Origin: Bacteroidaceae bacterium
GTDB lineage: Bacteria > Bacteroidota > Bacteroidia > Bacteroidales > Bacteroidaceae
Assembly: GCA_017424485.1 (NCBI GenBank)
Contig: JAFOYZ010000104.1
Span: 1-45,312, forward strand
Direction: 5' to 3'
DNA length: 45,312 nt
In this document: positions 1-45,312 of the stretch, in pieces
Position numbering within the stretch: position 1 is the stretch's first letter
Layout of the letters: the number at the start of each line of letters is the position of its first letter
Notes under the pieces: model-generated
Told to the model about the DNA's origin: nothing
Seen by the model: only the letters and a program-made list of their open reading frames with translations
The model's database searches: none
Translations under genes and position numbers: made by a program

Positions 1-91
1 CTGATTTACACCTATAGCACGGAGAACGCAAATCTACAAGACTTAAGACTTTTGACATCTATGGATGACAAAACACGCAAATAAGGCAACG

Positions 92-133
92 AAACAAAAA
101 AGATGGGAAAGAGGAAGAAGGGTCCGCTTTCCC
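92..133 (-). terminator. Weak candidate intrinsic terminator downstream of the sugar permease
   Basis: GGGAAAG (105-111) pairs with CTTTCCC (127-133). On the minus strand the hairpin is followed by ATCTTTTTTGTTT. The stem is short and the loop long. Confidence 0.3.
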
Positions 134-219
134 AGCATTATACTATACATCAATATATCCTTATTAATCTCTATTTTTTTTACCTTGTTATTATTATATA
201 ATTCAAAAGAACGAACACA

Positions 220-1224
220 CTAATTAGCCCCCGAAAGTATGATTGCCCCGAGACCAGCTATGAAGAAGACAAACATGAGAGCCAACAAGTAGTTGACAAC
301 ACGCGATGCACCCCTAAACTCCTTCCAAACAAAGATGCCCCACAATGCAGCAATCATAGGAGCCCCTTGACCTAGTGCATACGATATGGCTGCGCCCGCC
401 TTACCTGCTGCGATATAGCTGAGTGCCGTACCAATTCCCCAAATGATGCCACCAAGTACGCCAACCATATGAGTAGATGTCCGCCCATTAAAATAGTCCT
501 TATAGGTAACAGGAGCACCATTGAACGGCCGACGCATCACAAAGGTGTTGAATATCAGATTGCTTAGAAAGATTCCAACCGCAAATATAAAAAATGCGGA
601 ATAGGGAGTAGCCTTTCCTGGCGTTGGCGTTTCGAAATTGTTGAGATCCATAGCAACAGCTACAAAACGATAGAAAAAAGACATCAACACACCCGCCATA
701 GCAGCAATTACTATACCCTTCTTGTTCGAAGGAGAGCCACCTCCATGCATCTTCCCTGATGCTATGGCATTGAGCACAATAGCCACCACAACAAGAATCA
801 CCCCGAGAAATAATGTCGCAGGTTCACCTTTAGGAGCACCGATATAATTGATGATAACACCCAATACCAGCGCTATGCCCACACCTAAAGGAAACGCCAC
901 GGTCATTCCAGACATAGACACCGCCGCAGAGAGCAGGATGTTTCCTAGGTTAAACACTGCCCCACCAATGAGTGCACTCACATAATTGGCCACAGTAATC
1001 TGCTTTAGGTCAGCAACAAAGCTGCGACCCGCATCACCTACACTACCCAACGTAAATCCCAACATAATGGAAAATAGCAGGATACCGATGACGTAATCCC
1101 AATAAAACAATTCATAACGCCAGGTCTTCCCTGCAAGTTTCTGCGTATTAGCCCATGACCCCCAGCAAAGCATGGTAACAAAGCACAGCACTACTGCTAA
1201 CAGATAATTATTAACGATAAACAT
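220..1224 (-). CDS. GRP/EamA-like sugar uptake permease (RbsU/GlcU type), about 10 TM helices
   Basis: 334-aa ATG-initiated ORF that is almost entirely hydrophobic helices. It lies directly downstream of ribokinase in the same orientation. Confidence 0.7.
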   Translation of the reverse strand: MFIVNNYLLAVVLCFVTMLCWGSWANTQKLAGKTWRYELFYWDYVIGILLFSIMLGFTLGSVGDAGRSFVADLKQITVANYVSALIGGAVFNLGNILLSAAVSMSGMTVAFPLGVGIALVLGVIINYIGAPKGEPATLFLGVILVVVAIVLNAIASGKMHGGGSPSNKKGIVIAAMAGVLMSFFYRFVAVAMDLNNFETPTPGKATPYSAFFIFAVGIFLSNLIFNTFVMRRPFNGAPVTYKDYFNGRTSTHMVGVLGGIIWGIGTALSYIAAGKAGAAISYALGQGAPMIAALWGIFVWKEFRGASRVVNYLLALMFVFFIAGLGAIILSGAN

Positions 1225-1254
1225 ATCTTTTAGATTTGATATTAAACGTTATCT

Positions 1255-2157
1255 TCATTCCACCTCACTTCTATAAGGCAACGAAGTCTGAGCGCCACGA
1301 CGAGTAACTGTCACTGAAGCGCAATGATTGGCAAACTCCACAGCCTCAGCCAGTGGACGATTTTCAGCCAAAGCAACACACACAGCGCCACAAAAAGTAT
1401 CACCTGCCGCCGTAGCATCTACAGCCTTCACCTTATATCCCTGTATATGACGATAAATTCCCTTTTGTTTGATAAAAGCACCTTTCGAGCCTAATGTGAT
1501 CACCACATTTTCAACGCCCTTACTAGAGATAATATCCGCTGCACGAGCCACACTATCCATATCCGTGATTTGCGTACCAGATATAAACTCCGCCTCCGTT
1601 TCATTTGCAATGAGCACATAGAGACTACGCAATAGCGAATCAGACAAAACATGAGCCGGCGCCGGATTGAGAATTACACGTTTACCCATTCCATGCGCTC
1701 GTCGAGCAGCATGTTCCACAACTTCCATGGGTATCTCAAGTTGCATTAGTACAATATCAGCCTCAGCTATCACCTTCTTGGCACGATCCACATCGGTTAC
1801 ACACAATGCCATATTCGCACCCGAAGCAACAGAAATACTATTTTCACCATGTTCATCTACCATAATAAGTGCCACGCCGGAAGGATTATCATGGTCAATA
1901 CCAATATAATCGACATTTATGCCTTCGGCTCTGTATTGGTCCACTGACCGACTGCCAAGAGGGTCATTGCCCACCTTAGCAATTAAACAAACATCACCTC
2001 CCAGACGAGCAGCCGCCACAGCCTGATTAGCACCCTTACCCCCCGAATTCATAAAAAACTCGCCGCCTATCAGCGTCTCGCCAGGCAAAGGTAGACGTTT
2101 CGTACTGACTACCATATCTGTATTACAGCTTCCTATTACAACAATCTTTTTATTCAT
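1255..2157 (-). CDS. rbsK: Ribokinase (PfkB family)
   Basis: Contains GGKGANQAVAAARLG and the C-terminal DATAAGDTFCGA PfkB signature. The track ORF begins at a GTG (2184). I prefer the ATG at 2157 (MNKKIVVIGSCNTD), which matches the usual N-terminus. Confidence 0.9.
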   Translation of the reverse strand: MNKKIVVIGSCNTDMVVSTKRLPLPGETLIGGEFFMNSGGKGANQAVAAARLGGDVCLIAKVGNDPLGSRSVDQYRAEGINVDYIGIDHDNPSGVALIMVDEHGENSISVASGANMALCVTDVDRAKKVIAEADIVLMQLEIPMEVVEHAARRAHGMGKRVILNPAPAHVLSDSLLRSLYVLIANETEAEFISGTQITDMDSVARAADIISSKGVENVVITLGSKGAFIKQKGIYRHIQGYKVKAVDATAAGDTFCGAVCVALAENRPLAEAVEFANHCASVTVTRRGAQTSLPYRSEVE

Positions 2158-2488
2158 ACATCGAAATATTTTAAGGTAATACACACCTCATACATTATCA
2201 CGAGGTAACGAATGCAACAATAGAGAAAGAAAAAATGTTTTGAAACCAATCACTAATTTCACGCAAAAAGAAATAAAATCGTGCGAGTAGGAAAATAGTA
2301 TAAGACGCTCGCTCAAGTATTCACCACATACAATATTAGCAACAACAACGAACATCCTCTATTCAAGAGTCTCTTACGTCTGCTGTAAATCAAATAAGAA
2401 CTTTAATTTAAAATTTTAGTTTAAGTACCGGACAGGGGTAAACAACAGATTAAGCCGAAGCTCAAAACCAGGCATTTCACAAACACCT

Positions 2489-2534
2489 ACAAAAAGAAAG
2501 AAGCATCGACAATCATCAGATTATCAATGCTTCT
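2489..2534 (-). terminator. Intrinsic terminator after tRNA-Pro
   Basis: On the minus strand, AGAAGCATTGATAATC-TGAT-GATTGTCGATGCTTCT forms a 16-bp stem with two G-U pairs, followed by TTCTTTTTG. Confidence 0.6.
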
Positions 2535-2540
2535 TCTCAG

Positions 2541-2615
2541 TCGGGGTGACTGGATTCGAACCAGCGACCACACGCCCCCCAGACGCGTACTCTAACCGGG
2601 CTGAGCTACACCCCG
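2541..2615 (-). tRNA. tRNA-Pro, anticodon GGG
   Basis: The minus strand reads CGGGGTG-TA-GCTC..GAGT-A-CGCGT-CTGGGGG-GCGTG-TGGTC-GCTGG-TTCGAAT-CCAGT-CACCCCG-A. This is a full cloverleaf with a T-loop TTCGAAT. The anticodon loop is C-T-GGG-G-G and no CCA is encoded. Confidence 0.85.
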
Positions 2616-2631
2616 CTGCTCAATTGCGGTG

Positions 2632-2639
2632 CAAAAGTA
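2632..2639 (-). promoter_or_regulatory. -7 box TACTTTTG for tRNA-Pro
   Basis: Matches the Bacteroidota TAnnTTTG motif, 17 nt upstream of the mature tRNA 5' end. Confidence 0.45.
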
Positions 2640-2702
2640 GGACATTTTATTTACGTATGCAACTTTTTTTCGTTTTTTTTCGCATTTTGATAATAAAATT
2701 GC

Positions 2703-2710
2703 TAATTTTG
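2703..2710 (+). promoter_or_regulatory. -7 box TAATTTTG for aroA
   Basis: TAnnTTTG motif 24 nt upstream of the ATG at 2734. Confidence 0.5.
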
Positions 2711-2733
2711 TCGAAAATAGAAGAATAATTCCA

Positions 2734-3972
2734 ATGCAAACGGCCTTGAATTTTCCTCACAAGCTAACAGCTAACATCACCTTGCCTACATCGAAAAGCA
2801 TCAGCAATCGTGCTTTGATGATACAAGCATTATGCCCAGAACGTCTCCACACCATAAAGCATCTTGCAGTGTGTGACGACACTGAGCACATGCAACAGGG
2901 CATTGCAGCCAAACGAGCTGGAGCTACGCTCATCAACATCGGGGCTACAGGCACCGCCATGCGATTTCTCACAGCCTACCTAGCTATCAATCCTGGCGAA
3001 ACGATACTGACTGGAAGCGAACGAATGCAACAAAGGCCCATATCTGTATTAGTAGAGGCTTTGCGCGATTTGGGAGCAGATATCAGCTACATACACAACG
3101 AGGGCTTTCCTCCCCTACGCATTAGGGGCAATAGCCTCCGTGGCGGCGCCATAGAGATAGAAGCAAGCATAAGTTCTCAATATATATCAGCCCTCCTGAT
3201 GATAGGGCCGTGCCTAGTCGACGGACTAACCCTACACTTAAAGGGAACAATAACTTCGCGCACCTATATAGATCTCACACTAGATCTGATGCGGCATTAT
3301 GGTGCAAAAGCTGAGTGGTCTGATGAACAAACAATACACGTTGCACACGGAGCTTACGAAGACCATCCCCTCACTATTGAGGGCGACTGGAGCGGTGCAT
3401 CATATTGGTACGAACTAGCAGCTATTGCAGCACACTGCGGGCACGAAGTGGAAATAATGCTCTATGGACTCACCGCTGACAGCCGTCAGGGAGACCATGT
3501 GGTTGCAAACCTGTTCGAGCCACTAGGAATAGCGACAGAATATACCGCAGAGGGGGCGAGGCTCAGAAATTGCCAACCATCAAATATCAATTGCCAAATA
3601 GACTTCACTCACTGCCCCGATATAGCGCAAACTTTAGCCGTAACCTACTGTATACTAGGCATACCCTTTACATTTGAGGGCATACATAGTCTTCGCATCA
3701 AAGAGACCGACCGCGTAGCTGCACTCATAGCCGAGCTGCGCAAACTGGGTTACGTGCTCCATGCCGAAGGCAGTACTCGCCTTACATGGGATGGCAAGCG
3801 CACAAACCCTATACCATCCCCTACAATATCAACTTACGAGGATCACCGCATGGCTATGGCTTTTGCTCCTGCAGCAATATATCACAAAGAACTATCGATA
3901 GAGCATCCCGAAGTGGTAAAGAAATCATATCCCAATTTTTGGGTAGATTTTAACCGTTTTGCAGAATTATAA
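2734..3972 (+). CDS. aroA: 3-phosphoshikimate 1-carboxyvinyltransferase (EPSP synthase)
   Basis: 412 aa with LPTSKSISNRALM, GTAMRFLTAY, IKETDR and YEDHRMAMAF motifs. Confidence 0.9.
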   Translation: MQTALNFPHKLTANITLPTSKSISNRALMIQALCPERLHTIKHLAVCDDTEHMQQGIAAKRAGATLINIGATGTAMRFLTAYLAINPGETILTGSERMQQRPISVLVEALRDLGADISYIHNEGFPPLRIRGNSLRGGAIEIEASISSQYISALLMIGPCLVDGLTLHLKGTITSRTYIDLTLDLMRHYGAKAEWSDEQTIHVAHGAYEDHPLTIEGDWSGASYWYELAAIAAHCGHEVEIMLYGLTADSRQGDHVVANLFEPLGIATEYTAEGARLRNCQPSNINCQIDFTHCPDIAQTLAVTYCILGIPFTFEGIHSLRIKETDRVAALIAELRKLGYVLHAEGSTRLTWDGKRTNPIPSPTISTYEDHRMAMAFAPAAIYHKELSIEHPEVVKKSYPNFWVDFNRFAEL

Positions 3973-3997
3973 ATTATAAACACTTTTAACAATAAAC

Positions 3998-4438
3998 ATG
4001 AACATAGCAATATATAGCACAATATTCCTGATAGCACTTGTGAGTCTCTCACTTATAGGAAGAATCATCAGAAAGAAAAGTGGAGACGACACACTTCCCT
4101 CAAGCGTAGAGGTTGTAACGCCCGAACCCGAGCACAACGCAGATGAGAACGATGATGAAGAGTGCTGTGGCGAACATGAGGTATGTGAAAAAGGCAAGAT
4201 AAAGCGCGCCTTGCGTACCGATATCGAATATTTTGACGATGAAGAGCTAGACACATATCGCGGCACCGCGTCGGACGAGTATGAAGATAATGCCGTAGAA
4301 GAATTCCGCGAAGTGCTCTACACTATGGACCCGAAAGAAATTGACGATTGGCTCAAGAGCCTTGAGTTACGAGAAGTAGCCCTACCCGATGCCTTGAAAG
4401 ACGAGGTATTCATGCTGTTAGAAACGAATCGAAACTAG
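3998..4438 (+). CDS. Hypothetical membrane-anchored, highly acidic protein
   Basis: 146 aa with one N-terminal TM helix, then a D/E-rich tail containing CCGEHEVCEKG. I recognise no family. Codon usage looks native. Confidence 0.5.
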   Translation: MNIAIYSTIFLIALVSLSLIGRIIRKKSGDDTLPSSVEVVTPEPEHNADENDDEECCGEHEVCEKGKIKRALRTDIEYFDDEELDTYRGTASDEYEDNAVEEFREVLYTMDPKEIDDWLKSLELREVALPDALKDEVFMLLETNRN

Positions 4439-4526
4439 CCCGAGCAACCTCCCGCACAACCAGGCACAACAGCCTCGAAACGATGGTCTAGGCATGCTCT
4501 TAAAAGCCTCCTACGCCCATAAATAC

Positions 4527-4564
4527 AGATTAACGACTATAGCTCGAGCTATAGTCGTTAATCT
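4527..4564. terminator. Bidirectional terminator between convergent genes
   Basis: Perfect 38-bp palindrome AGATTAACGACTATAGCTC|GAGCTATAGTCGTTAATCT lying between the stops at 4438 (+) and 4583 (-). Confidence 0.7.
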
Positions 4565-4582
4565 ATATTGTTACGAACGAAC

Positions 4583-7150
4583 CTATTTCTTCTTGTTTTG
4601 CTGCTCCTTAGCTATGCGTATGGTAGTAAAGGAGTAGGGAGGCATCTCATAGTTAAATTCTGATGCAACCTTGATAATGCTCTCTGTGGGTATAGCCTCG
4701 CGATCGGTTGGTTTGCCAGTGAGCACTGTGCAAGTGGCTGTGGTGGAGAGTGCCTCGCAATCGTTCACCTCTACGGCGGTAGTTACCGCTACGGGCAGTA
4801 GATTGACAAGCTTAATGATGAGGTCACCAGTGGCCGAGTCGTAGACGGTAGAGGTAGAGATACGCTTGCGCACATCGTCACGACGGCTCTCCACACTGAG
4901 TTTGCCAGTGAGGTACTGATCACCGCTGTTGTTGCCAAATATCTTCTGAGTGTAGTATCCAGGGGTAAGATCGATACGCGATGAGTTGAAGTAGATCATG
5001 TCGGGATTCCAGTTAGTGTGGCCATGGCGTGCCAACAGCGGAGCATACGAGGTCATGCGCACAATATCAGCATTGCGCTCTACATTGGTTAGGTGCAGGG
5101 CCTCGCAGAGGGCAGTCTCGATATTGTTGTGACGGCTGGCCACATGGCATGCATATTCGCCAAGGTATACCTCACTGGCATTGCGATCGTAGTGGTCATA
5201 GTAGTCTTGGTTATGGATATACCATCCGGGGCTTACGTAGTAGTGTTCATCTACCATGGGAATTTCTTTCTCCTTAGCCAACTTCCATCCCCACTCGTAG
5301 TCGGAACCCTCGAAGAAGGGGCCTACGGTACCACAGATAATGATTTCGGGATGCTTAGCGCGGATTGCATCGTAAATCATATTGAAGCGCTCGGTGAAAG
5401 TGTTTGATATAAGGTCTTCGTTGCCAATACCGATATACTTGAGGTTGAAGGGCTTGGGGTGTCCAGCTTCAGCACGCACACGGCCCCACTTAGTGGTTTT
5501 GGCATCGCCATTGGCCCACTCGATGAGGTCAAAGATATCCTGGATGAATGCATCCATCTCCTCCATCGGCACACCGCCCTGCTGACCATGGCCACCATGT
5601 GAAGAGTTTTGACAAGGTACGGCGGCGGGGATTACGGGCAGAGGTTCGGCGCCTATATCCTCGCAAAAGATGAAGTATTCGTAGTAACCGAGACCGAGGG
5701 TCTGATGATAATTCCAGATATTGGGCATATGCTGGCGCTCCTCAAGCTTACCAATGGAACGTTTCCAAAGATACATATTATCGAGGCCATTGCCGTGGGC
5801 CGCACAGCCGCCGGGGAAGCGCACAAACTTAGGTTTCATGTCGGCAATAACCTGAGCAAGGTCGGCACGGAGACCATTCTTGCGGTTCTTGAAGGTGTTG
5901 CGCGGGAAGAGCGATACCATGTCAATATCTATTGCGCCTGACGTCTGCGGAGCGATGACAAGGCGCGCTTTAGACGCATCCTTGGAAGCCTTGAGGGTGG
6001 TCTTAAGGGTTTTCCACTCGGCATCACCTAAGGTTATACTCTTCTCTGCAAGGACTTCATTTTCTTCGTTTACAAGACTGATGAGAAATTTGCAACTCTT
6101 GCCCGATGCCACTCGAGCCATGAGGCTGAAGTCATAGAGGCCGCCTGCCTTGAGGGCAATGCCATCGTATCCGCCATTCTCCAACGTTGCACCTATAGCG
6201 GTTGTTGAGAGCGATGCATAGTGGCAGTTATTAACATGGATGGGACGCTCTGTACTGACGCTGATAGTACTGCCCTCGCCTTTGAGTTCCCAAGCGGTAA
6301 GGCTATGCCATCCTCCACGGTCGGCAGCAGAGTACTCGAAGTCGCGATTCTGAATAAGTTCGCCATAGAGTCCGCCATCGGCACCATAGCTGATATCCTC
6401 GAAAAAGATACCGATGAGTTCATTGCTGATAGCCTTACGTTCCTTTCCATAGATAGTGAGGCGAGCGTTTACGGGTCTGAGGTCTGCAAAACGCACGGGA
6501 TCTTGTCCCATATGCTCATCGAATTTCACTTGACGGTTTCTCAGGTAGTCGTCGCGTTTGATGAGTTTGTCTATCTGCTCCCACTCTACACGATGTACCT
6601 GCCCAACCGCAGGACGACCATGAAGAGAAATCTCAGTCATCACAGTGGAAATATCTACCACCGCTCCGTGGGTAGGAGTGGCCTTGCTCCATGTGCGACA
6701 ATCTGGCGAAGTGAGGCTATACACCTTGTTATCCAGAGTAGTGTAGGTCACCACCCATGCGGTGCCATTATGTGCTATCATCGGAGCTACGCAGCTGCTT
6801 CCCTCCACGTAGGGATAGTCCTGCGGTTTCCAATTGATGAGGTCGGGACTTTCGCAATAGGCAAACTGAGGATTGCTGGCCATAGGAGACCACACACAGC
6901 GCCACATGCCCTGATTATCACGCATGAGGTGCGGAGTGTACATTTTCTTCTGTGCACCCCAAGTGCCAAAATCGCTATCCACGAAGGTACGTCCATTGCC
7001 GATAGAGGTCCAGTGGAGACTGTCGGAACTGTAAGCAAAGGCAATACCTCGGCCGTTGACATAAGAGAACAGGTAGCCGTAGTCGGGCTTATTGGCCTGT
7101 ACACAAAGGGCGCATAGCAGCGCAGTGATAATAAGAATGTGTTTCTTCAT
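4583..7150 (-). CDS. Secreted alpha-L-arabinofuranosidase, GH51-like, with an extra N-terminal domain and a CBM4_9-like module
   Basis: 855 aa with a signal peptide. Contains GGLYGELIQNRDFEY (the GH51/CBM-type opening motif), GIGNEDL (acid/base region) and a C-terminal AF_C-like part. The N-terminal ~170 aa look like a beta-propeller/GH43-like fragment. Confidence 0.7.
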   Translation of the reverse strand: MKKHILIITALLCALCVQANKPDYGYLFSYVNGRGIAFAYSSDSLHWTSIGNGRTFVDSDFGTWGAQKKMYTPHLMRDNQGMWRCVWSPMASNPQFAYCESPDLINWKPQDYPYVEGSSCVAPMIAHNGTAWVVTYTTLDNKVYSLTSPDCRTWSKATPTHGAVVDISTVMTEISLHGRPAVGQVHRVEWEQIDKLIKRDDYLRNRQVKFDEHMGQDPVRFADLRPVNARLTIYGKERKAISNELIGIFFEDISYGADGGLYGELIQNRDFEYSAADRGGWHSLTAWELKGEGSTISVSTERPIHVNNCHYASLSTTAIGATLENGGYDGIALKAGGLYDFSLMARVASGKSCKFLISLVNEENEVLAEKSITLGDAEWKTLKTTLKASKDASKARLVIAPQTSGAIDIDMVSLFPRNTFKNRKNGLRADLAQVIADMKPKFVRFPGGCAAHGNGLDNMYLWKRSIGKLEERQHMPNIWNYHQTLGLGYYEYFIFCEDIGAEPLPVIPAAVPCQNSSHGGHGQQGGVPMEEMDAFIQDIFDLIEWANGDAKTTKWGRVRAEAGHPKPFNLKYIGIGNEDLISNTFTERFNMIYDAIRAKHPEIIICGTVGPFFEGSDYEWGWKLAKEKEIPMVDEHYYVSPGWYIHNQDYYDHYDRNASEVYLGEYACHVASRHNNIETALCEALHLTNVERNADIVRMTSYAPLLARHGHTNWNPDMIYFNSSRIDLTPGYYTQKIFGNNSGDQYLTGKLSVESRRDDVRKRISTSTVYDSATGDLIIKLVNLLPVAVTTAVEVNDCEALSTTATCTVLTGKPTDREAIPTESIIKVASEFNYEMPPYSFTTIRIAKEQQNKKK

Positions 7151-7175
7151 TGTTGCAAGTTTTTTGTTTCTGCCA

Positions 7176-7183
7176 CGAAGATA
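7176..7183 (-). promoter_or_regulatory. -7 box TATCTTCG for the arabinofuranosidase
   Basis: Minus strand reads TATCTTCGTGGCAG, 25 nt upstream of the ATG at 7150. Confidence 0.4.
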
Positions 7184-7229
7184 GTACTTTTTTATGTATT
7201 AACGACCAGTCGCGATGATTATCTTTGTA

Positions 7230-7268
7230 GAAAAACGAAAAAGCAGGAATCCCAACGGGAGTCCTGCT
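7230..7268 (-). terminator. Intrinsic terminator after ilvC
   Basis: Minus strand AGCAGGACTCCC-GTT-GGGATTCCTGCT followed by TTTTCGTTTTT. Confidence 0.7.
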
Positions 7269-7291
7269 TCTGAATGATACGATCGGCCAGA

Positions 7292-8335
7292 TTAATTATT
7301 CTCGGGACGGAGTTTGCGCACTACGGCACCTGTCTGCCACATCTCGCTCTCACGGAGGGAACGGAGTTCCTCTTCGAGTTTCTCGCGATAGTCGGGTTTA
7401 GAGTTGCTGTCTATAGAAATCTGGGCCTCATTACCAGTCTTCACACTCTCATAAAGCTGTTCCATGACAGGCTTGATAGCATCATGGAACGGGCCCATCC
7501 AATCGAGGGCACCACGCTGAGCGGTAGTAGAGCAGTTGGCATACATCCAATCCATACCGTTTTTAGCAAAGAGAGGCATGAGCGACTGTGTGAGTTCCTC
7601 AACAGTCTCGTTGAAAGCCTCAGAGGGAGTGTGTCCATTCTCGCGAAGCACCTCGTACTGAGCAAGGAGCAAGCCCTGGATAGCACCCATGAGCGAACCG
7701 CGCTCACCGGTAAGGTCAGAGTATACCTCGCGCTTGAAGGTTGTCTCAAACAAGTAGCCTGAACCGACACCGATACCCAGTGCAATGCAACGCTCAAAAG
7801 CACGGCCGGTAGCGTCCTGGAAGATCGCGTATGATGAGTTCAAGCCACGTCCCTCAAGGAACATGGTGCGGAGTGATGTACCAGAGCCCTTGGGAGCGAT
7901 AAGAATAACATCCACATCGGCGGGAGGTACAATACCTGTGCGTTCCTTGTATGTAATAGCGAAGCCATGTGAGAAATAGAGGGCCTTACCAGGCGTAAGA
8001 TACTTCTGGATAGTAGGCCAACAAGCAATCTGTGCAGCATCAGAAAGCAATACCTGAATGATGGTAGCACGTTCGCAAGCCTCCTCGATGCTGAAAAGCG
8101 TCTCGCCAGGTACCCAGCCATCAGCTACAGCCTTATCATATGTCTTACCAGCACGCTGGCCTACGATTACGTTAAATCCATTATCGCGAAGGTTAAGTGA
8201 CTGGCCGGGGCCCTGTACTCCATAACCGATAACGGCGATAGTCTCGTTCTTCAATACCTCACGGGCTTTCTCCAAAGGAAATTCTTCACGTGTTACGACG
8301 GTTTCTTCTACACCGCCAAAAATCATTTTTGCCAT
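7292..8335 (-). CDS. ilvC: Ketol-acid reductoisomerase (class I)
   Basis: 347 aa with a GYGVQGPGQSLNLRDNG Rossmann motif and the KARI C-terminal knotted domain. Confidence 0.92.
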   Translation of the reverse strand: MAKMIFGGVEETVVTREEFPLEKAREVLKNETIAVIGYGVQGPGQSLNLRDNGFNVIVGQRAGKTYDKAVADGWVPGETLFSIEEACERATIIQVLLSDAAQIACWPTIQKYLTPGKALYFSHGFAITYKERTGIVPPADVDVILIAPKGSGTSLRTMFLEGRGLNSSYAIFQDATGRAFERCIALGIGVGSGYLFETTFKREVYSDLTGERGSLMGAIQGLLLAQYEVLRENGHTPSEAFNETVEELTQSLMPLFAKNGMDWMYANCSTTAQRGALDWMGPFHDAIKPVMEQLYESVKTGNEAQISIDSNSKPDYREKLEEELRSLRESEMWQTGAVVRKLRPENN

Positions 8336-8391
8336 AACTTTTTGTTTTTAAGTTTATGAGTTATTTTGTTCTTGTTTAGTGTTTAGGTAAT

Positions 8392-8426
8392 TGTCAACTG
8401 ACAACGATCAACAGACAACAATCATT
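8392..8426. repeat. Degenerate heptanucleotide array (NNNCAAC x5) in the ilvN-ilvC spacer
   Basis: Reads tgtcaac|tgacaac|gatcaac|agacaac|aatcatt. Confidence 0.7.
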
Positions 8427-8477
8427 GCTGCTTCGTCGCGGTCAACCTTTACTTTTATTTTAAATTCAGCAAAGCTC

Positions 8478-9011
8478 CTATCCCTTATTGATCTTCTCCA
8501 AATATTCGTTCACGTGCTCTGCGGTGTCGCGTGTCACGGCGATACGACCTGAGCTTACGTATTGCAACACACAGTCGAAGGCGTCGAGTTCGGTACGCAA
8601 GGCGATGATTTCGTCGGTCACACCCGATTTTTCCACCACGGCATATACGGCGTTGGCCTCCATGATGCGGGCGCCGTAGCGGCGGATGGTCTTCGAGATG
8701 AGCGGATTCTCAAGCAACTTTGGGGTCGATATCTTGAACAGTGCCACCTCCTGCATAAAAATCTCGTCGTCGAGGAAGTAGTGGGCCTGCACCACATCAA
8801 TCTTCTTCTCTATCTGTTTGGTCACCTTGATGATGGTGTCCTCATCGCTCCATGTGGTGATGGTGTATCGGTGTATGCCCTTGATGGACGAGGCCGATGC
8901 GTTGAGGCTCTCAATGTTGAGCTGGCGACGGGTAAACACGGCAGTGATCTGATTGAGCAGACCAGCAATGTTCTCCGAGTGAACGATCAGTGTATATAGT
9001 TTCTTCTCCAT
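8478..9011 (-). CDS. ilvN: Acetolactate synthase small (regulatory) subunit
   Basis: 177 aa with an N-terminal ACT domain (LIVHSENIAGLLNQITAVFTRRQLNIESL). It lies between ilvB and ilvC. Confidence 0.85.
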   Translation of the reverse strand: MEKKLYTLIVHSENIAGLLNQITAVFTRRQLNIESLNASASSIKGIHRYTITTWSDEDTIIKVTKQIEKKIDVVQAHYFLDDEIFMQEVALFKISTPKLLENPLISKTIRRYGARIMEANAVYAVVEKSGVTDEIIALRTELDAFDCVLQYVSSGRIAVTRDTAEHVNEYLEKINKG

Positions 9012-9022
9012 ATTATTATTTT

Positions 9023-9143
9023 CAGGAGTTCAGTAGTCGGGAGTTCAGTAGTTCAGCCAAATGTTCGTACATTGTTATACCAAGAGGCACATTCATAGTC
9101 GAAGCTATCGTCTGCACTCCTGTACTCCTGACTCCTTCACTCC
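9023..9143. repeat. GGAGT/ACTCC-word palindromic element, copy A (ilvB-ilvN spacer)
   Basis: About 121 bp. On the minus strand it begins GGAGTGAAGGAGTCAGGAGTACAGGAGTGCAGACGATAGC and ends ..CTGAACTACTGAACTCCCGACTACTGAACTCCTG. It shares the GGAGTCAGGAGT and AGGAGTGCAGAC(A/G)ATAGC blocks with 36606-36721. Confidence 0.75.
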
Positions 9144-9151
9144 TTATATAT

Positions 9152-10846
9152 TTAACAGTCCATAGCATTCATCATCATCACATTCACAGCACCTCCTGGA
9201 GGTGTCATGGGCATAACATTCTCATTCTCCATGATGGCCACTTCGAGCAGGAAGGGGCCATCGGTAGCGAGCATGGTGTCGATGGCACTGGCCAGTTGGT
9301 CGCGCTCCACCACCAATTGTGAAGGTATGCCATAGGCCTCGGCTATCTTCATGTAGTCGGGGTTCAGCATGGGTGTGCACGAGTAGCGCTTGCCGAAGAA
9401 GAGCTCCTGCCATTGGCGCACGTTGCCCAGGTAGTTGTTGTTGAGCAGAATCATCTTCACCGGTGCACCCGTCTCCATAATGGTGCCAAACTCCTGTATA
9501 CTCATCTGTATGCCGCCGTCGCCCATGAACACGCACACCGTGCGGTCGGGAGCACCGAAGGTGGCACCTACGGCAGCAGGAAGTCCGAATCCCATCGTGC
9601 CCAGTCCGCCCGACGTGATGATGCTGCGTTTCTGAGTATACTGGAAGTAGCGGGCCGACATCATCTGATTCTGTCCCACGTCGGTCACCAATATAGCCTT
9701 GTTACCCGAAGCTTCACTTACGGCGCGAGCCACCTCACCCATGCGTAGCGGTCCCTCCTCGGGGTATATGGCGTGGCGGATAACCTCATTCCACTCCTTC
9801 TCCTCGTATGGAGCGAAGCTCTCTATCCATTCCGTATGCTGAGCCTCATCGATAGCTGCGGTCAGGCGCGCCAGCGTGTCCTTGCAGTCGCCTAATACGG
9901 CCACGTCGGCATACACGTTCTTGTTTATCTCTGCCGGGTCGATATCGAGGTGTATCACCTTGGCCTGCTTGGCATAGGCATCGAGCCGACCGGTCACGCG
10001 GTCGTCAAAACGCATGCCTACGGCGATGAGCAAATCACATTCGTTGGTCTTTACATTTGGGCCCAAGTTGCCGTGCATTCCCAACATACCTTTTCGGAGA
10101 CGGTGTCCGTGGGGTAAGGTCGAAAGTCCCAGCAATGTACATCCCACAGGGATATCGGCCTTCTCTACGAAAGCGCGCAACTCCTCGGTGGCATTGCTTA
10201 GCTCGATGCCCTGTCCTGCAAGCAGCAAGGGGCGCTCGGCAGCGTTGATGAGGGCAGCAGCCTCCTCCACGCTCTTGGGGTCGGTTTCGGGTATGGCGAT
10301 ATATCCGCGCTCCACATCGATGGTGGCAGGTTTGAAGTCCACCATGCCCACCTGCGCATTCTTGGCAAAGTCGAGCACCACGGGTCCGGGGCGTCCGCTA
10401 CCCGCAATATGGAACGCACGTGCTACAGCCCAAGCAATGTCTTCAGGGCGGCGCACCTGATAGCTCCACTTCGATATAGGCTGCGTGATACCCACGAGGT
10501 CCACCTCTTGAAAGGCGTCGGTGCCAAGAAAGTTGGCCGCCACCTGTCCCGCTATGACCACAATGGGTGTACTATCCAGCATGGCATCGGCCACGCCCGT
10601 AATCGTATTGGTTGCACCGGGGCCGCTCGTCACAAGACAAACGCCTACCTTACCCGACGCACGGGCATAGCCCTGCGCTGCGTGGGCGGCACCCTGTTCG
10701 TGGCGCACGAGCACCTGCTTGAAATCATTCTGATGATCATACATGGCATCAAATACGGGCATGATGCTACCGCCAGGATAACCAAACACGGTATCTACGC
10801 CCTCGTGGATAAGAGCCTGCATGAGTGCTTCTGAACCAGTAATCAT
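9152..10846 (-). CDS. ilvB: Acetolactate synthase large (catalytic) subunit
   Basis: 564 aa, a ThDP enzyme with the GDGGIQMSIQE..NNNYLG motif, adjacent to ilvN. Confidence 0.92.
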   Translation of the reverse strand: MITGSEALMQALIHEGVDTVFGYPGGSIMPVFDAMYDHQNDFKQVLVRHEQGAAHAAQGYARASGKVGVCLVTSGPGATNTITGVADAMLDSTPIVVIAGQVAANFLGTDAFQEVDLVGITQPISKWSYQVRRPEDIAWAVARAFHIAGSGRPGPVVLDFAKNAQVGMVDFKPATIDVERGYIAIPETDPKSVEEAAALINAAERPLLLAGQGIELSNATEELRAFVEKADIPVGCTLLGLSTLPHGHRLRKGMLGMHGNLGPNVKTNECDLLIAVGMRFDDRVTGRLDAYAKQAKVIHLDIDPAEINKNVYADVAVLGDCKDTLARLTAAIDEAQHTEWIESFAPYEEKEWNEVIRHAIYPEEGPLRMGEVARAVSEASGNKAILVTDVGQNQMMSARYFQYTQKRSIITSGGLGTMGFGLPAAVGATFGAPDRTVCVFMGDGGIQMSIQEFGTIMETGAPVKMILLNNNYLGNVRQWQELFFGKRYSCTPMLNPDYMKIAEAYGIPSQLVVERDQLASAIDTMLATDGPFLLEVAIMENENVMPMTPPGGAVNVMMMNAMDC

Positions 10847-10926
10847 ATCTTTCTATCTTGCGTTCTCTTAGCCATCAGGTTGGGAACTTACGAGCATTCA
10901 TACTCATCGTCCTTAATCTATAGACT

Positions 10927-10960
10927 AAAATTAAAAACCTTCCTCCACAAGTGAGAAAGG
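10927..10960 (-). terminator. Candidate attenuator terminator in the ilvB leader
   Basis: Minus strand CCTTTCTC-ACTTGTG-GAGGAAGG followed by TTTTTAATTTT. It lies 36 nt after the leader-ORF stop and 80 nt before the ilvB ATG. Confidence 0.45.
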
Positions 10961-10996
10961 CCGCCTTCTTAATTATAAACTAATACCATACAATTC

Positions 10997-11065
10997 TCAC
11001 TTCTGTCTCTTCTCAAAGACTAGACCATCAATAATGACCAGGTGAAGAACCGTATTTGCTTTCAT
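10997..11065 (-). promoter_or_regulatory. Candidate ilvB leader peptide MKANTVLHLVIIDGLVFEKRQK (22 aa)
   Basis: ATG at 11065 and TGA at 10997-10999. Eight of 22 codons are Val/Leu/Ile, clustered as VLHLVIIDGLV. It starts 17 nt after a TATTTTTG -7 box. Confidence 0.4.
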
Positions 11066-11082
11066 ATCTCGTTGTTTGGCTG

Positions 11083-11090
11083 CAAAAATA
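11083..11090 (-). promoter_or_regulatory. -7 box TATTTTTG for the ilvB leader / ilvBNC
   Basis: Part of a ~60-nt module that is ~75% identical to the ilvD promoter region (13231-13295). Confidence 0.5.
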
Positions 11091-11200
11091 GATATAAAAT
11101 CCCGTTTCTACTAATAATTTATCATCTTTTTTCGCCTATTCATGAAATTTTGTTTACTATCATTCCTTCGAACGAGAAAAAGTGTTACACCACACGAAAC

Positions 11201-11249
11201 ATTGCAATCAAACAACTGCGAAGGCTAGCATCGCCAACCTCCGCAGTTG
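11201..11249 (-). terminator. Candidate terminator after ilvD
   Basis: Minus strand CAACTGCGGAGG-13 nt-CCTTCGCAGTTG (12-bp stem with one G-U pair) followed by TTTGATTG. Confidence 0.4.
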
Positions 11250-11265
11250 TCCAATATCGCCAACC

Positions 11266-13176
11266 TTAGTCAATCAAGCGTATGGCCCCCTTGTCAGCCG
11301 AACTCACAAGCGAAGCATATGCTTTGAGAGCCTTAGAAACTTCACGTTTACGAGTCATAGGAGTCATGGGACGTGCTGCCAGTTCCTCATCGCTGAGACG
11401 TACATTGATGGTGCGTGCCGGGATGTCGATATCAATAATATCTCCCGTAACAATCTTACCTATGTTACCTCCTGCAGCAGCCTCCGGAGATATATGGCCG
11501 ATACTAAGGCCTGAGGTACCGCCCGAAAAACGGCCGTCAGTAATAAGTGCACAAGCCTTACCCAAATGCTTCGACTTGATGTATGAAGTAGGATAAAGCA
11601 TCTCCTGCATACCTGGACCTCCCTTAGGACCCTCGTGCGTAATGACTACCACGTCACCCGCAACGATGTCGCCTCCGAGGATACCCTCAACGGCAGCATC
11701 TTGTGAGTCGTAAACCTTGGCGGGGCCGGAGAATTTCCATATACTTTCGTCTACACCGGCAGTCTTCACTACGCAGCCATCTTGTGCAATGTTGCCTTTG
11801 AGCACGGCCAAACCGCCATCCTTCGAGTACGCATGAGCAAGGTCGCGAATACAACCTTCAGTACGATCAATGTCAAACTCCTTATAATACGATTCCTGCG
11901 AACCCATCACATTGCTGAACTTACGGGCAGGAGCACTGGCGTAGATTTGTATGGGAGTGAGAGTTGAGGGTTGAGAGCTAACAGATAAAAGTTGACCGTT
12001 TGCTGTATGATTAGCACAACTTTCCACATTGACTTTGCCCCCTGCGGGCGTATACCTTTGGTTCATCTTTCCACTTTCACCTTGTGTAATATCATATTTG
12101 GCAATAGCTTCGGCAAGTGTGAGCCCGTCTACACGTTTTTGGCCTGTATGGAGCAGATTACCCTTAGCCAACTCACCCATGATACCGAGGATACCTCCTG
12201 CGCGATTTACATCCTCGATGTGATACTTTTGCGTAGTGGGTGCTACCTTGCAGATGCAAGGCACACGACGAGAAAGCGCATCAATATCATCCATCGTAAA
12301 GTCCACACCGGCCTCATGAGCCACAGCGAGCAGATGGAGTACAGTATTGGTAGAACCTCCCATGGCAATATCCAACGTCATGGCATTAAGGAACGCTTCG
12401 CGAGTGGCAATGCTTTTAGGGAGCACACTCTCATCACCCTGCTCATAATATTTATAGGCATTTTGTACGATGAGATGGGCCGCCTCTTTGAAGAGTTGTA
12501 TGCGGTTTTTGTGTGTAGCCACAATAGTGCCATTACCAGGAAGGGCAAGGCCTATTGCTTCGTTAAGGCAGTTCATCGAGTTGGCGGTAAACATGCCTGA
12601 ACAACTACCGCATCCAGGACATGCTTTACGCTCGATAGCCTCTACCTCTTCATTACTCACACTCTCATCGGCCGACTTGATCATCGCATCAATGAGATCG
12701 AGGTGTGCACCATTGAGTTCACCAGCCTCCATAGGTCCGCCCGACACAAATACCGTGGGGATATTTAGGCGCATCGATGCCATGAGCATACCAGGAGTAA
12801 TCTTATCACAATTACTGATACACACCAATGCATCGGCCTTATGAGCATTGCACATATACTCCACGCTATCAGCAATGATGTCACGTGATGGTAGCGAGTA
12901 GAGCATTCCATCGTGCCCCATAGCAATGCCATCGTCGACAGCTATGGTGTTAAACTCAGCGGCGTAGCATCCCAACGCCTCAATCTCACGTTTTACGATC
13001 TGACCTATCTCGTGCAAGTGGGTATGGCCCGGTACAAACTGGGTAAACGAGTTAGCTATGGCAATAATAGGTTTGCCCATCATCTCACGTTTCATACCGT
13101 TGGCAATCCATAGGGCACGAGCGCCTGACATACGGCGGCCCTCTGTGCTGGTAGCGCTTCTAAGTGCGTGTTTCAT
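11266..13176 (-). CDS. ilvD: Dihydroxy-acid dehydratase, with an extra ~35-aa internal segment
   Basis: 636 aa with [26 protein letters not shown] and SPEAA motifs. See the finding on the low-complexity insertion near 11940-12060. Confidence 0.92.
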
Positions 13177-13230
13177 ATTCTTTTGAATTCTATTTACTGA
13201 TACGATTACGTCCTTTATAGGAATAGGTTA

Positions 13231-13238
13231 CAAAAGTA
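13231..13238 (-). promoter_or_regulatory. -7 box TACTTTTG for ilvD
   Basis: 54 nt upstream of the ATG at 13176, within the module shared with the ilvB promoter. Confidence 0.5.
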
Positions 13239-13301
13239 GAGAGAAAATCCCGTCCATACTAATGAAATGTCATCTTTTTTCCCCATTTAGCAAATTATTG
13301 T

Positions 13302-13309
13302 TATCTTTG
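13302..13309 (+). promoter_or_regulatory. -7 box TATCTTTG for the M64 peptidase
   Basis: 34 nt upstream of the ATG at 13344, divergent from the ilvD promoter. Confidence 0.5.
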
Positions 13310-13343
13310 CGAATCTCAAAAAACGCTATACATATATATAAAT

Positions 13344-14684
13344 ATGAAACTACACAACATTTTTTGCGCAGCCTTTGCTATTAGCATGACTGCTACCGCC
13401 CAAGAGCAGGTAAAATTTGAGGATTATTTCCTCCCCAAGACCATGCGCCTCGACTACTACCATGCAGGCGATGCCAAGAACGAATATTTCTTCTTGGATG
13501 AATTGATAGAAGAGCCCTACTGGGCTGGTAACAAGAGCTATCTTGTAGATGGCCGCAATGTAGGAAACCACCGTTTCGAGGTAAAAGACAAAGCCAGCGG
13601 CAAGATCATCTATTCGCGTGGATACAACACTTTATTCAATGAATGGCAGTGCACACCGGAGGCCAAGAAAACCTCTAAGGCCATGCCTGAAGGCATCACA
13701 TTCCCCTACCCCAAAGATGATGTCATTGTTGATTTCTATACTCGCGAGAATAGCACAGGTAAGATGCATAAGCGATGGAGCTATGAGGTGGATGCCGATA
13801 GCTACTTCATACGCAAGTCACGTCCTAGCTTATCCACTATTGACATACATTACACTGGTAATCCCGCCCAACGTGTCGATGTTGTCATCATTCCCGAGGG
13901 GTATACAGAAGCAGAGAAGGACAAATTCATTGACGCTGCCAAAGCATTTGCCGAGGATATCCTTTGCTACCATCCCTACACGGAGTACCGCGACAAGTTT
14001 AACTTCCGTGCCGTATGGGCACCTAGCGAGGAGTCAGGAGTAAGCATCCCTGGCGAGCATATGTGGCGTAATACGGTGCTTGATGCTCACTACTACACCT
14101 TCGATTCAGAACGTTATCAGATGGTAGAAGATTTTCAACGTCTACTCGATATTGCAGCTAACGTACCTTACGAGATTATCTACGTACTCACCAATTCGCA
14201 GAAGTATGGTGGTGGTGGCATCTATAACTTCTATGGCATGAGTGCCGCCAACATTCCCGGAGCATCTACACGTAAGACATATAGTCATGAGTTCGGTCAC
14301 CTCTTTGTAGGTCTTGCCGACGAGTACGTAGGAGGAACAGAGATGAGCGACCTTTATTTCCCTGGTGTGGAGCCTTGGGAGGCAAACATTACTACACTTA
14401 CCGACCTTGATTCCAAGGTATGGGGACGCTTGCTACCCAAAGACAAGAGAGAAAAAGCTATCGACCATAGTGGATGGGAACTCAATCCACAAAATCCCCA
14501 GAGTCCCGACTTCAATCCCAAGAAAGCATGGCCGCTAGGAATATATGAAGGTGGTGGTTATCTGCAACGAGGTGTATATCGCCCCTGGCCAAATTGCATG
14601 ATGAACTGGTTCCATCGTATCGACGTCTACTGCCCTGTATGTATTGAAGAGACCAAGCAAACAATAGAATTATTTGTGAAATAA
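13344..14684 (+). CDS. Secreted zinc metallopeptidase, M64 (IgA-peptidase-like) family
   Basis: 446 aa with a signal peptide, HEFGHLFVGLADEY (HExxH) and an M64-type N-terminal domain. Confidence 0.8.
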   Translation: MKLHNIFCAAFAISMTATAQEQVKFEDYFLPKTMRLDYYHAGDAKNEYFFLDELIEEPYWAGNKSYLVDGRNVGNHRFEVKDKASGKIIYSRGYNTLFNEWQCTPEAKKTSKAMPEGITFPYPKDDVIVDFYTRENSTGKMHKRWSYEVDADSYFIRKSRPSLSTIDIHYTGNPAQRVDVVIIPEGYTEAEKDKFIDAAKAFAEDILCYHPYTEYRDKFNFRAVWAPSEESGVSIPGEHMWRNTVLDAHYYTFDSERYQMVEDFQRLLDIAANVPYEIIYVLTNSQKYGGGGIYNFYGMSAANIPGASTRKTYSHEFGHLFVGLADEYVGGTEMSDLYFPGVEPWEANITTLTDLDSKVWGRLLPKDKREKAIDHSGWELNPQNPQSPDFNPKKAWPLGIYEGGGYLQRGVYRPWPNCMMNWFHRIDVYCPVCIEETKQTIELFVK

Positions 14685-14689
14685 TGAAT

Positions 14690-14727
14690 AAAAAGAAAGA
14701 GGGGAACGCATTCCCCTCTTTCTTTTT
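14690..14727. terminator. Bidirectional terminator (M64 / ilvE convergent)
   Basis: AAAAAGAAAGAGGGGAA-CGCA-TTCCCCTCTTTCTTTTT, a 17-bp perfect stem with A/T runs on both sides. Confidence 0.75.
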
Positions 14728-15754
14728 ATTCGATTACAGTCACCCATCCATGGCGGTCCTCAATATCACCATATTGAATACCGCGCAACATATCATATAG
14801 TTTTCTACAGATGGGCCCAGGTTTTCCATCCTTGGCAATAACATAACTGCGTTTCATTTCTAAGTCGTCGATGCGTTCGATAGGAGATATCACAGCCGCC
14901 GTGCCACATGCGCCAGCCTCCTCGAAGGTGTCGAGTTCCTCGATAGGTATCTGACGACGCTCTACCTTCATACCCATATCCTCGGCCAACTGCATGAGGC
15001 TCTTGTTGGTGATTGATGGCAGTATGGAAGTCGACTTGGGTGTCACGTAGGTATTGTCCTTGATGCCGAAGAAGTTGGCCGCACCACACTCGTCGATGTA
15101 CTTCTTCTCCTTAGCGTCCAGGTAGAACTCACATGAGTAGCCCAAGTCATGAGCCAACTTGTTTGCCTTCATCGATGCGGCGTAGTTGCCACCCACCTTA
15201 TATATACCTGTACCCAGAGGTGCCGAGCGATCGTACTGACGAATCACTACATAGGGGTTCGTAGCAAAGCCACCCTTGAAGTAGGGGCCAACGGGCATCA
15301 CAAAAATCATAAACAAATACTCATCTGCAGGGTGTACACCCACCTGAGGGCCCGTACCGATGAGCAACGGACGGATGTAGAGCGATGCACCACTCTCGTA
15401 GGGAGGCACGAAACGCTCGTTCATCTTCACCACGCGAGTTACCATCTCACGAAACTTCTCGGTAGGCAGTTGAGGCATCATGATGCCATCGCAGGTGCTC
15501 TGCAATCGCTCTGCATTTGCTTCAAGACGGAAAATGCGCACCTTGCCATCCTTGCCGCGGAAGGCTTTCAAGCCCTCGAAGGCCTCTTGTCCGTAGTGTA
15601 GGCAGGTAGCAGCCATATGCAGGGTTATATGCTCGCTATCCGACACTTCAACTTCGCCCCACTCACCGTTGCGATAGTAGCAACGCACGTTATAGTCTGC
15701 TTTCATGTAGCCGAACGAGAGGTTCGACCAATCCAAATCCAATGCTTTTTCCAT
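14726..15754 (-). CDS. ilvE: Branched-chain amino-acid aminotransferase (class IV)
   Basis: 342 aa with YGQEAFEGLKAFR, YKVGGNYAAS and GTAAVISP motifs. Confidence 0.9.
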   Translation of the reverse strand: MEKALDLDWSNLSFGYMKADYNVRCYYRNGEWGEVEVSDSEHITLHMAATCLHYGQEAFEGLKAFRGKDGKVRIFRLEANAERLQSTCDGIMMPQLPTEKFREMVTRVVKMNERFVPPYESGASLYIRPLLIGTGPQVGVHPADEYLFMIFVMPVGPYFKGGFATNPYVVIRQYDRSAPLGTGIYKVGGNYAASMKANKLAHDLGYSCEFYLDAKEKKYIDECGAANFFGIKDNTYVTPKSTSILPSITNKSLMQLAEDMGMKVERRQIPIEELDTFEEAGACGTAAVISPIERIDDLEMKRSYVIAKDGKPGPICRKLYDMLRGIQYGDIEDRHGWVTVIE

Positions 15755-15798
15755 AACTATGTAGTCTATGTTTAATACCTATATATAATAATAGACTG

Positions 15799-15806
15799 CG
15801 AATTTA
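15799..15806 (-). promoter_or_regulatory. -7 box TAAATTCG for ilvE
   Basis: Minus strand reads TAAATTCGCAG, 44 nt upstream of the ATG at 15754. Confidence 0.4.
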
Positions 15807-16087
15807 GTGCAAAAATCCGATTCGGCAAAGACAATGAAAATTTACTTGCATCATTGAGTGCAAGAATTTTATCGAAGGTTAGCAAGAGAACATAAAGCGT
15901 TAAAGGAGGCTTACGAAACTTACTAAAAGCAAAGCATAGTCTGCACTTAAAATAGAGATCTTCAAGGTCAGCACAAGAACAGCACAGGCTGCCCTTGCTT
16001 ATTTATTGACATTCATTTTGTTATGCCTTGCAAGGACAGCCTGCCAACCTATTCGGAAAAAGTCACTTATAATGCCTCTCTTGTTTA

Positions 16088-17608
16088 TCACTCAATGATA
16101 TTGAGCATCTTGATGGTAGCCTTGATGGCAGCCTCCGTCTGGTCGGCATCGAGACCGCGGGTTTTGAAGGTCTTGCCCTCGTATTCCCACGTGATGATAG
16201 TCTGCACAAAGGCGTCGGTGCGTCCACCAGGAGGAATAGACACGGCATAGTTAGTCAGCATGGGAAACTTGCGACCCAATGTTTCCTTATATATCTTGCG
16301 TAGCGCACGCACGAAAGCATCGTACTGACCGTCACCGCTGGCGTTCTGCTCATACACTTGATCGCCAATACTGAGTTTGAGCGAAGCCATAGGCTTGAGG
16401 CCTTGCGAGAGAGTGACATAGTAGCTGAGGAGCTTCACGCGAGCATCTTCCACCGAATGCTTCAGTACATCGGAGATGATATAGGGGAGATCCTCTTGAG
16501 TAACTACTTCCTTCTTGTCACCCAGTTCGATGATACGAGCCGTCACCTTACGCATAGCCTCATCATCAAGTTCGAGACCTAGAGCTTCGAGGTTCTTGCG
16601 TATGTTGGCCTTACCGCTGGTCTTGCCGAGAGCATACTCACGCTTACGGCCGAAGCGTTCGGGAAGCAGTTCGTTGCAGTAGAGATTGTTCTTATTGTCG
16701 CCATCGGCATGCACACCTGCCACCTGAGTGAAGACATTCTCACCTACGATGGGCTTATTGGCAGGAATGGTGATGCCCGAGTAGGACTCAACAAGGCGGC
16801 TCACATCGTTGAGACGCTCTTCGTTGATGGTAGTATCGGCGCCGAAGTGGTCGCGCAGGATAGCCTGCACACTTGCCAAGGGGGCATTACCTGCACGCTC
16901 GCCAAGACCATTGATGGTGGTGTGAAGACCCTTGGCACCAGCCAACACGGCGGCATACACGTTGCTCACGGCAAGGTCGTAGTCATTGTGGGCGTGGAAG
17001 TCGAAATGCGTGTCGGGATAGCGTTGCACCATCACACCCATGAAGGACTGCACCTGCATAGGATTGAGGATACCGAGCGTATCGGGGAGCATGAAACGGC
17101 GGATGCCACAGTCTTTCAGACCATCCATAAGCTGAAAGACATACTCGGGCGAGTTCTTCATACCATTGCTCCAATCCTCGAGATATACGTTGACGGCCAC
17201 TCCCTGTTTGGTGGCATAGGCTACCGCACGACGGATGTCGGCGATATGTTCCTCGGGAGTACGCTTGAGCTGCTCGGTGCAATGCTTGAGCGAGCCCTTG
17301 GTAAGGAGGTTCATTACACGTCCGCCACAACGGCGAATCCAGTCCACCGAAGTGGTGCCATCCACGAAACCGAGGATTTCCACCTTTTCGATATGTCCTG
17401 CACGAGTAGCCCAGTCACAAATGGCACGTACCGACTCCGCTTCACCATCCGACACGCGGGCCGAGGCCACCTCAATGCGGTTTACACGAAGGTCGTCGAG
17501 CAAGCAACGTGCAATGGAAAGCTTCTCATGGGGTACGAACGATACGCCGCTGGTCTGTTCACCATCACGCAGCGTAGTGTCCATAATCTCAATATGTCGA
17601 GGAGTCAT
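16088..17608 (-). CDS. cimA: (R)-citramalate synthase, Leptospira CimA type (LeuA/CimA family)
   Basis: DTTLRDGEQT, HAHNDYDL, GERAGNAPL and a C-terminal LeuA-dimer regulatory domain. The overall sequence resembles the Leptospira CimA that I recall much more than a classical LeuA. I prefer the ATG at 17608 (MTPRHIEIMDTTL), because the track's upstream extension runs through a terminator hairpin. Confidence 0.75.
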   Translation of the reverse strand: MTPRHIEIMDTTLRDGEQTSGVSFVPHEKLSIARCLLDDLRVNRIEVASARVSDGEAESVRAICDWATRAGHIEKVEILGFVDGTTSVDWIRRCGGRVMNLLTKGSLKHCTEQLKRTPEEHIADIRRAVAYATKQGVAVNVYLEDWSNGMKNSPEYVFQLMDGLKDCGIRRFMLPDTLGILNPMQVQSFMGVMVQRYPDTHFDFHAHNDYDLAVSNVYAAVLAGAKGLHTTINGLGERAGNAPLASVQAILRDHFGADTTINEERLNDVSRLVESYSGITIPANKPIVGENVFTQVAGVHADGDNKNNLYCNELLPERFGRKREYALGKTSGKANIRKNLEALGLELDDEAMRKVTARIIELGDKKEVVTQEDLPYIISDVLKHSVEDARVKLLSYYVTLSQGLKPMASLKLSIGDQVYEQNASGDGQYDAFVRALRKIYKETLGRKFPMLTNYAVSIPPGGRTDAFVQTIITWEYEGKTFKTRGLDADQTEAAIKATIKMLNIIE

Positions 17609-17629
17609 AACAATCTCTTTACTTAGTGA

Positions 17630-17675
17630 AGACAAAAATAGTGCAAACGGGCGAAATATGAAAGCCCGTTTGCAC
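17630..17675 (-). terminator. Intrinsic terminator after asnS; its T-tract doubles as the cimA -7 box
   Basis: Minus strand GTGCAAACGGGC-11 nt-GCCCGTTTGCAC followed by TATTTTTGTC. TATTTTTG (17633-17640) lies 24 nt upstream of the cimA ATG. Confidence 0.75.
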
Positions 17676-17692
17676 CAACACAATCTATATTA

Positions 17693-19096
17693 TTAAAAAT
17701 TAGCGTTATTCGGAGTACGGGGGAAGGGAATGACGTCACGAATGTTAGTCATACCGGTCACGAAGAGCAACAGACGCTCGAAGCCGAGGCCGAAGCCTGA
17801 GTGGGGGCATGTTCCGTACTTGCGGGTGTCGAGATACCACCACATGTCCTTCATGGGGATACCCAACTCCTCAACGCGAGTGAGCAACTTATTGTAGTCG
17901 GCCTCACGCTCTGAACCACCGATGATCTCGCCAATCTTGGGGAAGAGCACGTCCATGGCGCGAACGGTCTTGCCATCTTCGTTCTGCTTCATGTAGAAGG
18001 CTTTGATTTCCTTGGGATAGTCGGTGAGGATAACGGGACGCTTGAAGTGCTCCTCCACGAGGTAACGCTCGTGCTCTGAGGCAAGGTCGGCACCCCAGAA
18101 GATGGGGAACTCAAACTTATGACCGTTGGCTACAGCAGCCTCGAGGATCTCAATACCCTGAGTGTAGGGGAGACGTACGAAGTCCTCCTTGATAACACCT
18201 TCGAGACGAGCGATGAGCTCCTTGTCGAACATATCGTTGAGGAACTTTACATCGTCGTAGCAGTGCTCGAGTGCCCAGCGTACGCAGTGCTTGATAAAGT
18301 CCTCGGCGAGCTGCATATTGTCGTAGATATCATTGAAGGCAACCTCGGGCTCGATCATCCAGAACTCAGCGAGGTGACGCGGAGTGTTAGAGTTTTCAGC
18401 ACGGAAGGTAGGACCAAAAGTGTAGATTGCACCCAACGCTGTAGCTGCAAGCTCACCCTCAAGCTGACCTGATACGGTGAGCGAAGCCTGCTTGCCGAAG
18501 AAGTCGTTGTCGTAGTTGATGCTACCATTCTCATCCTTCTTCAAGTCGTAGAGGTTCATCGTGGTCACCTGGAACATCTGACCTGCACCCTCACAGTCCG
18601 AAGCGGTGATGATGGGGGTGTGGAAGTAGTAGAAGCCACGCTCGTGGAAGAACTGGTGAATGGCAATAGCCATGTTGTGACGGATGCGGTACACAGCACC
18701 GAAGGTGTTGGTACGGGGACGGAGGTGGGCAATCTCACGGAGAAACTCCATAGAGTGTCCCTTCTTCTGCAAGGGGTAGGTGTTGTCGCACTCACCCAAC
18801 ACCTCTATCTCGCGTGCCTGAATCTCGGCTGCCTGGCCTGCGCCTACTGACTGCACGAGCTCACCGTTGACGCTGATACATGCACCGGTGGTGATCTTCT
18901 TGAGCATCTCCTCATCGAAATTCTCAAGGTCTACTACGATTTGTATATTCTTGATGGTAGAGCCATCGTTGAGGGCAATAAAGTTGACCTGTTTACTGCC
19001 ACGACGAGTACGTACCCATCCCTTGACGTTGACCATAGCGCCGAAGTCTGTTCGCTGCAAAAGGTCAACAATACGTGTTCTGATGATTGTGTCCAT
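17693..19096 (-). CDS. asnS: Asparagine--tRNA ligase
   Basis: 467 aa, class IIb, with an OB-fold N-terminus, motif 2 ([19 protein letters not shown]) and motif 3 (GFGLGFERL). Confidence 0.92.
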
Positions 19097-19109
19097 ATCT
19101 TGTTCTTTT

Positions 19110-19144
19110 AATTGTCAATTGTCAATTATCCATTGTCAATTATT
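19110..19144. repeat. Heptanucleotide array (AATTGTC-type x5) spanning the rluB stop codon
   Basis: Reads aattgtc|aattgtc|aattatc|cattgtc|aattatt. Confidence 0.7.
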
Positions 19145-20552
19145 CATACGCTCCCATTCGTAGCATATTGACCTCCTTTTCGGTAAGGAAACGCCAATCG
19201 CCACGACGAAGATTCTTTTTGGTTAGTCCAGCAAACTGTACGCGATCAAGACGCAACACACGGTAGCCCACAGCCTCGAACATGCGGCGTACGATACGAT
19301 TGCGACCGCTGTGGATCTCTACGCCTACGAGTGACTTATCTGTATCTGAGGTGTAACTAATCTCGTCTGCATGGATTTCACCATCCTCTAACTGTACGCC
19401 ACTAGCCAGTTGGTCCATATCAGCTGCAGTTAGGTTCTTATCGAGACGTACATGGTAGATCTTCTTCTTGAGGAAGCGGGGATGTGTAAGCTTTGAGGCC
19501 AACTCACCATCATTGGTGAGTAGAAGCACACCCGTAGTATTGCGGTCAAGACGACCTACTGGATAGATACGCTCCTTGCAAGCACCCTTCACGAGGTCCA
19601 TCACTGTCTTGCGATCCTGAGGATCCTCAACGGTGGTCACATAATCCTTAGGTTTATTGAGCAGGATATAAATCTTGCGCTCTATACTAATTGTTTGGTC
19701 GTGGAAACGTACTTCATCGCCACGCTTCACTTTGGTTCCGAGCTCGGTTACCACCTGTCCGTTAACAGTCACTACACCAGCAGTAATAAAGTCATCTGCC
19801 TCACGACGCGAACATACACCTGCGTTAGCAAGGTATTTGTTCAGACGAATCGGCTCGTTAGGATCTTTCAACTCCTCACGATACTGTATCTGCTTTTTCT
19901 TACTATACTTATTGTCACCGAAAGCACCCTTCTTCTTGAAGCCTCCTGCTGCGGGACGCTGACCATAGCCACCTTCACGATTGAATCGGGGACGCTGAGC
20001 ATAACCACCCTCATTGCCCTCGCGGTTGTAACGTGGACGGAACGTATTCTCAGCATCAGAGTTCCAAGAGTTGCCTGTTTCAGGACGATCATGGGAAGGA
20101 CGGCTATAGGGTTTGTTCACCGGGCGATAGCTATTGCCCTCACCATCATTGAATCGACGACGGCTATAATCGCTGTTATAGCTATTGCTACGACTATAGG
20201 TACGTTCTCCATTATATGAACGTTCCGAGTTGAATGAACGCTCGCTACCATATTGGCGCTCACCATCGAAGCTACGCTCACGATTAAAACGGGGACGGTT
20301 GCCATCAAAGTTCGGATTGAACGAACTACGTTGAGGGCGCTCTACTCTTGCATAACGAGGTGCACCACCCTCCTCGCGATTGAAACGGGGGCGCTGTGGA
20401 CGTGTAGTACCATCGGTATTTCTCACAAAACGCTGTCTAGGCGCACGGTGACCATCGTTGTTCCAACTGTTTTCGCGGTTGTACGAACTGCGTTCGTTAC
20501 CTCCATTCTCTGATTCGAATCCCTCGAATCGATTTACATTGTCTGTACTCAT
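19140..20552 (-). CDS. rluB: RluB/RsuA-family 23S rRNA pseudouridine synthase with a ~230-aa Arg/Asn/Ser/Gly-rich N-terminal extension
   Basis: The C-terminal half has an S4 domain (IRLNKYLANAGVCSRREAD) and a catalytic GRLDRNTTG motif. The N-terminal half repeats RPRFNRE four times. Confidence 0.85.
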   Translation of the reverse strand: MSTDNVNRFEGFESENGGNERSSYNRENSWNNDGHRAPRQRFVRNTDGTTRPQRPRFNREEGGAPRYARVERPQRSSFNPNFDGNRPRFNRERSFDGERQYGSERSFNSERSYNGERTYSRSNSYNSDYSRRRFNDGEGNSYRPVNKPYSRPSHDRPETGNSWNSDAENTFRPRYNREGNEGGYAQRPRFNREGGYGQRPAAGGFKKKGAFGDNKYSKKKQIQYREELKDPNEPIRLNKYLANAGVCSRREADDFITAGVVTVNGQVVTELGTKVKRGDEVRFHDQTISIERKIYILLNKPKDYVTTVEDPQDRKTVMDLVKGACKERIYPVGRLDRNTTGVLLLTNDGELASKLTHPRFLKKKIYHVRLDKNLTAADMDQLASGVQLEDGEIHADEISYTSDTDKSLVGVEIHSGRNRIVRRMFEAVGYRVLRLDRVQFAGLTKKNLRRGDWRFLTEKEVNMLRMGAYE

Positions 20553-20667
20553 AATGATTTGTTCTTTTCCTGCCTCGCGGCAGATGATTTGTTCCTTTTT
20601 TTAGATTAAGGGCTTGTTAAGGTTCCTAATATTTATGGATTATGAAGCAAACAGCTGTTCGCCTCTG

Positions 20668-20695
20668 TCATCTTTCAACTTTCATCTTTCAACTT
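20668..20695. repeat. Heptanucleotide array TCAWCTT x4
   Basis: Reads tcatctt|tcaactt|tcatctt|tcaactt, immediately 3' of the purB stop. Confidence 0.65.
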
Positions 20696-20698
20696 GGC

Positions 20699-22045
20699 TT
20701 ACACTCCCGTGTAATTCCAAGGGGTAATCTGCTTAAGTTCGGCTTTTACAGCATCACTCACGTCAAGACCTTCGATAAACTCCTGCATAGACTCTGCTGT
20801 CACAGCCGCATTAGTACGTGTGAGAGCCTTAAGCGCCTCGTATGGATTGGGATAAGCCTCACGACGAAGGATAGTCTGTATAGCCTCAGCTGCTACATTC
20901 CAGCTACCCTCGAGGTCGCGACGGATGGCAGCCTCGTTGAGGAGGAGTTTGCCGAGACCTTTAAGTGAACTCTGGATGGCAATGGCAATGTGACCGAAGG
21001 GCACACCCACGTTGCGCAATACGGTCGAGTCGGTAAGGTCGCGCTGCAAGCGGCTGATGGGGAGCTTGCTAGCCAAGTGTTCGAGGATAGCGTTGGCTAT
21101 ACCCAAGTTACCTTCGGCATTCTCGAAGTCAATGGGATTCACCTTGTGGGGCATGGCACTTGAGCCTACCTCACCCGCCTTGATCTTCTGCTTGAAGTAC
21201 TCCATGGAGATGTACTGCCAGAAGTCGCGGTTCATATCAATCATGATGGTATTGATGCGCTTGAGAGCATCAAAAATGCCTGCCAGGAAGTCATAGTTAG
21301 AAATTTGTGTGGTGAACTGTTCACGCTGCAATCCAAGATACTCGCTCACAAAGCGGTTGCCCACAGCCTTCCAGTCATAAGCAGGATAAGCCACGTGATG
21401 AGCATTGTAATTTCCTGTAGCACCACCAAACTTGGCCGTGATAGGACAAGTTTTGAGCACAGCAAGCTGCTGCTCGAGACGGTAAGCAAACACACGCACC
21501 TCCTTACCCAAACGAGTAGGCGAAGCGGGCTGGCCATGAGTTTTGGCAAGCATAGGAATATTGTCCCACTCATCGGCATACGTATTGAGCTGAGCGATGA
21601 GCTGCTCTATGAGAGGATAGTACACATCAGCTAACGCTTCCTTTACGGAAAGGGGCACTGAGGTATTGTTGATGTCCTGTGAGGTTAGGCCAAAGTGAAC
21701 AAACTCCTTGAAGGGTACGAGCGCGGGTTGCTTGTCAAACTGCTCCTTAATGAAGTATTCTACAGCTTTCACATCATGATTGGTAACACTCTCAATCTCC
21801 TTGACACGTGCGGCATCGGCCTCAGAGAAGTTGGTATAGATGCTACGCAAGTAGGGGAAAAGCGCCTTATCCACACCTTGCAATTGAGGCAAGGGAAGCT
21901 CGCAAAGCATGATAAAATACTCGATTTCAACACGTACGCGATAACGAATGAGAGCGTACTCTGAAAAATACTCGGCCAACGCTGCGGTCTTTCCACGATA
22001 ACGGCCGTCAATGGGCGATACTGCTGTAAGGATATCCAAGTTCAT
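20699..22045 (-). CDS. purB: Adenylosuccinate lyase
   Basis: Contains SSAMPHKVNP. I prefer the ATG at 22045 (MNLDILTAVSPIDGRY), which matches the PurB N-terminus. The in-frame ATG at 22093 adds 16 non-conserved residues. Confidence 0.9.
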   Translation of the reverse strand: MNLDILTAVSPIDGRYRGKTAALAEYFSEYALIRYRVRVEIEYFIMLCELPLPQLQGVDKALFPYLRSIYTNFSEADAARVKEIESVTNHDVKAVEYFIKEQFDKQPALVPFKEFVHFGLTSQDINNTSVPLSVKEALADVYYPLIEQLIAQLNTYADEWDNIPMLAKTHGQPASPTRLGKEVRVFAYRLEQQLAVLKTCPITAKFGGATGNYNAHHVAYPAYDWKAVGNRFVSEYLGLQREQFTTQISNYDFLAGIFDALKRINTIMIDMNRDFWQYISMEYFKQKIKAGEVGSSAMPHKVNPIDFENAEGNLGIANAILEHLASKLPISRLQRDLTDSTVLRNVGVPFGHIAIAIQSSLKGLGKLLLNEAAIRRDLEGSWNVAAEAIQTILRREAYPNPYEALKALTRTNAAVTAESMQEFIEGLDVSDAVKAELKQITPWNYTGV

Positions 22046-22129
22046 AATAGTCTTGAAAATGATGGTTATTTCATGTCTTGCCAATTCATTCAAAAGGGCA
22101 GCGCATCACTGCATGCCATTTTGAGCCTA

Positions 22130-22137
22130 CAAAGTTA
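22130..22137 (-). promoter_or_regulatory. -7 box TAACTTTG for purB
   Basis: Minus strand reads TAACTTTGTAG. Confidence 0.45.
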
Positions 22138-22263
22138 AGCTTTTTTATCCATATAACGCGCGTCAAAAATAAAAAGTTTGTTATAAAGGCTCGTTTATCC
22201 GAAAGTTAGGTTATTTCCTCATCATAAAACACAATTCATGACCCATAATTCATAATAAATTTG

Positions 22264-22271
22264 TACCTTCG
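22264..22271 (+). promoter_or_regulatory. -7 box TACCTTCG for dnaG
   Basis: TACCTTCGCAAG lies 26 nt upstream of the ATG at 22298. Confidence 0.45.
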
Positions 22272-22297
22272 CAAGACGAAGTCTAAATGCACCACCA

Positions 22298-24337
22298 ATG
22301 ATTGATCAAGCGACCATAGACCGTATCATGGATGCCGCACAGATTGAGGATGTGGTATCGGAGTTTGTTACCCTGAGGCGACGAGGCGTTAACCTGGTCG
22401 GCCTATGTCCGTTCCATGACGACAAAACGCCCTCTTTCTATGTATCGCCCGCCAAAGGTTTGTGCAAATGCTTCAGCTGTGGCAAGGGAGGCAATGTGGC
22501 GCATTTCATCATGGAGCACGAGCAGCTCAACTACTACGAGGCGATGAAATGGCTTGCCAAGAAATATGGCATCGAGGTCAAAGAACGTGAGCTCTCCAAC
22601 GAGGAAAAGCTGGCACAAAGCGTACGCGAGAGCCTCTTCCTTGTGAACAACTTTGCCAACAACTATTTCCAGGACATTCTGCACAACCATCGCGATGGGC
22701 AAGCCATCGGCATGAACTATTTCCGCCAGCGCGGTTTCCGCGACGATATCATCAAGAAGTTCCAACTGGGCTTCAGTACGGAGAGTCGCGATGCACTATA
22801 TCAGGAGGCCAAGAAGAAGGGTTTCAATACCGACTATTTAGTAAAGACAGGCCTCTGCTACACCCGCGACGACGGACAGGTACGCGACCGTTTCTGGGGC
22901 CGTGTGATATTCCCCGTACACACTCTCTCGGGTAAAGTGGTAGCTTTCGGAGGCCGCGTGCTCAACACAGCAGATAAGAAGGTTGCCAAGTATGTCAACT
23001 CTCCCGAATCGGAAATCTATCATAAGAGCCGCGAACTCTACGGCATATACTTTGCCAAGCAGGCTATCGTGAAGCAAGACAAGTGCTTCCTCGTCGAAGG
23101 ATACACCGACGTCATATCCATGCACCAGGCTGGGGTTGAGAATGTGGTTGCATCATCGGGCACCTCACTCACTTCAGGGCAGATACGTATGATACACCGC
23201 TTCACCAACAACATCACCGTGCTTTACGATGGCGACTGGGCGGGTATCAAAGCATCGCTGCGAGGTATCGACATGCTGCTCGAAGAGGGAATGAACATTA
23301 AGGTCATGCTACTCCCCGACGGCGATGACCCTGACAGCTTTGCCCGCAAGCACAACGCCACAGAGTTTCAAGAGTATATAGCAGCACATGAGGTAGACTT
23401 CATCCGCTTTAAGACCAACCTCCTGATGACTGACGCCAAGGGCGATCCCTATAAACGTTCTGAAGTAATCAAGGATATCGTAAAGAGCATCGCAGTCATC
23501 CCAGAAGCTATCGTACGCTCCGAATATATCAAAGAGTGTAGTCAGATGTTACACGTAGAGGAGCGCATACTTGTAAGCGAAGTGGCAAAGTTGAAGAAAG
23601 AGAAGGAAGACTCTTCCACCACACAAAGAAGAGACGAAGCAAGCAGCACAACCACTCCATCTCCAACAGAGCCATCAGGCAATCAAGGAGAAGAGGGAAC
23701 ACACGCCTCCAGCCCCACAGGAAACCCTAAAGCACCTTCCGCCACCGAGAGCAAAGAAGACCATACAGCACAGGCCCTATGGACTAGCAATCCTCTATAC
23801 ACCAAGGAACAGCTCATCATCCAGCAATTGATACGTCACGGAGAGAAGGTGATGTTTATAGATGAGGAGACAGGCACCGAAGTGACCGTAACCGAATACG
23901 TAGTGTCAGAACTTGATTTAGACGGCATCACCTTCAGCACGCCGTTATTTGCAGAGGTCTTACGGGAACTAAGACAGCACATCGGCACCCCTGGGTTTAT
24001 AGCCGAACGATATTTCATTGGACATGCACAGCCCACACTAAGCCGCCTTGCTGCAGACCTTGTAGAGGAAAAATATCAGTTAAGCAAATATCATTCGAAG
24101 ACACAATCTGTGATCAAGGAAGCCGACCGCCTACACGAGATCATGCCACACCTGCTCGGCGACTACAAAATGGCCATCGTAGATATGGAATTAAAAGAAA
24201 CCCAGAACCAACTACGACAACCCGCCGTGATGAATGACCCCGCCCTATGCATGGAGACCATGGCTCGCTACAAGCAGTTGATGGAAGCAAGAAAAGCGAT
24301 GGCCAAAATCCTTGGCGATCGAGTGATTGGCGCATAA
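22298..24337 (+). CDS. dnaG: DNA primase
   Basis: 679 aa with a zinc ribbon (CPFHDDKTPSF..CFSCGKGG), a TOPRIM domain (EGYTDV..DGDWAG) and a Ser/Thr/Pro-rich linker before the C-terminal domain. Confidence 0.9.
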   Translation: MIDQATIDRIMDAAQIEDVVSEFVTLRRRGVNLVGLCPFHDDKTPSFYVSPAKGLCKCFSCGKGGNVAHFIMEHEQLNYYEAMKWLAKKYGIEVKERELSNEEKLAQSVRESLFLVNNFANNYFQDILHNHRDGQAIGMNYFRQRGFRDDIIKKFQLGFSTESRDALYQEAKKKGFNTDYLVKTGLCYTRDDGQVRDRFWGRVIFPVHTLSGKVVAFGGRVLNTADKKVAKYVNSPESEIYHKSRELYGIYFAKQAIVKQDKCFLVEGYTDVISMHQAGVENVVASSGTSLTSGQIRMIHRFTNNITVLYDGDWAGIKASLRGIDMLLEEGMNIKVMLLPDGDDPDSFARKHNATEFQEYIAAHEVDFIRFKTNLLMTDAKGDPYKRSEVIKDIVKSIAVIPEAIVRSEYIKECSQMLHVEERILVSEVAKLKKEKEDSSTTQRRDEASSTTTPSPTEPSGNQGEEGTHASSPTGNPKAPSATESKEDHTAQALWTSNPLYTKEQLIIQQLIRHGEKVMFIDEETGTEVTVTEYVVSELDLDGITFSTPLFAEVLRELRQHIGTPGFIAERYFIGHAQPTLSRLAADLVEEKYQLSKYHSKTQSVIKEADRLHEIMPHLLGDYKMAIVDMELKETQNQLRQPAVMNDPALCMETMARYKQLMEARKAMAKILGDRVIGA

Positions 24338-24398
24338 GGCCAAGCCCCACACGCGTACATTATATATAACATTTTATGATTTGGCCTCGGCTACGACA

Positions 24399-24989
24399 TT
24401 AGCCGCGGATAAGATTCATAAACTCCTCACGAGTCTTGGCCTGATTGAAGGCGCCTGTAAAGTCCGAAGTCGTGGTGATTGAGTTTTGTTTCTCCACACC
24501 ACGCATCTGCATACACATGTGCTGAGCCTCTACTACCACCATCACGCCTAACGGGTTAAGGGTTTCTTGTATACACTCCTTGATTTGCAGCGTCATACGC
24601 TCCTGCACCTGCAATCGGTGCGAAAAGATATCGACAACACGAGCAATTTTACTCAGTCCCGTGATGTACCCATTGGGGATATACGCCACGTGTACCTTAC
24701 CAAAGAAAGGCAACATGTGATGTTCACAAAGCGAATAGAAATCAATATTTTTCACGATGACCATCTGGCTATAATCCTCCTTAAACTTAGCCGAGTTAAG
24801 TACGGCCTTCGGATCCATACGATAGCCACGAGTAAGAGTTTGCATAGCTCGCGCCACTCTCTGAGGAGTCTTCACCAGACCTTCCCGTTCAGCATCCTCG
24901 CCTAGCAGGCCCAATATCTGGCGGTAGTGTTCTTCCAACTCGGGATTACGTTCGTCAATAGGATAGTTGCCCGGATTCTCCATCATCAT
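24399..24989 (-). CDS. folE: GTP cyclohydrolase I
   Basis: 196 aa with CEHHMLPF and [10 protein letters not shown] motifs. Confidence 0.9.
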
Positions 24990-25438
24990 AGCGTAATATT
25001 GATCAATTGGTTAGGGAGGATCGCGATTTCTTTGAAGTTGCCCGATTTCTTGAGCATACGCATCACTTGGTCAGCCTCTTCGATTGTCTTATAGTCGCCC
25101 ACACGGCACACCCACCTAGGCGCCACGAACTCGGCATACACTGGGATTTCGGGATGGTTACTCTTTACATATTGGGCTGCCTTCTGAGCCTCCTCCTTAG
25201 CATATCGCGTATTGCCACCAGCATAAATCTGTATGCGATAACCCACTGTTTGCAGCTTCTTCCCTCTATTCAAGGACGGATTATACACCATACCTAACAA
25301 GGCATTTAGGCGTGCATCCTGATGGACAGTAATCACACCCTCTCCTGGCACTACTTGTTCGAGCCGGTCTACGATGTTATCCTGTGCCACAAGCGGCAAG
25401 CTGACCAAAGTCAGCAGCAATACACAAAGTTGTTTCAT
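24986..25438 (-). CDS. SPOR-domain (peptidoglycan-binding) protein
   Basis: 150 aa with a signal peptide and a C-terminal SPOR-like repeat ([10 protein letters not shown]...[11 protein letters not shown]). Its stop overlaps the folE start by 4 nt. Confidence 0.65.
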
Positions 25439-25442
25439 AATG

Positions 25443-25490
25443 ATAAAATAGAGAGAAGCTCGGGAGTCTGCATGCTGCTCCCTGAGCTTC
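25443..25490 (-). terminator. Candidate terminator after tpiA
   Basis: Minus strand GAAGCTCAGGGAG-11 nt-CTCCCGAGCTTC (one bulge) followed by TCTCTATTTTAT. Confidence 0.5.
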
Positions 25491-25500
25491 TTAGAATTGA

Positions 25501-26262
25501 TTAAGCCTTGAATGCATCAATGATGCCCTTGAAATCTTCCACCTTCAGTGCAGCGCCACCAATGAGGCCACCATCAACGTCGGGATTAGCGAAGAGTTCC
25601 TTAGCATTTGAAGGTTTGCAGCTACCACCATAGAGAATAGAGGTGTTATCAGCTACTTCCTTACCAAACTGCTTAGCAATCACTGAACGGATATAGGCAT
25701 GAATTTCCTGAGCCTGCTCTGCTGTAGCGGTCTTACCTGTACCGATAGCCCAAACGGGTTCATAAGCGAGTACAATCTTAGAGAAGTCCTCAGCTGAGAG
25801 ACCAAAGAGAGAACCTTCAAGCTGATTGTAAACCACCTCATTCTGCTTACCAGCCTCACGCTCCTCGAGCACTTCACCAATACAGAAGATAGGAGTCAGA
25901 CCATTAGCCAAGGCCAAGAGCACCTTCTCCTTAAGGATCTCGGGAGTCTCACCATAGTAAGCACGACGCTCTGAGTGACCCAAGATTACATACTGAGCAC
26001 CAGTAGAAGCAACCATAGCGGCAGACACCTCACCAGTATAAGCGCCAGAAGCCTTGTCTGCGCAGTTCTCAGCACCTACAGCAATAATACCCTTGTCAAC
26101 GATAGGGGTTACCGATGCCAAGTGGATGAACGGAGTGCAGATGATAACCTCGCAGTTGGGCTTGTCAGCTGTCAAAGCCTCGTTCAACTCAGTAGCCAAA
26201 GCAATACCCTCCTGGAGAGTCTTATTCATTTTCCAGTTTCCTGCTACAATGTTCTTTCTCAT
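25501..26262 (-). CDS. tpiA: Triose-phosphate isomerase
   Basis: 253 aa with NWKMN, GHSERR and [11 protein letters not shown] motifs. Confidence 0.93.
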
Positions 26263-26321
26263 TTTCTTTTGAATTAAATAGTTAATATGATTTTCGTATA
26301 TTCAGTTTTGTTATCAAGGTG

Positions 26322-26329
26322 CAAAGTTA
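26322..26329 (-). promoter_or_regulatory. -7 box TAACTTTG for tpiA
   Basis: Minus strand reads TAACTTTGCAC, 59 nt upstream of the ATG at 26262. Confidence 0.45.
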
Positions 26330-26441
26330 CATAAAAGCGAGCGAATAAACAAGGATTTTAAATATAGCCAACACGAAAGGCCCTTCTACTACACCTCAGA
26401 GACAGACGATTATAAAATCACGTTACAGATAAACCCGCCTA

Positions 26442-27710
26442 TTATCCCCTACTCTTTCCGCCTACCCGATCAATAGCCACTAGCAGCAATAGCGGGAATA
26501 GCATCCAAAAAGCCGTAGCCACACGCCGTGCTGCCGTCTCATGCGATGACACAGTCAATGCAGCATTATCCTCGATACGCACACTGAGTTGTTCGTCACG
26601 TGGCATATCGATGGCACTCCATTTACCCACGATAGTAGCCTCTTTAAGGACTATTAGCCCAGGGTTAGCTCTGACCATGGTCTTGAGCAAGATATCATCT
26701 GCATTCAAGTAAGGATAGGAGGCTCCAGTACGTTCTGTCCATTGCGCTATAGACTGAGCATTTGACGATGTCAGCATATAGAACTGATGACCACCTACCT
26801 TAGCATAGTCGTACAGATCATTGATAACGTCAAGCATTCCTTCGTTTGCTCGCCTGAGTTCATGCGACACCACAAGGAAAGTATAGCCTGGATAATCCAG
26901 CACCTCCCAAGTCACATCCTCTCCTTCAAGCGTCGAAAGATGAAAATCTGCAATGGGAGGCACATACCCCTGACGCACCAGACGACTTTCACGCTTCACA
27001 AAGGTCCACGTAGAATCAGGATAGTCATCAAAAGTAAACGTACGCTGCTCCCCATCCTTCTCCAGCACAAAAAGGGTCTCATATTCATCTTGCGGTGCAT
27101 CTTCAGGTATCGTCATTCCCTCAATCAAGTTGGTACCGATTGCATAAGGGCGGAAGTCCAACACAGGCAAATGCCTCATATTATACCGCATAAATACAGC
27201 AATAGCCACCAAGGCATACACAAAAATCAGCCACTGAGTTCGCTCCGAGATCACCCGCCAGATACGTTTGTGGCATCTCAGCACCACGATAGCCATAAGG
27301 AGTAGTACAACGTTCTTCCCGAAAGTTTGCCAGTTGGTCAACACCAAAGCATCACCAAAGCAACCACAATCACTTACAGGATTTGTCAGCGCCAGCACCA
27401 ACGTCAATGGAGTCATCACTCCAAGGAAAGCAATCATCAGCCAAAGATAGAAGCGCCGATACAGACCAAAGAACAGCGCCACACCCATCACATACTCTAC
27501 TATGATTAAGAGCCATGCACCCAACAACAGCATCCATGGATGCATAGTCAAGCCAAAGGCATCCGCATAGTCGGCCATCTTATACACAGTACCCATAGGG
27601 TCAACAGCCTTCACGAATCCAGAGAAAGCAAACACTAAAGCCAGCGCAAAGCGCAAGGCGTTAATGGTGACACCTGATGCTATGTTAGCAGATTTATTCT
27701 CCAAAGTCAA
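26442..27710 (-). CDS. Membrane protein with an N-terminal DoxX/MauE-like multi-TM domain and a C-terminal thioredoxin-fold-like domain (the family found next to tpiA in Bacteroidales)
   Basis: 422 aa. The start at 27710 is TTG with no nearby in-frame ATG, so the start is uncertain. It overlaps the upstream gene's stop by 17 nt. Confidence 0.6.
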   Translation of the reverse strand: MTLENKSANIASGVTINALRFALALVFAFSGFVKAVDPMGTVYKMADYADAFGLTMHPWMLLLGAWLLIIVEYVMGVALFFGLYRRFYLWLMIAFLGVMTPLTLVLALTNPVSDCGCFGDALVLTNWQTFGKNVVLLLMAIVVLRCHKRIWRVISERTQWLIFVYALVAIAVFMRYNMRHLPVLDFRPYAIGTNLIEGMTIPEDAPQDEYETLFVLEKDGEQRTFTFDDYPDSTWTFVKRESRLVRQGYVPPIADFHLSTLEGEDVTWEVLDYPGYTFLVVSHELRRANEGMLDVINDLYDYAKVGGHQFYMLTSSNAQSIAQWTERTGASYPYLNADDILLKTMVRANPGLIVLKEATIVGKWSAIDMPRDEQLSVRIEDNAALTVSSHETAARRVATAFWMLFPLLLLVAIDRVGGKSRG

Positions 27711-28233
27711 TCTTTATCAGTCCAAATACCGAATAGTTTATCATATCCATATAGTTGGCATCCACACCTTCCGATACAAGTGTTTGCCCCTCATTGCTTT
27801 CAATCTGCTTAGTCCGATATATCTTCATCAATATCAGGTCCGTATACGAACTGATACGCATGCTACGCCAAGCCTCATCATAGTCATGATTCTTGGCTTT
27901 CATCAGATTCAAGGCCTTAGTAGCATATTCATCATACTTAGCCAATGCCACCTCAGGAGACATGTCGTCAGCCTCTGCATAGCCCAATTCGAGCTGAATG
28001 AGAGCTATAATTCCATAGTTCACAATACCTATAAACTCCGACCGTATGCCTTCATCAACCATCGTCTCACCTTTAGTCTCAATGCTACGTATGCGATTAG
28101 CTTTGATAAAGATCTGATCAGTAACCGAGGTGGGACGCATGATACGCCATGCAGCACCATAGTCTTTCAATTTTTTAGCAAATAGATCACGACACGTTGC
28201 GATGATCTGTTCGAATTGTCTGTTTGTATCCAT
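27694..28233 (-). CDS. DUF1599-family protein with an internal duplication
   Basis: Two similar halves (AWRIMRPTSVTDQIFIKANRIRSIE and AWRSMRISSYTDLILMKIYRTKQIE). I prefer the ATG at 28233 (MDTNRQFEQII). The track's start at 28275 translates the heptamer repeat array. Confidence 0.65.
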   Translation of the reverse strand: MDTNRQFEQIIATCRDLFAKKLKDYGAAWRIMRPTSVTDQIFIKANRIRSIETKGETMVDEGIRSEFIGIVNYGIIALIQLELGYAEADDMSPEVALAKYDEYATKALNLMKAKNHDYDEAWRSMRISSYTDLILMKIYRTKQIESNEGQTLVSEGVDANYMDMINYSVFGLIKIDFGE

Positions 28234-28235
28234 AG

Positions 28236-28319
28236 GTTGAGAGTTGAAGGAGAATTCTGAATTCTGAATTGTCATTTGTCATTTGTCAATTGTCATTTGT
28301 CAATTGTCATTTGTCAATT
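28236..28319. repeat. 84-bp spacer made entirely of 12 drifting heptanucleotide units
   Basis: Reads gttgaga|gttgaag|gagaatt|ctgaatt|ctgaatt|gtcattt|gtcattt|gtcaatt|gtcattt|gtcaatt|gtcattt|gtcaatt. It fills the M23-DUF1599 gap and includes two of the three nt of the M23 stop codon. Confidence 0.85.
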
Positions 28320-29172
28320 AATAAAGCCTAAGCACCTGTCCTGGACGCAGGATTGTCTTGGTAGTAATACCATTGAGTTTGCACAGGTTCTTCACTGTAG
28401 TACCCTTACGTGCCGCAATCCGGCCTAGCGAGTCACCACTACGAACCTTATAGTACGTATCAGGATCAGAAGGATCATACACCTTCTTCTTGGGCTTCAT
28501 ATATAAATAGGTATCACCTGTAACATCCTGATTGGGGAAGTCAAACATCAGAGCAGGGTCAAGTGCCTTACCCAACAGTCGAGTCTCAAAATGCAGATGA
28601 GTACCGGTGCTACGTCCCGTATTACCTCCCAGACCTATGGGATCGCCGGCCTTTACTACCTCATTCTCATCCACAAGCTTCTTTGTTAGGTGAGCATATA
28701 AAGTCTCCAGGCCGTTCGCATGACGTATCACCACATAGTTACCATATCCACGTCGCTGATAACTCACATAACGAACCTTTCCATCGAAGGCTGCACGGAT
28801 TGTATCGCCACGCTCCACCTTCACGTCCAATCCATAGTGTATACGACGACGTCGCGGACGATAGCCAAAGATATCCGTAATCTTGGTATTCTCCGTGGGC
28901 ATGCAGAATCCCGTAAGGTCAATGAGAAAAGAGTCGGGTATCACCACATTGGTATACTTATGCGCATACTCATTACTCCACTCAGGATAGAGATCATCGG
29001 CAGGGTATTCATAAGTCTCAGCATGAATGAGACGATTGAGCACTACCGAGTCAATACGCGCCATCTGCTTATCCAAAGGTGCTTGAGCAGCTAGCAAATC
29101 CTGACCGAGGGTTTGCGATGCCACCATCACAAACACGAAGAGAGCAATATTCTTAAGTAGATTGATTTTCAT
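28318..29172 (-). CDS. M23-family peptidoglycan endopeptidase with a C-terminal LysM domain
   Basis: Contains HYGLDV..GNYVVIRH..GTHLHFETR and LysM (YKVRSGDSLGRIAARKGTTVKNLCKLNG). I prefer the ATG at 29172 (MKINLLKN, signal peptide), because the ATG at 29199 lies only 4 nt from the -7 box. Confidence 0.8.
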   Translation of the reverse strand: MKINLLKNIALFVFVMVASQTLGQDLLAAQAPLDKQMARIDSVVLNRLIHAETYEYPADDLYPEWSNEYAHKYTNVVIPDSFLIDLTGFCMPTENTKITDIFGYRPRRRRIHYGLDVKVERGDTIRAAFDGKVRYVSYQRRGYGNYVVIRHANGLETLYAHLTKKLVDENEVVKAGDPIGLGGNTGRSTGTHLHFETRLLGKALDPALMFDFPNQDVTGDTYLYMKPKKKVYDPSDPDTYYKVRSGDSLGRIAARKGTTVKNLCKLNGITTKTILRPGQVLRLY

Positions 29173-29203
29173 TCTTTTACTTTGCGTACGAAATTTCAAA
29201 CTG

Positions 29204-29211
29204 CAAAGTTA
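29204..29211 (-). promoter_or_regulatory. -7 box TAACTTTG for the M23 peptidase operon
   Basis: Minus strand reads TAACTTTGCAG, 31 nt upstream of the ATG at 29172. Confidence 0.45.
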
Positions 29212-29284
29212 GCACATTTATCGCAGATAGCAAAACAGAAGTTTTGATTTATCATTCGCTAACGGTATTAGCCCCTTCGTTCCT

Positions 29285-29311
29285 CGTTCCACGTTAACCG
29301 CTCATCGTTAA
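29285..29311. repeat. 27-bp direct repeat, copy 1 (CGTTCCACGTTAACCGCTCATCGTTAA)
   Basis: 26/27 identical to 29446-29472. The two copies flank the CTAAA-word array. Confidence 0.85.
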
Positions 29312-29354
29312 AGAGTCATCGTCAGCGTTATCGTTGCAGCCCTGGTTGCTTACC

Positions 29355-29424
29355 CTAAACTCTAAACCCTAAACACTACACTCTAAGCACTACACTCTAA
29401 ACACTACACTCTAAACTCTAAACC
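29355..29424. repeat. Heptanucleotide array CTAMRCN x10
   Basis: Reads ctaaact|ctaaacc|ctaaaca|ctacact|ctaagca|ctacact|ctaaaca|ctacact|ctaaact|ctaaacc. It can also be read as a 14-bp unit repeated three times. Confidence 0.85.
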
Positions 29425-29445
29425 GCAGCGCTACTGCTTTGTCAT

Positions 29446-29472
29446 CGTTCCACGTTAACCGTTCATCGTTAA
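29446..29472. repeat. 27-bp direct repeat, copy 2
   Basis: CGTTCCACGTTAACCGTTCATCGTTAA, abutting the ftsQ stop codon. Confidence 0.85.
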
Positions 29473-30201
29473 TCACTTCCTCGTTCCTATCACCTGATTG
29501 CCATAGTCAACATTGATTCGCGAATAGCGATTCCAGCCCACCTCGTTAAGTCCCTTTTCATAGAAGGTCTGCAGTTTGGCAAACTTCTGCTCATAGTTTC
29601 CAGGAGCACCCAATACGATGACATGACTGCCCACACGAGGCACCAGCTCCAGCTCACCACGTCGAGTCACGTTGATCTGCTCTATCTGCGCATTCCATAG
29701 TTCGTCACCTTGCAGATAAAGCGCAAGTTCCAGCAACTCCTTCTTAGCGAAATCGCGCGTGATATATCCCGTAGCCACAGGCACATATACCGCCTTGGCT
29801 ATACGTTCTATCACCTCTCCCTCCTCATCAAGGTAGTAGCTCTCCCCCCCATTGGTCATGACACGCAAGATAGGCCGCCGGCACTTTACCTCCACCACCA
29901 CATATCCACCTATAGTCTTATAACATTCGCTCGACGCGATAAGCGGTGACGCCTCCAGAGCGTCCTCTATGGCATGCAAACTGACTTCCTCAAGTGGTCT
30001 GCCCGTAGGGTTGAGATCGCTTTTAGCCAGCAAAGCTACCACATCAGTGGTGTTCATATACCCAGTCTCCAGGCTATCACGCATCTCAAGCCGAACACCT
30101 TTGCACACCTGCCCTGTAGGCTTGCTACATAGAGCGATTGCAGCAAAGGCAATGTAGCCAACCAACAAGACAAGGACTATAGTGGAAAGTATCTTCTTCA
30201 T
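29473..30201 (-). CDS. ftsQ: Cell division protein FtsQ (POTRA domain)
   Basis: 242 aa with one N-terminal TM helix followed by POTRA/FtsQ-type domains, immediately downstream of murC. Confidence 0.7.
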   Translation of the reverse strand: MKKILSTIVLVLLVGYIAFAAIALCSKPTGQVCKGVRLEMRDSLETGYMNTTDVVALLAKSDLNPTGRPLEEVSLHAIEDALEASPLIASSECYKTIGGYVVVEVKCRRPILRVMTNGGESYYLDEEGEVIERIAKAVYVPVATGYITRDFAKKELLELALYLQGDELWNAQIEQINVTRRGELELVPRVGSHVIVLGAPGNYEQKFAKLQTFYEKGLNEVGWNRYSRINVDYGNQVIGTRK

Positions 30202-30304
30202 ACATTAATATTAAAAGTTAAGAATTAAAGGTCAAAAGCTAAAACTAAGGGCACCTATCTTGATTTATAGTTCCCGCCTGTTCTAATCTTCAGTTTATAA
30301 TTTT

Positions 30305-31684
30305 TTAATTCTTCAGAATCTTTGTTATCTCAGTGGCGTAATTCTCAATATCACCAGCCCCAAGCGTCACGAGCACCTCCAATTCATCTTTCTTAGCCTC
30401 CACAGTGGCGAGCACATCACACTTGTTTATCATCTGTTTCTGCACATGCTCTGCCAGATTATCGTATATGAGTTGGCTGGTCACACCGGGGATAGGCAGT
30501 TCACGAGCAGGATATATATCGGTAAGGATTACCTCATCAAAGAGCGAGAGACTCTCGGCAAACTCACGATAGAAGTCCTGTGTACGCGAATAGAGGTGAG
30601 GCTGGAATATGGCAGTCACCTTACGTCCTGCATACAGTTCACGTATCGAGAGAGCGCTCTGCCAGATTTCGGCCGGATGATGGGCATAGTCGCTGAGATA
30701 CACCTTCGCCTCACTCTTCAGTTTGAAGTCGAAGCGGCGTTCCACACCGCGGAAGCTCTCCATACCTATACGCAACTCCTCATCAGCAACTCCCGCCAAC
30801 CGAGCCATCGCCATAGCCGCCACTCCATTATCGATATTGACACTCAAGGGCACACCAAGATGAATATCCTTGACCACACCTTCGGGGTGAACGAAGTCAA
30901 TCACAATCTCGCCCCCTCCAATACGGATGTTATCGGCATGATAGTCGCCCTTGGCACGAGAATAGGTATATACACGCACTCCCGGCTGCACCTGTGGCTT
31001 TATCTCCAGCCCCTCGTGAATGATGAGCACACCGTCCGGGCGGATGAGCGAGGTATATTTCTCGAAACTCTCCCAGTAAGCCTCTGGCGTACCATAGATA
31101 TCCAGGTGATCTGGATCTGTAGAGGTGATTACCGACATGTAGGGACGCAGTTGATGGAACGAGCGGTCAAACTCATCGGCCTCGATCACCACATAGTCAC
31201 TCTTGTCAGTCAGCAGCAGATTGGTACCATAGTTCTGCGATATGCCACCCAGAAAAGCCGTTGTCCCCACATGAGAGCCATAGATAAGGTGGGCTGCCAT
31301 GGTCGATGTAGTCGTCTTTCCATGCGTACCCGCCACACACAGACCTCGGCGGCTGCGAGTGATGGTACCCAACAATTGGGCACGTTTCTGTATCTCGAAG
31401 CCCTGTTCGCGAAACCACGTGAGTTCACTATGATCTTGTGGTACCGCAGGCGTATACACCACCAAGGTATGCGCCTTGTCTTTGCAGCTATCGGGAATCA
31501 TCGCACAGTCATCCTCATAATGGATAGCCGCACCTTCTGCATTGAGGCGCTCGGTGAGTTCACTGGCCGTACGGTCATACCCCGCCACCACCTTGCCTAA
31601 TGACAAGAAGTAACGCACCAAAGCACTCATACCGATGCCACCAGCACCAATGAAATATACAGACTTTATCGAATCAATCTCCAT
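30305..31684 (-). CDS. murC: UDP-N-acetylmuramate--L-alanine ligase
   Basis: 459 aa with GAGGIGMSAL and GTHGKTTTSTM motifs and Mur ligase middle and C-terminal domains. Confidence 0.92.
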   Translation of the reverse strand: MEIDSIKSVYFIGAGGIGMSALVRYFLSLGKVVAGYDRTASELTERLNAEGAAIHYEDDCAMIPDSCKDKAHTLVVYTPAVPQDHSELTWFREQGFEIQKRAQLLGTITRSRRGLCVAGTHGKTTTSTMAAHLIYGSHVGTTAFLGGISQNYGTNLLLTDKSDYVVIEADEFDRSFHQLRPYMSVITSTDPDHLDIYGTPEAYWESFEKYTSLIRPDGVLIIHEGLEIKPQVQPGVRVYTYSRAKGDYHADNIRIGGGEIVIDFVHPEGVVKDIHLGVPLSVNIDNGVAAMAMARLAGVADEELRIGMESFRGVERRFDFKLKSEAKVYLSDYAHHPAEIWQSALSIRELYAGRKVTAIFQPHLYSRTQDFYREFAESLSLFDEVILTDIYPARELPIPGVTSQLIYDNLAEHVQKQMINKCDVLATVEAKKDELEVLVTLGAGDIENYATEITKILKN

Positions 31685-31730
31685 GTTTCTTTCTCCTTAT
31701 TATACCTTATATATACCTTTCTCAATTTAG

Positions 31731-31758
31731 CTGCGAAGATACATAAAATAATTGACAA
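31731..31758 (-). promoter_or_regulatory. 28-bp promoter module, copy 1 (upstream of murC)
   Basis: The minus strand TTGTCAATTATTTTATGTATCTTCGCAG is identical to 39393-39420. Its -7 box TATCTTCG is at 31734-31741, 49 nt upstream of the murC ATG. Confidence 0.6.
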
Positions 31759-31803
31759 GAGGCTGTGTCGTAAAATTTATTTACGACACAGCCTCTTCTT
31801 TTT
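31757..31803. terminator. Strong hairpin terminator between the OMP pseudogene and the murC promoter
   Basis: AAGAGGCTGTGTCGTAAA-ATTTA-TTTACGACACAGCCTCTT (18-bp perfect stem). It is followed by CTTTTT on the plus strand and ATTATTTTA on the minus strand. Confidence 0.55.
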
Positions 31804-31932
31804 ATCACTCCAAAAGGCACAAACTCGTTATTCTAAAGTACCATTTACGCTTACCGATTATTTTAGCAAATCCAAGAAGTGATTAACGAAGTCAAGGTAT
31901 AACATGAAACAATCGTAATTAGTGCGGCAGTC

Positions 31933-32759
31933 TTATAATCCTATTCCCACAGACAAGCCGAAGGAGCACAAATGCCTCTTTCCATCCATATACGAGAGAG
32001 AGTTGACTCCACCAGGATACTTCAGATAGTCTCCATCTTTATAATAGCCATTCATGATAAACTTGCCATAAGCACGCACATTAAGGTCTACAGTTCCCAA
32101 CGGGAAGCAATACCCTACAGCCCCATGTCACCTGAGTTTCAAGCGTACCTTGATTATCAGTCACGTCATATTCTCCAAATCCATGATTGGGCAAATCTTT
32201 CAGCTCCACATTATACTTGGGATAGTAGCCCGACAATGTCACCTGGCCGGAGACCGTGTTATATTCGCACTTCATTGGAATAACGAGTCCCGGTCCCACA
32301 TTCACAAATACATTGCCAACCTTGTATTGGTAGAAGACCGGGATTTCTATAAGGTTGATGGTCTGCATCTCCTTGCATCACGGGCATGGGCCTTATAGCT
32401 CAGGTTGTCACCTTCATCATCTACAGCGTTACACTTGTAGAAAAACTCTTCAGATTCCAAGGTGCGTTTCTCCTGTCCATAGTGAATGCCTAGTCCGACA
32501 CCTCCATTCCAGTTTATAGGAAATAGATTTCTATACCAGCACCATACTTCGTTCCTCCATACATCGGTATCTCAGCACCAGATGTAGCATGTACACTCTC
32601 TATAGAAGCAGCTATCATGAAATGCCTCTCCCTACTTCTTTCCCTCTTCTGTACAGGTGCTACACCGCCTTTCGACACATAAAGGCTTTCGTAATCGTAT
32701 AGTGCACAGGTCTCGGCGGCCGCCAATAAACAAAGGCATGCCGTTAGTATATATTTCAT
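31933..32759 (-). pseudogene. Outer-membrane beta-barrel (porin-family, OMP_b-brl-like) gene disrupted by at least 3 frameshifts
   Basis: The signal peptide MKYILTACLCLLAAAETCA starts at 32759. The reading frame must switch near 32514, near 32375 and near 32120 to give one alternating-strand beta-barrel protein ending FGLSVGIGL-stop at 31933. At least two of the shifts lie in short C/G runs. Confidence 0.6.
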
Positions 32760-32798
32760 TATTCTCATTCTATTACGCCGACGAAAACCGTTTAGCGT

Positions 32799-32819
32799 GG
32801 AACGAGGAACGAGGAACCG
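32799..32819. repeat. Heptanucleotide array GGAACGA x3
   Basis: Reads ggaacga|ggaacga|ggaaccg. Its reverse complement (CGTTCCTCGTTCC) also occurs at 29279-29290 and 29478-29488. Confidence 0.6.
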
Positions 32820-32909
32820 AAGGTCGCTGGCGCAAGGGAAAAGCAACGAGGAGCGATGAAATGGGCATTTTTTAAGGATTCGCGCACGCGCACCTTGCAT
32901 TTTTGGAGA

Positions 32910-32970
32910 AAAAAAGTTTTATTTTTGGCCTGGCAGAGTGCAGCGAAGTGCGCTTCGCTGCAACGTTGAC
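32910..32970. repeat. Left terminal inverted repeat (61 bp)
   Basis: AAAAAAGTTTTATTTTTGGCCTGGCAGAGTGCAGCGAAGTGCGCTTCGCTGCAACGTTGAC. It contains the hairpin GCAGCGAAG-TGCG-CTTCGCTGC. Confidence 0.9.
32920..32927 (+). promoter_or_regulatory. Inward-facing -7 box TATTTTTG inside the left TIR
   Basis: Exact TAnnTTTG match. The mirror copy lies at 35139-35146 on the minus strand in the right TIR. Confidence 0.35.
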
Positions 32971-33129
32971 GGCAGCGCGGAACATTAGCGCTGATTGCGA
33001 CGGCAACGCGGCATGATAGCGTTGCTTGTGACGACGGGAGATTTATCCCCTCAAAGGAACGCGCTTTAGCACCATAAGATTTGTCGGCACCAAGGAGAAG
33101 TCAAGTGCAGCATTGCAACTTGTTTTTTT
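32935..33129 (+). ncRNA. Hypothetical ~195-nt small RNA (TIR promoter to terminator)
   Basis: Bounded by the -7 box at 32920-32927 and the terminator at 33102-33129. The region is GC-rich with local hairpins (e.g. GCAACGC-9 nt-GCGTTGC at about 33003-33027) and has no ORF longer than 18 codons. Confidence 0.25.
33102..33129 (+). terminator. Intrinsic terminator inside the cassette
   Basis: CAAGTGCA-GCAT-TGCA(A)CTTG followed by TTTTTTT. Confidence 0.5.
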
Positions 33130-33214
33130 GCTTTTGAGAAGTTCTTTTTCCTAATTCTCAGGTTCAGGGAATACGCATTATAAAAAACATTCAAGTTTTC
33201 CGTTGCTTTTTCCC

Positions 33215-33233
33215 TCACGCGAATTTCGCGTGA
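33215..33233. promoter_or_regulatory. 19-bp perfect palindrome, operator-like
   Basis: TCACGCGAA-T-TTCGCGTGA. Confidence 0.4.
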
Positions 33234-33325
33234 AATATTGACTCATAAGTTGAGAGATAAGTAAGGTTTCATTCGAGAAAAATGAGAATGCGTTTTTCCC
33301 TATTCACAGGTTTCACTTATCGCCA

Positions 33326-33402
33326 CCCCTGCAGGGGTAATAGTTTATCCCTGCAAGGGTAATATTTTCTCCCTGCAAGGGTAGCGTGTTATCCCTGCAG
33401 GG
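33326..33402. repeat. Four iteron-like direct repeats with 22-bp phasing
   Basis: CCCTGCA(A/G)GGG cores start at 33327, 33349, 33371 and 33393. Units 1 and 4 are perfect palindromes (CCCCTGCAGGGG, CCCTGCAGGG). Spacers begin with TA and are T-rich. An AT-rich stretch follows at about 33403-33480. Confidence 0.8.
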
Positions 33403-33525
33403 ATAACAACAAATAGAACCATAGAATAATGGAAATCTATTGTTCCATATTAGTCAAACGAACCATCCTTTTTATTTTCAAGCGTGCTGATTGACTAGGT
33501 ATTGACTTTGGGGGTATTAATGTTG

Positions 33526-33533
33526 TAACTTCG
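33526..33533 (+). promoter_or_regulatory. -7 box TAACTTCG for the VapE-like gene
   Basis: TAACTTCGCAAC lies 149 nt upstream of the ATG at 33683. Confidence 0.4.
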
Positions 33534-33644
33534 CAACGAAAACAGAGTTTTCAACGATAACGAAGACGATGACGAAAACTTTTTTCTGTAGCGTATCAAA
33601 TGCAGAATAAATGGGGTTGATGGCACAGTACCTTTGTACTGTCA

Positions 33645-33659
33645 GACGATAACGAAAAC
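33645..33659. repeat. Inner inverted repeat, left copy (GACGATAACGAAAAC)
   Basis: Exact reverse complement of 35084-35098, 24 nt upstream of the ORF start. Confidence 0.8.
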
Positions 33660-33682
33660 TTATATATTATATAATAGAAGCA

Positions 33683-35029
33683 ATGAAGAAGTTATTTACA
33701 AAAGCATTCGAGTGGCTGCGAAGAAGAGTAACAGCGCTTAAGGACACGCGAAGTGTGTACGCTAACGCTAACGTTAACGATGACAACAACGATTGTGATA
33801 ACGTTAACTGTTCCGTGAAAAGTGAAGCACTTCAAGGGAGCTCCCTCAACTCTCAACCTTCATCCATTAGCAACACCAATCACGACCCGCTGCTGCTACG
33901 CATCGAGGAGTTCATCGGGGAGCATTATCGGGTGCGCTTCAATGCGCTATCGCAGCAACACGAGATCAGCAGACGTGATGCCGAGCGATGGATGCCTGTA
34001 AGCAGCATGCAATGTAACCGCTTGGTGATGGAGCTGAACCGTGCGGGTATCATCCTGGCAAAACCGTACCTAGTAAAAACGGTGATAGAGGGGGGCACAC
34101 TGGCCGAGGAGTATCACCCCGTGCGAAGCTACTTGACGACGTTGCCCGAATGGGACGGCGTGGAGCGTATAGAAGCACTCTTCCGCCGGGTGACCGATGA
34201 TGAGCAACTGCTCCGCTGGTTGCGCAAGTGGTTCATCGCCATGGTGGCACAGGCACTGAACCGTATGGGAGCGTATGGCAACAGCGTGTGCCCTATACTC
34301 ATCAGTAGCGTACAAGGATGGGGCAAGAGCCAGTTTGCCAAACTGCTGGTGCCGCCACAGCTGAGAGGCGCCTTTACCGACACCTTCAATCTGCAGCAGG
34401 AGGACGGCTGTCTGCGTCGCATGACAGCCTACATGCTCGTCAATGTGGATGAGATTGACCGGTTCGGCGACCGCCGAATGTCGACCTTCAAGAATATGGT
34501 GCAACTGGCTACGGTATCGATGAAGCGTGCCTATCACACACAGATGGAGGAGAAGGAACGCATGGCCTCGTTCATCGCCACGAGCAACCGACGCCATCTG
34601 CTCAATGACGAGAGTGGTAGCCGCCGCTTCATCTGTGTGGAACTAGCACATGCCATTGATGTGACTACTCCTTTGGACCATGCCCAACTCTATGCCGAGG
34701 CATTGGCTGCGATCGAAAGCGGTGAACGCTGCTGGTTCACCGAAGAGGAGACGCGCGAACTGGAAGCACACAACAATTCCTTTGCCACCAGCCAAGGGGT
34801 ATGGGCATTAATGAAGCGCAGCCTCACACTGCGCGACATTCCTGAAGGGAACGAGGAGCGACAGACGCAACTATACTCGGCCAACGAGGTGTACGATTAT
34901 CTGCACCAACAGTCGCCCTCGGCCATGAGCGGCATCGAGCGCAGCACCTTCGGGTACTTCCTCACCGAGTTTGGGGCACAACAGGTGAGGGTGAGGAACA
35001 AGAGAGTTTATGGCGTTAGCTTAGGCTAA
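33683..35029 (+). CDS. VirE/VapE-family P-loop NTPase (D5-helicase-like) with a DUF3874-like C-terminus
   Basis: 448 aa with Walker A SSVQGWGKS (nt 34313-34330), Walker B MLVNVDEID and a downstream ATSN..SGSRRF motif typical of VapE. The first ~67 aa are low complexity and are encoded by repeat words. Confidence 0.8.
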   Translation: MKKLFTKAFEWLRRRVTALKDTRSVYANANVNDDNNDCDNVNCSVKSEALQGSSLNSQPSSISNTNHDPLLLRIEEFIGEHYRVRFNALSQQHEISRRDAERWMPVSSMQCNRLVMELNRAGIILAKPYLVKTVIEGGTLAEEYHPVRSYLTTLPEWDGVERIEALFRRVTDDEQLLRWLRKWFIAMVAQALNRMGAYGNSVCPILISSVQGWGKSQFAKLLVPPQLRGAFTDTFNLQQEDGCLRRMTAYMLVNVDEIDRFGDRRMSTFKNMVQLATVSMKRAYHTQMEEKERMASFIATSNRRHLLNDESGSRRFICVELAHAIDVTTPLDHAQLYAEALAAIESGERCWFTEEETRELEAHNNSFATSQGVWALMKRSLTLRDIPEGNEERQTQLYSANEVYDYLHQQSPSAMSGIERSTFGYFLTEFGAQQVRVRNKRVYGVSLG

Positions 35030-35083
35030 CGCCAACGATGACGATAACGTTGACGTTAACTAAGCATCCGACAGACAGTCTTC

Positions 35084-35098
35084 GTTTTCGTTATCGTC
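35084..35098. repeat. Inner inverted repeat, right copy
   Basis: GTTTTCGTTATCGTC, overlapping the inner edge of the right TIR. Confidence 0.8.
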
Positions 35099-35156
35099 AA
35101 CGTTGCAGCGAAGCATGCTTCGCTGCACTCTGCCAGGTCAAAAATAAAACTTTTTT
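35096..35156. repeat. Right terminal inverted repeat (61 bp)
   Basis: Reverse complement of 32910-32970 with 4 mismatches. Its internal 22-bp perfect palindrome is GCAGCGAAGCATGCTTCGCTGC. Confidence 0.9.
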
Positions 35157-35157
35157 A

Positions 35158-35199
35158 CTCGGTGAAAAGGCCTATTTTGTGCCTTTTCACCGAGTTTTT
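35158..35199 (+). terminator. Strong intrinsic terminator immediately outside the right TIR
   Basis: CTCGGTGAAAAGGC-9 nt-GCCTTTTCACCGAG (14-bp perfect stem) followed by TTTTT. Confidence 0.7.
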
Positions 35200-35236
35200 C
35201 TAACTTGATGCCTCTTCTAAATCTATATTTCATAGC

Positions 35237-35276
35237 AATCACGCTGGGCGCTACAGATGCAGCGCCCAGCGTGATT
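35237..35276. other. 15-bp perfect-stem hairpin 45 nt downstream of the ftsW stop
   Basis: AATCACGCTGGGCGC-10 nt-GCGCCCAGCGTGATT with no adjacent T-run. It may be an RNA 3'-end stabiliser or a recombination site; function unknown. Confidence 0.35.
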
Positions 35277-35320
35277 ATGCAAACCAGAATAAGTAATTAC
35301 GTGAACAGCACTTTGCGTAT

Positions 35321-36571
35321 CTATGCATTCACAATCGATGAATCTCTCAAGATTTCAGGGATATCATCCTCGGCCTGTTCGGCTGCAGCAGCTTGGGCAT
35401 CGCGAGCCATCTTCTCGGTATGGTAGCTGACGCTGAGTATCATGCCGATATAGCAGCAATTGATGATGGTAGAGGTTCCTCCTCGGCTTATCAGCGGAAG
35501 GGGCTGACCGGTAACAGGGAAGAGGCCTACAGCAACCATCATATTGAGCATGGCCTGTGCCACAAGCATCAGCGCACAACCCATGACCAGGAACGCAGGG
35601 AAATACCCTCGACACCTCTGCGCTATCTTGGCCGCTCGTATGAGCAAGATAATATAGAGCATCACCACAAAGGCACCTCCTAGCAGGCCTGTCTCTTCGA
35701 TGATGATGGCAAAGATAAAGTCGGAATAGGCCTGAGGCAGATAGTCGCGCTCCACAGAGTTGCCCGGACCGCGACCTATGATATTGCTCGATGCAATGGC
35801 CATCGCGGCATGCGACTCCTGATAGTTCTCGTCGGTAATCTTATACTGTGCGGCGGGGATAGCATCAGAATCACCAAAACGCTGGATACGTGCCTGCCAG
35901 GTGACGAGTCGATTAAGGCCCTGAATCTTGCCTAATGTCTTACTAGGTACGAAGAGCAACACAGAAAGGAAGAGTGCAGCAGCGGCACATAACGCGAAGA
36001 ATAGTTTGAGTAACTGACGCATGGGTACACGACCTACATACATCATCAGACATACCACGCCGAAGAGCAATACAGCGGTAGAGAGGTTTTCAGGTGCGAT
36101 GAGTCCACACACGATAATGGTCATCCAGAGTATCCACTTCATGGCATTGGGTGTAGCACCATCCTCTGTCTGCATACGTGATAGGATAACTGCCGTACCC
36201 ATGACCACGCCCACCTTGGCAAACTCAGAAGGCTGTATGGTAAAGCCTGCAACCCTCATCCATCTGGCGGCATCATTGACATCGACTCCTTTTAGCAAGA
36301 CCCATATCAACATGCATATAGATGCCGGAACAAGCACAAGCGGTATGGTCTTATAGAAACGGTAAGGGATAAGATGAGCTACATAGACCACGCCCAAACC
36401 CAAGAACAAGTAGGTACTATGCTGGCGGATAGGCCACCAGTAATTACCACCACTCTTATAGGTAAGCATACTAGCCGCACTGAACACCTCCACTATAGAG
36501 ATGAGTAGCAGCAACATGAATACCACCCACACGACTTTGTCGCCACGAAATATTCGATTCAGAAAATCCAT
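35321..36571 (-). CDS. ftsW: SEDS-family peptidoglycan glycosyltransferase FtsW
   Basis: 416 aa with about 10 TM helices and PLPLISRGGTS. It lies between murD and the position where murG would be. Confidence 0.88.
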   Translation of the reverse strand: MDFLNRIFRGDKVVWVVFMLLLLISIVEVFSAASMLTYKSGGNYWWPIRQHSTYLFLGLGVVYVAHLIPYRFYKTIPLVLVPASICMLIWVLLKGVDVNDAARWMRVAGFTIQPSEFAKVGVVMGTAVILSRMQTEDGATPNAMKWILWMTIIVCGLIAPENLSTAVLLFGVVCLMMYVGRVPMRQLLKLFFALCAAAALFLSVLLFVPSKTLGKIQGLNRLVTWQARIQRFGDSDAIPAAQYKITDENYQESHAAMAIASSNIIGRGPGNSVERDYLPQAYSDFIFAIIIEETGLLGGAFVVMLYIILLIRAAKIAQRCRGYFPAFLVMGCALMLVAQAMLNMMVAVGLFPVTGQPLPLISRGGTSTIINCCYIGMILSVSYHTEKMARDAQAAAAEQAEDDIPEILRDSSIVNA

Positions 36572-36605
36572 CGATTTGATTTACGATTTATAAATTTATT
36601 TTTAT

Positions 36606-36721
36606 GGAGTTCAGGAGTCAGGAGTGACGCTTCGCTTAGGAGTGCAGACAATAGCGAAGCACTTGGCTATCGCGTAACTGCGGTATTGTCTGAACTCCTG
36701 AACTTCTGACTTCTGTACTCC
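36606..36721. repeat. GGAGT/ACTCC-word palindromic element, copy B (murD-ftsW spacer)
   Basis: The plus strand begins GGAGTTCAGGAGTCAGGAGT..AGGAGTGCAGACAATAGCGAAGC and ends ..CTGCGGTATTGTCTGAACTCCTGAACTTCTGACTTCTGTACTCC. The arms pair over ~40 bp, and several pairs are G-U only in the plus-strand RNA. Confidence 0.8.
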
Positions 36722-36728
36722 TAAATAA

Positions 36729-38060
36729 CTACAATTTTCTCACACACTCCTTAAATTGCACGCCACGGTCTTCGTAACTCTTGAAGAGATCGAAGCTGGC
36801 GCAACAGGGACTGAGCAATACAGCCTCACCCTTCTGTGCCATGCGGTAGGCTGCATCGACAGCATCCTGCATGCTCTGCACATCGGCTACGGGCAATCCG
36901 AAGGGATCGAAGAAGGCGTGCAACTTCTCATTGTGCAAACCCATATAGATGAGTCCTACACACTTCTCGCGTACGAGATCAGCTATTTCCGTATAGTCGT
37001 TACCTTTGTCCTTGCCACCAAGAATGAGGATCGTCTTCTGTGTCATGCTCTGCAGAGCATACCAGCAGCTGTTAACGTTGGTTGCCTTGGAGTCGTTGAT
37101 ATAGTCGACCCCACGCACACGAGCCACATATTCGAGCCGATGCTCCACACCCTTAAATGTGGCTAAGGCCTGACGTATCACCTCTTTCTGGATACCCGAA
37201 AGTGAGGCTGAGATACCTGCAGCCATAGAATTATACAGGTTGTGCTTGCCCGTGAGAGCCAGCTCTTCCTGCTCCATATTGAAGGCATAGGGAGCAGCAA
37301 AGTAGAGTTCATCAGCATCAGTGTAGGCCATCACACCATCGCGCTTATCCTCGGCAAAGGGGTACAGCTTGGCATGAATGCCATGCTTGGAGAGCTCACG
37401 CTGAATAATGGGGTCGTCGTTCCAGAAGATGAAGGCATCGTCGTCAGTCTGATTCTGCACGATGCGGAACTTGGCATCCACATACTCCTGCATGTTATGG
37501 TTGTAGCGATCGAGATGGTCGGGCGTGATATTGAGCAAGATGGCGATATTGGCACGGAACTCATACATATTGTCGAGCTGGAAGCTAGACAGCTCTATCA
37601 CATACCAGTCATAGTCACACGTGGCCACCTGATAGGCAAGGCTCTGCCCAATGTTACCTGCAAGGCCCACATTGTAACCTGCACTTTTGAAGATATGGTA
37701 GATGAGCGATGTGGTCGTTGTCTTACCATTACTACCGGTGATACACACCATCTTGGCATTGGTGTAGCGTCCGGCAAACTCAATCTCTGAGATAACGGGT
37801 ATACCCCGCTCTTGTATCTTGAGCATCATGGGGGCATCGGCCGGAATGCCTGGACTCTTGATAATCTCGTCGGCATTGAGAATCAGTGCCTCGGTATGCT
37901 GCCCATCCTCCCATGCTATATGGTACTCCTCGAGCATCTGCTTGTAATGCTCCTTGATCTTCGACATATCGGAAAGGAATACATCGAACCCCTCTTTCTG
38001 TGCCAGGACAGCGGCACCTACGCCACTCTCGCCTCCACCTAATACAACGACTCGCTTCAT
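36729..38060 (-). CDS. murD: UDP-N-acetylmuramoylalanine--D-glutamate ligase
   Basis: 443 aa with GGGESGVGAA and ITGSNGKTTTT motifs. Confidence 0.92.
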   Translation of the reverse strand: MKRVVVLGGGESGVGAAVLAQKEGFDVFLSDMSKIKEHYKQMLEEYHIAWEDGQHTEALILNADEIIKSPGIPADAPMMLKIQERGIPVISEIEFAGRYTNAKMVCITGSNGKTTTTSLIYHIFKSAGYNVGLAGNIGQSLAYQVATCDYDWYVIELSSFQLDNMYEFRANIAILLNITPDHLDRYNHNMQEYVDAKFRIVQNQTDDDAFIFWNDDPIIQRELSKHGIHAKLYPFAEDKRDGVMAYTDADELYFAAPYAFNMEQEELALTGKHNLYNSMAAGISASLSGIQKEVIRQALATFKGVEHRLEYVARVRGVDYINDSKATNVNSCWYALQSMTQKTILILGGKDKGNDYTEIADLVREKCVGLIYMGLHNEKLHAFFDPFGLPVADVQSMQDAVDAAYRMAQKGEAVLLSPCCASFDLFKSYEDRGVQFKECVRKL

Positions 38061-38062
38061 AG

Positions 38063-39343
38063 TTATCTTATCTTCAATGTTATTATCGTCACTGCAGCCA
38101 ATATGATGGTCACAATCCAGAACCGCACGGTAATCTTCGCTTCGTGGAAAAGGGTATCAGGGTGTGTCACCTTGATGCTACAGCCAGGATCGACCTTCTG
38201 CACTTGGGCCACCGAGGTGCGGAAATGGTCATGAATGGGGGTACGCTTGAAAAAGCGTTGCTTTACCCCCTTTTTCTTACCAGCCTTGTAATAGAAACGC
38301 TGGATGATGACAGAGAGACTCTCGACGAAGAACACGCCACAGAGAATAGGGATGAGCAGCTCCTTACGGATAATAATAGCGCTCACAGCAATGATACCTC
38401 CAATGGTGAGGCTGCCCGTATCACCCATGAACACCTGGGCTGGGAAGGCATTGTACCAAAGGAAACCGATGAGGGCCCCCACAAAAGCACATAAGTATAC
38501 CACCAGTTCCTCTGAACCTGGTATATACATGATATTCAGGTAACCGGCCATAGATATATGACTGGACACATAGGCCAATATACCTAGCACTACACCGATA
38601 ATGGCCGAATTGCCAGCCGCCATACCATCCATACCATCATTGAGATTGGCACTGTTTGACACAGCCGTCACCACTAGAATAGTCATAAAGACAAACAAGA
38701 GCCATCCACCCACCTGCTTGTACTCACCTAACCAGTTGAAGGCATCGGCATAGTCGAGGTTGTTGTTCTTGAAGAAGGGGATAGTGGTCTTGGTAGACTT
38801 CTTCGCCTCACTCTTATGCACAATTTCAGTGGCACCAGCCGCACCACGCTGTACTTCTACGTTCTCACGGATAACGGCTTGGTCACTCAAGTAGAGCGTA
38901 AGGCCCACAATAAAACCGAGACCCACCTGACCGATAATCTTGAACATGCCGTGCAGTCCCTCCTTATCACGCTTGAACACCTTGATATAGTCATCGGCAA
39001 AGCCCAAAGCGCCAAGCCACACCGTGGTGACAAGCATGAGTATCATATATACATTGTGAAGCCGGCCGAGCAACAGGCACGGGATGAGTATCGCTGCCAA
39101 GATAATGACACCACCCATCGTAGGAGTACCAATCTTCTGCACGCCAAACGGATCGATGCTTGCATCGCGCTGCGTCTCGGTAATCTGCTGTCGCTTGAGC
39201 ATATCGATAAAGTGCTTACCGAAGATGGTAGACACCAACAGGGCTATGATGATAGCAAGCAGTGAGCGGAACGAGATATAGGTAAACATGCCCGCACCAG
39301 GGACATTCAGTTTGTCAAGATAATTGAAGAGATAGTATAACAT
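38063..39343 (-). CDS. mraY: Phospho-N-acetylmuramoyl-pentapeptide transferase
   Basis: 426 aa, polytopic, with NLNDGMDGMA and FMGDTGSL motifs. Confidence 0.92.
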   Translation of the reverse strand: MLYYLFNYLDKLNVPGAGMFTYISFRSLLAIIIALLVSTIFGKHFIDMLKRQQITETQRDASIDPFGVQKIGTPTMGGVIILAAILIPCLLLGRLHNVYMILMLVTTVWLGALGFADDYIKVFKRDKEGLHGMFKIIGQVGLGFIVGLTLYLSDQAVIRENVEVQRGAAGATEIVHKSEAKKSTKTTIPFFKNNNLDYADAFNWLGEYKQVGGWLLFVFMTILVVTAVSNSANLNDGMDGMAAGNSAIIGVVLGILAYVSSHISMAGYLNIMYIPGSEELVVYLCAFVGALIGFLWYNAFPAQVFMGDTGSLTIGGIIAVSAIIIRKELLIPILCGVFFVESLSVIIQRFYYKAGKKKGVKQRFFKRTPIHDHFRTSVAQVQKVDPGCSIKVTHPDTLFHEAKITVRFWIVTIILAAVTIITLKIR

Positions 39344-39392
39344 TGTAATACAGTTTCTTTAGATACGTATATTCGGGAATCACAAAAATCAA

Positions 39393-39420
39393 CTGCGAAG
39401 ATACATAAAATAATTGACAA
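39393..39420 (-). promoter_or_regulatory. 28-bp promoter module, copy 2 (upstream of mraY)
   Basis: Identical to 31731-31758. Its -7 box TATCTTCG is at 39396-39403, 52 nt upstream of the mraY ATG. Confidence 0.6.
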
Positions 39421-39613
39421 AGTATCATTAACTTTACCGAAGTTCAGCCACATGTGAAGAATAATTACAGGCAAGCTTCATGAGCAGGCTTGGGCAAAGG
39501 GCATCAAAATGTCTTTTACCATATAGAGGGTTCGGAGACGGCTTTCCTATCAGTTAGTTGGCATCATATGTAAAAATAATCTCTCTCATACATCTGCAGA
39601 GAGAAAAAATGTG

Positions 39614-39621
39614 TATATTTG
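39614..39621 (+). promoter_or_regulatory. -7 box TATATTTG for the amidohydrolase/dehydrogenase pair
   Basis: 51 nt upstream of the ATG at 39673. Confidence 0.45.
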
Positions 39622-39672
39622 TTGCATACAACGCGTGAATTATCAATAAAAACAAAAAAAAGAGACTAGGAT

Positions 39673-40590
39673 ATGAATATCATTGATGCACATGCCCACT
39701 TGTGGTTACGACAAGACACGGTGGTGGACGGATTCCCCATACGCACTCTTGAAAATGGACGATCGCTCTTCATGGGTGAGGTTCGCCAGATGATACCTCC
39801 CTTCATGACGGACGGAGTGAACAGCGCAGAGGTATTTCTCTCAAACATGGATTATGCACAGGTATCTGCAGCCGTCATCACGCAGGAGTTTATCGATGGC
39901 ATACAGAATGACTATCTCATGGAGGTTGCCCAACGCTACCCTAACCGCTTTCTCGTATGTGGCATGTGTGAATTCCGCAAACCGGGATTTATGCCCCATG
40001 CCAAAGAACTGCTCGACAAAGGATTTCGAGCTATCAAGATTCCAGCCCAACGTCTATTGTTAAAAGAGGGGCGTGTGATGCTCACCTCTGACGAGATGAT
40101 GCAGATGATGCATCTCATGGAAGAGCGTGAAGCCATACTCTCCATAGATCTTGCCGACGGCAATATACAGGTGGGTGAGATGGAAGAGATTATCAGCGAG
40201 TGCCCCAATCTGAAGATTGCCATCGGACACTTCGGCATGGTGACCCGTGAGGGATGGAAAGAGCAAATCAAACTGGCCAGGCACCGCAATGTGCGTATAG
40301 AGTCGGGGGGTATCACATGGCTATTCAACGATGAGTTCTATCCCTTCAAAGGGGCTATACGCGCTATACGCGAAGCTGCAGACCTTGTCGGCATGGAGAA
40401 ACTGATGTGGGGCTCAGACTATCCGCGCACCATCACTGCCATCACCTACCGCATGAGTTATGACTTCGTCACCAAGAGCAACGAGCTTACCGAAGAGGAG
40501 AAAAGGCTATTCCTCGGCATGAATGCACAAGAGTTCTACGGATTCAATGAATTAGTAGATCTTCCTTATATAAAGAATATGTCAGAATAA
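39673..40590 (+). CDS. Metal-dependent amidohydrolase-2 family hydrolase (lactonase/decarboxylase-like)
   Basis: 305 aa with an N-terminal IDAHAHLW metal-binding HxH motif and a late WGSDYP motif. Confidence 0.7.
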   Translation: MNIIDAHAHLWLRQDTVVDGFPIRTLENGRSLFMGEVRQMIPPFMTDGVNSAEVFLSNMDYAQVSAAVITQEFIDGIQNDYLMEVAQRYPNRFLVCGMCEFRKPGFMPHAKELLDKGFRAIKIPAQRLLLKEGRVMLTSDEMMQMMHLMEEREAILSIDLADGNIQVGEMEEIISECPNLKIAIGHFGMVTREGWKEQIKLARHRNVRIESGGITWLFNDEFYPFKGAIRAIREAADLVGMEKLMWGSDYPRTITAITYRMSYDFVTKSNELTEEEKRLFLGMNAQEFYGFNELVDLPYIKNMSE

Positions 40591-40601
40591 AAGTTTTTCA
40601 T

Positions 40602-41618
40602 ATGAAAGCCATACAAATTAACGCAACTGGACAGGTACAACTAGTAGAACTGCCCCAGCCATCCTATCAGAGCAACGAAATACTAGTAAGGATTGAGTAC
40701 GTAGGATTCTGCGGATCAGACCTCAACACCTTTCTTGGAAGAAATCCCATGGTAAAACTGCCTGTAATACCGGGGCATGAGATAGGAGCAGTCATTGAAG
40801 CGGTGGGCGCTGATGTACCCACGACATTTGTTCCTGGTATGACCGTAACGCTAAACCCCTACACCAACTGCGGATATTGCGCCGCATGCAGGAACGGACG
40901 TACGAATGCATGCGAACATAACGAGACATTAGGGGTACAACGCAACGGAGCCATGTGTGAATACATCGCGGTACCATGGCAGAAGGTGATACCAACAGCA
41001 GGCATCTCATCGCGCGACAGCGCACTCATAGAGCCTATGAGCGTAGGGTTTCATGCCATAAACCGCGCTGCAGTAACCGATGTTGATACGGTAATGGTCA
41101 TCGGATGCGGCATGATAGGAATAGGAGCCATTGTACGTGCCGCCCTACGCGGAGCCACTGTCATTGCAGTAGACATTGACGATGATAAGTTGTCCTTGGC
41201 TCATGAAGTGGGAGCTACCTATACCATCAACAGCCTAACAAAAGATTTGCATGCACGCCTGCAAGCCCTTACGCAAGGCATGGGACCCACCGTAGTCATC
41301 GAGGCCGTAGGCTCTCCCCTCACCTACCAGACAGCCATCACAGAGGTAGCCTTCACAGGACGTGTGGTATACATCGGGTATGCCAAGAGTGACGTATCGT
41401 TTACCACCAAATATTTCGTACAGAAAGAACTCGATATAAGAGGTTCGCGCAATGCCATGCCCGAGGACTTCAGGGCTGTCATACGCTACCTCAATAGGAA
41501 CACATGCCCTATAGAGCGTCTCATCAGTAAGGTCATTGCTCCCGAGGAGGCACACAACGCTCTGCAGCAATGGGCTGAAGAGCCAGGAAAGGTATTCAGG
41601 ATATTGGTAAAGTTTTAA
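40602..41618 (+). CDS. Zinc-dependent medium-chain alcohol/polyol dehydrogenase
   Basis: 338 aa with CGSD..GHEIGAVIEAVG, a structural zinc site (CGYCAACRNGRTNAC) and a VIGCGMIGIG Rossmann motif. Confidence 0.85.
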   Translation: MKAIQINATGQVQLVELPQPSYQSNEILVRIEYVGFCGSDLNTFLGRNPMVKLPVIPGHEIGAVIEAVGADVPTTFVPGMTVTLNPYTNCGYCAACRNGRTNACEHNETLGVQRNGAMCEYIAVPWQKVIPTAGISSRDSALIEPMSVGFHAINRAAVTDVDTVMVIGCGMIGIGAIVRAALRGATVIAVDIDDDKLSLAHEVGATYTINSLTKDLHARLQALTQGMGPTVVIEAVGSPLTYQTAITEVAFTGRVVYIGYAKSDVSFTTKYFVQKELDIRGSRNAMPEDFRAVIRYLNRNTCPIERLISKVIAPEEAHNALQQWAEEPGKVFRILVKF

Positions 41619-41776
41619 GAGTCTGAGTCTGCGCCAAACGACTGAGCCAGAAGAGAGTTTTTTCTGCCAAGAGATTAAAAAACTGCAAAAAAATTAGTTT
41701 ATATCGGCAATATTTCTTTTATTTGCCAACCCTATTGGGAAATCATACCGTGTAATCAACTTAACAAAACAAGAAT

Positions 41777-43603
41777 ATGACGGAAACGTACGATCCTCAG
41801 GCCAATGCCAATCAGCAAGAGCCGGTAGTAGAAGGGAATGCTTTGCCCCAAAGTGAAGCGACTGAAGAGCAAGCGGTCAACGCTGCTGACACTCAAGAGA
41901 TACAACAAAATAAGTCTGAAGGGATGCAGACATGTGAAGACATCGTCGCAAGAATCAAAGTCCTTGCAGAGGATCCTTTAAATGCTCCCAAAGAGGAACT
42001 GGATCAGCTGAAACAGGCATTCTATAAGCTACACCGCGCAGCAGTAGATGCCGCACGTGAAGCACACATCGCTGCTGGCGGAACCATCGAAGAGTTCAAA
42101 GCAGACACCACTCAAGAGGAGGCATACAAAGCTGCCATGAGTGTGATAAAAGAGAAACGAGCCGAACAGCTACGCGAAGAAGAGCGCATACGCGAGGAAA
42201 ACGCCTTGCGCAAAGAGGCCATTCTCGACCGCATACAAACAATGGTAGAGAATGCCGACAAGGAGCAAGCTTCGTACAATGATTTCAAAGCACTGCAACA
42301 AGAGTGGAAAGAGGTAGGCGAAGTATCGGCAACCAAACAAACAGACCTATGGAAACGATACCAACAGCTGACAGAACGCTTCTACGACATCTTGAAACTC
42401 AACATCGAGTTTAGAGAATATGACTTCAAGAAGAACCTCGAAAACAAGGTGCGTCTGTGCGAGTCTGCCGAACGACTTGCCGAAGAGGAGGACGTAGTTT
42501 CAGCTTTCCATCAACTGCAGAAACTACATCAGGAGTACAGAGAGACAGGGCCAGTAGCCAAGGAACTGCGTGAAGACATCTGGAACCGCTTCAAGAATGC
42601 CTCAACACTGGTCAACAAACGCCACCAACAACATTTCGAGGAACTGAAGAAGAAAGAACAGGAGAACCTGGAAAAGAAAACAGCCATCTGTGAAGCTGTA
42701 GAGGCTATTGAATTAGACAAGCTAACCGGATATTCACTTTGGAACGAGAAAACACAAGAGGTGATTGCACTCCAGGAAGAGTGGAAGACGATTGGGTTTG
42801 CTCCACAAAAGATGAATACAAAGATCTTCGAACGTTTCCGTGCGGCATGTGACAATTTCTTTAATCAAAAGGGTGAATTCTTCAAAGGAATGAGAGATGG
42901 CCTGACAGAGAATCTGGAGAAGAAGCTCAGCCTATGCGAACAAGCTGAAGCACTACAGAACAGCACTGACTGGAAAGGCACTGCGGATAAGTTAGCGGCA
43001 TTGCAACGCGAATGGAAGACTATAGGTCCTGTTGCCAAGAAGCAGTCTGACATCGTATGGAAACGATTCATCACGGCATGTGATGCCTTCTATGAGAAAC
43101 GCAAAGAGGCAGGATCAACACAACGCTCGGTAGAGCATGAGAACCTCGCCAAGAAGAAAGAGGTTATTGCCGCTCTATCTGCCATTAACCCGGAAGACAT
43201 CAGCGAAGCAGATGCTAGCAAGATGCATGACCTCATCAAGGAATGGAATAGCATAGGACATGTGCCTTTCCGTGACAAAGACAAGATATACAAGCAATAT
43301 AAGGCAATTATAGATAGCTTGTTTGATGCCCTACACAAAAACGAAGCCAGCAAGAGGGTAGCTCGTTTCAAAGACTCTATAAAGGAGGGCATGAACGTAA
43401 ACCGTGAGCGTGAGAGATTGCTCAGAGCATACGATAACTTGTGCAATGAAATCAAAACATACGGAAATAATCTGGGATTCCTTACATCATCAAGCAAAAG
43501 CGGCAATAGCCTCGTAGCTGAGATGCAGCGCAAAATGGAGAAGTTAAAAGCAGATGCCGAAATAATACTTAAGAAGATAAAGGCATTGAACGAAGAGGAG
43601 TAA
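41777..43603 (+). CDS. DUF349-repeat protein
   Basis: 608 aa, helical, with repeated LQ(Q/E/R)EWK.(V/I)G and (W/I)W.RF motifs. At least 4 repeats are present. Confidence 0.65.
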   Translation: MTETYDPQANANQQEPVVEGNALPQSEATEEQAVNAADTQEIQQNKSEGMQTCEDIVARIKVLAEDPLNAPKEELDQLKQAFYKLHRAAVDAAREAHIAAGGTIEEFKADTTQEEAYKAAMSVIKEKRAEQLREEERIREENALRKEAILDRIQTMVENADKEQASYNDFKALQQEWKEVGEVSATKQTDLWKRYQQLTERFYDILKLNIEFREYDFKKNLENKVRLCESAERLAEEEDVVSAFHQLQKLHQEYRETGPVAKELREDIWNRFKNASTLVNKRHQQHFEELKKKEQENLEKKTAICEAVEAIELDKLTGYSLWNEKTQEVIALQEEWKTIGFAPQKMNTKIFERFRAACDNFFNQKGEFFKGMRDGLTENLEKKLSLCEQAEALQNSTDWKGTADKLAALQREWKTIGPVAKKQSDIVWKRFITACDAFYEKRKEAGSTQRSVEHENLAKKKEVIAALSAINPEDISEADASKMHDLIKEWNSIGHVPFRDKDKIYKQYKAIIDSLFDALHKNEASKRVARFKDSIKEGMNVNRERERLLRAYDNLCNEIKTYGNNLGFLTSSSKSGNSLVAEMQRKMEKLKADAEIILKKIKALNEEE

Positions 43604-43646
43604 GCGCAATCCTTCGATAGATATGACTAGCATTCACATCATAACA

Positions 43647-43676
43647 ACAGCGGCGACACATATGTGTCGCCGCTGT
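43647..43676. terminator. Bidirectional terminator (DUF349 / Lrp convergent)
   Basis: Perfect 30-bp palindrome ACAGCGGCGACACAT|ATGTGTCGCCGCTGT. Confidence 0.6.
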
Positions 43677-43691
43677 GTTATTAGCATATCC

Positions 43692-44159
43692 TCATTCAGC
43701 ATCAGGAATATACATCTGCCTCCGAAACACCTCGTTAAACGAGATCAGTGTTTCGGTACGCGTTAAGCCTAGTGGCAGCAGTTTGTCATGAATCAAATCC
43801 TTCAACTCGGAATTACCCTTGACATACAACTTGATAAACAAGTCATATTTACCTGTAGTGTAATGACATTCTACGACTTCAGGTATCTGTTCCAAAGCTT
43901 CAACAACGCGGTCAAACTCTGATGGGTCTTTCAAGTAAAGACCGACGAAGGCGCATGTCTCAAGACCTATCTTTGTAGGATTAAGCTTAAATTCTGAGCC
44001 ATTGAGCACGCCCAAACTCATCATCTTTTGTATACGTTGATGAATAGCAGCTCCAGAAACATTGCATTCACGAGCAACCTCCAAGAATGGTATTCGAGCA
44101 TTAGCAGCCACCATCTTCAGAATCTGAATATCCAAAGCATCTAATTGGTAATGTCCCAT
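43692..44159 (-). CDS. Lrp/AsnC-family transcriptional regulator
   Basis: 155 aa with an N-terminal HTH (LDIQILKMVAANARIPFLEVARECNVSGAAIHQRIQKM) and a C-terminal RAM/AsnC_trans_reg domain. Confidence 0.88.
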   Translation of the reverse strand: MGHYQLDALDIQILKMVAANARIPFLEVARECNVSGAAIHQRIQKMMSLGVLNGSEFKLNPTKIGLETCAFVGLYLKDPSEFDRVVEALEQIPEVVECHYTTGKYDLFIKLYVKGNSELKDLIHDKLLPLGLTRTETLISFNEVFRRQMYIPDAE

Positions 44160-44174
44160 AACAAATGGTTTACA

Positions 44175-44210
44175 TTAAAAAAAGCGGGTTACGAACACCC
44201 GCTTTTCTTA
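44175..44210. terminator. Terminator after the exbD genes
   Basis: AGCGGGT-7 nt-ACCCGCT flanked by an A-run and a T-run. On the minus strand it is followed by TTTTTTTAATG. Confidence 0.6.
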
Positions 44211-44229
44211 TTAGTGTTAAGTAAATAAA

Positions 44230-44694
44230 TTACTGACGCTTTCCGCCTGAGTATACGATATTCAAAGCCCAAGCCTCACGCAATGCCATCTTAACATCGG
44301 TTACAACACCCATCTGGGTCTCTTCGTCGATCTTCATTGACACACGCATGAAGGGTTTGTCACGCTCAGCCATTGACTCACGCTCCTGATAGATGTATTC
44401 ACCGATAGCATCTACTTCAGCGAAGTCGTCATTGAGCTGGATACGAGTACCTGTACCCATCTTAGAGCGGAACTCCTTCGTTGGCTTACCTATATATACA
44501 TAAGACACCAACGATTTCTTCTCGAGCTTCTCAATCTCAGTACCTTTAGGAGTTGTGAACTCCACTCTCAAAGTTACCTCACGCATAGAGGTTACCATCA
44601 TGAAGAAGAACAGGATACTGAAGATCAAGTCAGGGAGTGACGAGGTATTCAGTTCAGGAACTTCCTTGCTACCATTCTTATTAAATTTTCCCAT
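44230..44694 (-). CDS. exbD: ExbD/TolR-family biopolymer transport protein
   Basis: 154 aa with one N-terminal TM helix (LPDLIFSILFFFMMVT) and a periplasmic ExbD fold. Confidence 0.8.
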   Translation of the reverse strand: MGKFNKNGSKEVPELNTSSLPDLIFSILFFFMMVTSMREVTLRVEFTTPKGTEIEKLEKKSLVSYVYIGKPTKEFRSKMGTGTRIQLNDDFAEVDAIGEYIYQERESMAERDKPFMRVSMKIDEETQMGVVTDVKMALREAWALNIVYSGGKRQ

Positions 44695-44696
44695 GA

Positions 44697-45312
44697 TTAG
44701 TTTCCTCCATATTTTTTAGGTTCTGCCTCTGAAATCTTCAGCGGATACACACCTCTGATAGCCAAAGCCTCATCTGATTCCGGATCAAGATGTCTGTAAT
44801 GTCTTCCAAACTTGCTAAGAGCCAACTCGTCACGCAGTTCGTTGTATGCAGCCATCAGTTCGTTCTGAATCTGGAAATAGATGTCATACTGTGTACTACG
44901 GTCAGTCTGCACTGAGATGATATGGTTCTTAGTTACAGGATAAACGCCCAGAATGGGAAGAGGAGGATCAGCAGGGTGGAACTCCGGCATGTTGGGTTTA
45001 TTCTCGGGATTTGAGATAAACTCCTTGGCAATCTCACGCAACTCAGAGACCTGTACACCAGCCTTTGATACACGTGATGACTCATCACCATAGTAGTACA
45101 TGATCTCGTTGTTCATATTTACCTGAACCACAAACACGTTTCTACCCTTCACCTTTACGTCATCTTCCAACTGATTAGGATCTGGTGGCGGCGGCAAACG
45201 ACGTACCAAACCGGTATCCGTATCCATTGATGTAGTAATCAAGAAGAAGATCAACAAGATGAACGAGATGTCGGCCAATGAGCTACCATTCAATCCAGGA
45301 ACTTTTCTTTTC
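44697..45312 (-). CDS. exbD: ExbD/TolR-family protein, 5' end outside the window
   Basis: The frame stays open to the window edge (..KRKVPGLNGSSLADISFILLIFFLITT). The track's start at 45293 is a TTG inside this open frame. Confidence 0.75.
   Translation of the reverse strand, partial: KRKVPGLNGSSLADISFILLIFFLITTSMDTDTGLVRRLPPPPDPNQLEDDVKVKGRNVFVVQVNMNNEIMYYYGDESSRVSKAGVQVSELREIAKEFISNPENKPNMPEFHPADPPLPILGVYPVTKNHIISVQTDRSTQYDIYFQIQNELMAAYNELRDELALSKFGRHYRHLDPESDEALAIRGVYPLKISEAEPKKYGGN

Follow-up and report, generated by a model that had tools for sequence, protein, structure and literature searches.

Probable ancestral relocation of murG and a strain-variable island in its former dcw slot in an uncultured Bacteroidaceae lineage

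Gene order and contents of the ftsW-murC interval

The window analyzed here, a metagenome-derived stretch of 45,312 nucleotides from a Bacteroidaceae bacterium, carries on its minus strand mraY, murD, ftsW, an interval of 3,636 bp (31685-35320), murC and ftsQ, with gene identities assigned from NCBIfam and Pfam (Table 1). The first three genes are contiguous and co-oriented, as the canonical dcw order requires. Upstream of mraY, a divergent amidohydrolase gene (Pfam) takes the place of murE, and ftsQ is followed by an M23/LysM peptidase gene instead of ftsA-ftsZ. The remaining canonical flanks (murE, ftsI, ftsL, mraW and mraZ upstream of mraY, and ftsA-ftsZ downstream of ftsQ) were not encountered in the window, and tblastn searches using the proteins of L016, a congener with a complete cluster, returned no match to MurE, FtsI, MraZ, FtsA or FtsZ within it. 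A cluster identified through P0214/P0302 was considered as the ftsA-ftsZ locus of this lineage and rejected, as it belongs to another congener with a canonical cluster. Exact look-up of the window MurC gave no record, and FtsW, VapE, MraY and FtsQ served as queries in its place. The only tRNA in the window lies at 2540-2615, and an Rfam search of positions 29000-39800 yielded a sub-threshold Collinsella-1 match alone (21 bits; gathering score 35), and this match was dismissed.

Table 1. Coordinates of genes and sequence features of the interrupted dcw fragment
Feature	Position	Strand	Evidence and remarks
mraY	38063-39343	-	TIGR00445 4.5e-77; first gene of local dcw fragment
murD	36729-38060	-	TIGR01087 7e-125
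ftsW	35321-36571	-	TIGR02614/PF01098
murC	30305-31684	-	TIGR01082 6e-100
ftsQ	29473-30201	-	PF03799
VapE-like/DUF3874 gene, 448 aa	33683-35029	+	PF05272 8.7e-32, PF12990 1.4e-8; convergent with ftsW
Right 66-nt inverted-repeat arm, VapE cassette	35095-35160		Repeat search; hairpin, then T-run
Left 66-nt inverted-repeat arm, VapE cassette	32906-32971		Repeat search
22-nt tandem repeats (CCCTGCARGGGTAAT...), iteron-like	33327-33408		Upstream of VapE gene; conserved in other strains
OMP beta-barrel-like pseudogene	31933-32759	-	tblastn and global alignment against L092 allele
Hairpin, perfect 18-bp stem, terminator-like	31757-31797		Closes OMP-like gene
28-nt promoter-like sequence TTGTCAATTATTTTATGTATCTTCGCAG, copy 1	39393-39420	-	Ends 49 nt upstream of mraY ATG
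28-nt promoter-like sequence, copy 2	31731-31758	-	In murC leader; identical to 39393-39420
murC leader, 74 nt	31685-31758	-	Common to sister species L001; absent from canonical relatives

The earlier note had described the interval as accessory DNA containing a VapE cassette and a decayed porin gene. The VapE-like/DUF3874 gene is the sole Pfam-annotated ORF in the gap and is part of a 2.25-kb cassette bounded by the 66-nt inverted repeats, whose arms are 92% complementary. Its identity to VapE/BT4734-family genes on Bacteroidales plasmids and on small phage-like contigs is at most 36%. The primase-helicase-like genes of this family, found on plasmids and on phage-like and mobilizable elements, resemble it in their VapE-like and DUF3874 domains, upstream iteron-like repeats and compact organization, but the window gene lacks the BT4734-like N-terminal domain of the 732-aa homologue of species L013, and its cassette has 66-nt inverted repeats and no partner mobility genes. 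Relative to an intact 279-aa allele in strain L092, the OMP-like pseudogene has suffered three frameshifting deletions (-1 near 32529, -1 near 32376 and -11 near 32122). The window's OMP fragments have no Pfam matches, and the family assignment relies on sub-threshold matches to PF13568 (OMP_b-brl_2) on longer alleles. The segment 31685-31800 has a folding z-score of -7.7.

Congeners L016, L005, L002, L021, L047 and L084 carry the order ftsW-murG-murC, so that murG is expected in this slot for the group, and all six keep the full mraZ...ftsZ cluster, which makes the split in the window the derived state. Searches with the MurG proteins of eight relatives (tblastn; best E-value 0.058) and with the murG genes of relatives (blastn; best E-value 0.004, a 24-nt match) located no murG in the gap or in the whole 45-kb window, all matches being short and not colinear with the gene. 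A search for murG remnants in the gap under sensitive settings (tblastn with word size 2 and E up to 100; blastn with word size 7) produced noise only. The absence of murG between ftsW and murC reported in the earlier note is hence confirmed and, since murG is essential, the gene must lie elsewhere.

The ftsW-murC interval in related genomes

The earlier note had put forward two readings of the missing gene: an assembly join, or a rearrangement associated with the present insertion. A chimeric contig, in which the assembler joined ftsW and murC through repeated or mobile DNA and lost murG, could be suspected in a metagenome-derived sequence with 66-nt inverted and tandem repeats in the gap. 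However, three other assemblies, generated with different assemblers, contain the 8-kb segment 29000-37000, two of them with 99.8% identity and one with about 96%. The stretch from ftsW to VapE is bridged by short contigs in at least four additional samples. Both breakpoints are also common to the sister species described below. Overall, the same junctions have been assembled independently in at least seven metagenomes (ERZ28653781, ERZ28019010, ERZ28436081, ERZ28653911, ERZ28615426, ERZ28018794 and ERR3393581), and with the ftsW-VapE-...-murC arrangement recovered in independent assemblies at 95-99.8% identity, we discard the assembly join as extremely improbable.

Between the same flanks, the slot varies in length from 3.6 kb to about 42 kb within the species of the window. 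It measures 3.6 kb in the window, L030 and L033, contains the VapE cassette and a WG-repeat gene in L037, and extends to about 42 kb with a type VI secretion system (T6SS) in L031+L094 and L050+L093, from two other assemblies; L092 and L063 represent further variants. L031 departs from the window at 32845, about 60 nt past the left arm of the cassette, and L092 presents a 286-nt duplication of the putative murC promoter and 5' end, suggestive of homologous recombination and not of site-specific integration. The VapE cassette appears to be fixed in all the strains of this species seen, and murG is always absent from the slot despite its changing content. The vacated ftsW-murC slot is a strain-variable genomic island. 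As in Bacteroidales integration hot spots and T6SS islands, a strain-variable interval is flanked by core genes and contains VapE/DUF3874 genes, T6SS in some strains and pseudogenes; unlike them, the window version lacks an integrase, a tRNA target and att-like repeats, and it is bounded by the scars that a relocated core gene left behind.

The closest comparison outside the species is provided by its sister L001, with about 86% DNA identity to the window. In L001, ftsW and murC are separated by genes of 433 aa (lipoprotein-like) and 602 aa (WG-repeat), without MurG, and the two slots share no DNA or protein homology except for their junction sequences. DNA homology between the window and L001 stops at 35316 and picks up again at 31758. 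Against canonical relatives it stops at 35343, and on the murC side homology to L016 begins just 3 nt upstream of the ATG. The FtsW tail reads ...RDSSIVNA* in the window, ...RDSTIVNASKR* in L001 and ...REE* in canonical relatives; the C-terminal tail is a derived feature, common to the window and L001 and created at the old ftsW/murG junction.

These comparisons bear directly on the possibility that the VapE/OMP DNA inserted recently into the window strain and that its arrival deleted or displaced murG. Genes of the VapE family are characteristic of mobile elements in Bacteroidales, and in L013, too, ftsW faces a convergent VapE-like gene and lacks a neighboring murG, yet L001 shows the same breakpoints and no murG in the absence of both the VapE cassette and the OMP gene, and conspecific slots vary in content while uniformly lacking murG. 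Moreover, no integrase, recombinase or transposase is found in the gap, and no flanking direct repeats (att) or tRNA target at it; a site-specific integrative element was rejected on these grounds. Given the shared breakpoints, the unrelated filler DNA in L001 and the differing conspecific slots, the exit of murG predates the VapE/porin DNA, and a rearrangement tied to the present insertion is improbable. Comparison of the interval across relatives, as the earlier note had proposed, thus uncovers sister and conspecific slots that lack murG and differ in content. The possibility that relatives normally lack murG between the same flanks, as an ancestral state, holds for the sister species and fails at the genus level, where the canonical order is ancestral.

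The solo murG locus and the 28-nt sequence

In the sister genome, murG lies alone between a gene pair, encoding a YgiQ radical-SAM protein and a 104-aa protein, and a TPR gene. The L001 slot gene MBO5084224 corresponds to IJA98_03860, and the 104-aa neighbor of the solo murG, MBO5085538, to IJA98_08185; the single locus-tag prefix (IJA98) therefore places both in one genome, in which the neighborhood consists of YgiQ (85537), MurG (85539; P0067) and TPR (85540). A further metagenome-assembled genome (MAG), IJ290, has the same pairing, and the solo-clade MurG sequences (P0053, P0076, P0067, P0096 and P0184) occupy the same solo locus in every context found. The solo genes carry PF03033 (Glyco_transf_28) and PF04101 (Glyco_tran_28_C), and their products are 90-91% identical to L016 MurG. 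In neighbor-joining trees, the MurG solo clade is sister to the L016 clade, which is the position taken by the window and L001 for MraY, MurD, MurC and FtsW. This agreement indicates that an ortholog was relocated and that no foreign gene took its place, and on domain content and phylogeny the relocated gene qualifies as a bona fide GT28 MurG, orthologous to the cluster-encoded protein. The solo gene aligns with canonical murG over a segment that opens 3 nt upstream of the ATG and closes 16 nt short of the stop codon, and this segment corresponds exactly to what the slot has lost. Outright loss of murG, with a non-orthologous or horizontally acquired glycosyltransferase making lipid II, has a precedent in the alternative lipid II synthase described for an actinomycete (PMC8092295), but the presence in the sister genome of a GT28 MurG branching as vertical descent predicts leaves this scenario with a negligible probability.

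The claim of the earlier note that murG lies elsewhere is therefore substantiated for the sister species, where the solo gene resides in the same genome; for the window, a solo ortholog is present in samples with window-type contigs, and the murG of the window genome itself is probably of the P0184/P0096 solo type. This assignment draws on the place of that type in the tree, its matching divergence and its occurrence in the same samples, the window data spanning 45 kb. The two solo loci share 83% DNA identity, compared to 86% between the window and L001, and 4 of the 14 places listed for the P0184/P0096 type are samples that also hold window-type contigs, as opposed to 0 of 16 for the L001 type, a co-occurrence that is weak evidence by itself given that a canonical-cluster congener (L084-L091) shares some of these samples. 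The genomes compared are all MAGs or contigs from metagenomes. That congener (L085 in ERZ28653911, L091 in ERZ28018794) might also suggest that the window holds a second, partial dcw copy in a genome with an intact canonical cluster including murG, which binning could hide. However, the congener's FtsW and MurC are 75% and 89% identical to those of the window, as if from a different species, an FtsW scan of species-representative genomes identified a single locus in the L001 genome, the IJA98 genome carries murG in the solo context, and the window genes are intact and 95-97% identical to those of the sister. We therefore regard a second copy as very unlikely.

The relocated gene and both retained blocks are preceded by promoter-like sequences. 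The 28-mer precedes both mraY and murC in the window species and in L001, and none of the canonical relatives examined carries it; a 21-mer derived from it occurs only twice in the window, with 0 occurrences expected. Bacteroidetes-type promoters follow a consensus with TAnnTTTG at -7 and TTTG at -33. The -7-like box of the 28-mer (TATCTTCG) agrees with this consensus at 5 of 6 specified positions, with one mismatch, and its spacing to the upstream TTTG is shorter than in Bacteroides promoters. In front of the solo murG, a perfect TACTTTTG lies about 25 nt from the ATG. A sigma-70 promoter scan (9 sites against 5.5 expected) is uninformative for Bacteroidetes. The 28-mer may act as a promoter. 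The same promoter-like sequence is found upstream of murD in L025, which falls apart from the window and L001 in a two-protein neighbor-joining tree, so the history may include recombination between species. A JGI metagenome scan with the 28-mer returned two matches only, L062 (L025-like) and L063 (window-like), and no further dcw fragments carrying this sequence.

Proposed history and implications

We consider it highly probable that murG underwent an old, inherited relocation in the common ancestor of the window species and L001, and that the vacated slot then became an accessory island. In this uncultured lineage of herbivore-gut Bacteroidaceae, the ancestral cluster (mraZ...ftsZ) would have been broken up, with the murG ORF cut out almost exactly at its ends, from the overlap of the ftsW stop and murG start to just before the murC start. 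The gene would now stand alone, with its own promoter, between the YgiQ radical-SAM/104-aa pair and a TPR/TonB-receptor pair. The mraY-murD-ftsW and murC-ftsQ blocks would have remained adjacent, each headed by the 28-nt promoter-like sequence, so that murC-ftsQ may have been freed from ftsW read-through, and the interval between them would have become a permissive site for accessory DNA. The relocation may have proceeded through duplication followed by loss, or through successive inversions.

With respect to the canonical Bacteroidota cluster (mraZ-mraW-ftsL-ftsI-murE-mraY-murD-ftsW-murG-murC-ftsQ-ftsA-ftsZ), the window preserves the content and orientation of both blocks, and its proteins are 85-97% identical to those of L016, but three junctions (murE/mraY, ftsW/murG/murC and ftsQ/ftsA) are broken, murG sits at a different locus and each kept block has a new leader with the same 28-mer. 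A survey of the dcw cluster (PMC8871954) ranks it among the most stable clusters known and also deals with genomes in which it is fragmented. Like those of other lineages, the present case is an essential syntenic cluster split into sub-clusters that still function; unlike them, the split is recent, within a genus-level group whose relatives keep the full cluster, so that breakpoints, donor scar and relocated gene can be read at the nucleotide level. The relocation of murG is an ordinary kind of event, a dcw rearrangement, that is unusually well documented. At least six architectures around ftsW exist among about 25 species of the genus-level group. A broader and rather doubtful proposition is that the dcw cluster is being actively and repeatedly shattered in this group, with a portable 28-mer promoter module copied to the head of each new fragment; if true, fragmentation of essential operons would be selectively neutral, opening junctions to islands such as T6SS.

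The dcw cluster commonly passes for almost invariant and serves as a synteny anchor, and a link has been drawn between its gene order and the co-ordinated expression of cell-wall and division genes. The locus offers a recent and traceable case in which an essential gene has cleanly left the cluster, with scar, relocated copy and putative new promoters still readable, and in which the vacated junction became a hot spot, holding a 42-kb T6SS island in some strains. An essential gene missing from a MAG contig does not necessarily denote misassembly or incompleteness, and dcw synteny cannot be assumed within Bacteroidaceae. Should the 28-mer prove to be a promoter, it would explain, in a simple and testable way, how essential operons can withstand splitting.

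Absence of murG from the ftsW-murC interval

The five genes bounding the interval were assigned through NCBIfam and Pfam scans and leave 3,636 bp (31685-35320) between ftsW and murC (see table). An earlier note had reported murG as missing from this slot, and the claim stands: searches of the gap and of the whole 45-kb window with eight MurG proteins and genes from relatives, at very permissive thresholds, returned only noise, so the absence of murG, remnants included, is real. The expectation that murG should occupy the slot is valid for the window's group, as six congeners (L016, L005, L002 and L021, and likewise L047 and L084) keep the full mraZ-mraW-ftsL-ftsI-murE-mraY-murD-ftsW-murG-murC-ftsQ-ftsA-ftsZ cluster.

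The same note had considered an assembly join as one source of the gap. Look-ups of proteins identical to VapE, FtsW, MraY and FtsQ of the window refute this: the ftsW-VapE-...-murC arrangement recurs in independently assembled metagenomes, at 99.8% identity to the window across 8 kb in ERZ28653781 and ERZ28019010 and at about 96% in ERZ28436081. Shorter contigs span ftsW-VapE in ERZ28653911, ERZ28615426, ERZ28018794 and ERR3393581, and contig names (NODE_, k141_, scaffold) imply the use of different assemblers.

Features of the dcw genes and of the ftsW-murC interval in the window
Feature	Position	Strand	Remarks
ftsQ	29473-30201	minus	
murC	30305-31684	minus	
murC leader	31685-31758		74 nt; without counterpart in canonical relatives
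28-mer TTGTCAATTATTTTATGTATCTTCGCAG	31731-31758 (murC); 39393-39420 (mraY)	minus	identical copies
Hairpin	31757-31797		perfect 18-bp stem
OMP-like pseudogene	31933-32759	minus	deletions of 1, 1 and 11 nt relative to intact 279-aa allele of L092
VapE unit	32906-35160		discrete, 2,255 bp; between 66-nt inverted repeats, 92% complementary
Tandem repeats	33327-33408		22 nt, iteron-like, upstream of VapE gene
VapE/DUF3874 gene	33683-35029	plus	448 aa
ftsW	35321-36571	minus	
murD	36729-38060	minus	
mraY	38063-39343	minus	

Shared breakpoints and the relocated murG

The closest species representative, L001 (JAGAQY01), shows about 86% DNA identity to the window, with MurC, MurD and MraY 95-97% identical, and carries the order mraY-murD-ftsW-[433-aa lipoprotein-like, 602-aa WG-repeat]-murC-ftsQ-M23-DUF1599-BT_3928, a locus from which MurG is also absent. 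DNA homology between the two ends at 35316 and restarts at 31758, and the interiors are unrelated. In canonical relatives the ftsW stop codon overlaps the murG start and FtsW ends in ...DIPEILREE; the protein ends in ...RDSSIVNA in the window and in ...RDSTIVNASKR in L001. Because this derived FtsW tail and the new murC leader are common to both species, a single ancestral event took murG out. The proposal that the present insertion displaced murG is thus not supported, since L001 shares the breakpoints and holds unrelated filler; the filler DNA was gained or swapped after the removal of murG.

Searching with the MurG of L016 recovered a group at 97-99% identity, corresponding to the canonical L016 clade, and next a distinct clade at about 91% with one genomic context in every case recovered (P0053, P0076, P0067, P0096 and P0184). 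Here a solo murG is divergent from genes for a 104-aa protein and a YgiQ radical-SAM protein, followed by TPR, TonB-dependent receptor and sugar-kinase genes. A neighbour-joining tree places the solo MurG clade as sister to the L016 clade, the position that the window and L001 take for other dcw proteins, and this agreement identifies the solo murG as an orthologue that has moved and not as a replacement of foreign origin. Its homology to canonical murG begins 3 nt ahead of the ATG and ends 16 nt short of the stop codon, precisely the stretch that the slot lacks between its two scars.

For L001, the slot genes (MBO5084221-84226, with the 433-aa gene tagged IJA98_03860) and the solo locus (MBO5085537, YgiQ; 85538, 104-aa, IJA98_08185; 85539, MurG P0067; 85540, TPR) have a common locus-tag prefix, so the murG-less slot and the solo murG belong to a single genome; they are paired likewise in another MAG (prefix IJ290). 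The link between the window's own species and the second solo subclade (P0096/P0184; NCBI MAG with prefix II269) is indirect. This subclade shares ERZ28653911, ERZ28019010, ERZ28018794 and ERZ27227521 with window-type contigs, a co-occurrence that is weak by itself, as a further congener, one whose cluster is canonical, is present in some of the same samples; of the 16 places listed for the L001-type subclade, none falls in these samples. At the DNA level the two solo loci share 83% identity, compared to 86% for the window and L001.

In both the window and L001, the 28-mer lies 47-50 nt ahead of the start codons of mraY and murC, with no further copy in the window and none in the canonical relatives examined. 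A one-base variant occurs upstream of murD in L025, a related locus, and L062 also has a variant upstream of murD. The 28-mer holds a near-consensus Bacteroidetes -7 box, with TATCTTCG as the candidate promoter box at both loci, and the solo murG has a perfect one, from which we infer that every dcw fragment may carry its own promoter.

Contents and turnover of the slot

Within the window, the slot holds the VapE unit, present in all strains of the species seen and missing from L001, together with the OMP-like pseudogene, whose OMP_b-brl_2 assignment is sub-threshold only. Each inverted repeat of the unit contains an internal palindrome and a T-run. Against VapE/BT4734-family genes found on Bacteroidales plasmids and small phage-like contigs, the VapE protein reaches no more than 36% identity. 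A hairpin-rich spacer of about 160 nt separates the unit from the ftsW stop. No integrase, tRNA or flanking direct repeats were found in the gap, and Rfam returned no family there.

The slot is highly variable in the window's species. It reaches about 42 kb in ERZ28436053 NODE_149 (~46.6-88.9 kb; L031 13700-21251 and L094 1-8500) and ERZ27227507 k141_357731 (L050 and L093), where the order VapE cassette, ClpV, TssC, TssD, VgrG, ..., Ser/Thr kinase, WG-repeat, PP2C, MORN, BACON, Bax1-I, murC includes a type VI secretion locus (ClpV, TssC, two TssD, VgrG). In L037 a WG-repeat gene resembling that of L001 comes after the VapE cassette, and L092 and L063 provide further variants. In L092, a 286-nt direct duplicate (3225-3510 and 8217-8500) flanks MORN-BACON-Bax1-I, adjoined by the intact OMP-like allele; each copy comprises the terminator, the 28-mer and ~170 nt from the 5' end of murC. 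Deletion between these repeats could have produced the window's arrangement, and the duplicate suggests that the slot exchanges its content through homologous recombination at the murC boundary.

Repeats and structured spacers also occur nearby. The ftsQ-M23 spacer (29200-29472) consists of short repeats: units of the ACCCTAAAC type recur with a 14-nt period across 29352-29421, and direct repeats of 31 nt lie at 29281 and 29442; their kin are stacked at the island boundary of L031 (13736-14160) and occur at ~32780-32860 of the window. The murD-ftsW spacer (36572-36728, minus strand, 157 nt) forms a long near-perfect hairpin (-47.6 kcal/mol, z = -6.0 versus shuffles), and a spacer of about 170 nt is found there in canonical relatives too.

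Further breaks in the dcw cluster

Besides murG, the window lacks murE and the usual genes upstream of mraY, as well as ftsA-ftsZ after ftsQ, so the cluster has been broken at three junctions in its lineage. The murE-mraY break (39344-41618) is occupied by an amidohydrolase gene in divergent orientation and by an alcohol dehydrogenase gene, and M23/LysM peptidase, DUF1599 and BT_3928-family genes follow ftsQ (26442-30201); the mraZ-murE and ftsA-ftsZ fragments of the lineage were not located. Around ftsW, about 25 related species display at least six architectures (loci L003, L004, L006-L010, L012-L015, L017, L025). Besides the canonical order, these are ftsW-murG with unrelated genes behind it, ftsQ<murC< >ftsW>murG (divergent), murG<ftsQ<murC< >ftsW, ftsW with a 732-aa BT4734/VapE gene after it (L013) and murD-ftsW with rpsL-rpsG after it (L025).

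The dcw cluster has been described as among the most stable bacterial gene clusters, with fragmented forms in several lineages (PMC8871954), and the window's lineage is another such case, not a new kind of system. It differs from known fragmented clusters in that the event is recent. Its value lies in the resolution afforded by readable scars, a relocated gene, a duplicated promoter-like sequence and an old junction that is now an island site.

Follow-up and report, generated by a model that had tools for sequence, protein, structure and literature searches.

A single gene for a VapE/DUF3874 P-loop NTPase and ~710 nt of repeat-rich non-coding DNA lie between two inverted-repeat arms in the DNA of a Bacteroidaceae bacterium analysed here (45,312 nt, contig JAFOYZ010000104.1; this whole stretch is referred to as the window), and the same arrangement recurs as a family of cassettes in gut Bacteroidaceae, of which we found no description. 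We tentatively favour the reading that the cassette is a self-contained module, made up of a Rep-like helicase and its cis sites, with functional inverted ends, which is related to the Rep/ori of SaPIs and is moved by a route that it does not itself encode. A preliminary description of this DNA had proposed a discrete cassette bounded by inverted repeats, distinct from an insertion sequence, and had pointed to the combination of iteron-like repeats with a D5/VapE-type NTPase and no recombinase; both proposals are supported. The coordinates it gave were too narrow, as the conserved unit spans ~32.80-35.20 kb, i.e. ~2.4 kb (Table 1).

Table 1. Features of the cassette and its flanks, with positions in the window.
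Feature	Position	Strand	Details
Outer flank with GGAACGAGGAACGA-type hexamer repeats	32781-32856	.	Repeats 32799-32812 and 32843-32856; direct repeat family D4
Conserved extension left of the left arm	32851-32905	+	Degenerate hairpin/T-run (CGATGAAATGGGCATTTTTT), then CGCGCACGCGC box
Left arm	32906-32971	+	Homologous arms in 12 relatives
Parts of the left arm	32910-32935; 32940-32961		A/T-rich core with CCTGGCA box; hairpin GCAGCGAAG-TGCG-CTTCGCTGC; AACGTTGACG
19-bp palindrome TCACGCGAATTTCGCGTGA	33215-33233	.	Fold z -4.6
Four 10-bp palindromes, CCCTGCAGGG type	33326-33405	.	22 bp apart; repeats 33326-33339, 33348-33361, 33370-33383, 33392-33405
Candidate promoter and 5'-leader of the VapE gene	33485-33682	+	TGTTGTAACTTCGCAA 33524-33539; ACGNNN arrays 33554-33577, 33638-33662
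VapE/DUF3874 P-loop NTPase gene	33683-35029	+	448 aa, primase-less
Pair of oppositely oriented ACGNNN hexamer arrays	35029-35058; 35080-35103	+; -	Immediately 3' of the stop codon; z -4.1
Right arm	35095-35160	-	Hairpin 35105-35126, core 35131-35156
Intrinsic terminator of the VapE gene	35157-35200	+	15-bp stem, then TTTTT; fold z -9.4
Palindrome and terminator 3' of ftsW, beyond the cassette	35237-35276	.	Synteny with a cassette-free strain ends here

Arms, flanks and internal repeats of the cassette

The two arms form a 66-nt inverted repeat that is 92% complementary. The 61-nt repeat described earlier gave 57 of 61 matches on recount, and three of its mismatches fall in the hairpin loop and one in the core. 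A 22-nt piece of the arm occurs at only two places in the 45-kb window, one in each arm, compared with 0.00 expected from shuffles. As previously reported, the internal palindrome is kept in both copies, the GCAGCGAAG...CTTCGCTGC hairpin folding in each arm, and a candidate inward-facing TAnnTTTG box (TATTTTTG) can be read directly in the sequence of both arms. Boxes of this kind, facing inward, are present in three of the four arm types; arms of the (d) type are without the promoter box. The arms of the relatives follow one plan, running from an A/T-rich core with a TGGCA box through a hairpin to ACGNNN hexamer arrays, and the inverted repeats around their VapE genes measure 27-236 nt. In 20 of 27 arms a hairpin adjoins the core, and the stems differ in sequence. 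Four sequence types of the core were distinguished and both arms were of the same type in every cassette compared (13/13), with a core identity of 0.92 within a cassette vs. 0.71 between cassettes.

Conservation with the relatives extends past the arms, over ~55-75 nt to the left of the left arm and through the strong terminator on the right, the first half of which is the outermost arm sequence and which has a homologous hairpin at the same end of the cassette of relative L026. The extension on the left aligns with L039, L012 and L030 and, more loosely, with most other cassettes (95% identity to L039 over 32870-32929), and its counterpart in several cassettes is a clean hairpin with a T-run after it. 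Further out, the hexamer-repeat flank probably forms the most distal portion of the unit, at the end opposite the VapE stop codon. Positions 32781-32812 of this flank are 91% identical to the sequence just beyond the arm of the L038 cassette, and L039 and L012 also have similar arrays beyond their arms. Copies in different contexts cease to be homologous within ~15-75 nt of the arms, and the repeat tapers off towards the outside.

The stretch of ~710 bp had been described as free of any ORF of at least 60 aa, and this holds: from the left arm to the ATG, the sole ORF of at least 50 aa is one of 50 aa at 33066-33218 on the minus strand, and the VapE ORF is the only one of at least 60 aa on its own strand in the cassette. 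The 19-bp palindrome and the four repeats phased at 22 bp were found as described, with five matches to the phased-palindrome pattern vs. 0.21 expected. The segment 33164-33229 is 81% identical to positions 9112-9177 of L005, upstream of the HU-HIG gene of that cassette (see below). Relatives carry CACCGCGGTG palindromes at the same place and in the same phase as the phased palindromes of the window, and this region cannot be aligned with the L039 cassette, which is elsewhere 90% identical. VapE probably does not read these palindromes, since the window has the CCCTGCAGGG type and L039 the CACCGCGGTG type although their VapE proteins are 88% identical. With regard to the transcription signals proposed earlier, the consensus scan made no call for a terminator-ended transcript near 33100-33130; nor did it call the proposed TAACTTCG promoter, but the region is conserved with relatives, with identities of 67-97% to L039 and of at most 85% to L030 over the candidate promoter and leader, next to non-coding DNA that is unalignable.

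The ACGNNN hexamer arrays are a class of repeat that had been noted only in part. Four (ACGNNN)n arrays are present in the cassette vs. one in the remaining 42.9 kb of the window, and the arrays hold conserved positions in the relatives. Those downstream of the gene are arranged in L039, L030 and L007 as they are in the window (93-97% identity to L039 and L030 over 35029-35103), and an array at 33759-33782 encodes VapE residues ~27-43. In the subfamilies of L024, L001, L009 and L004, arms are present and ACGNNN arrays are absent, so that the hexamers are either confined to part of the family or replaced there by other short repeats.

The VapE protein and selection on gene and arms

The ORF had been called VapE-type from its letters alone, and in a profile search it matched both the VapE-like family PF05272 (E 8.7e-32, 110.8 bits with a cut-off of 25, residues 152-367) and the DUF3874 family PF12990 (1.4e-08, residues 391-443); PF19263 (DUF5906) was also matched. 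The Walker A (QGWGKSQ) and Walker B (LVNVDEID) motifs are present in the translation, as stated earlier, and are invariant in 45 homologues. PHROG matches were to helicase and primase C-terminal parts, and the only solved relative, retrieved both by sequence (1.8e-13) and by fold, is the SaPI1 Rep1-DNA complex (PDB 7pds). No Pfam match, to a VirE_N or AEP primase domain or otherwise, was obtained before residue 152, and the N-terminus is predicted to contain a helix, an N/D stretch of low complexity and a small alpha/beta unit. An HUH endonuclease domain was likewise absent from VapE in the Pfam profile search. BT4734-like VirE/DUF3874 proteins of Bacteroides have the same VapE and DUF3874 domains; unlike the window protein, BT4734 carries an N-terminal AEP primase domain (PMC11724360). 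In the model, the DUF3874 domain consists of helices and then three strands and is weakly similar in local fold to winged-helix repressors, and because the structural model as a whole is poor (pLDDT 64.6), the winged-helix reading of this domain is weak.

VapE is under purifying selection (dN/dS = 0.11-0.22), and the arms are conserved beyond neutral expectation. They are 93-97% identical between cassettes whose VapE dS is 0.54-1.06, which argues for selection on the arm sequence itself. The right arm is 95-98% identical to the matching arms of L030, L039 and L026, for which the dS of the gene is 0.44-1.06.

Cassette family and genomic settings

Homologous arms enclose the VapE gene in 12 of the 14 relatives with full context (59-90% amino acid identity; rumen and gut Bacteroidaceae). 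In 11 relatives a divergent HU-HIG gene (HU plus winged helix) lies inside the arms, and it is absent from the window copy and from L008, L012, L030 and L039. The full family order is arm, divergent HU-HIG, control region with 22-bp-phased palindromes, VapE/DUF3874, ACGNNN arrays and arm. In the window, this two-gene HU-HIG and VapE cassette is present in reduced form, HU-HIG having been lost; the loss had escaped the preliminary description. L012 is an internally deleted copy, and the cassettes in general are mosaics of exchanged segments. A divergent HU-HIG and VapE pair with intergenic palindromes is also known from Bacteroides finegoldii (WP_022276060 and WP_195399327), with only ~35% protein identity to the cassette. 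The pairs in B. finegoldii, unlike the cassettes, are not flanked by inverted repeats, so that some members of the wider gene pair do without the arms.

The window cassette is located between ftsW and murC, within a broken dcw (cell-division) cluster, and this site is a rearrangement hot spot. Neither the broken cluster nor the hot spot had been remarked on before. An identical FtsW accompanies three different states of the site, namely the orthologous cassette (L039), a different cassette in reverse orientation at the same spot (L038) and no cassette (L037, L040, L046). FtsW of L046 and of the window is 100% identical in protein and 95.7% in nucleotide sequence, and the two loci diverge exactly at 35237-35276. 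Other cassettes of the family are found in unrelated housekeeping contexts, at least five of which have sharp cassette ends, with no integrase or transposase nearby. A search for copies elsewhere found cassettes of this kind at unrelated loci, with near-identical strains differing in whether they carry one. The cassette therefore does not behave as the fixed segment that had been named as the contrary case, and the other two contrary outcomes named with it did not occur either.

As stated earlier, no integrase, transposase, relaxase or primase domain adjoins the window cassette, and the only one among the 27 window ORFs scanned belongs to host dnaG (22298-24337). The absence of a target-site duplication also stands, as no direct repeat was found at the unit ends of five copies, these ends being uncertain by a few tens of nt. 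Since comparisons of strains and contexts revealed neither such a duplication nor a clean empty site, we infer movement only from the distribution of the cassettes.

Possible nature of the cassette

In the reading that we tentatively favour, VapE would be a SaPI-Rep-like, self-loading hexameric helicase and initiator, the C-terminal, winged-helix-like DUF3874 domain of which may recognise the ACGNNN hexamer arrays. The Rep proteins of SaPIs have a C-terminal winged helix with which they bind penta- or hexanucleotide iterons, and these iterons lie just downstream of rep in opposite orientations (PMC9371898). The cassette shares with the SaPI replication module (PDB 7pds, PMC9371898) the VapE-type P-loop helicase core, hexanucleotide repeats directly downstream of the gene in opposite orientations and, as far as the model predicts, a small C-terminal DNA-binding-like domain. 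It differs in having no surrounding island (no integrase, primase, repressor or packaging genes), in being enclosed by long hairpin-bearing inverted arms, in its upstream 22-bp-phased palindromes and usual HU-HIG partner, and in its Bacteroidaceae host, and it is known here from sequence. With the hexamer arrays next to an A/T-rich core and to a palindrome prone to cruciform extrusion, each arm looks like a miniature origin or loading site. VapE might bind the hexamers or arms and replicate or unwind DNA from them; the two identical, oppositely oriented arms would then be the functional ends of a module that could be placed and replaced at different chromosomal sites via a recombination route it does not encode.

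The alpha protein of phage P4 is a helicase-initiator of the D5/VapE kind with two separated iteron sites (ori and crr) carrying the same short repeats, and the cassette is similar in that a putative helicase-initiator gene is served by two distant cis sites with shared short repeats. Unlike the cassette, P4 is a whole satellite phage that encodes an integrase, its alpha protein has a primase domain and its sites are not terminal inverted repeats. Hairpin-bearing inverted termini together with a helicase of the same broad class also recall parvovirus-type genomes, in which the Rep is an SF3 helicase; the cassette, in contrast, has neither an HUH nuclease domain nor a capsid gene, is integrated in double-stranded DNA, and has arm loops that differ by point changes rather than by flip/flop inversions.

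Inverted, conserved ends and sharp unit boundaries in unrelated contexts would also be expected of a non-autonomous terminal-inverted-repeat element, the transposase of which is encoded elsewhere and in which VapE, with or without HU-HIG, is a passenger. Mobile insertion cassettes of the MIC231 type combine inverted ends and passenger-type genes with the lack of a transposase, all of which the cassette has in common with them. The absence of any recombinase inside the cassette, the covariation of the core sequence between the two arms of each cassette and the purifying selection on the arms fit such an element as well. We nevertheless regard it as somewhat unlikely, considering the missing target-site duplication and the gradual fading of the outer edge of the repeat, and the fact that no context examined contained a candidate transposase or a cognate insertion sequence sharing these ends. 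Moreover, the arms are long and modular, their length varies, and their type tracks the subfamily of the VapE cargo gene, as expected if the cassette's own protein reads the arm. The window-type core was found solely at VapE cassettes, never alone or with other cargo, in 0.94 Mb of collected loci, by a scan that detects this core type only.

HU-HIG genes have undergone lineage-specific expansion and rapid divergence in Bacteroidetes, and a role in conflicts with invasive DNA has been proposed for them (PMC5499826), which would suit a resident, non-mobile two-gene module, engaged in conflict or defence or associated with the nucleoid, the arms of which are matched terminators, insulators or operators. 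Homologous exchange at variable hot spots, combined with lineage-specific expansion, would then account for the scatter of copies. The terminator-type hairpins at both outer edges, the purifying selection on VapE, the mosaic cassettes swapped as alleles at one locus (L038 vs. L039) and the location of the B. finegoldii pairs among housekeeping genes are all in line with this. Such a module is, however, not very probable, in that PADLOC gave no match, 60-236 nt of identical terminator sequence is not normally common to two different genes, and the window copy retains its left arm with no gene left for it to terminate. Furthermore, the copies with sharp ends in at least five unrelated contexts require some process of relocation.

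A bolder proposal, which we consider quite unlikely, is that the cassette represents a new compact mobile element devoid of a transposase, in which the Rep-like helicase and HU-HIG would copy or release the unit via its hairpin-bearing, origin-like inverted ends, for example with replication initiated from both of them. If so, the element would spread, and chromosomes would be reshuffled, without any known recombinase.

It is improbable that the cassette is a decayed remnant of a phage satellite, an integrative mobilisable element or a small plasmid of which only the Rep/ori module is left, even though helicases of the VapE type are characteristic of replication modules in phages, satellites and plasmids (PMC5862659), HU-HIG has visibly been lost from the window copy and L012 is internally deleted. 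The same compact two-gene unit and ends recur with gene and arms under purifying selection, and the six annotated contexts contain no integrase, no att sites (the cassette ends are inverted, not direct) and no trace of mobilisation or capsid genes. Among the 2.9 million contigs of IMG/VR there was no VapE relative, and the arm motifs were absent except for one chance match with neither VapE nor HU nearby; the plasmids of PLSDB gave no DNA match. These results, together with the absence of any circular or extrachromosomal form among the contigs, also speak against the satellite-like or self-replicating episome suggested previously.

An inverton, i.e. a segment turned round by a host recombinase that uses the inverted repeats, is very improbable, as was the invertible module suggested at first, because the long flanking inverted repeats, the inward-facing boxes in three of four arm types and the opposite cassette orientations at the same site in one species (L038 vs. 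L039) are set against the facts that the latter are different cassettes (38% amino acid identity) rather than flipped copies, that the orthologous window and L039 cassettes are the same way round relative to ftsW, that orientation is identical within the near-identical contig sets window/L022/L023, L030-L033 and L026-L029 (contigs from different samples), that (d)-type arms have no promoter box, and that there is no recombinase nearby and no obvious coding or promoter junction that flipping would change. Bacteroides invertons resemble the cassette in having inverted repeats around a segment of a Bacteroidales genome, but its arms are far longer, and neither a nearby recombinase, nor orientation polymorphism, nor anything switched was observed.

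VapE/DUF3874 and HU-HIG rank with the most expanded families of uncharacterised genes in gut Bacteroidales. If such genes form self-contained units with conserved functional ends, this would provide a concrete and testable handle on their role, be it at origin-like loading sites, in a new route of DNA mobility or in a conflict system. The positions of the cassettes are also those at which an otherwise stable gene order is interrupted, in the window within the cell-division cluster, and the cassettes may thus help to explain the frequent rearrangements and assembly breaks in these genomes.

Inverted arms around a VapE-type helicase gene

The cassette is bounded by an inverted repeat, as proposed in the preliminary description, but slightly longer than claimed there: two arms of 66 nt, 92% complementary and separated by 2123 nt. 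When the arms were aligned, one of them reverse-complemented, they differed at three positions in the internal palindrome's loop and at a single position in the core. Folding indicated that each arm forms the hairpin GCAGCGAAG/CTTCGCTGC. A parvovirus-like flip/flop of the arm loops was rejected, as the differences between the arms are point substitutions. A 22-nt piece of the arm occurs at only two places in the 45-kb window, one in each arm (0.00 expected from shuffles). Several points in the account of the DNA between the left arm and the ATG also held: no ORF exceeds 50 aa there, and both the 19-bp palindrome and the four phased palindromes are present. Within the cassette, no match to known RNA families was obtained.

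Directly 3′ of the VapE stop codon lie two (ACGNNN)n arrays in opposite orientations, which abut the arm hairpin and the A/T-rich arm core. Further arrays occur in the leader and within the 5′ coding region of VapE, giving four in the cassette vs. one in the remaining 42.9 kb of the window, and the array positions are the same in most relatives. The coding array resembles the non-coding ones; its translation, NANVNDDNNDCDNVN, is a low-complexity peptide that varies more among relatives than any other part of VapE. A separate 42-nt motif recurs in the related locus L008, within an unrelated intergenic leader, on the opposite strand and 1.6 kb from the L008 cassette.

Positions of features in the window and in related loci (L numbers)
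Feature	Sequence	Position	Remark
Broken dcw cluster	window	29473-39343	mraY-murD-ftsW and murC-ftsQ present; murG, murE, ftsI, ftsA, ftsZ not in window
mraY, murD, ftsW	window	39343-35321	minus strand
ftsW terminator palindrome	window	35237	
Region between murC and cassette	window	31759-32795	~1 kb
Frameshifted fragments	window	32514-32900, 32081-32368, 31933-32100	
42-nt motif	window	32808-32849	includes …GGAACCGAAGGTCGCTGGCGCAAGGGAAAAGCAACG…
42-nt motif, second copy	L008	7880-7922	93% identity
Left arm	window	32906-32971	
19-bp palindrome	window	33215-33233	
Four 10-bp palindromes	window	33326-33405	22-bp spacing
VapE ORF	window	33683-35029	448 aa
ACGNNN array, coding	window	33759-33802	
ACGNNN arrays, post-stop	window	35029-35058, 35080-35103	
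Right arm	window	35095-35160	
Cassette with internal deletion	L012	9171-10742	MAG RGIG7720
Non-coding segment	L038	13302-13906	605 nt
Non-coding segment	L039	12255-12858	
Tandem 7-8-mers	L024	~6680-6720	
Tandem 7-8-mers	L039	~12175-12205	
Tandem 7-8-mers	L038	~10380-10410	
Tandem 7-8-mers	L007-L010		inner side of left arm

The assignment of the single gene to the VirE/VapE-type NTPases was borne out by a Pfam profile search, in which the ORF matched PF05272 VapE-like (8.7e-32), DUF3874 and DUF5906; its Walker motifs, A and B, are intact. The protein resembles the helicase parts of phage primase-helicases, and dN/dS values of 0.11-0.22 show purifying selection on VapE genes. Among solved structures only the SaPI1 Rep1-DNA complex 7pds is related, in sequence (1.8e-13) as well as in fold, with the fold evidence being weak because the structure model is only mediocre (pLDDT 64.6). 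SaPI Reps are self-loading helicases that bind penta- or hexanucleotide iterons through a winged helix at the C-terminus; these iterons are found immediately downstream of rep, where they are arranged in opposite orientations about an A/T-rich region (PMC9371898). The cassette likewise has short repeats directly past the helicase gene, in opposite orientations and near A/T-rich DNA. Because the ACGNNN arrays are placed like the SaPI Rep iterons, we read the arms as putative sites of this kind, which the VapE helicase would use for its own loading or binding.

A family of cassettes with modular arms

Relatives of VapE were found at 21 loci in species-representative genomes. Rumen or gut Bacteroidaceae MAGs are the source of all 12 loci with 57-80% identity, and one MAG carries three copies; in a large protein collection, ~900 proteins match at E <= 1e-20. 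The cassette itself recurs: at 12 of the 14 loci with enough context, inverted repeats of 27-236 nt flank the gene together with the DNA upstream of it. The arms of the family are homologous and modular: from the outside, an A/T-rich core with one or two TGGCA boxes at its end (e.g. AAAAGTTTTATTTTTGGCCTGGCA or AAAGTTCATAAATCGGTTGGCATTGGCA) is followed inward by a hairpin and then by runs of AACGTT/GACGAT-type hexamers. Cores fall into four sequence types, and the type is the same on both arms in 13/13 cassettes, with mean core identity of 0.92 within a cassette vs. 0.71 between cassettes. Of 27 arms, 20 have a hairpin after the core, with stem sequences that differ; in the 38% identical cassette of L038, each end is a long hairpin whose stem is common to both. 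Short tandem 7-8-mers lie beside some arms, being plant-telomere-like TTTAGGG/TTTAGRG in some cassettes and TTTTCAA or TTATGAA in others. In MAG RGIG7720, which also holds two diverged cassettes (L001, L009), a window-type cassette (L012) has suffered an internal deletion that left the arms and the last 136 VapE codons.

In 11 relatives the arms also enclose an HU-HIG gene (200-215 aa, an HU domain with a C-terminal helix-turn-helix), transcribed divergently from VapE with the phased palindromes between the two genes. It is absent from the window and from L008, L012, L030 and L039, and the window copy is therefore a reduced form. The phased palindromes, described earlier as iterons, would more plausibly serve the dimeric HU-HIG/wHTH partner as operators; this partner is missing in the window, and the palindromes vary independently of VapE. 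Bacteroides finegoldii has HU + VapE/DUF3874 pairs (35% identity) with intergenic palindromes, around which no flanking inverted repeats were found, which makes the arms a trait of the window's own subclade; some very distant relatives carry other flanking repeats.

The limits of the unit were taken from a comparison of five copies of the window's arm type in unrelated contexts. At the end remote from the VapE stop, homology reaches ~75 nt beyond the core, taking in a degenerate hairpin/T-run and a CGCGCG box, and on the VapE side it ends just past a terminator hairpin built partly on the outermost arm sequence. As noted originally, no target duplication is visible, here in any of the five copies, and the repeat fades at its outer edge. 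Synonymous divergence of the window is 0.54 from L039 and 1.06 from L030, and the right arm and the hexamer arrays still show 93% and 97% identity. With L039, the left core is 95% and the promoter/leader 89-97% identical. In L030, a recombinant 3′ end accounts for part of this conservation; in L039, the conservation points to selection acting on the arms' own sequence. The cassettes are also mosaic: no alignment of the window (CCCTGCAGGG) with L039 (CACCGCGGTG) is possible in the region of the 22-bp palindromes, while the rest is 90% identical.

Strain variation at the ftsW/murC junction

The cassette sits within the cell-division/cell-wall (dcw) cluster, in the order mraY, murD, ftsW, cassette, ~1 kb with gene fragments, murC and ftsQ; murG is not found where it usually lies. 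In a species whose FtsW is 86% identical, the order is canonical all the way from rsmH to ftsZ, including ftsW-murG-murC, and in several relatives murC is inverted beside ftsW; this makes the ftsW/murC junction a recurrent breakpoint. The ~1-kb stretch contains just frameshifted fragments, which have a start resembling a signal peptide and a weak match to outer-membrane beta-barrels (E 0.17), and is probably a decayed outer-membrane-protein-like gene. It takes the place of two genes (433 and 602 aa) present in L037, a contig of the closest species.

In that species (FtsW 91% identical), four contigs encode the same FtsW protein and diverge past ftsW and one further gene. L037 has no cassette and runs on into murC and ftsQ; L039 carries a cassette orthologous to that of the window (~90% nt identity), in the same orientation relative to ftsW; L038 has a quite different HU-HIG + VapE cassette at the same spot in the opposite orientation; and in L040 unrelated genes follow. 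These differing continuations after an identical FtsW again mark the site as a recurrent breakpoint. Further, a metagenome contig with FtsW 100% identical to that of the window (95.7% nt) diverges at the ftsW terminator palindrome and lacks the cassette there. The presence of the cassette is thus polymorphic among very close strains. The search for empty sites through FtsW relatives gave presence/absence and replacement, with no clean insertion junction because the flanks are rearranged, and the search through the DUF4924 neighbour of the relative L024 gave no usable junction, since the contexts differ on both sides. An isolate assembly of the L024 type suggests that a carrier can be cultured.

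A 605-nt non-coding segment, 96% identical between L038 and L039 and without an Rfam match, lies beside both of their unrelated VapE cassettes, and the genes past it differ (NusG/UpxY-like vs. zinc-ribbon). The contig SNRY01000126.1 (L073/L074) is palindromic, with dcw genes mirrored around ftsW/murD, probably an assembly artefact.

Mobility and proposed role

While the observations of the preliminary description were confirmed, its interpretation as a self-replicating, satellite-like or invertible module held only in part. Pfam searches detected no integrase or transposase domain in 27 window ORFs (nearly all long non-overlapping ORFs included), and elsewhere the window carries housekeeping loci (ilv/leu genes, asnS, purB, dnaG, folE, tpiA and dcw genes). 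An IS is not supported, as there is neither transposase nor target duplication, and a MITE-like repeat gained no support from a scan of 0.94 Mb of fetched DNA, which detected the window-type core only and found that core exclusively at VapE cassettes. A cassette mobilised in trans is an unlikely reading, if one to be taken seriously. Similar weight falls to a resident conflict or regulatory module; searches for defence systems gave no PADLOC and no NCBIfam match for the cassette. That it is a transposase-less element spreading by its own helicase and origin-like ends we regard as quite unlikely.

A satellite or episome found no support in the genomic contexts, where neither an integrase nor an att site (six annotated contexts) nor circular contigs were seen, nor terminal overlaps among short contigs. 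IMG/VR held no relative of the VapE protein, and its searches with arm-core patterns gave 0 and 1 matches, the single one being a chance match without VapE or HU; small ‘Bacteriophage sp.’ virome scaffolds (unverified, unannotated) encode a 30-35% identical VapE. PLSDB plasmids had no DNA match to the non-coding parts of the cassette, and the protein matches to VapE there are Bacteroides chromosomal-type records. We consider a satellite or plasmid remnant improbable. Independent assemblies (starts of L026-L029 and L023, ends of L025) break at cassette repeats, either at the phased palindromes, 314-347 nt upstream of VapE's start codon, or within arm/heptamer repeats; this looks like an assembly effect, as repeats fragment short-read assemblies. 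An inverton is very improbable: within each set of near-identical contigs taken from different samples the orientation is constant, the orthologous cassettes of the window and L039 agree in orientation, and no recombinase lies nearby. The AACGTTGACG motif does not appear to fit the Mpi invertase site.

Published accounts exist for the VirE/VapE, DUF3874, BT4734-like protein family as well as for HU-HIG (PMC5862659, PMC11724360, PMC5499826), with the HU-HIG genes described as almost entirely without conserved operonic linkages (PMC5499826). In the literature outside subscription journals we found no description of a conserved HU-HIG + VapE unit in hairpin-bearing inverted arms. The putative working of the cassette comes closest to that of a mobile element's Rep/ori module, from which it differs in standing alone and in having inverted, putatively functional ends. 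We tentatively favour, at somewhat less than even confidence, a self-contained cassette with a Rep-like helicase and inverted ends that are functional. In the window it is a reduced member of a Bacteroidaceae family and lies at a dcw rearrangement hot spot.

Follow-up and report, generated by a model that had tools for sequence, protein, structure and literature searches.

Four palindromic units lie at an exact 22-bp phase upstream of a VapE-like helicase gene in the window, the whole stretch of 45,312 nt that was analysed. It was found that the core of this array is uncoupled from the VapE-like protein, and that in related cassettes such an array accompanies a divergent HU-wHTH gene. With modest confidence, we regard the array as four operator-type sites for a dimeric sequence-specific DNA-binding protein, most likely the HU-wHTH protein and not the VapE-like helicase. 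The initial annotation had proposed iterons read by a downstream VapE-like initiator in a theta-replicon layout, which is contradicted by the uncoupling of core and helicase. Its alternative, dimeric repressor operators, is favoured as far as an operator array for a dimer is concerned, with the HU-wHTH protein as the probable binder and repression as the presumed outcome.

Dyad symmetry of the four units

The array (33326–33408, unstranded) was delimited by repeat analysis and by positional homology to the arrays of related cassettes. It reads CCCCTGCAGGGG-N10-TCCCTGCAAGGG-N10-TCCCTGCAAGGG-N10-TCCCTGCAGGGA, and its 12-mers occupy 33326–33337, 33348–33359, 33370–33381 and 33392–33403, with a start-to-start distance of exactly 22 bp. 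TRF reported a period of 22 with 3.6 copies and a score of 95. The motif CCCTGCARGGG with at most one mismatch was found at only these four places in the 45-kb window, compared with 1.07 expected, and the count was reached in none of 100 shuffles; four phased 10-mers appeared in none of 100 Markov-1 simulations. The palindromic character and the exact phase of the four units were thus confirmed by sequence reading, TRF, a repeat finder and shuffles. The palindrome of unit 4 is perfect over 22 bp, 33387–33408 (TGTTATCCCTG followed by CAGGGATAACA), and was recovered by the repeat finder together with the 22/22 spacing. The phase and the palindromy of unit 4 had been described correctly, but the 11-mer core had not, for the real unit is a dyad of 12–18 bp (TTATCCCTGCAGGGATAA). 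Units 2 and 3 depart from dyad symmetry at one position each, with the same base in both. These dyads, 12–18 bp in general and 22 bp in unit 4, are of the length of operators. Four units 22 bp apart also agree with the phased 17–22 bp repeats in at least three copies that characterize iterons, but iterons are direct (asymmetric) repeats. Because the units are dyad-symmetric, they are better regarded as dimer sites than as the direct repeats typical of iteron plasmids.

The symmetry was tested on 45 distinct 18-mers from 12 arrays, which were compared with shuffles. Symmetry-related positions were complementary in 83.5% of cases compared with 72.3% in the shuffles, and none of 500 shuffles reached the observed value. 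Cells altered on both sides numbered 65 in these 45 units, about twice the expected 31.5. The both-sided changes reached the innermost pair 8/11 (CG, UA), while pair 9/10 was invariant. Since such innermost pairs are unable to pair in a hairpin, changes on both sides of them point to a dimer on duplex DNA, and the dyad units are predicted dimer sites of this kind. Within one cassette all units share one core, and the cores vary from cassette to cassette. The outer flanking positions of the units showed every Y/R combination and followed no pairing rule.

These observations also bear on an RNA element, in which the palindromes, folded as hairpins in either the HU mRNA leader (5') or read-through RNA, would control stability or translation. 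The array lies inside the putative HU leader of intact cassettes, and each unit can form a small stem-loop, one of which scored as terminator-like. Nevertheless, one sequence is common to all four units of a cassette, although hairpins would not need this; the symmetry covers innermost pairs that cannot pair; the outer flanks are free of a pairing rule; the stems would be only 3–5 bp long; and the arrays outlast the HU gene and its promoter. In the Rfam search, only a tRNA reached the gathering score, and the region gave one chance-level match, none being to the array. We consider an RNA element highly improbable.

Core variation and the VapE-like helicase

The window protein has hundreds of relatives in gut metagenomes. 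In genomes, 12 close relatives (59–80% identity) were found, all of them in Bacteroidaceae MAGs from ruminant hindgut, and distant relatives (~35% identity) were found in cultured Bacteroides finegoldii, Phocaeicola massiliensis and Parabacteroides distasonis. More than 20 loci, among them ones in cultured B. finegoldii and P. massiliensis, had the 4 × 22 bp layout at the homologous position, and every locus with an intact upstream region had repeats of 22-bp phase at the corresponding place. Four dyad units were present in the HU-containing and the close VapE cassettes, and the arrays of L098, L095 and L096 were longer or of another type. In the alignment, the four units of the window were in register with the four units of the relatives. 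The core of most relatives is (T/C)CACCGCGGTG(A/G). Other cores were CACTGCGGTG in L007, TCTCCGCGGAGA in L004 and TCATCGCGATGA in L110. TGATGG..CCATCA is the core of a second group, and the cores observed in Bacteroides were CTTATCA-N6-TGATAAG, AACCAC-N4-GTGGTT or TTCCACT..AGTGGAA. The group to which the window belongs fits TCnnnGCnnnGA with a variable triplet, which is ACC, TCC or ATC in the relatives and CCT in the window.

The initial annotation had proposed a search for other CCCTGCA(A/G)GGG arrays beside VapE-like genes. No other CCCTGCARGG array was present in IMG/VR, and none of the 58 matches in JGI metagenomes adjoined a VapE or HU homologue. The same collections contained no HU gene with a CCT-type array. 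One of the matches, L066, was the sole other similar array of four units; it lies at a contig end, where the context is uninformative. A restriction-site or methylation-sensor function was also considered, as the cores hold CTGCAG, CCGCGG or CGTACG. It was rejected, since CTGCAG is not avoided in the window (19 observed, 23 expected).

The helicase gene (33683–35029, plus strand) encodes a VapE-like SF3-type protein of 448 aa with a disordered linker at residues 28–65 and a winged-helix-like DUF3874 region at the C-terminus. Pfam matches above the gathering score were obtained for VapE-like_dom (110.8 bits), DUF3874 (35.4 bits) and DUF5906 (32.6 bits). Pfam gave no match of the window protein to an N-terminal BT4734/VirE_N primase domain, indicating that it is not a BT4734-like AEP primase-helicase, and its PHROG matches covered only the helicase part of primase-helicases. 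The closest solved relative is the SaPI Rep helicase (PDB 7PDS, sequence E = 1.8e-13), which was also the best fold match. Because the structure model was poor in the NTPase core (pLDDT 63), only this best match and the C-terminal secondary structure were used. Neither the helicase nor the HU protein matched any PADLOC defence-system model.

Comparison of the window protein with its relatives demonstrated that the core of the array does not follow the helicase. The protein shares 91% identity with P0001, from which it differs almost solely in the low-complexity disordered linker. Its N-domain (residues 66–150) is 98% identical to that of P0001, its NTPase (151–370) 98% identical to that of P0003, and its C-terminal DUF3874 region (371–448) 99% identical to that of P0007; the only structured residues unique to it are R97, L114 and N365. 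Yet the cassettes of P0001, P0003 and P0007 (L022, L026 and L089) all have CACCGCGGTG arrays. The same core is also common to proteins that are only ~60% identical to one another. An initiator adjacent to its iterons would covary with the repeats, whereas here the helicase domains are 98–99% identical and the core is different. Conservation in homologous cassettes therefore holds for the 4 × 22 bp architecture but not for a core that tracks the VapE-like protein, and the helicase is not the predicted reader of the array.

A VapE-like protein acting on the repeats as the cognate initiator of a theta replicon is, on these comparisons, largely refuted, and we give it a very small probability. The layout is alike, relatives of the SaPI Rep type bind iterons through a C-terminal winged helix, and the C-terminus of the window protein is winged-helix-like. 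Against this stand the near-identical domains beside different cores, the common core beside divergent proteins and the arrays beside HU genes that have no VapE partner. The units are dyads and not direct repeats, and iterons of the SaPI type are hexamers located 3' of the gene.

In SaPIs, penta- or hexanucleotide iterons directly follow rep and flank an AT-rich centre on either side; they are read by the C-terminal domain of Rep, whose winged helix sets iteron specificity (PMC9371898). The VapE-like protein shares with the self-loading SaPI Rep/PriRep helicases the SF3-type NTPase and the C-terminal winged helix, but the 22-bp dyads depart from the SaPI rule in being 5' of the gene and in not tracking the C-terminal domain. 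Just 3' of the helicase gene, at 35028–35104 (unstranded), two opposed sets of RACGWW hexamers were observed, with 5 forward and 4 reverse copies around GCATCCGACAG. RACGWW is concentrated in the cassette, reaching 76 copies per kb in the 3' flank of the gene and 37 in the 5' leader, compared with 4.2 per kb in the window overall. The arrangement is reminiscent of SaPI origins and is common to loci with near-identical C-terminal domains, although its centre is not AT-rich, unlike that of SaPI origins. These hexamers are a candidate, and a more plausible place than the array, for a helicase-specific origin.

HU-wHTH genes, promoters and HU-less cassettes

At 14 loci, a gene of ~207 codons was found on the opposite strand; it starts on the left side of the array at a distance of 25–110 bp (at most 314 bp). 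It was assigned to the wHTH subclade of HU-HIG (PF18291), with Pfam E-values of 1e-19 to 1e-27. The AlphaFold model of the protein (pLDDT 82.5) exhibited an HU fold and a C-terminal winged HTH (H-H-H plus wing, residues 145–203), in which the predicted recognition helix comprises residues 175–187. The best fold match was the HU-HIG structure 4FMR. In a second search, which was queried with the HU protein, the contigs of four diverse relatives were read, and all four showed a 4 × 22 bp array ~60 nt from the HU ATG, followed by a –7 box and a P1-like promoter. Their divergent partners were a DUF3987 helicase (L113 and L115), small ORFs (L104) or nothing recognisable (L110), and B. finegoldii provides an example of a full BT4734-type primase-helicase as the partner. 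The array thus accompanied the HU-wHTH gene whatever the divergent partner. Recognition-helix classes broadly followed array classes in a small sample of ~15 pairs: SESTARRR went with ACC and STARRH with ATC, and the TGATGG..CCATCA arrays belonged to a separate HU group. The correspondence of helix and core was not one-to-one, as L005 and L009 differ in the helix and both have ACC, and L104 and L113 likewise differ and both have TCC.

The promoter consensus of Bacteroides includes the –7 box TAnnTTTG. Of the 14 HU loci, 13 had an exact box of this sequence that faces the HU gene and lies 20–29 bp beyond the right end of the array; none of 7 HU-less loci had one. Judged from the position of this motif, the HU transcript would start just outside the array, and the dyads would lie at approximately +10 to +95 of its leader, ~60 nt ahead of the HU ATG. 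Autoregulatory operators would be expected to overlap or directly follow the promoter of their regulator, and the motif position fits this in 13 of 14 intact homologues; the window has no regulator gene. In intact cassettes, the promoter P1 of the helicase-type gene lies ~100 bp beyond the array, and the HU and helicase promoters are back-to-back.

In the window, the 77 bp after the array (33404–33480) contain 72.7% A+T, which ranks in the top 1.2% of 77-bp windows, and an imperfect inverted repeat, AACAAATAGAAC / AATCTATTGTT, is present in the segment. Both had been reported in the initial annotation, as had the promoter and the VapE-like gene downstream, and all of these were recovered. The AT-rich stretch occupies the position at which the boxes of the HU promoter lie in intact cassettes, at fixed offsets. 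The segment at 33404–33491 (minus strand) is therefore regarded as the decayed counterpart of the leftward HU promoter region, from which the exact –7 box has been lost. The rightward promoter P1 of the VapE-like gene (33492–33524, plus strand) is of the Bacteroides type, with TTGAC at 33492–33496 and TAACTTCG at 33517–33524. It is followed by a long 5' leader (33525–33682, plus strand) with RACGWW hexamer repeats at 33553–33576 and 33645–33656 and a second –7-like box, TACCTTTG, at 33629–33636. DnaA boxes were not enriched: one match with 1 mismatch lies near the array, and 44 were counted window-wide, compared with 42.6 expected.

An HU-HIG gene was absent from the window. The region 32972–33325 (unstranded), where intact cassettes have the HU-wHTH gene, is non-coding filler with no HU remnant; it contains a 31-nt tandem repeat, a hairpin and T-run near 33100–33130, and a 30-nt direct repeat at 33135–33164 and 33283–33312. 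The cassette of the window has thus lost its HU gene, and its array is an orphan. Seven HU-less cassettes were seen, in which the –7 box had decayed. Among four independent HU-less cassettes, the cores were 96% identical, compared with 55% for the spacers and 66% for the flank, which indicates selection on the dyads themselves, presumably via a protein acting in trans. One MAG carried three cassettes, of which two, one with and one without the HU gene, had a common core and the third had another core. Between the window and its relatives, P1 was 80–95% identical, whereas the array and the next 95 bp were only 35–44% identical, implying that the segment of array and HU promoter has been exchanged as a module.

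A non-functional relic would be one outcome of this loss, the HU gene having been deleted and the array persisting without a binder and not yet decayed. The HU gene and the exact –7 box are gone, units 2 and 3 share one symmetry-breaking base, and no cognate HU was found. However, none of the four cores is damaged, the palindrome of unit 4 is perfect over 22 bp, and other HU-less cassettes keep their cores while the –7 box and the spacers decay. The array is also identical in another metagenome contig of the same locus, which says little at the population level. We regard a relic as improbable.

The cassette extends from 32906 to 35160 and is bounded by 66-nt inverted repeats. The left end block (32906–32971, plus strand) contains a hairpin at 32939–32962, and the right end block (35095–35160, minus strand) forms the other arm, which is 92% complementary to the left one. 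The left block had been considered as a promoter with a small RNA. This was dropped, because an inverted copy of the block follows the helicase gene and the block is also present downstream of HU genes, which indicates a terminator or an end block of the cassette.

The DNA of the window is ordinary chromosome and carries ilv/leu genes, asnS, purB, dnaG, folE and tpiA. The cassette lies within a minus-strand cluster for cell division and cell wall, in the order mraY, murD, ftsW, a 3.6-kb insert, murC and ftsQ. The insert consists of the VapE cassette and an outer-membrane-protein-like gene that is split into several frames. The window protein was found in five metagenome contigs with the same neighbours, and in the one full-length copy retrieved the array was identical. 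No VapE relatives were detected among the 2.9 million viral contigs of IMG/VR. Small virome or "phage" records that contained relatives were set aside, as they were linear, unverified fragments of bacterial chromosomal DNA.

Proposed function and known systems

The reading that we favour can be outlined as follows. In intact cassettes, the HU-wHTH gene and the helicase-type gene are transcribed divergently. Four HU-wHTH dimers, spaced by two helical turns, would occupy the dyads cooperatively along the same face of the DNA. The bending HU fold and the dimers together might produce a bent nucleoprotein complex where the HU transcription unit begins; this complex would shut off the HU gene (autoregulation) and probably modulate the neighbouring promoter P1. 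Specificity may reside in the variable triplet of TCnnnGCnnnGA, diversified among the cassettes. In the window, the array would be occupied only in trans, by a paralogous HU-wHTH protein encoded elsewhere in the genome.

Some observations run counter to this and would suit a replication module, namely that helicase or primase genes are repeatedly paired with HU-wHTH genes and that an AT-rich stretch is adjacent. In a lambda-type origin, the HU-wHTH protein would be the initiator that bends the DNA, melts the AT-rich stretch and loads the neighbouring helicase (VapE, DUF3987 or primase-helicase), and the copy in the window would need an initiator in trans to fire. Four dyads at a phase of about two turns beside a stretch of 73% A+T are consistent with this. 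So are an apparent covariation of the array with the HU gene instead of the helicase, which an HU initiator would predict, a divergent partner that is mostly of a helicase or primase family, an SaPI initiator-helicase as the closest solved relative, and the retention of cores in HU-less copies. On the other hand, the cassettes are chromosomal with housekeeping flanks and lack a recombinase, and there are several of them in one genome. They were absent from the viral contigs searched, and the virome matches were chromosomal fragments. HU gene and array also occur without any helicase partner, the AT-rich stretch can be explained by promoter boxes at fixed offsets, DnaA boxes are lacking and the window gene has no primase domain. 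The comparative data do not separate operators from a lambda-like origin with the same binder. We consider such an origin unlikely, though of appreciable probability.

A broader possibility, to which we assign a low probability, is that the HU-wHTH proteins and their private 4 × 22 bp arrays form a large family of mutually orthogonal initiator/origin or silencer/target pairs in Bacteroidales. Each HU-wHTH protein would then build a complex like that of lambda O on its own array and recruit the SF3-type helicase encoded beside it. If so, the small chromosomal cassettes bounded by inverted repeats would amplify or remodel DNA locally, for example during phage or mobile-element conflict, and the window would represent an origin or target of rare specificity (CCT) driven in trans.

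In the literature on DUF3874, BT4734 and HU-HIG, we found no description of such arrays paired with HU-HIG wHTH genes and helicase partners. The pairing of HU-HIG wHTH genes with 4 × 22 bp dyad arrays thus appears to be undescribed, whereas operator arrays and iterons themselves are well known. HU-HIG proteins are among the most expanded and fastest-diverging families of DNA-binding proteins in gut Bacteroidales. A wHTH subclade tied to private hypervariable arrays with a simple code, the triplet in TCnnnGCnnnGA, and to helicase-type partners would offer a testable handle on their function. Natural orthogonal protein/operator pairs are suggested as well, which could be useful for Bacteroides engineering. 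For the window itself, an attractive origin call beside a VapE-like gene is corrected.

Iteron plasmids (pPS10 and R6K, both with 22-bp iterons, F and RK2) have direct repeats bound by Rep monomers, inverted repeats being confined to the rep operator, and they carry DnaA boxes and a cognate Rep gene. The array resembles them in its 22-bp period, its approximately four copies and the adjacent AT-rich region. It differs in having dyad instead of direct units, a downstream gene that is not cognate, and no DnaA boxes.

The lambda origin has four dyad iterons bound by dimers of the O protein, followed by an AT-rich region. Four dyads about two turns apart, an adjacent AT-rich stretch, an initiator distinct from the helicase and a bent nucleoprotein complex would be shared features. 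Unlike the array, the lambda origin lies in the O gene of an autonomous phage; here the setting is a chromosomal two-gene cassette without a sign of autonomy, and the AT-rich stretch holds promoter boxes.

TubR–tubC, ParR–parC of pSK41 (four 20-bp repeats) and Arc/CopG-type operators are autoregulatory arrays that small dimeric DNA-binding proteins occupy cooperatively upstream of their own genes. Like the type of array found in the window, these operator or centromere arrays consist of several identical short sites in helical phase. A position at or just after the promoter of the regulator, binding by dimers and specificity that coevolves with the protein would also be shared, and a wHTH reader is predicted here. 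The differences are the predicted fusion of HU and wHTH, the location of the sites in the putative transcribed leader, a helicase partner instead of a partition NTPase, and the absence of the regulator from the window.

The one detailed analysis of HU-HIG proteins that we found (Burroughs et al. 2017, PMC5499826) describes an expanded, fast-diverging family, reports that its genes hardly show any conserved linkage and considers sequence-specific binding unlikely, a view that runs against the binder favoured here. The gene of the intact cassettes belongs to the wHTH subclade of this family (PF18291; 4FMR). In contrast to that account, each of the genes found here has its own 4 × 22 bp array, and many of them are paired with helicase genes.

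Chromosomal position and boundaries of the VapE cassette

The VapE cassette (32906–35160) was found to lie within a cell-division and cell-wall cluster at 30305–36571, with the gene order mraY-murD-ftsW-[insert]-murC-ftsQ. No murG was present in this cluster or found elsewhere in the window, and ftsA/ftsZ did not come next after ftsQ. A broken lipoprotein- or outer-membrane-protein-like gene on the minus strand (31933–32765) was split into at least four reading frames, with fragments of 83, 37, 95 and 55 aa and without a Pfam match. It could be either a pseudogene or the product of indel errors in the assembly.

The cassette is bounded by a 66-nt inverted repeat, the arms of which (32906–32971 and 35095–35160) are 92% complementary. 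Each end block comprises opposed hexamers, the motif CCATCCGRCAG and a hairpin whose stem covaries, followed by CTGCCAGGCCAAAAATAAAAC and a T-run. In nearly all related loci the block recurred on the 3' side of both the helicase gene and the divergent HU-wHTH (HU) gene, the latter being lost from the window copy. Because the neighbouring genes beyond the end block varied between related loci, the block was taken as the cassette boundary. It could serve as a shared terminator module, or the two copies could be terminal repeats belonging to a mobile unit.

Mosaic helicase genes, array position and assembly breaks in relatives

When the window helicase was compared with its relatives P0001, P0003 and P0007, the N-domain, the NTPase and the C-terminus each had a different nearest relative. 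Judged by this sequence comparison, the helicase genes are mosaics, which indicates frequent recombination between cassette copies. In two related loci (L002, 1–200; L097, 780–1320), a transposase-like gene occupied exactly the expected position of the array, with the helicase promoter and gene still in place. Assemblies of close relatives repeatedly ended in or beside the array or promoter region (contig starts of L022–L025 and L086), which fits the existence of several near-identical cassette copies per genome.

Phased arrays and other repeats

Further 22-bp phased arrays were observed upstream of VapE or BT4734-family genes in Parabacteroides distasonis (L098, 866–1010) and Phocaeicola massiliensis (L095, 1200–1430; L096, 1215–1320). 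One of these consisted of six GTTTCYC-TAG-GRGAAAC dyads beside a DUF6078 gene, without an HU gene; others had at least 10 units of 22 bp, with ACGTACGT/GCATGC cores. Arrays of CCTTGCAGGG-like dyads at the same phase, classed as unrelated, were found on metagenome contigs: L062 (2029–2130), directly adjoining a short HU-like gene on its 3' side; L053 (3424–3490); and L066 (14–95), where four units closely resembling those of the window were placed at the contig end.

The interval from the left end block to the array contains a 30-nt direct repeat (33135–33164 and 33283–33312; 77% identical, 148 bp apart), which points to local duplication or to insertion of a small segment. Short tandem repeats with units of 7 or 14 nt (TTGTCAT, CTAAACA, AATTGTC and others) were observed in many intergenic regions of the window (8394–8424, 19110–19147, 20668–20695, 28269–28319, 29355–29424 and 36689–36719), mostly immediately upstream of start codons, and look like a genome-wide habit of the lineage.

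Tandem RACGWW hexamers

Tandem RACGWW hexamers in the window were located nearly all inside the VapE cassette (33553–33576, 33645–33656, 33764–33781 and 35028–35104). The hypervariable linker of the helicase protein (ANANVNDDNNDCDNVN) was encoded by the same DNA repeat. At 35028–35104, immediately 3' of the helicase stop codon, the hexamers formed two opposed sets, an arrangement resembling that of SaPI origins.
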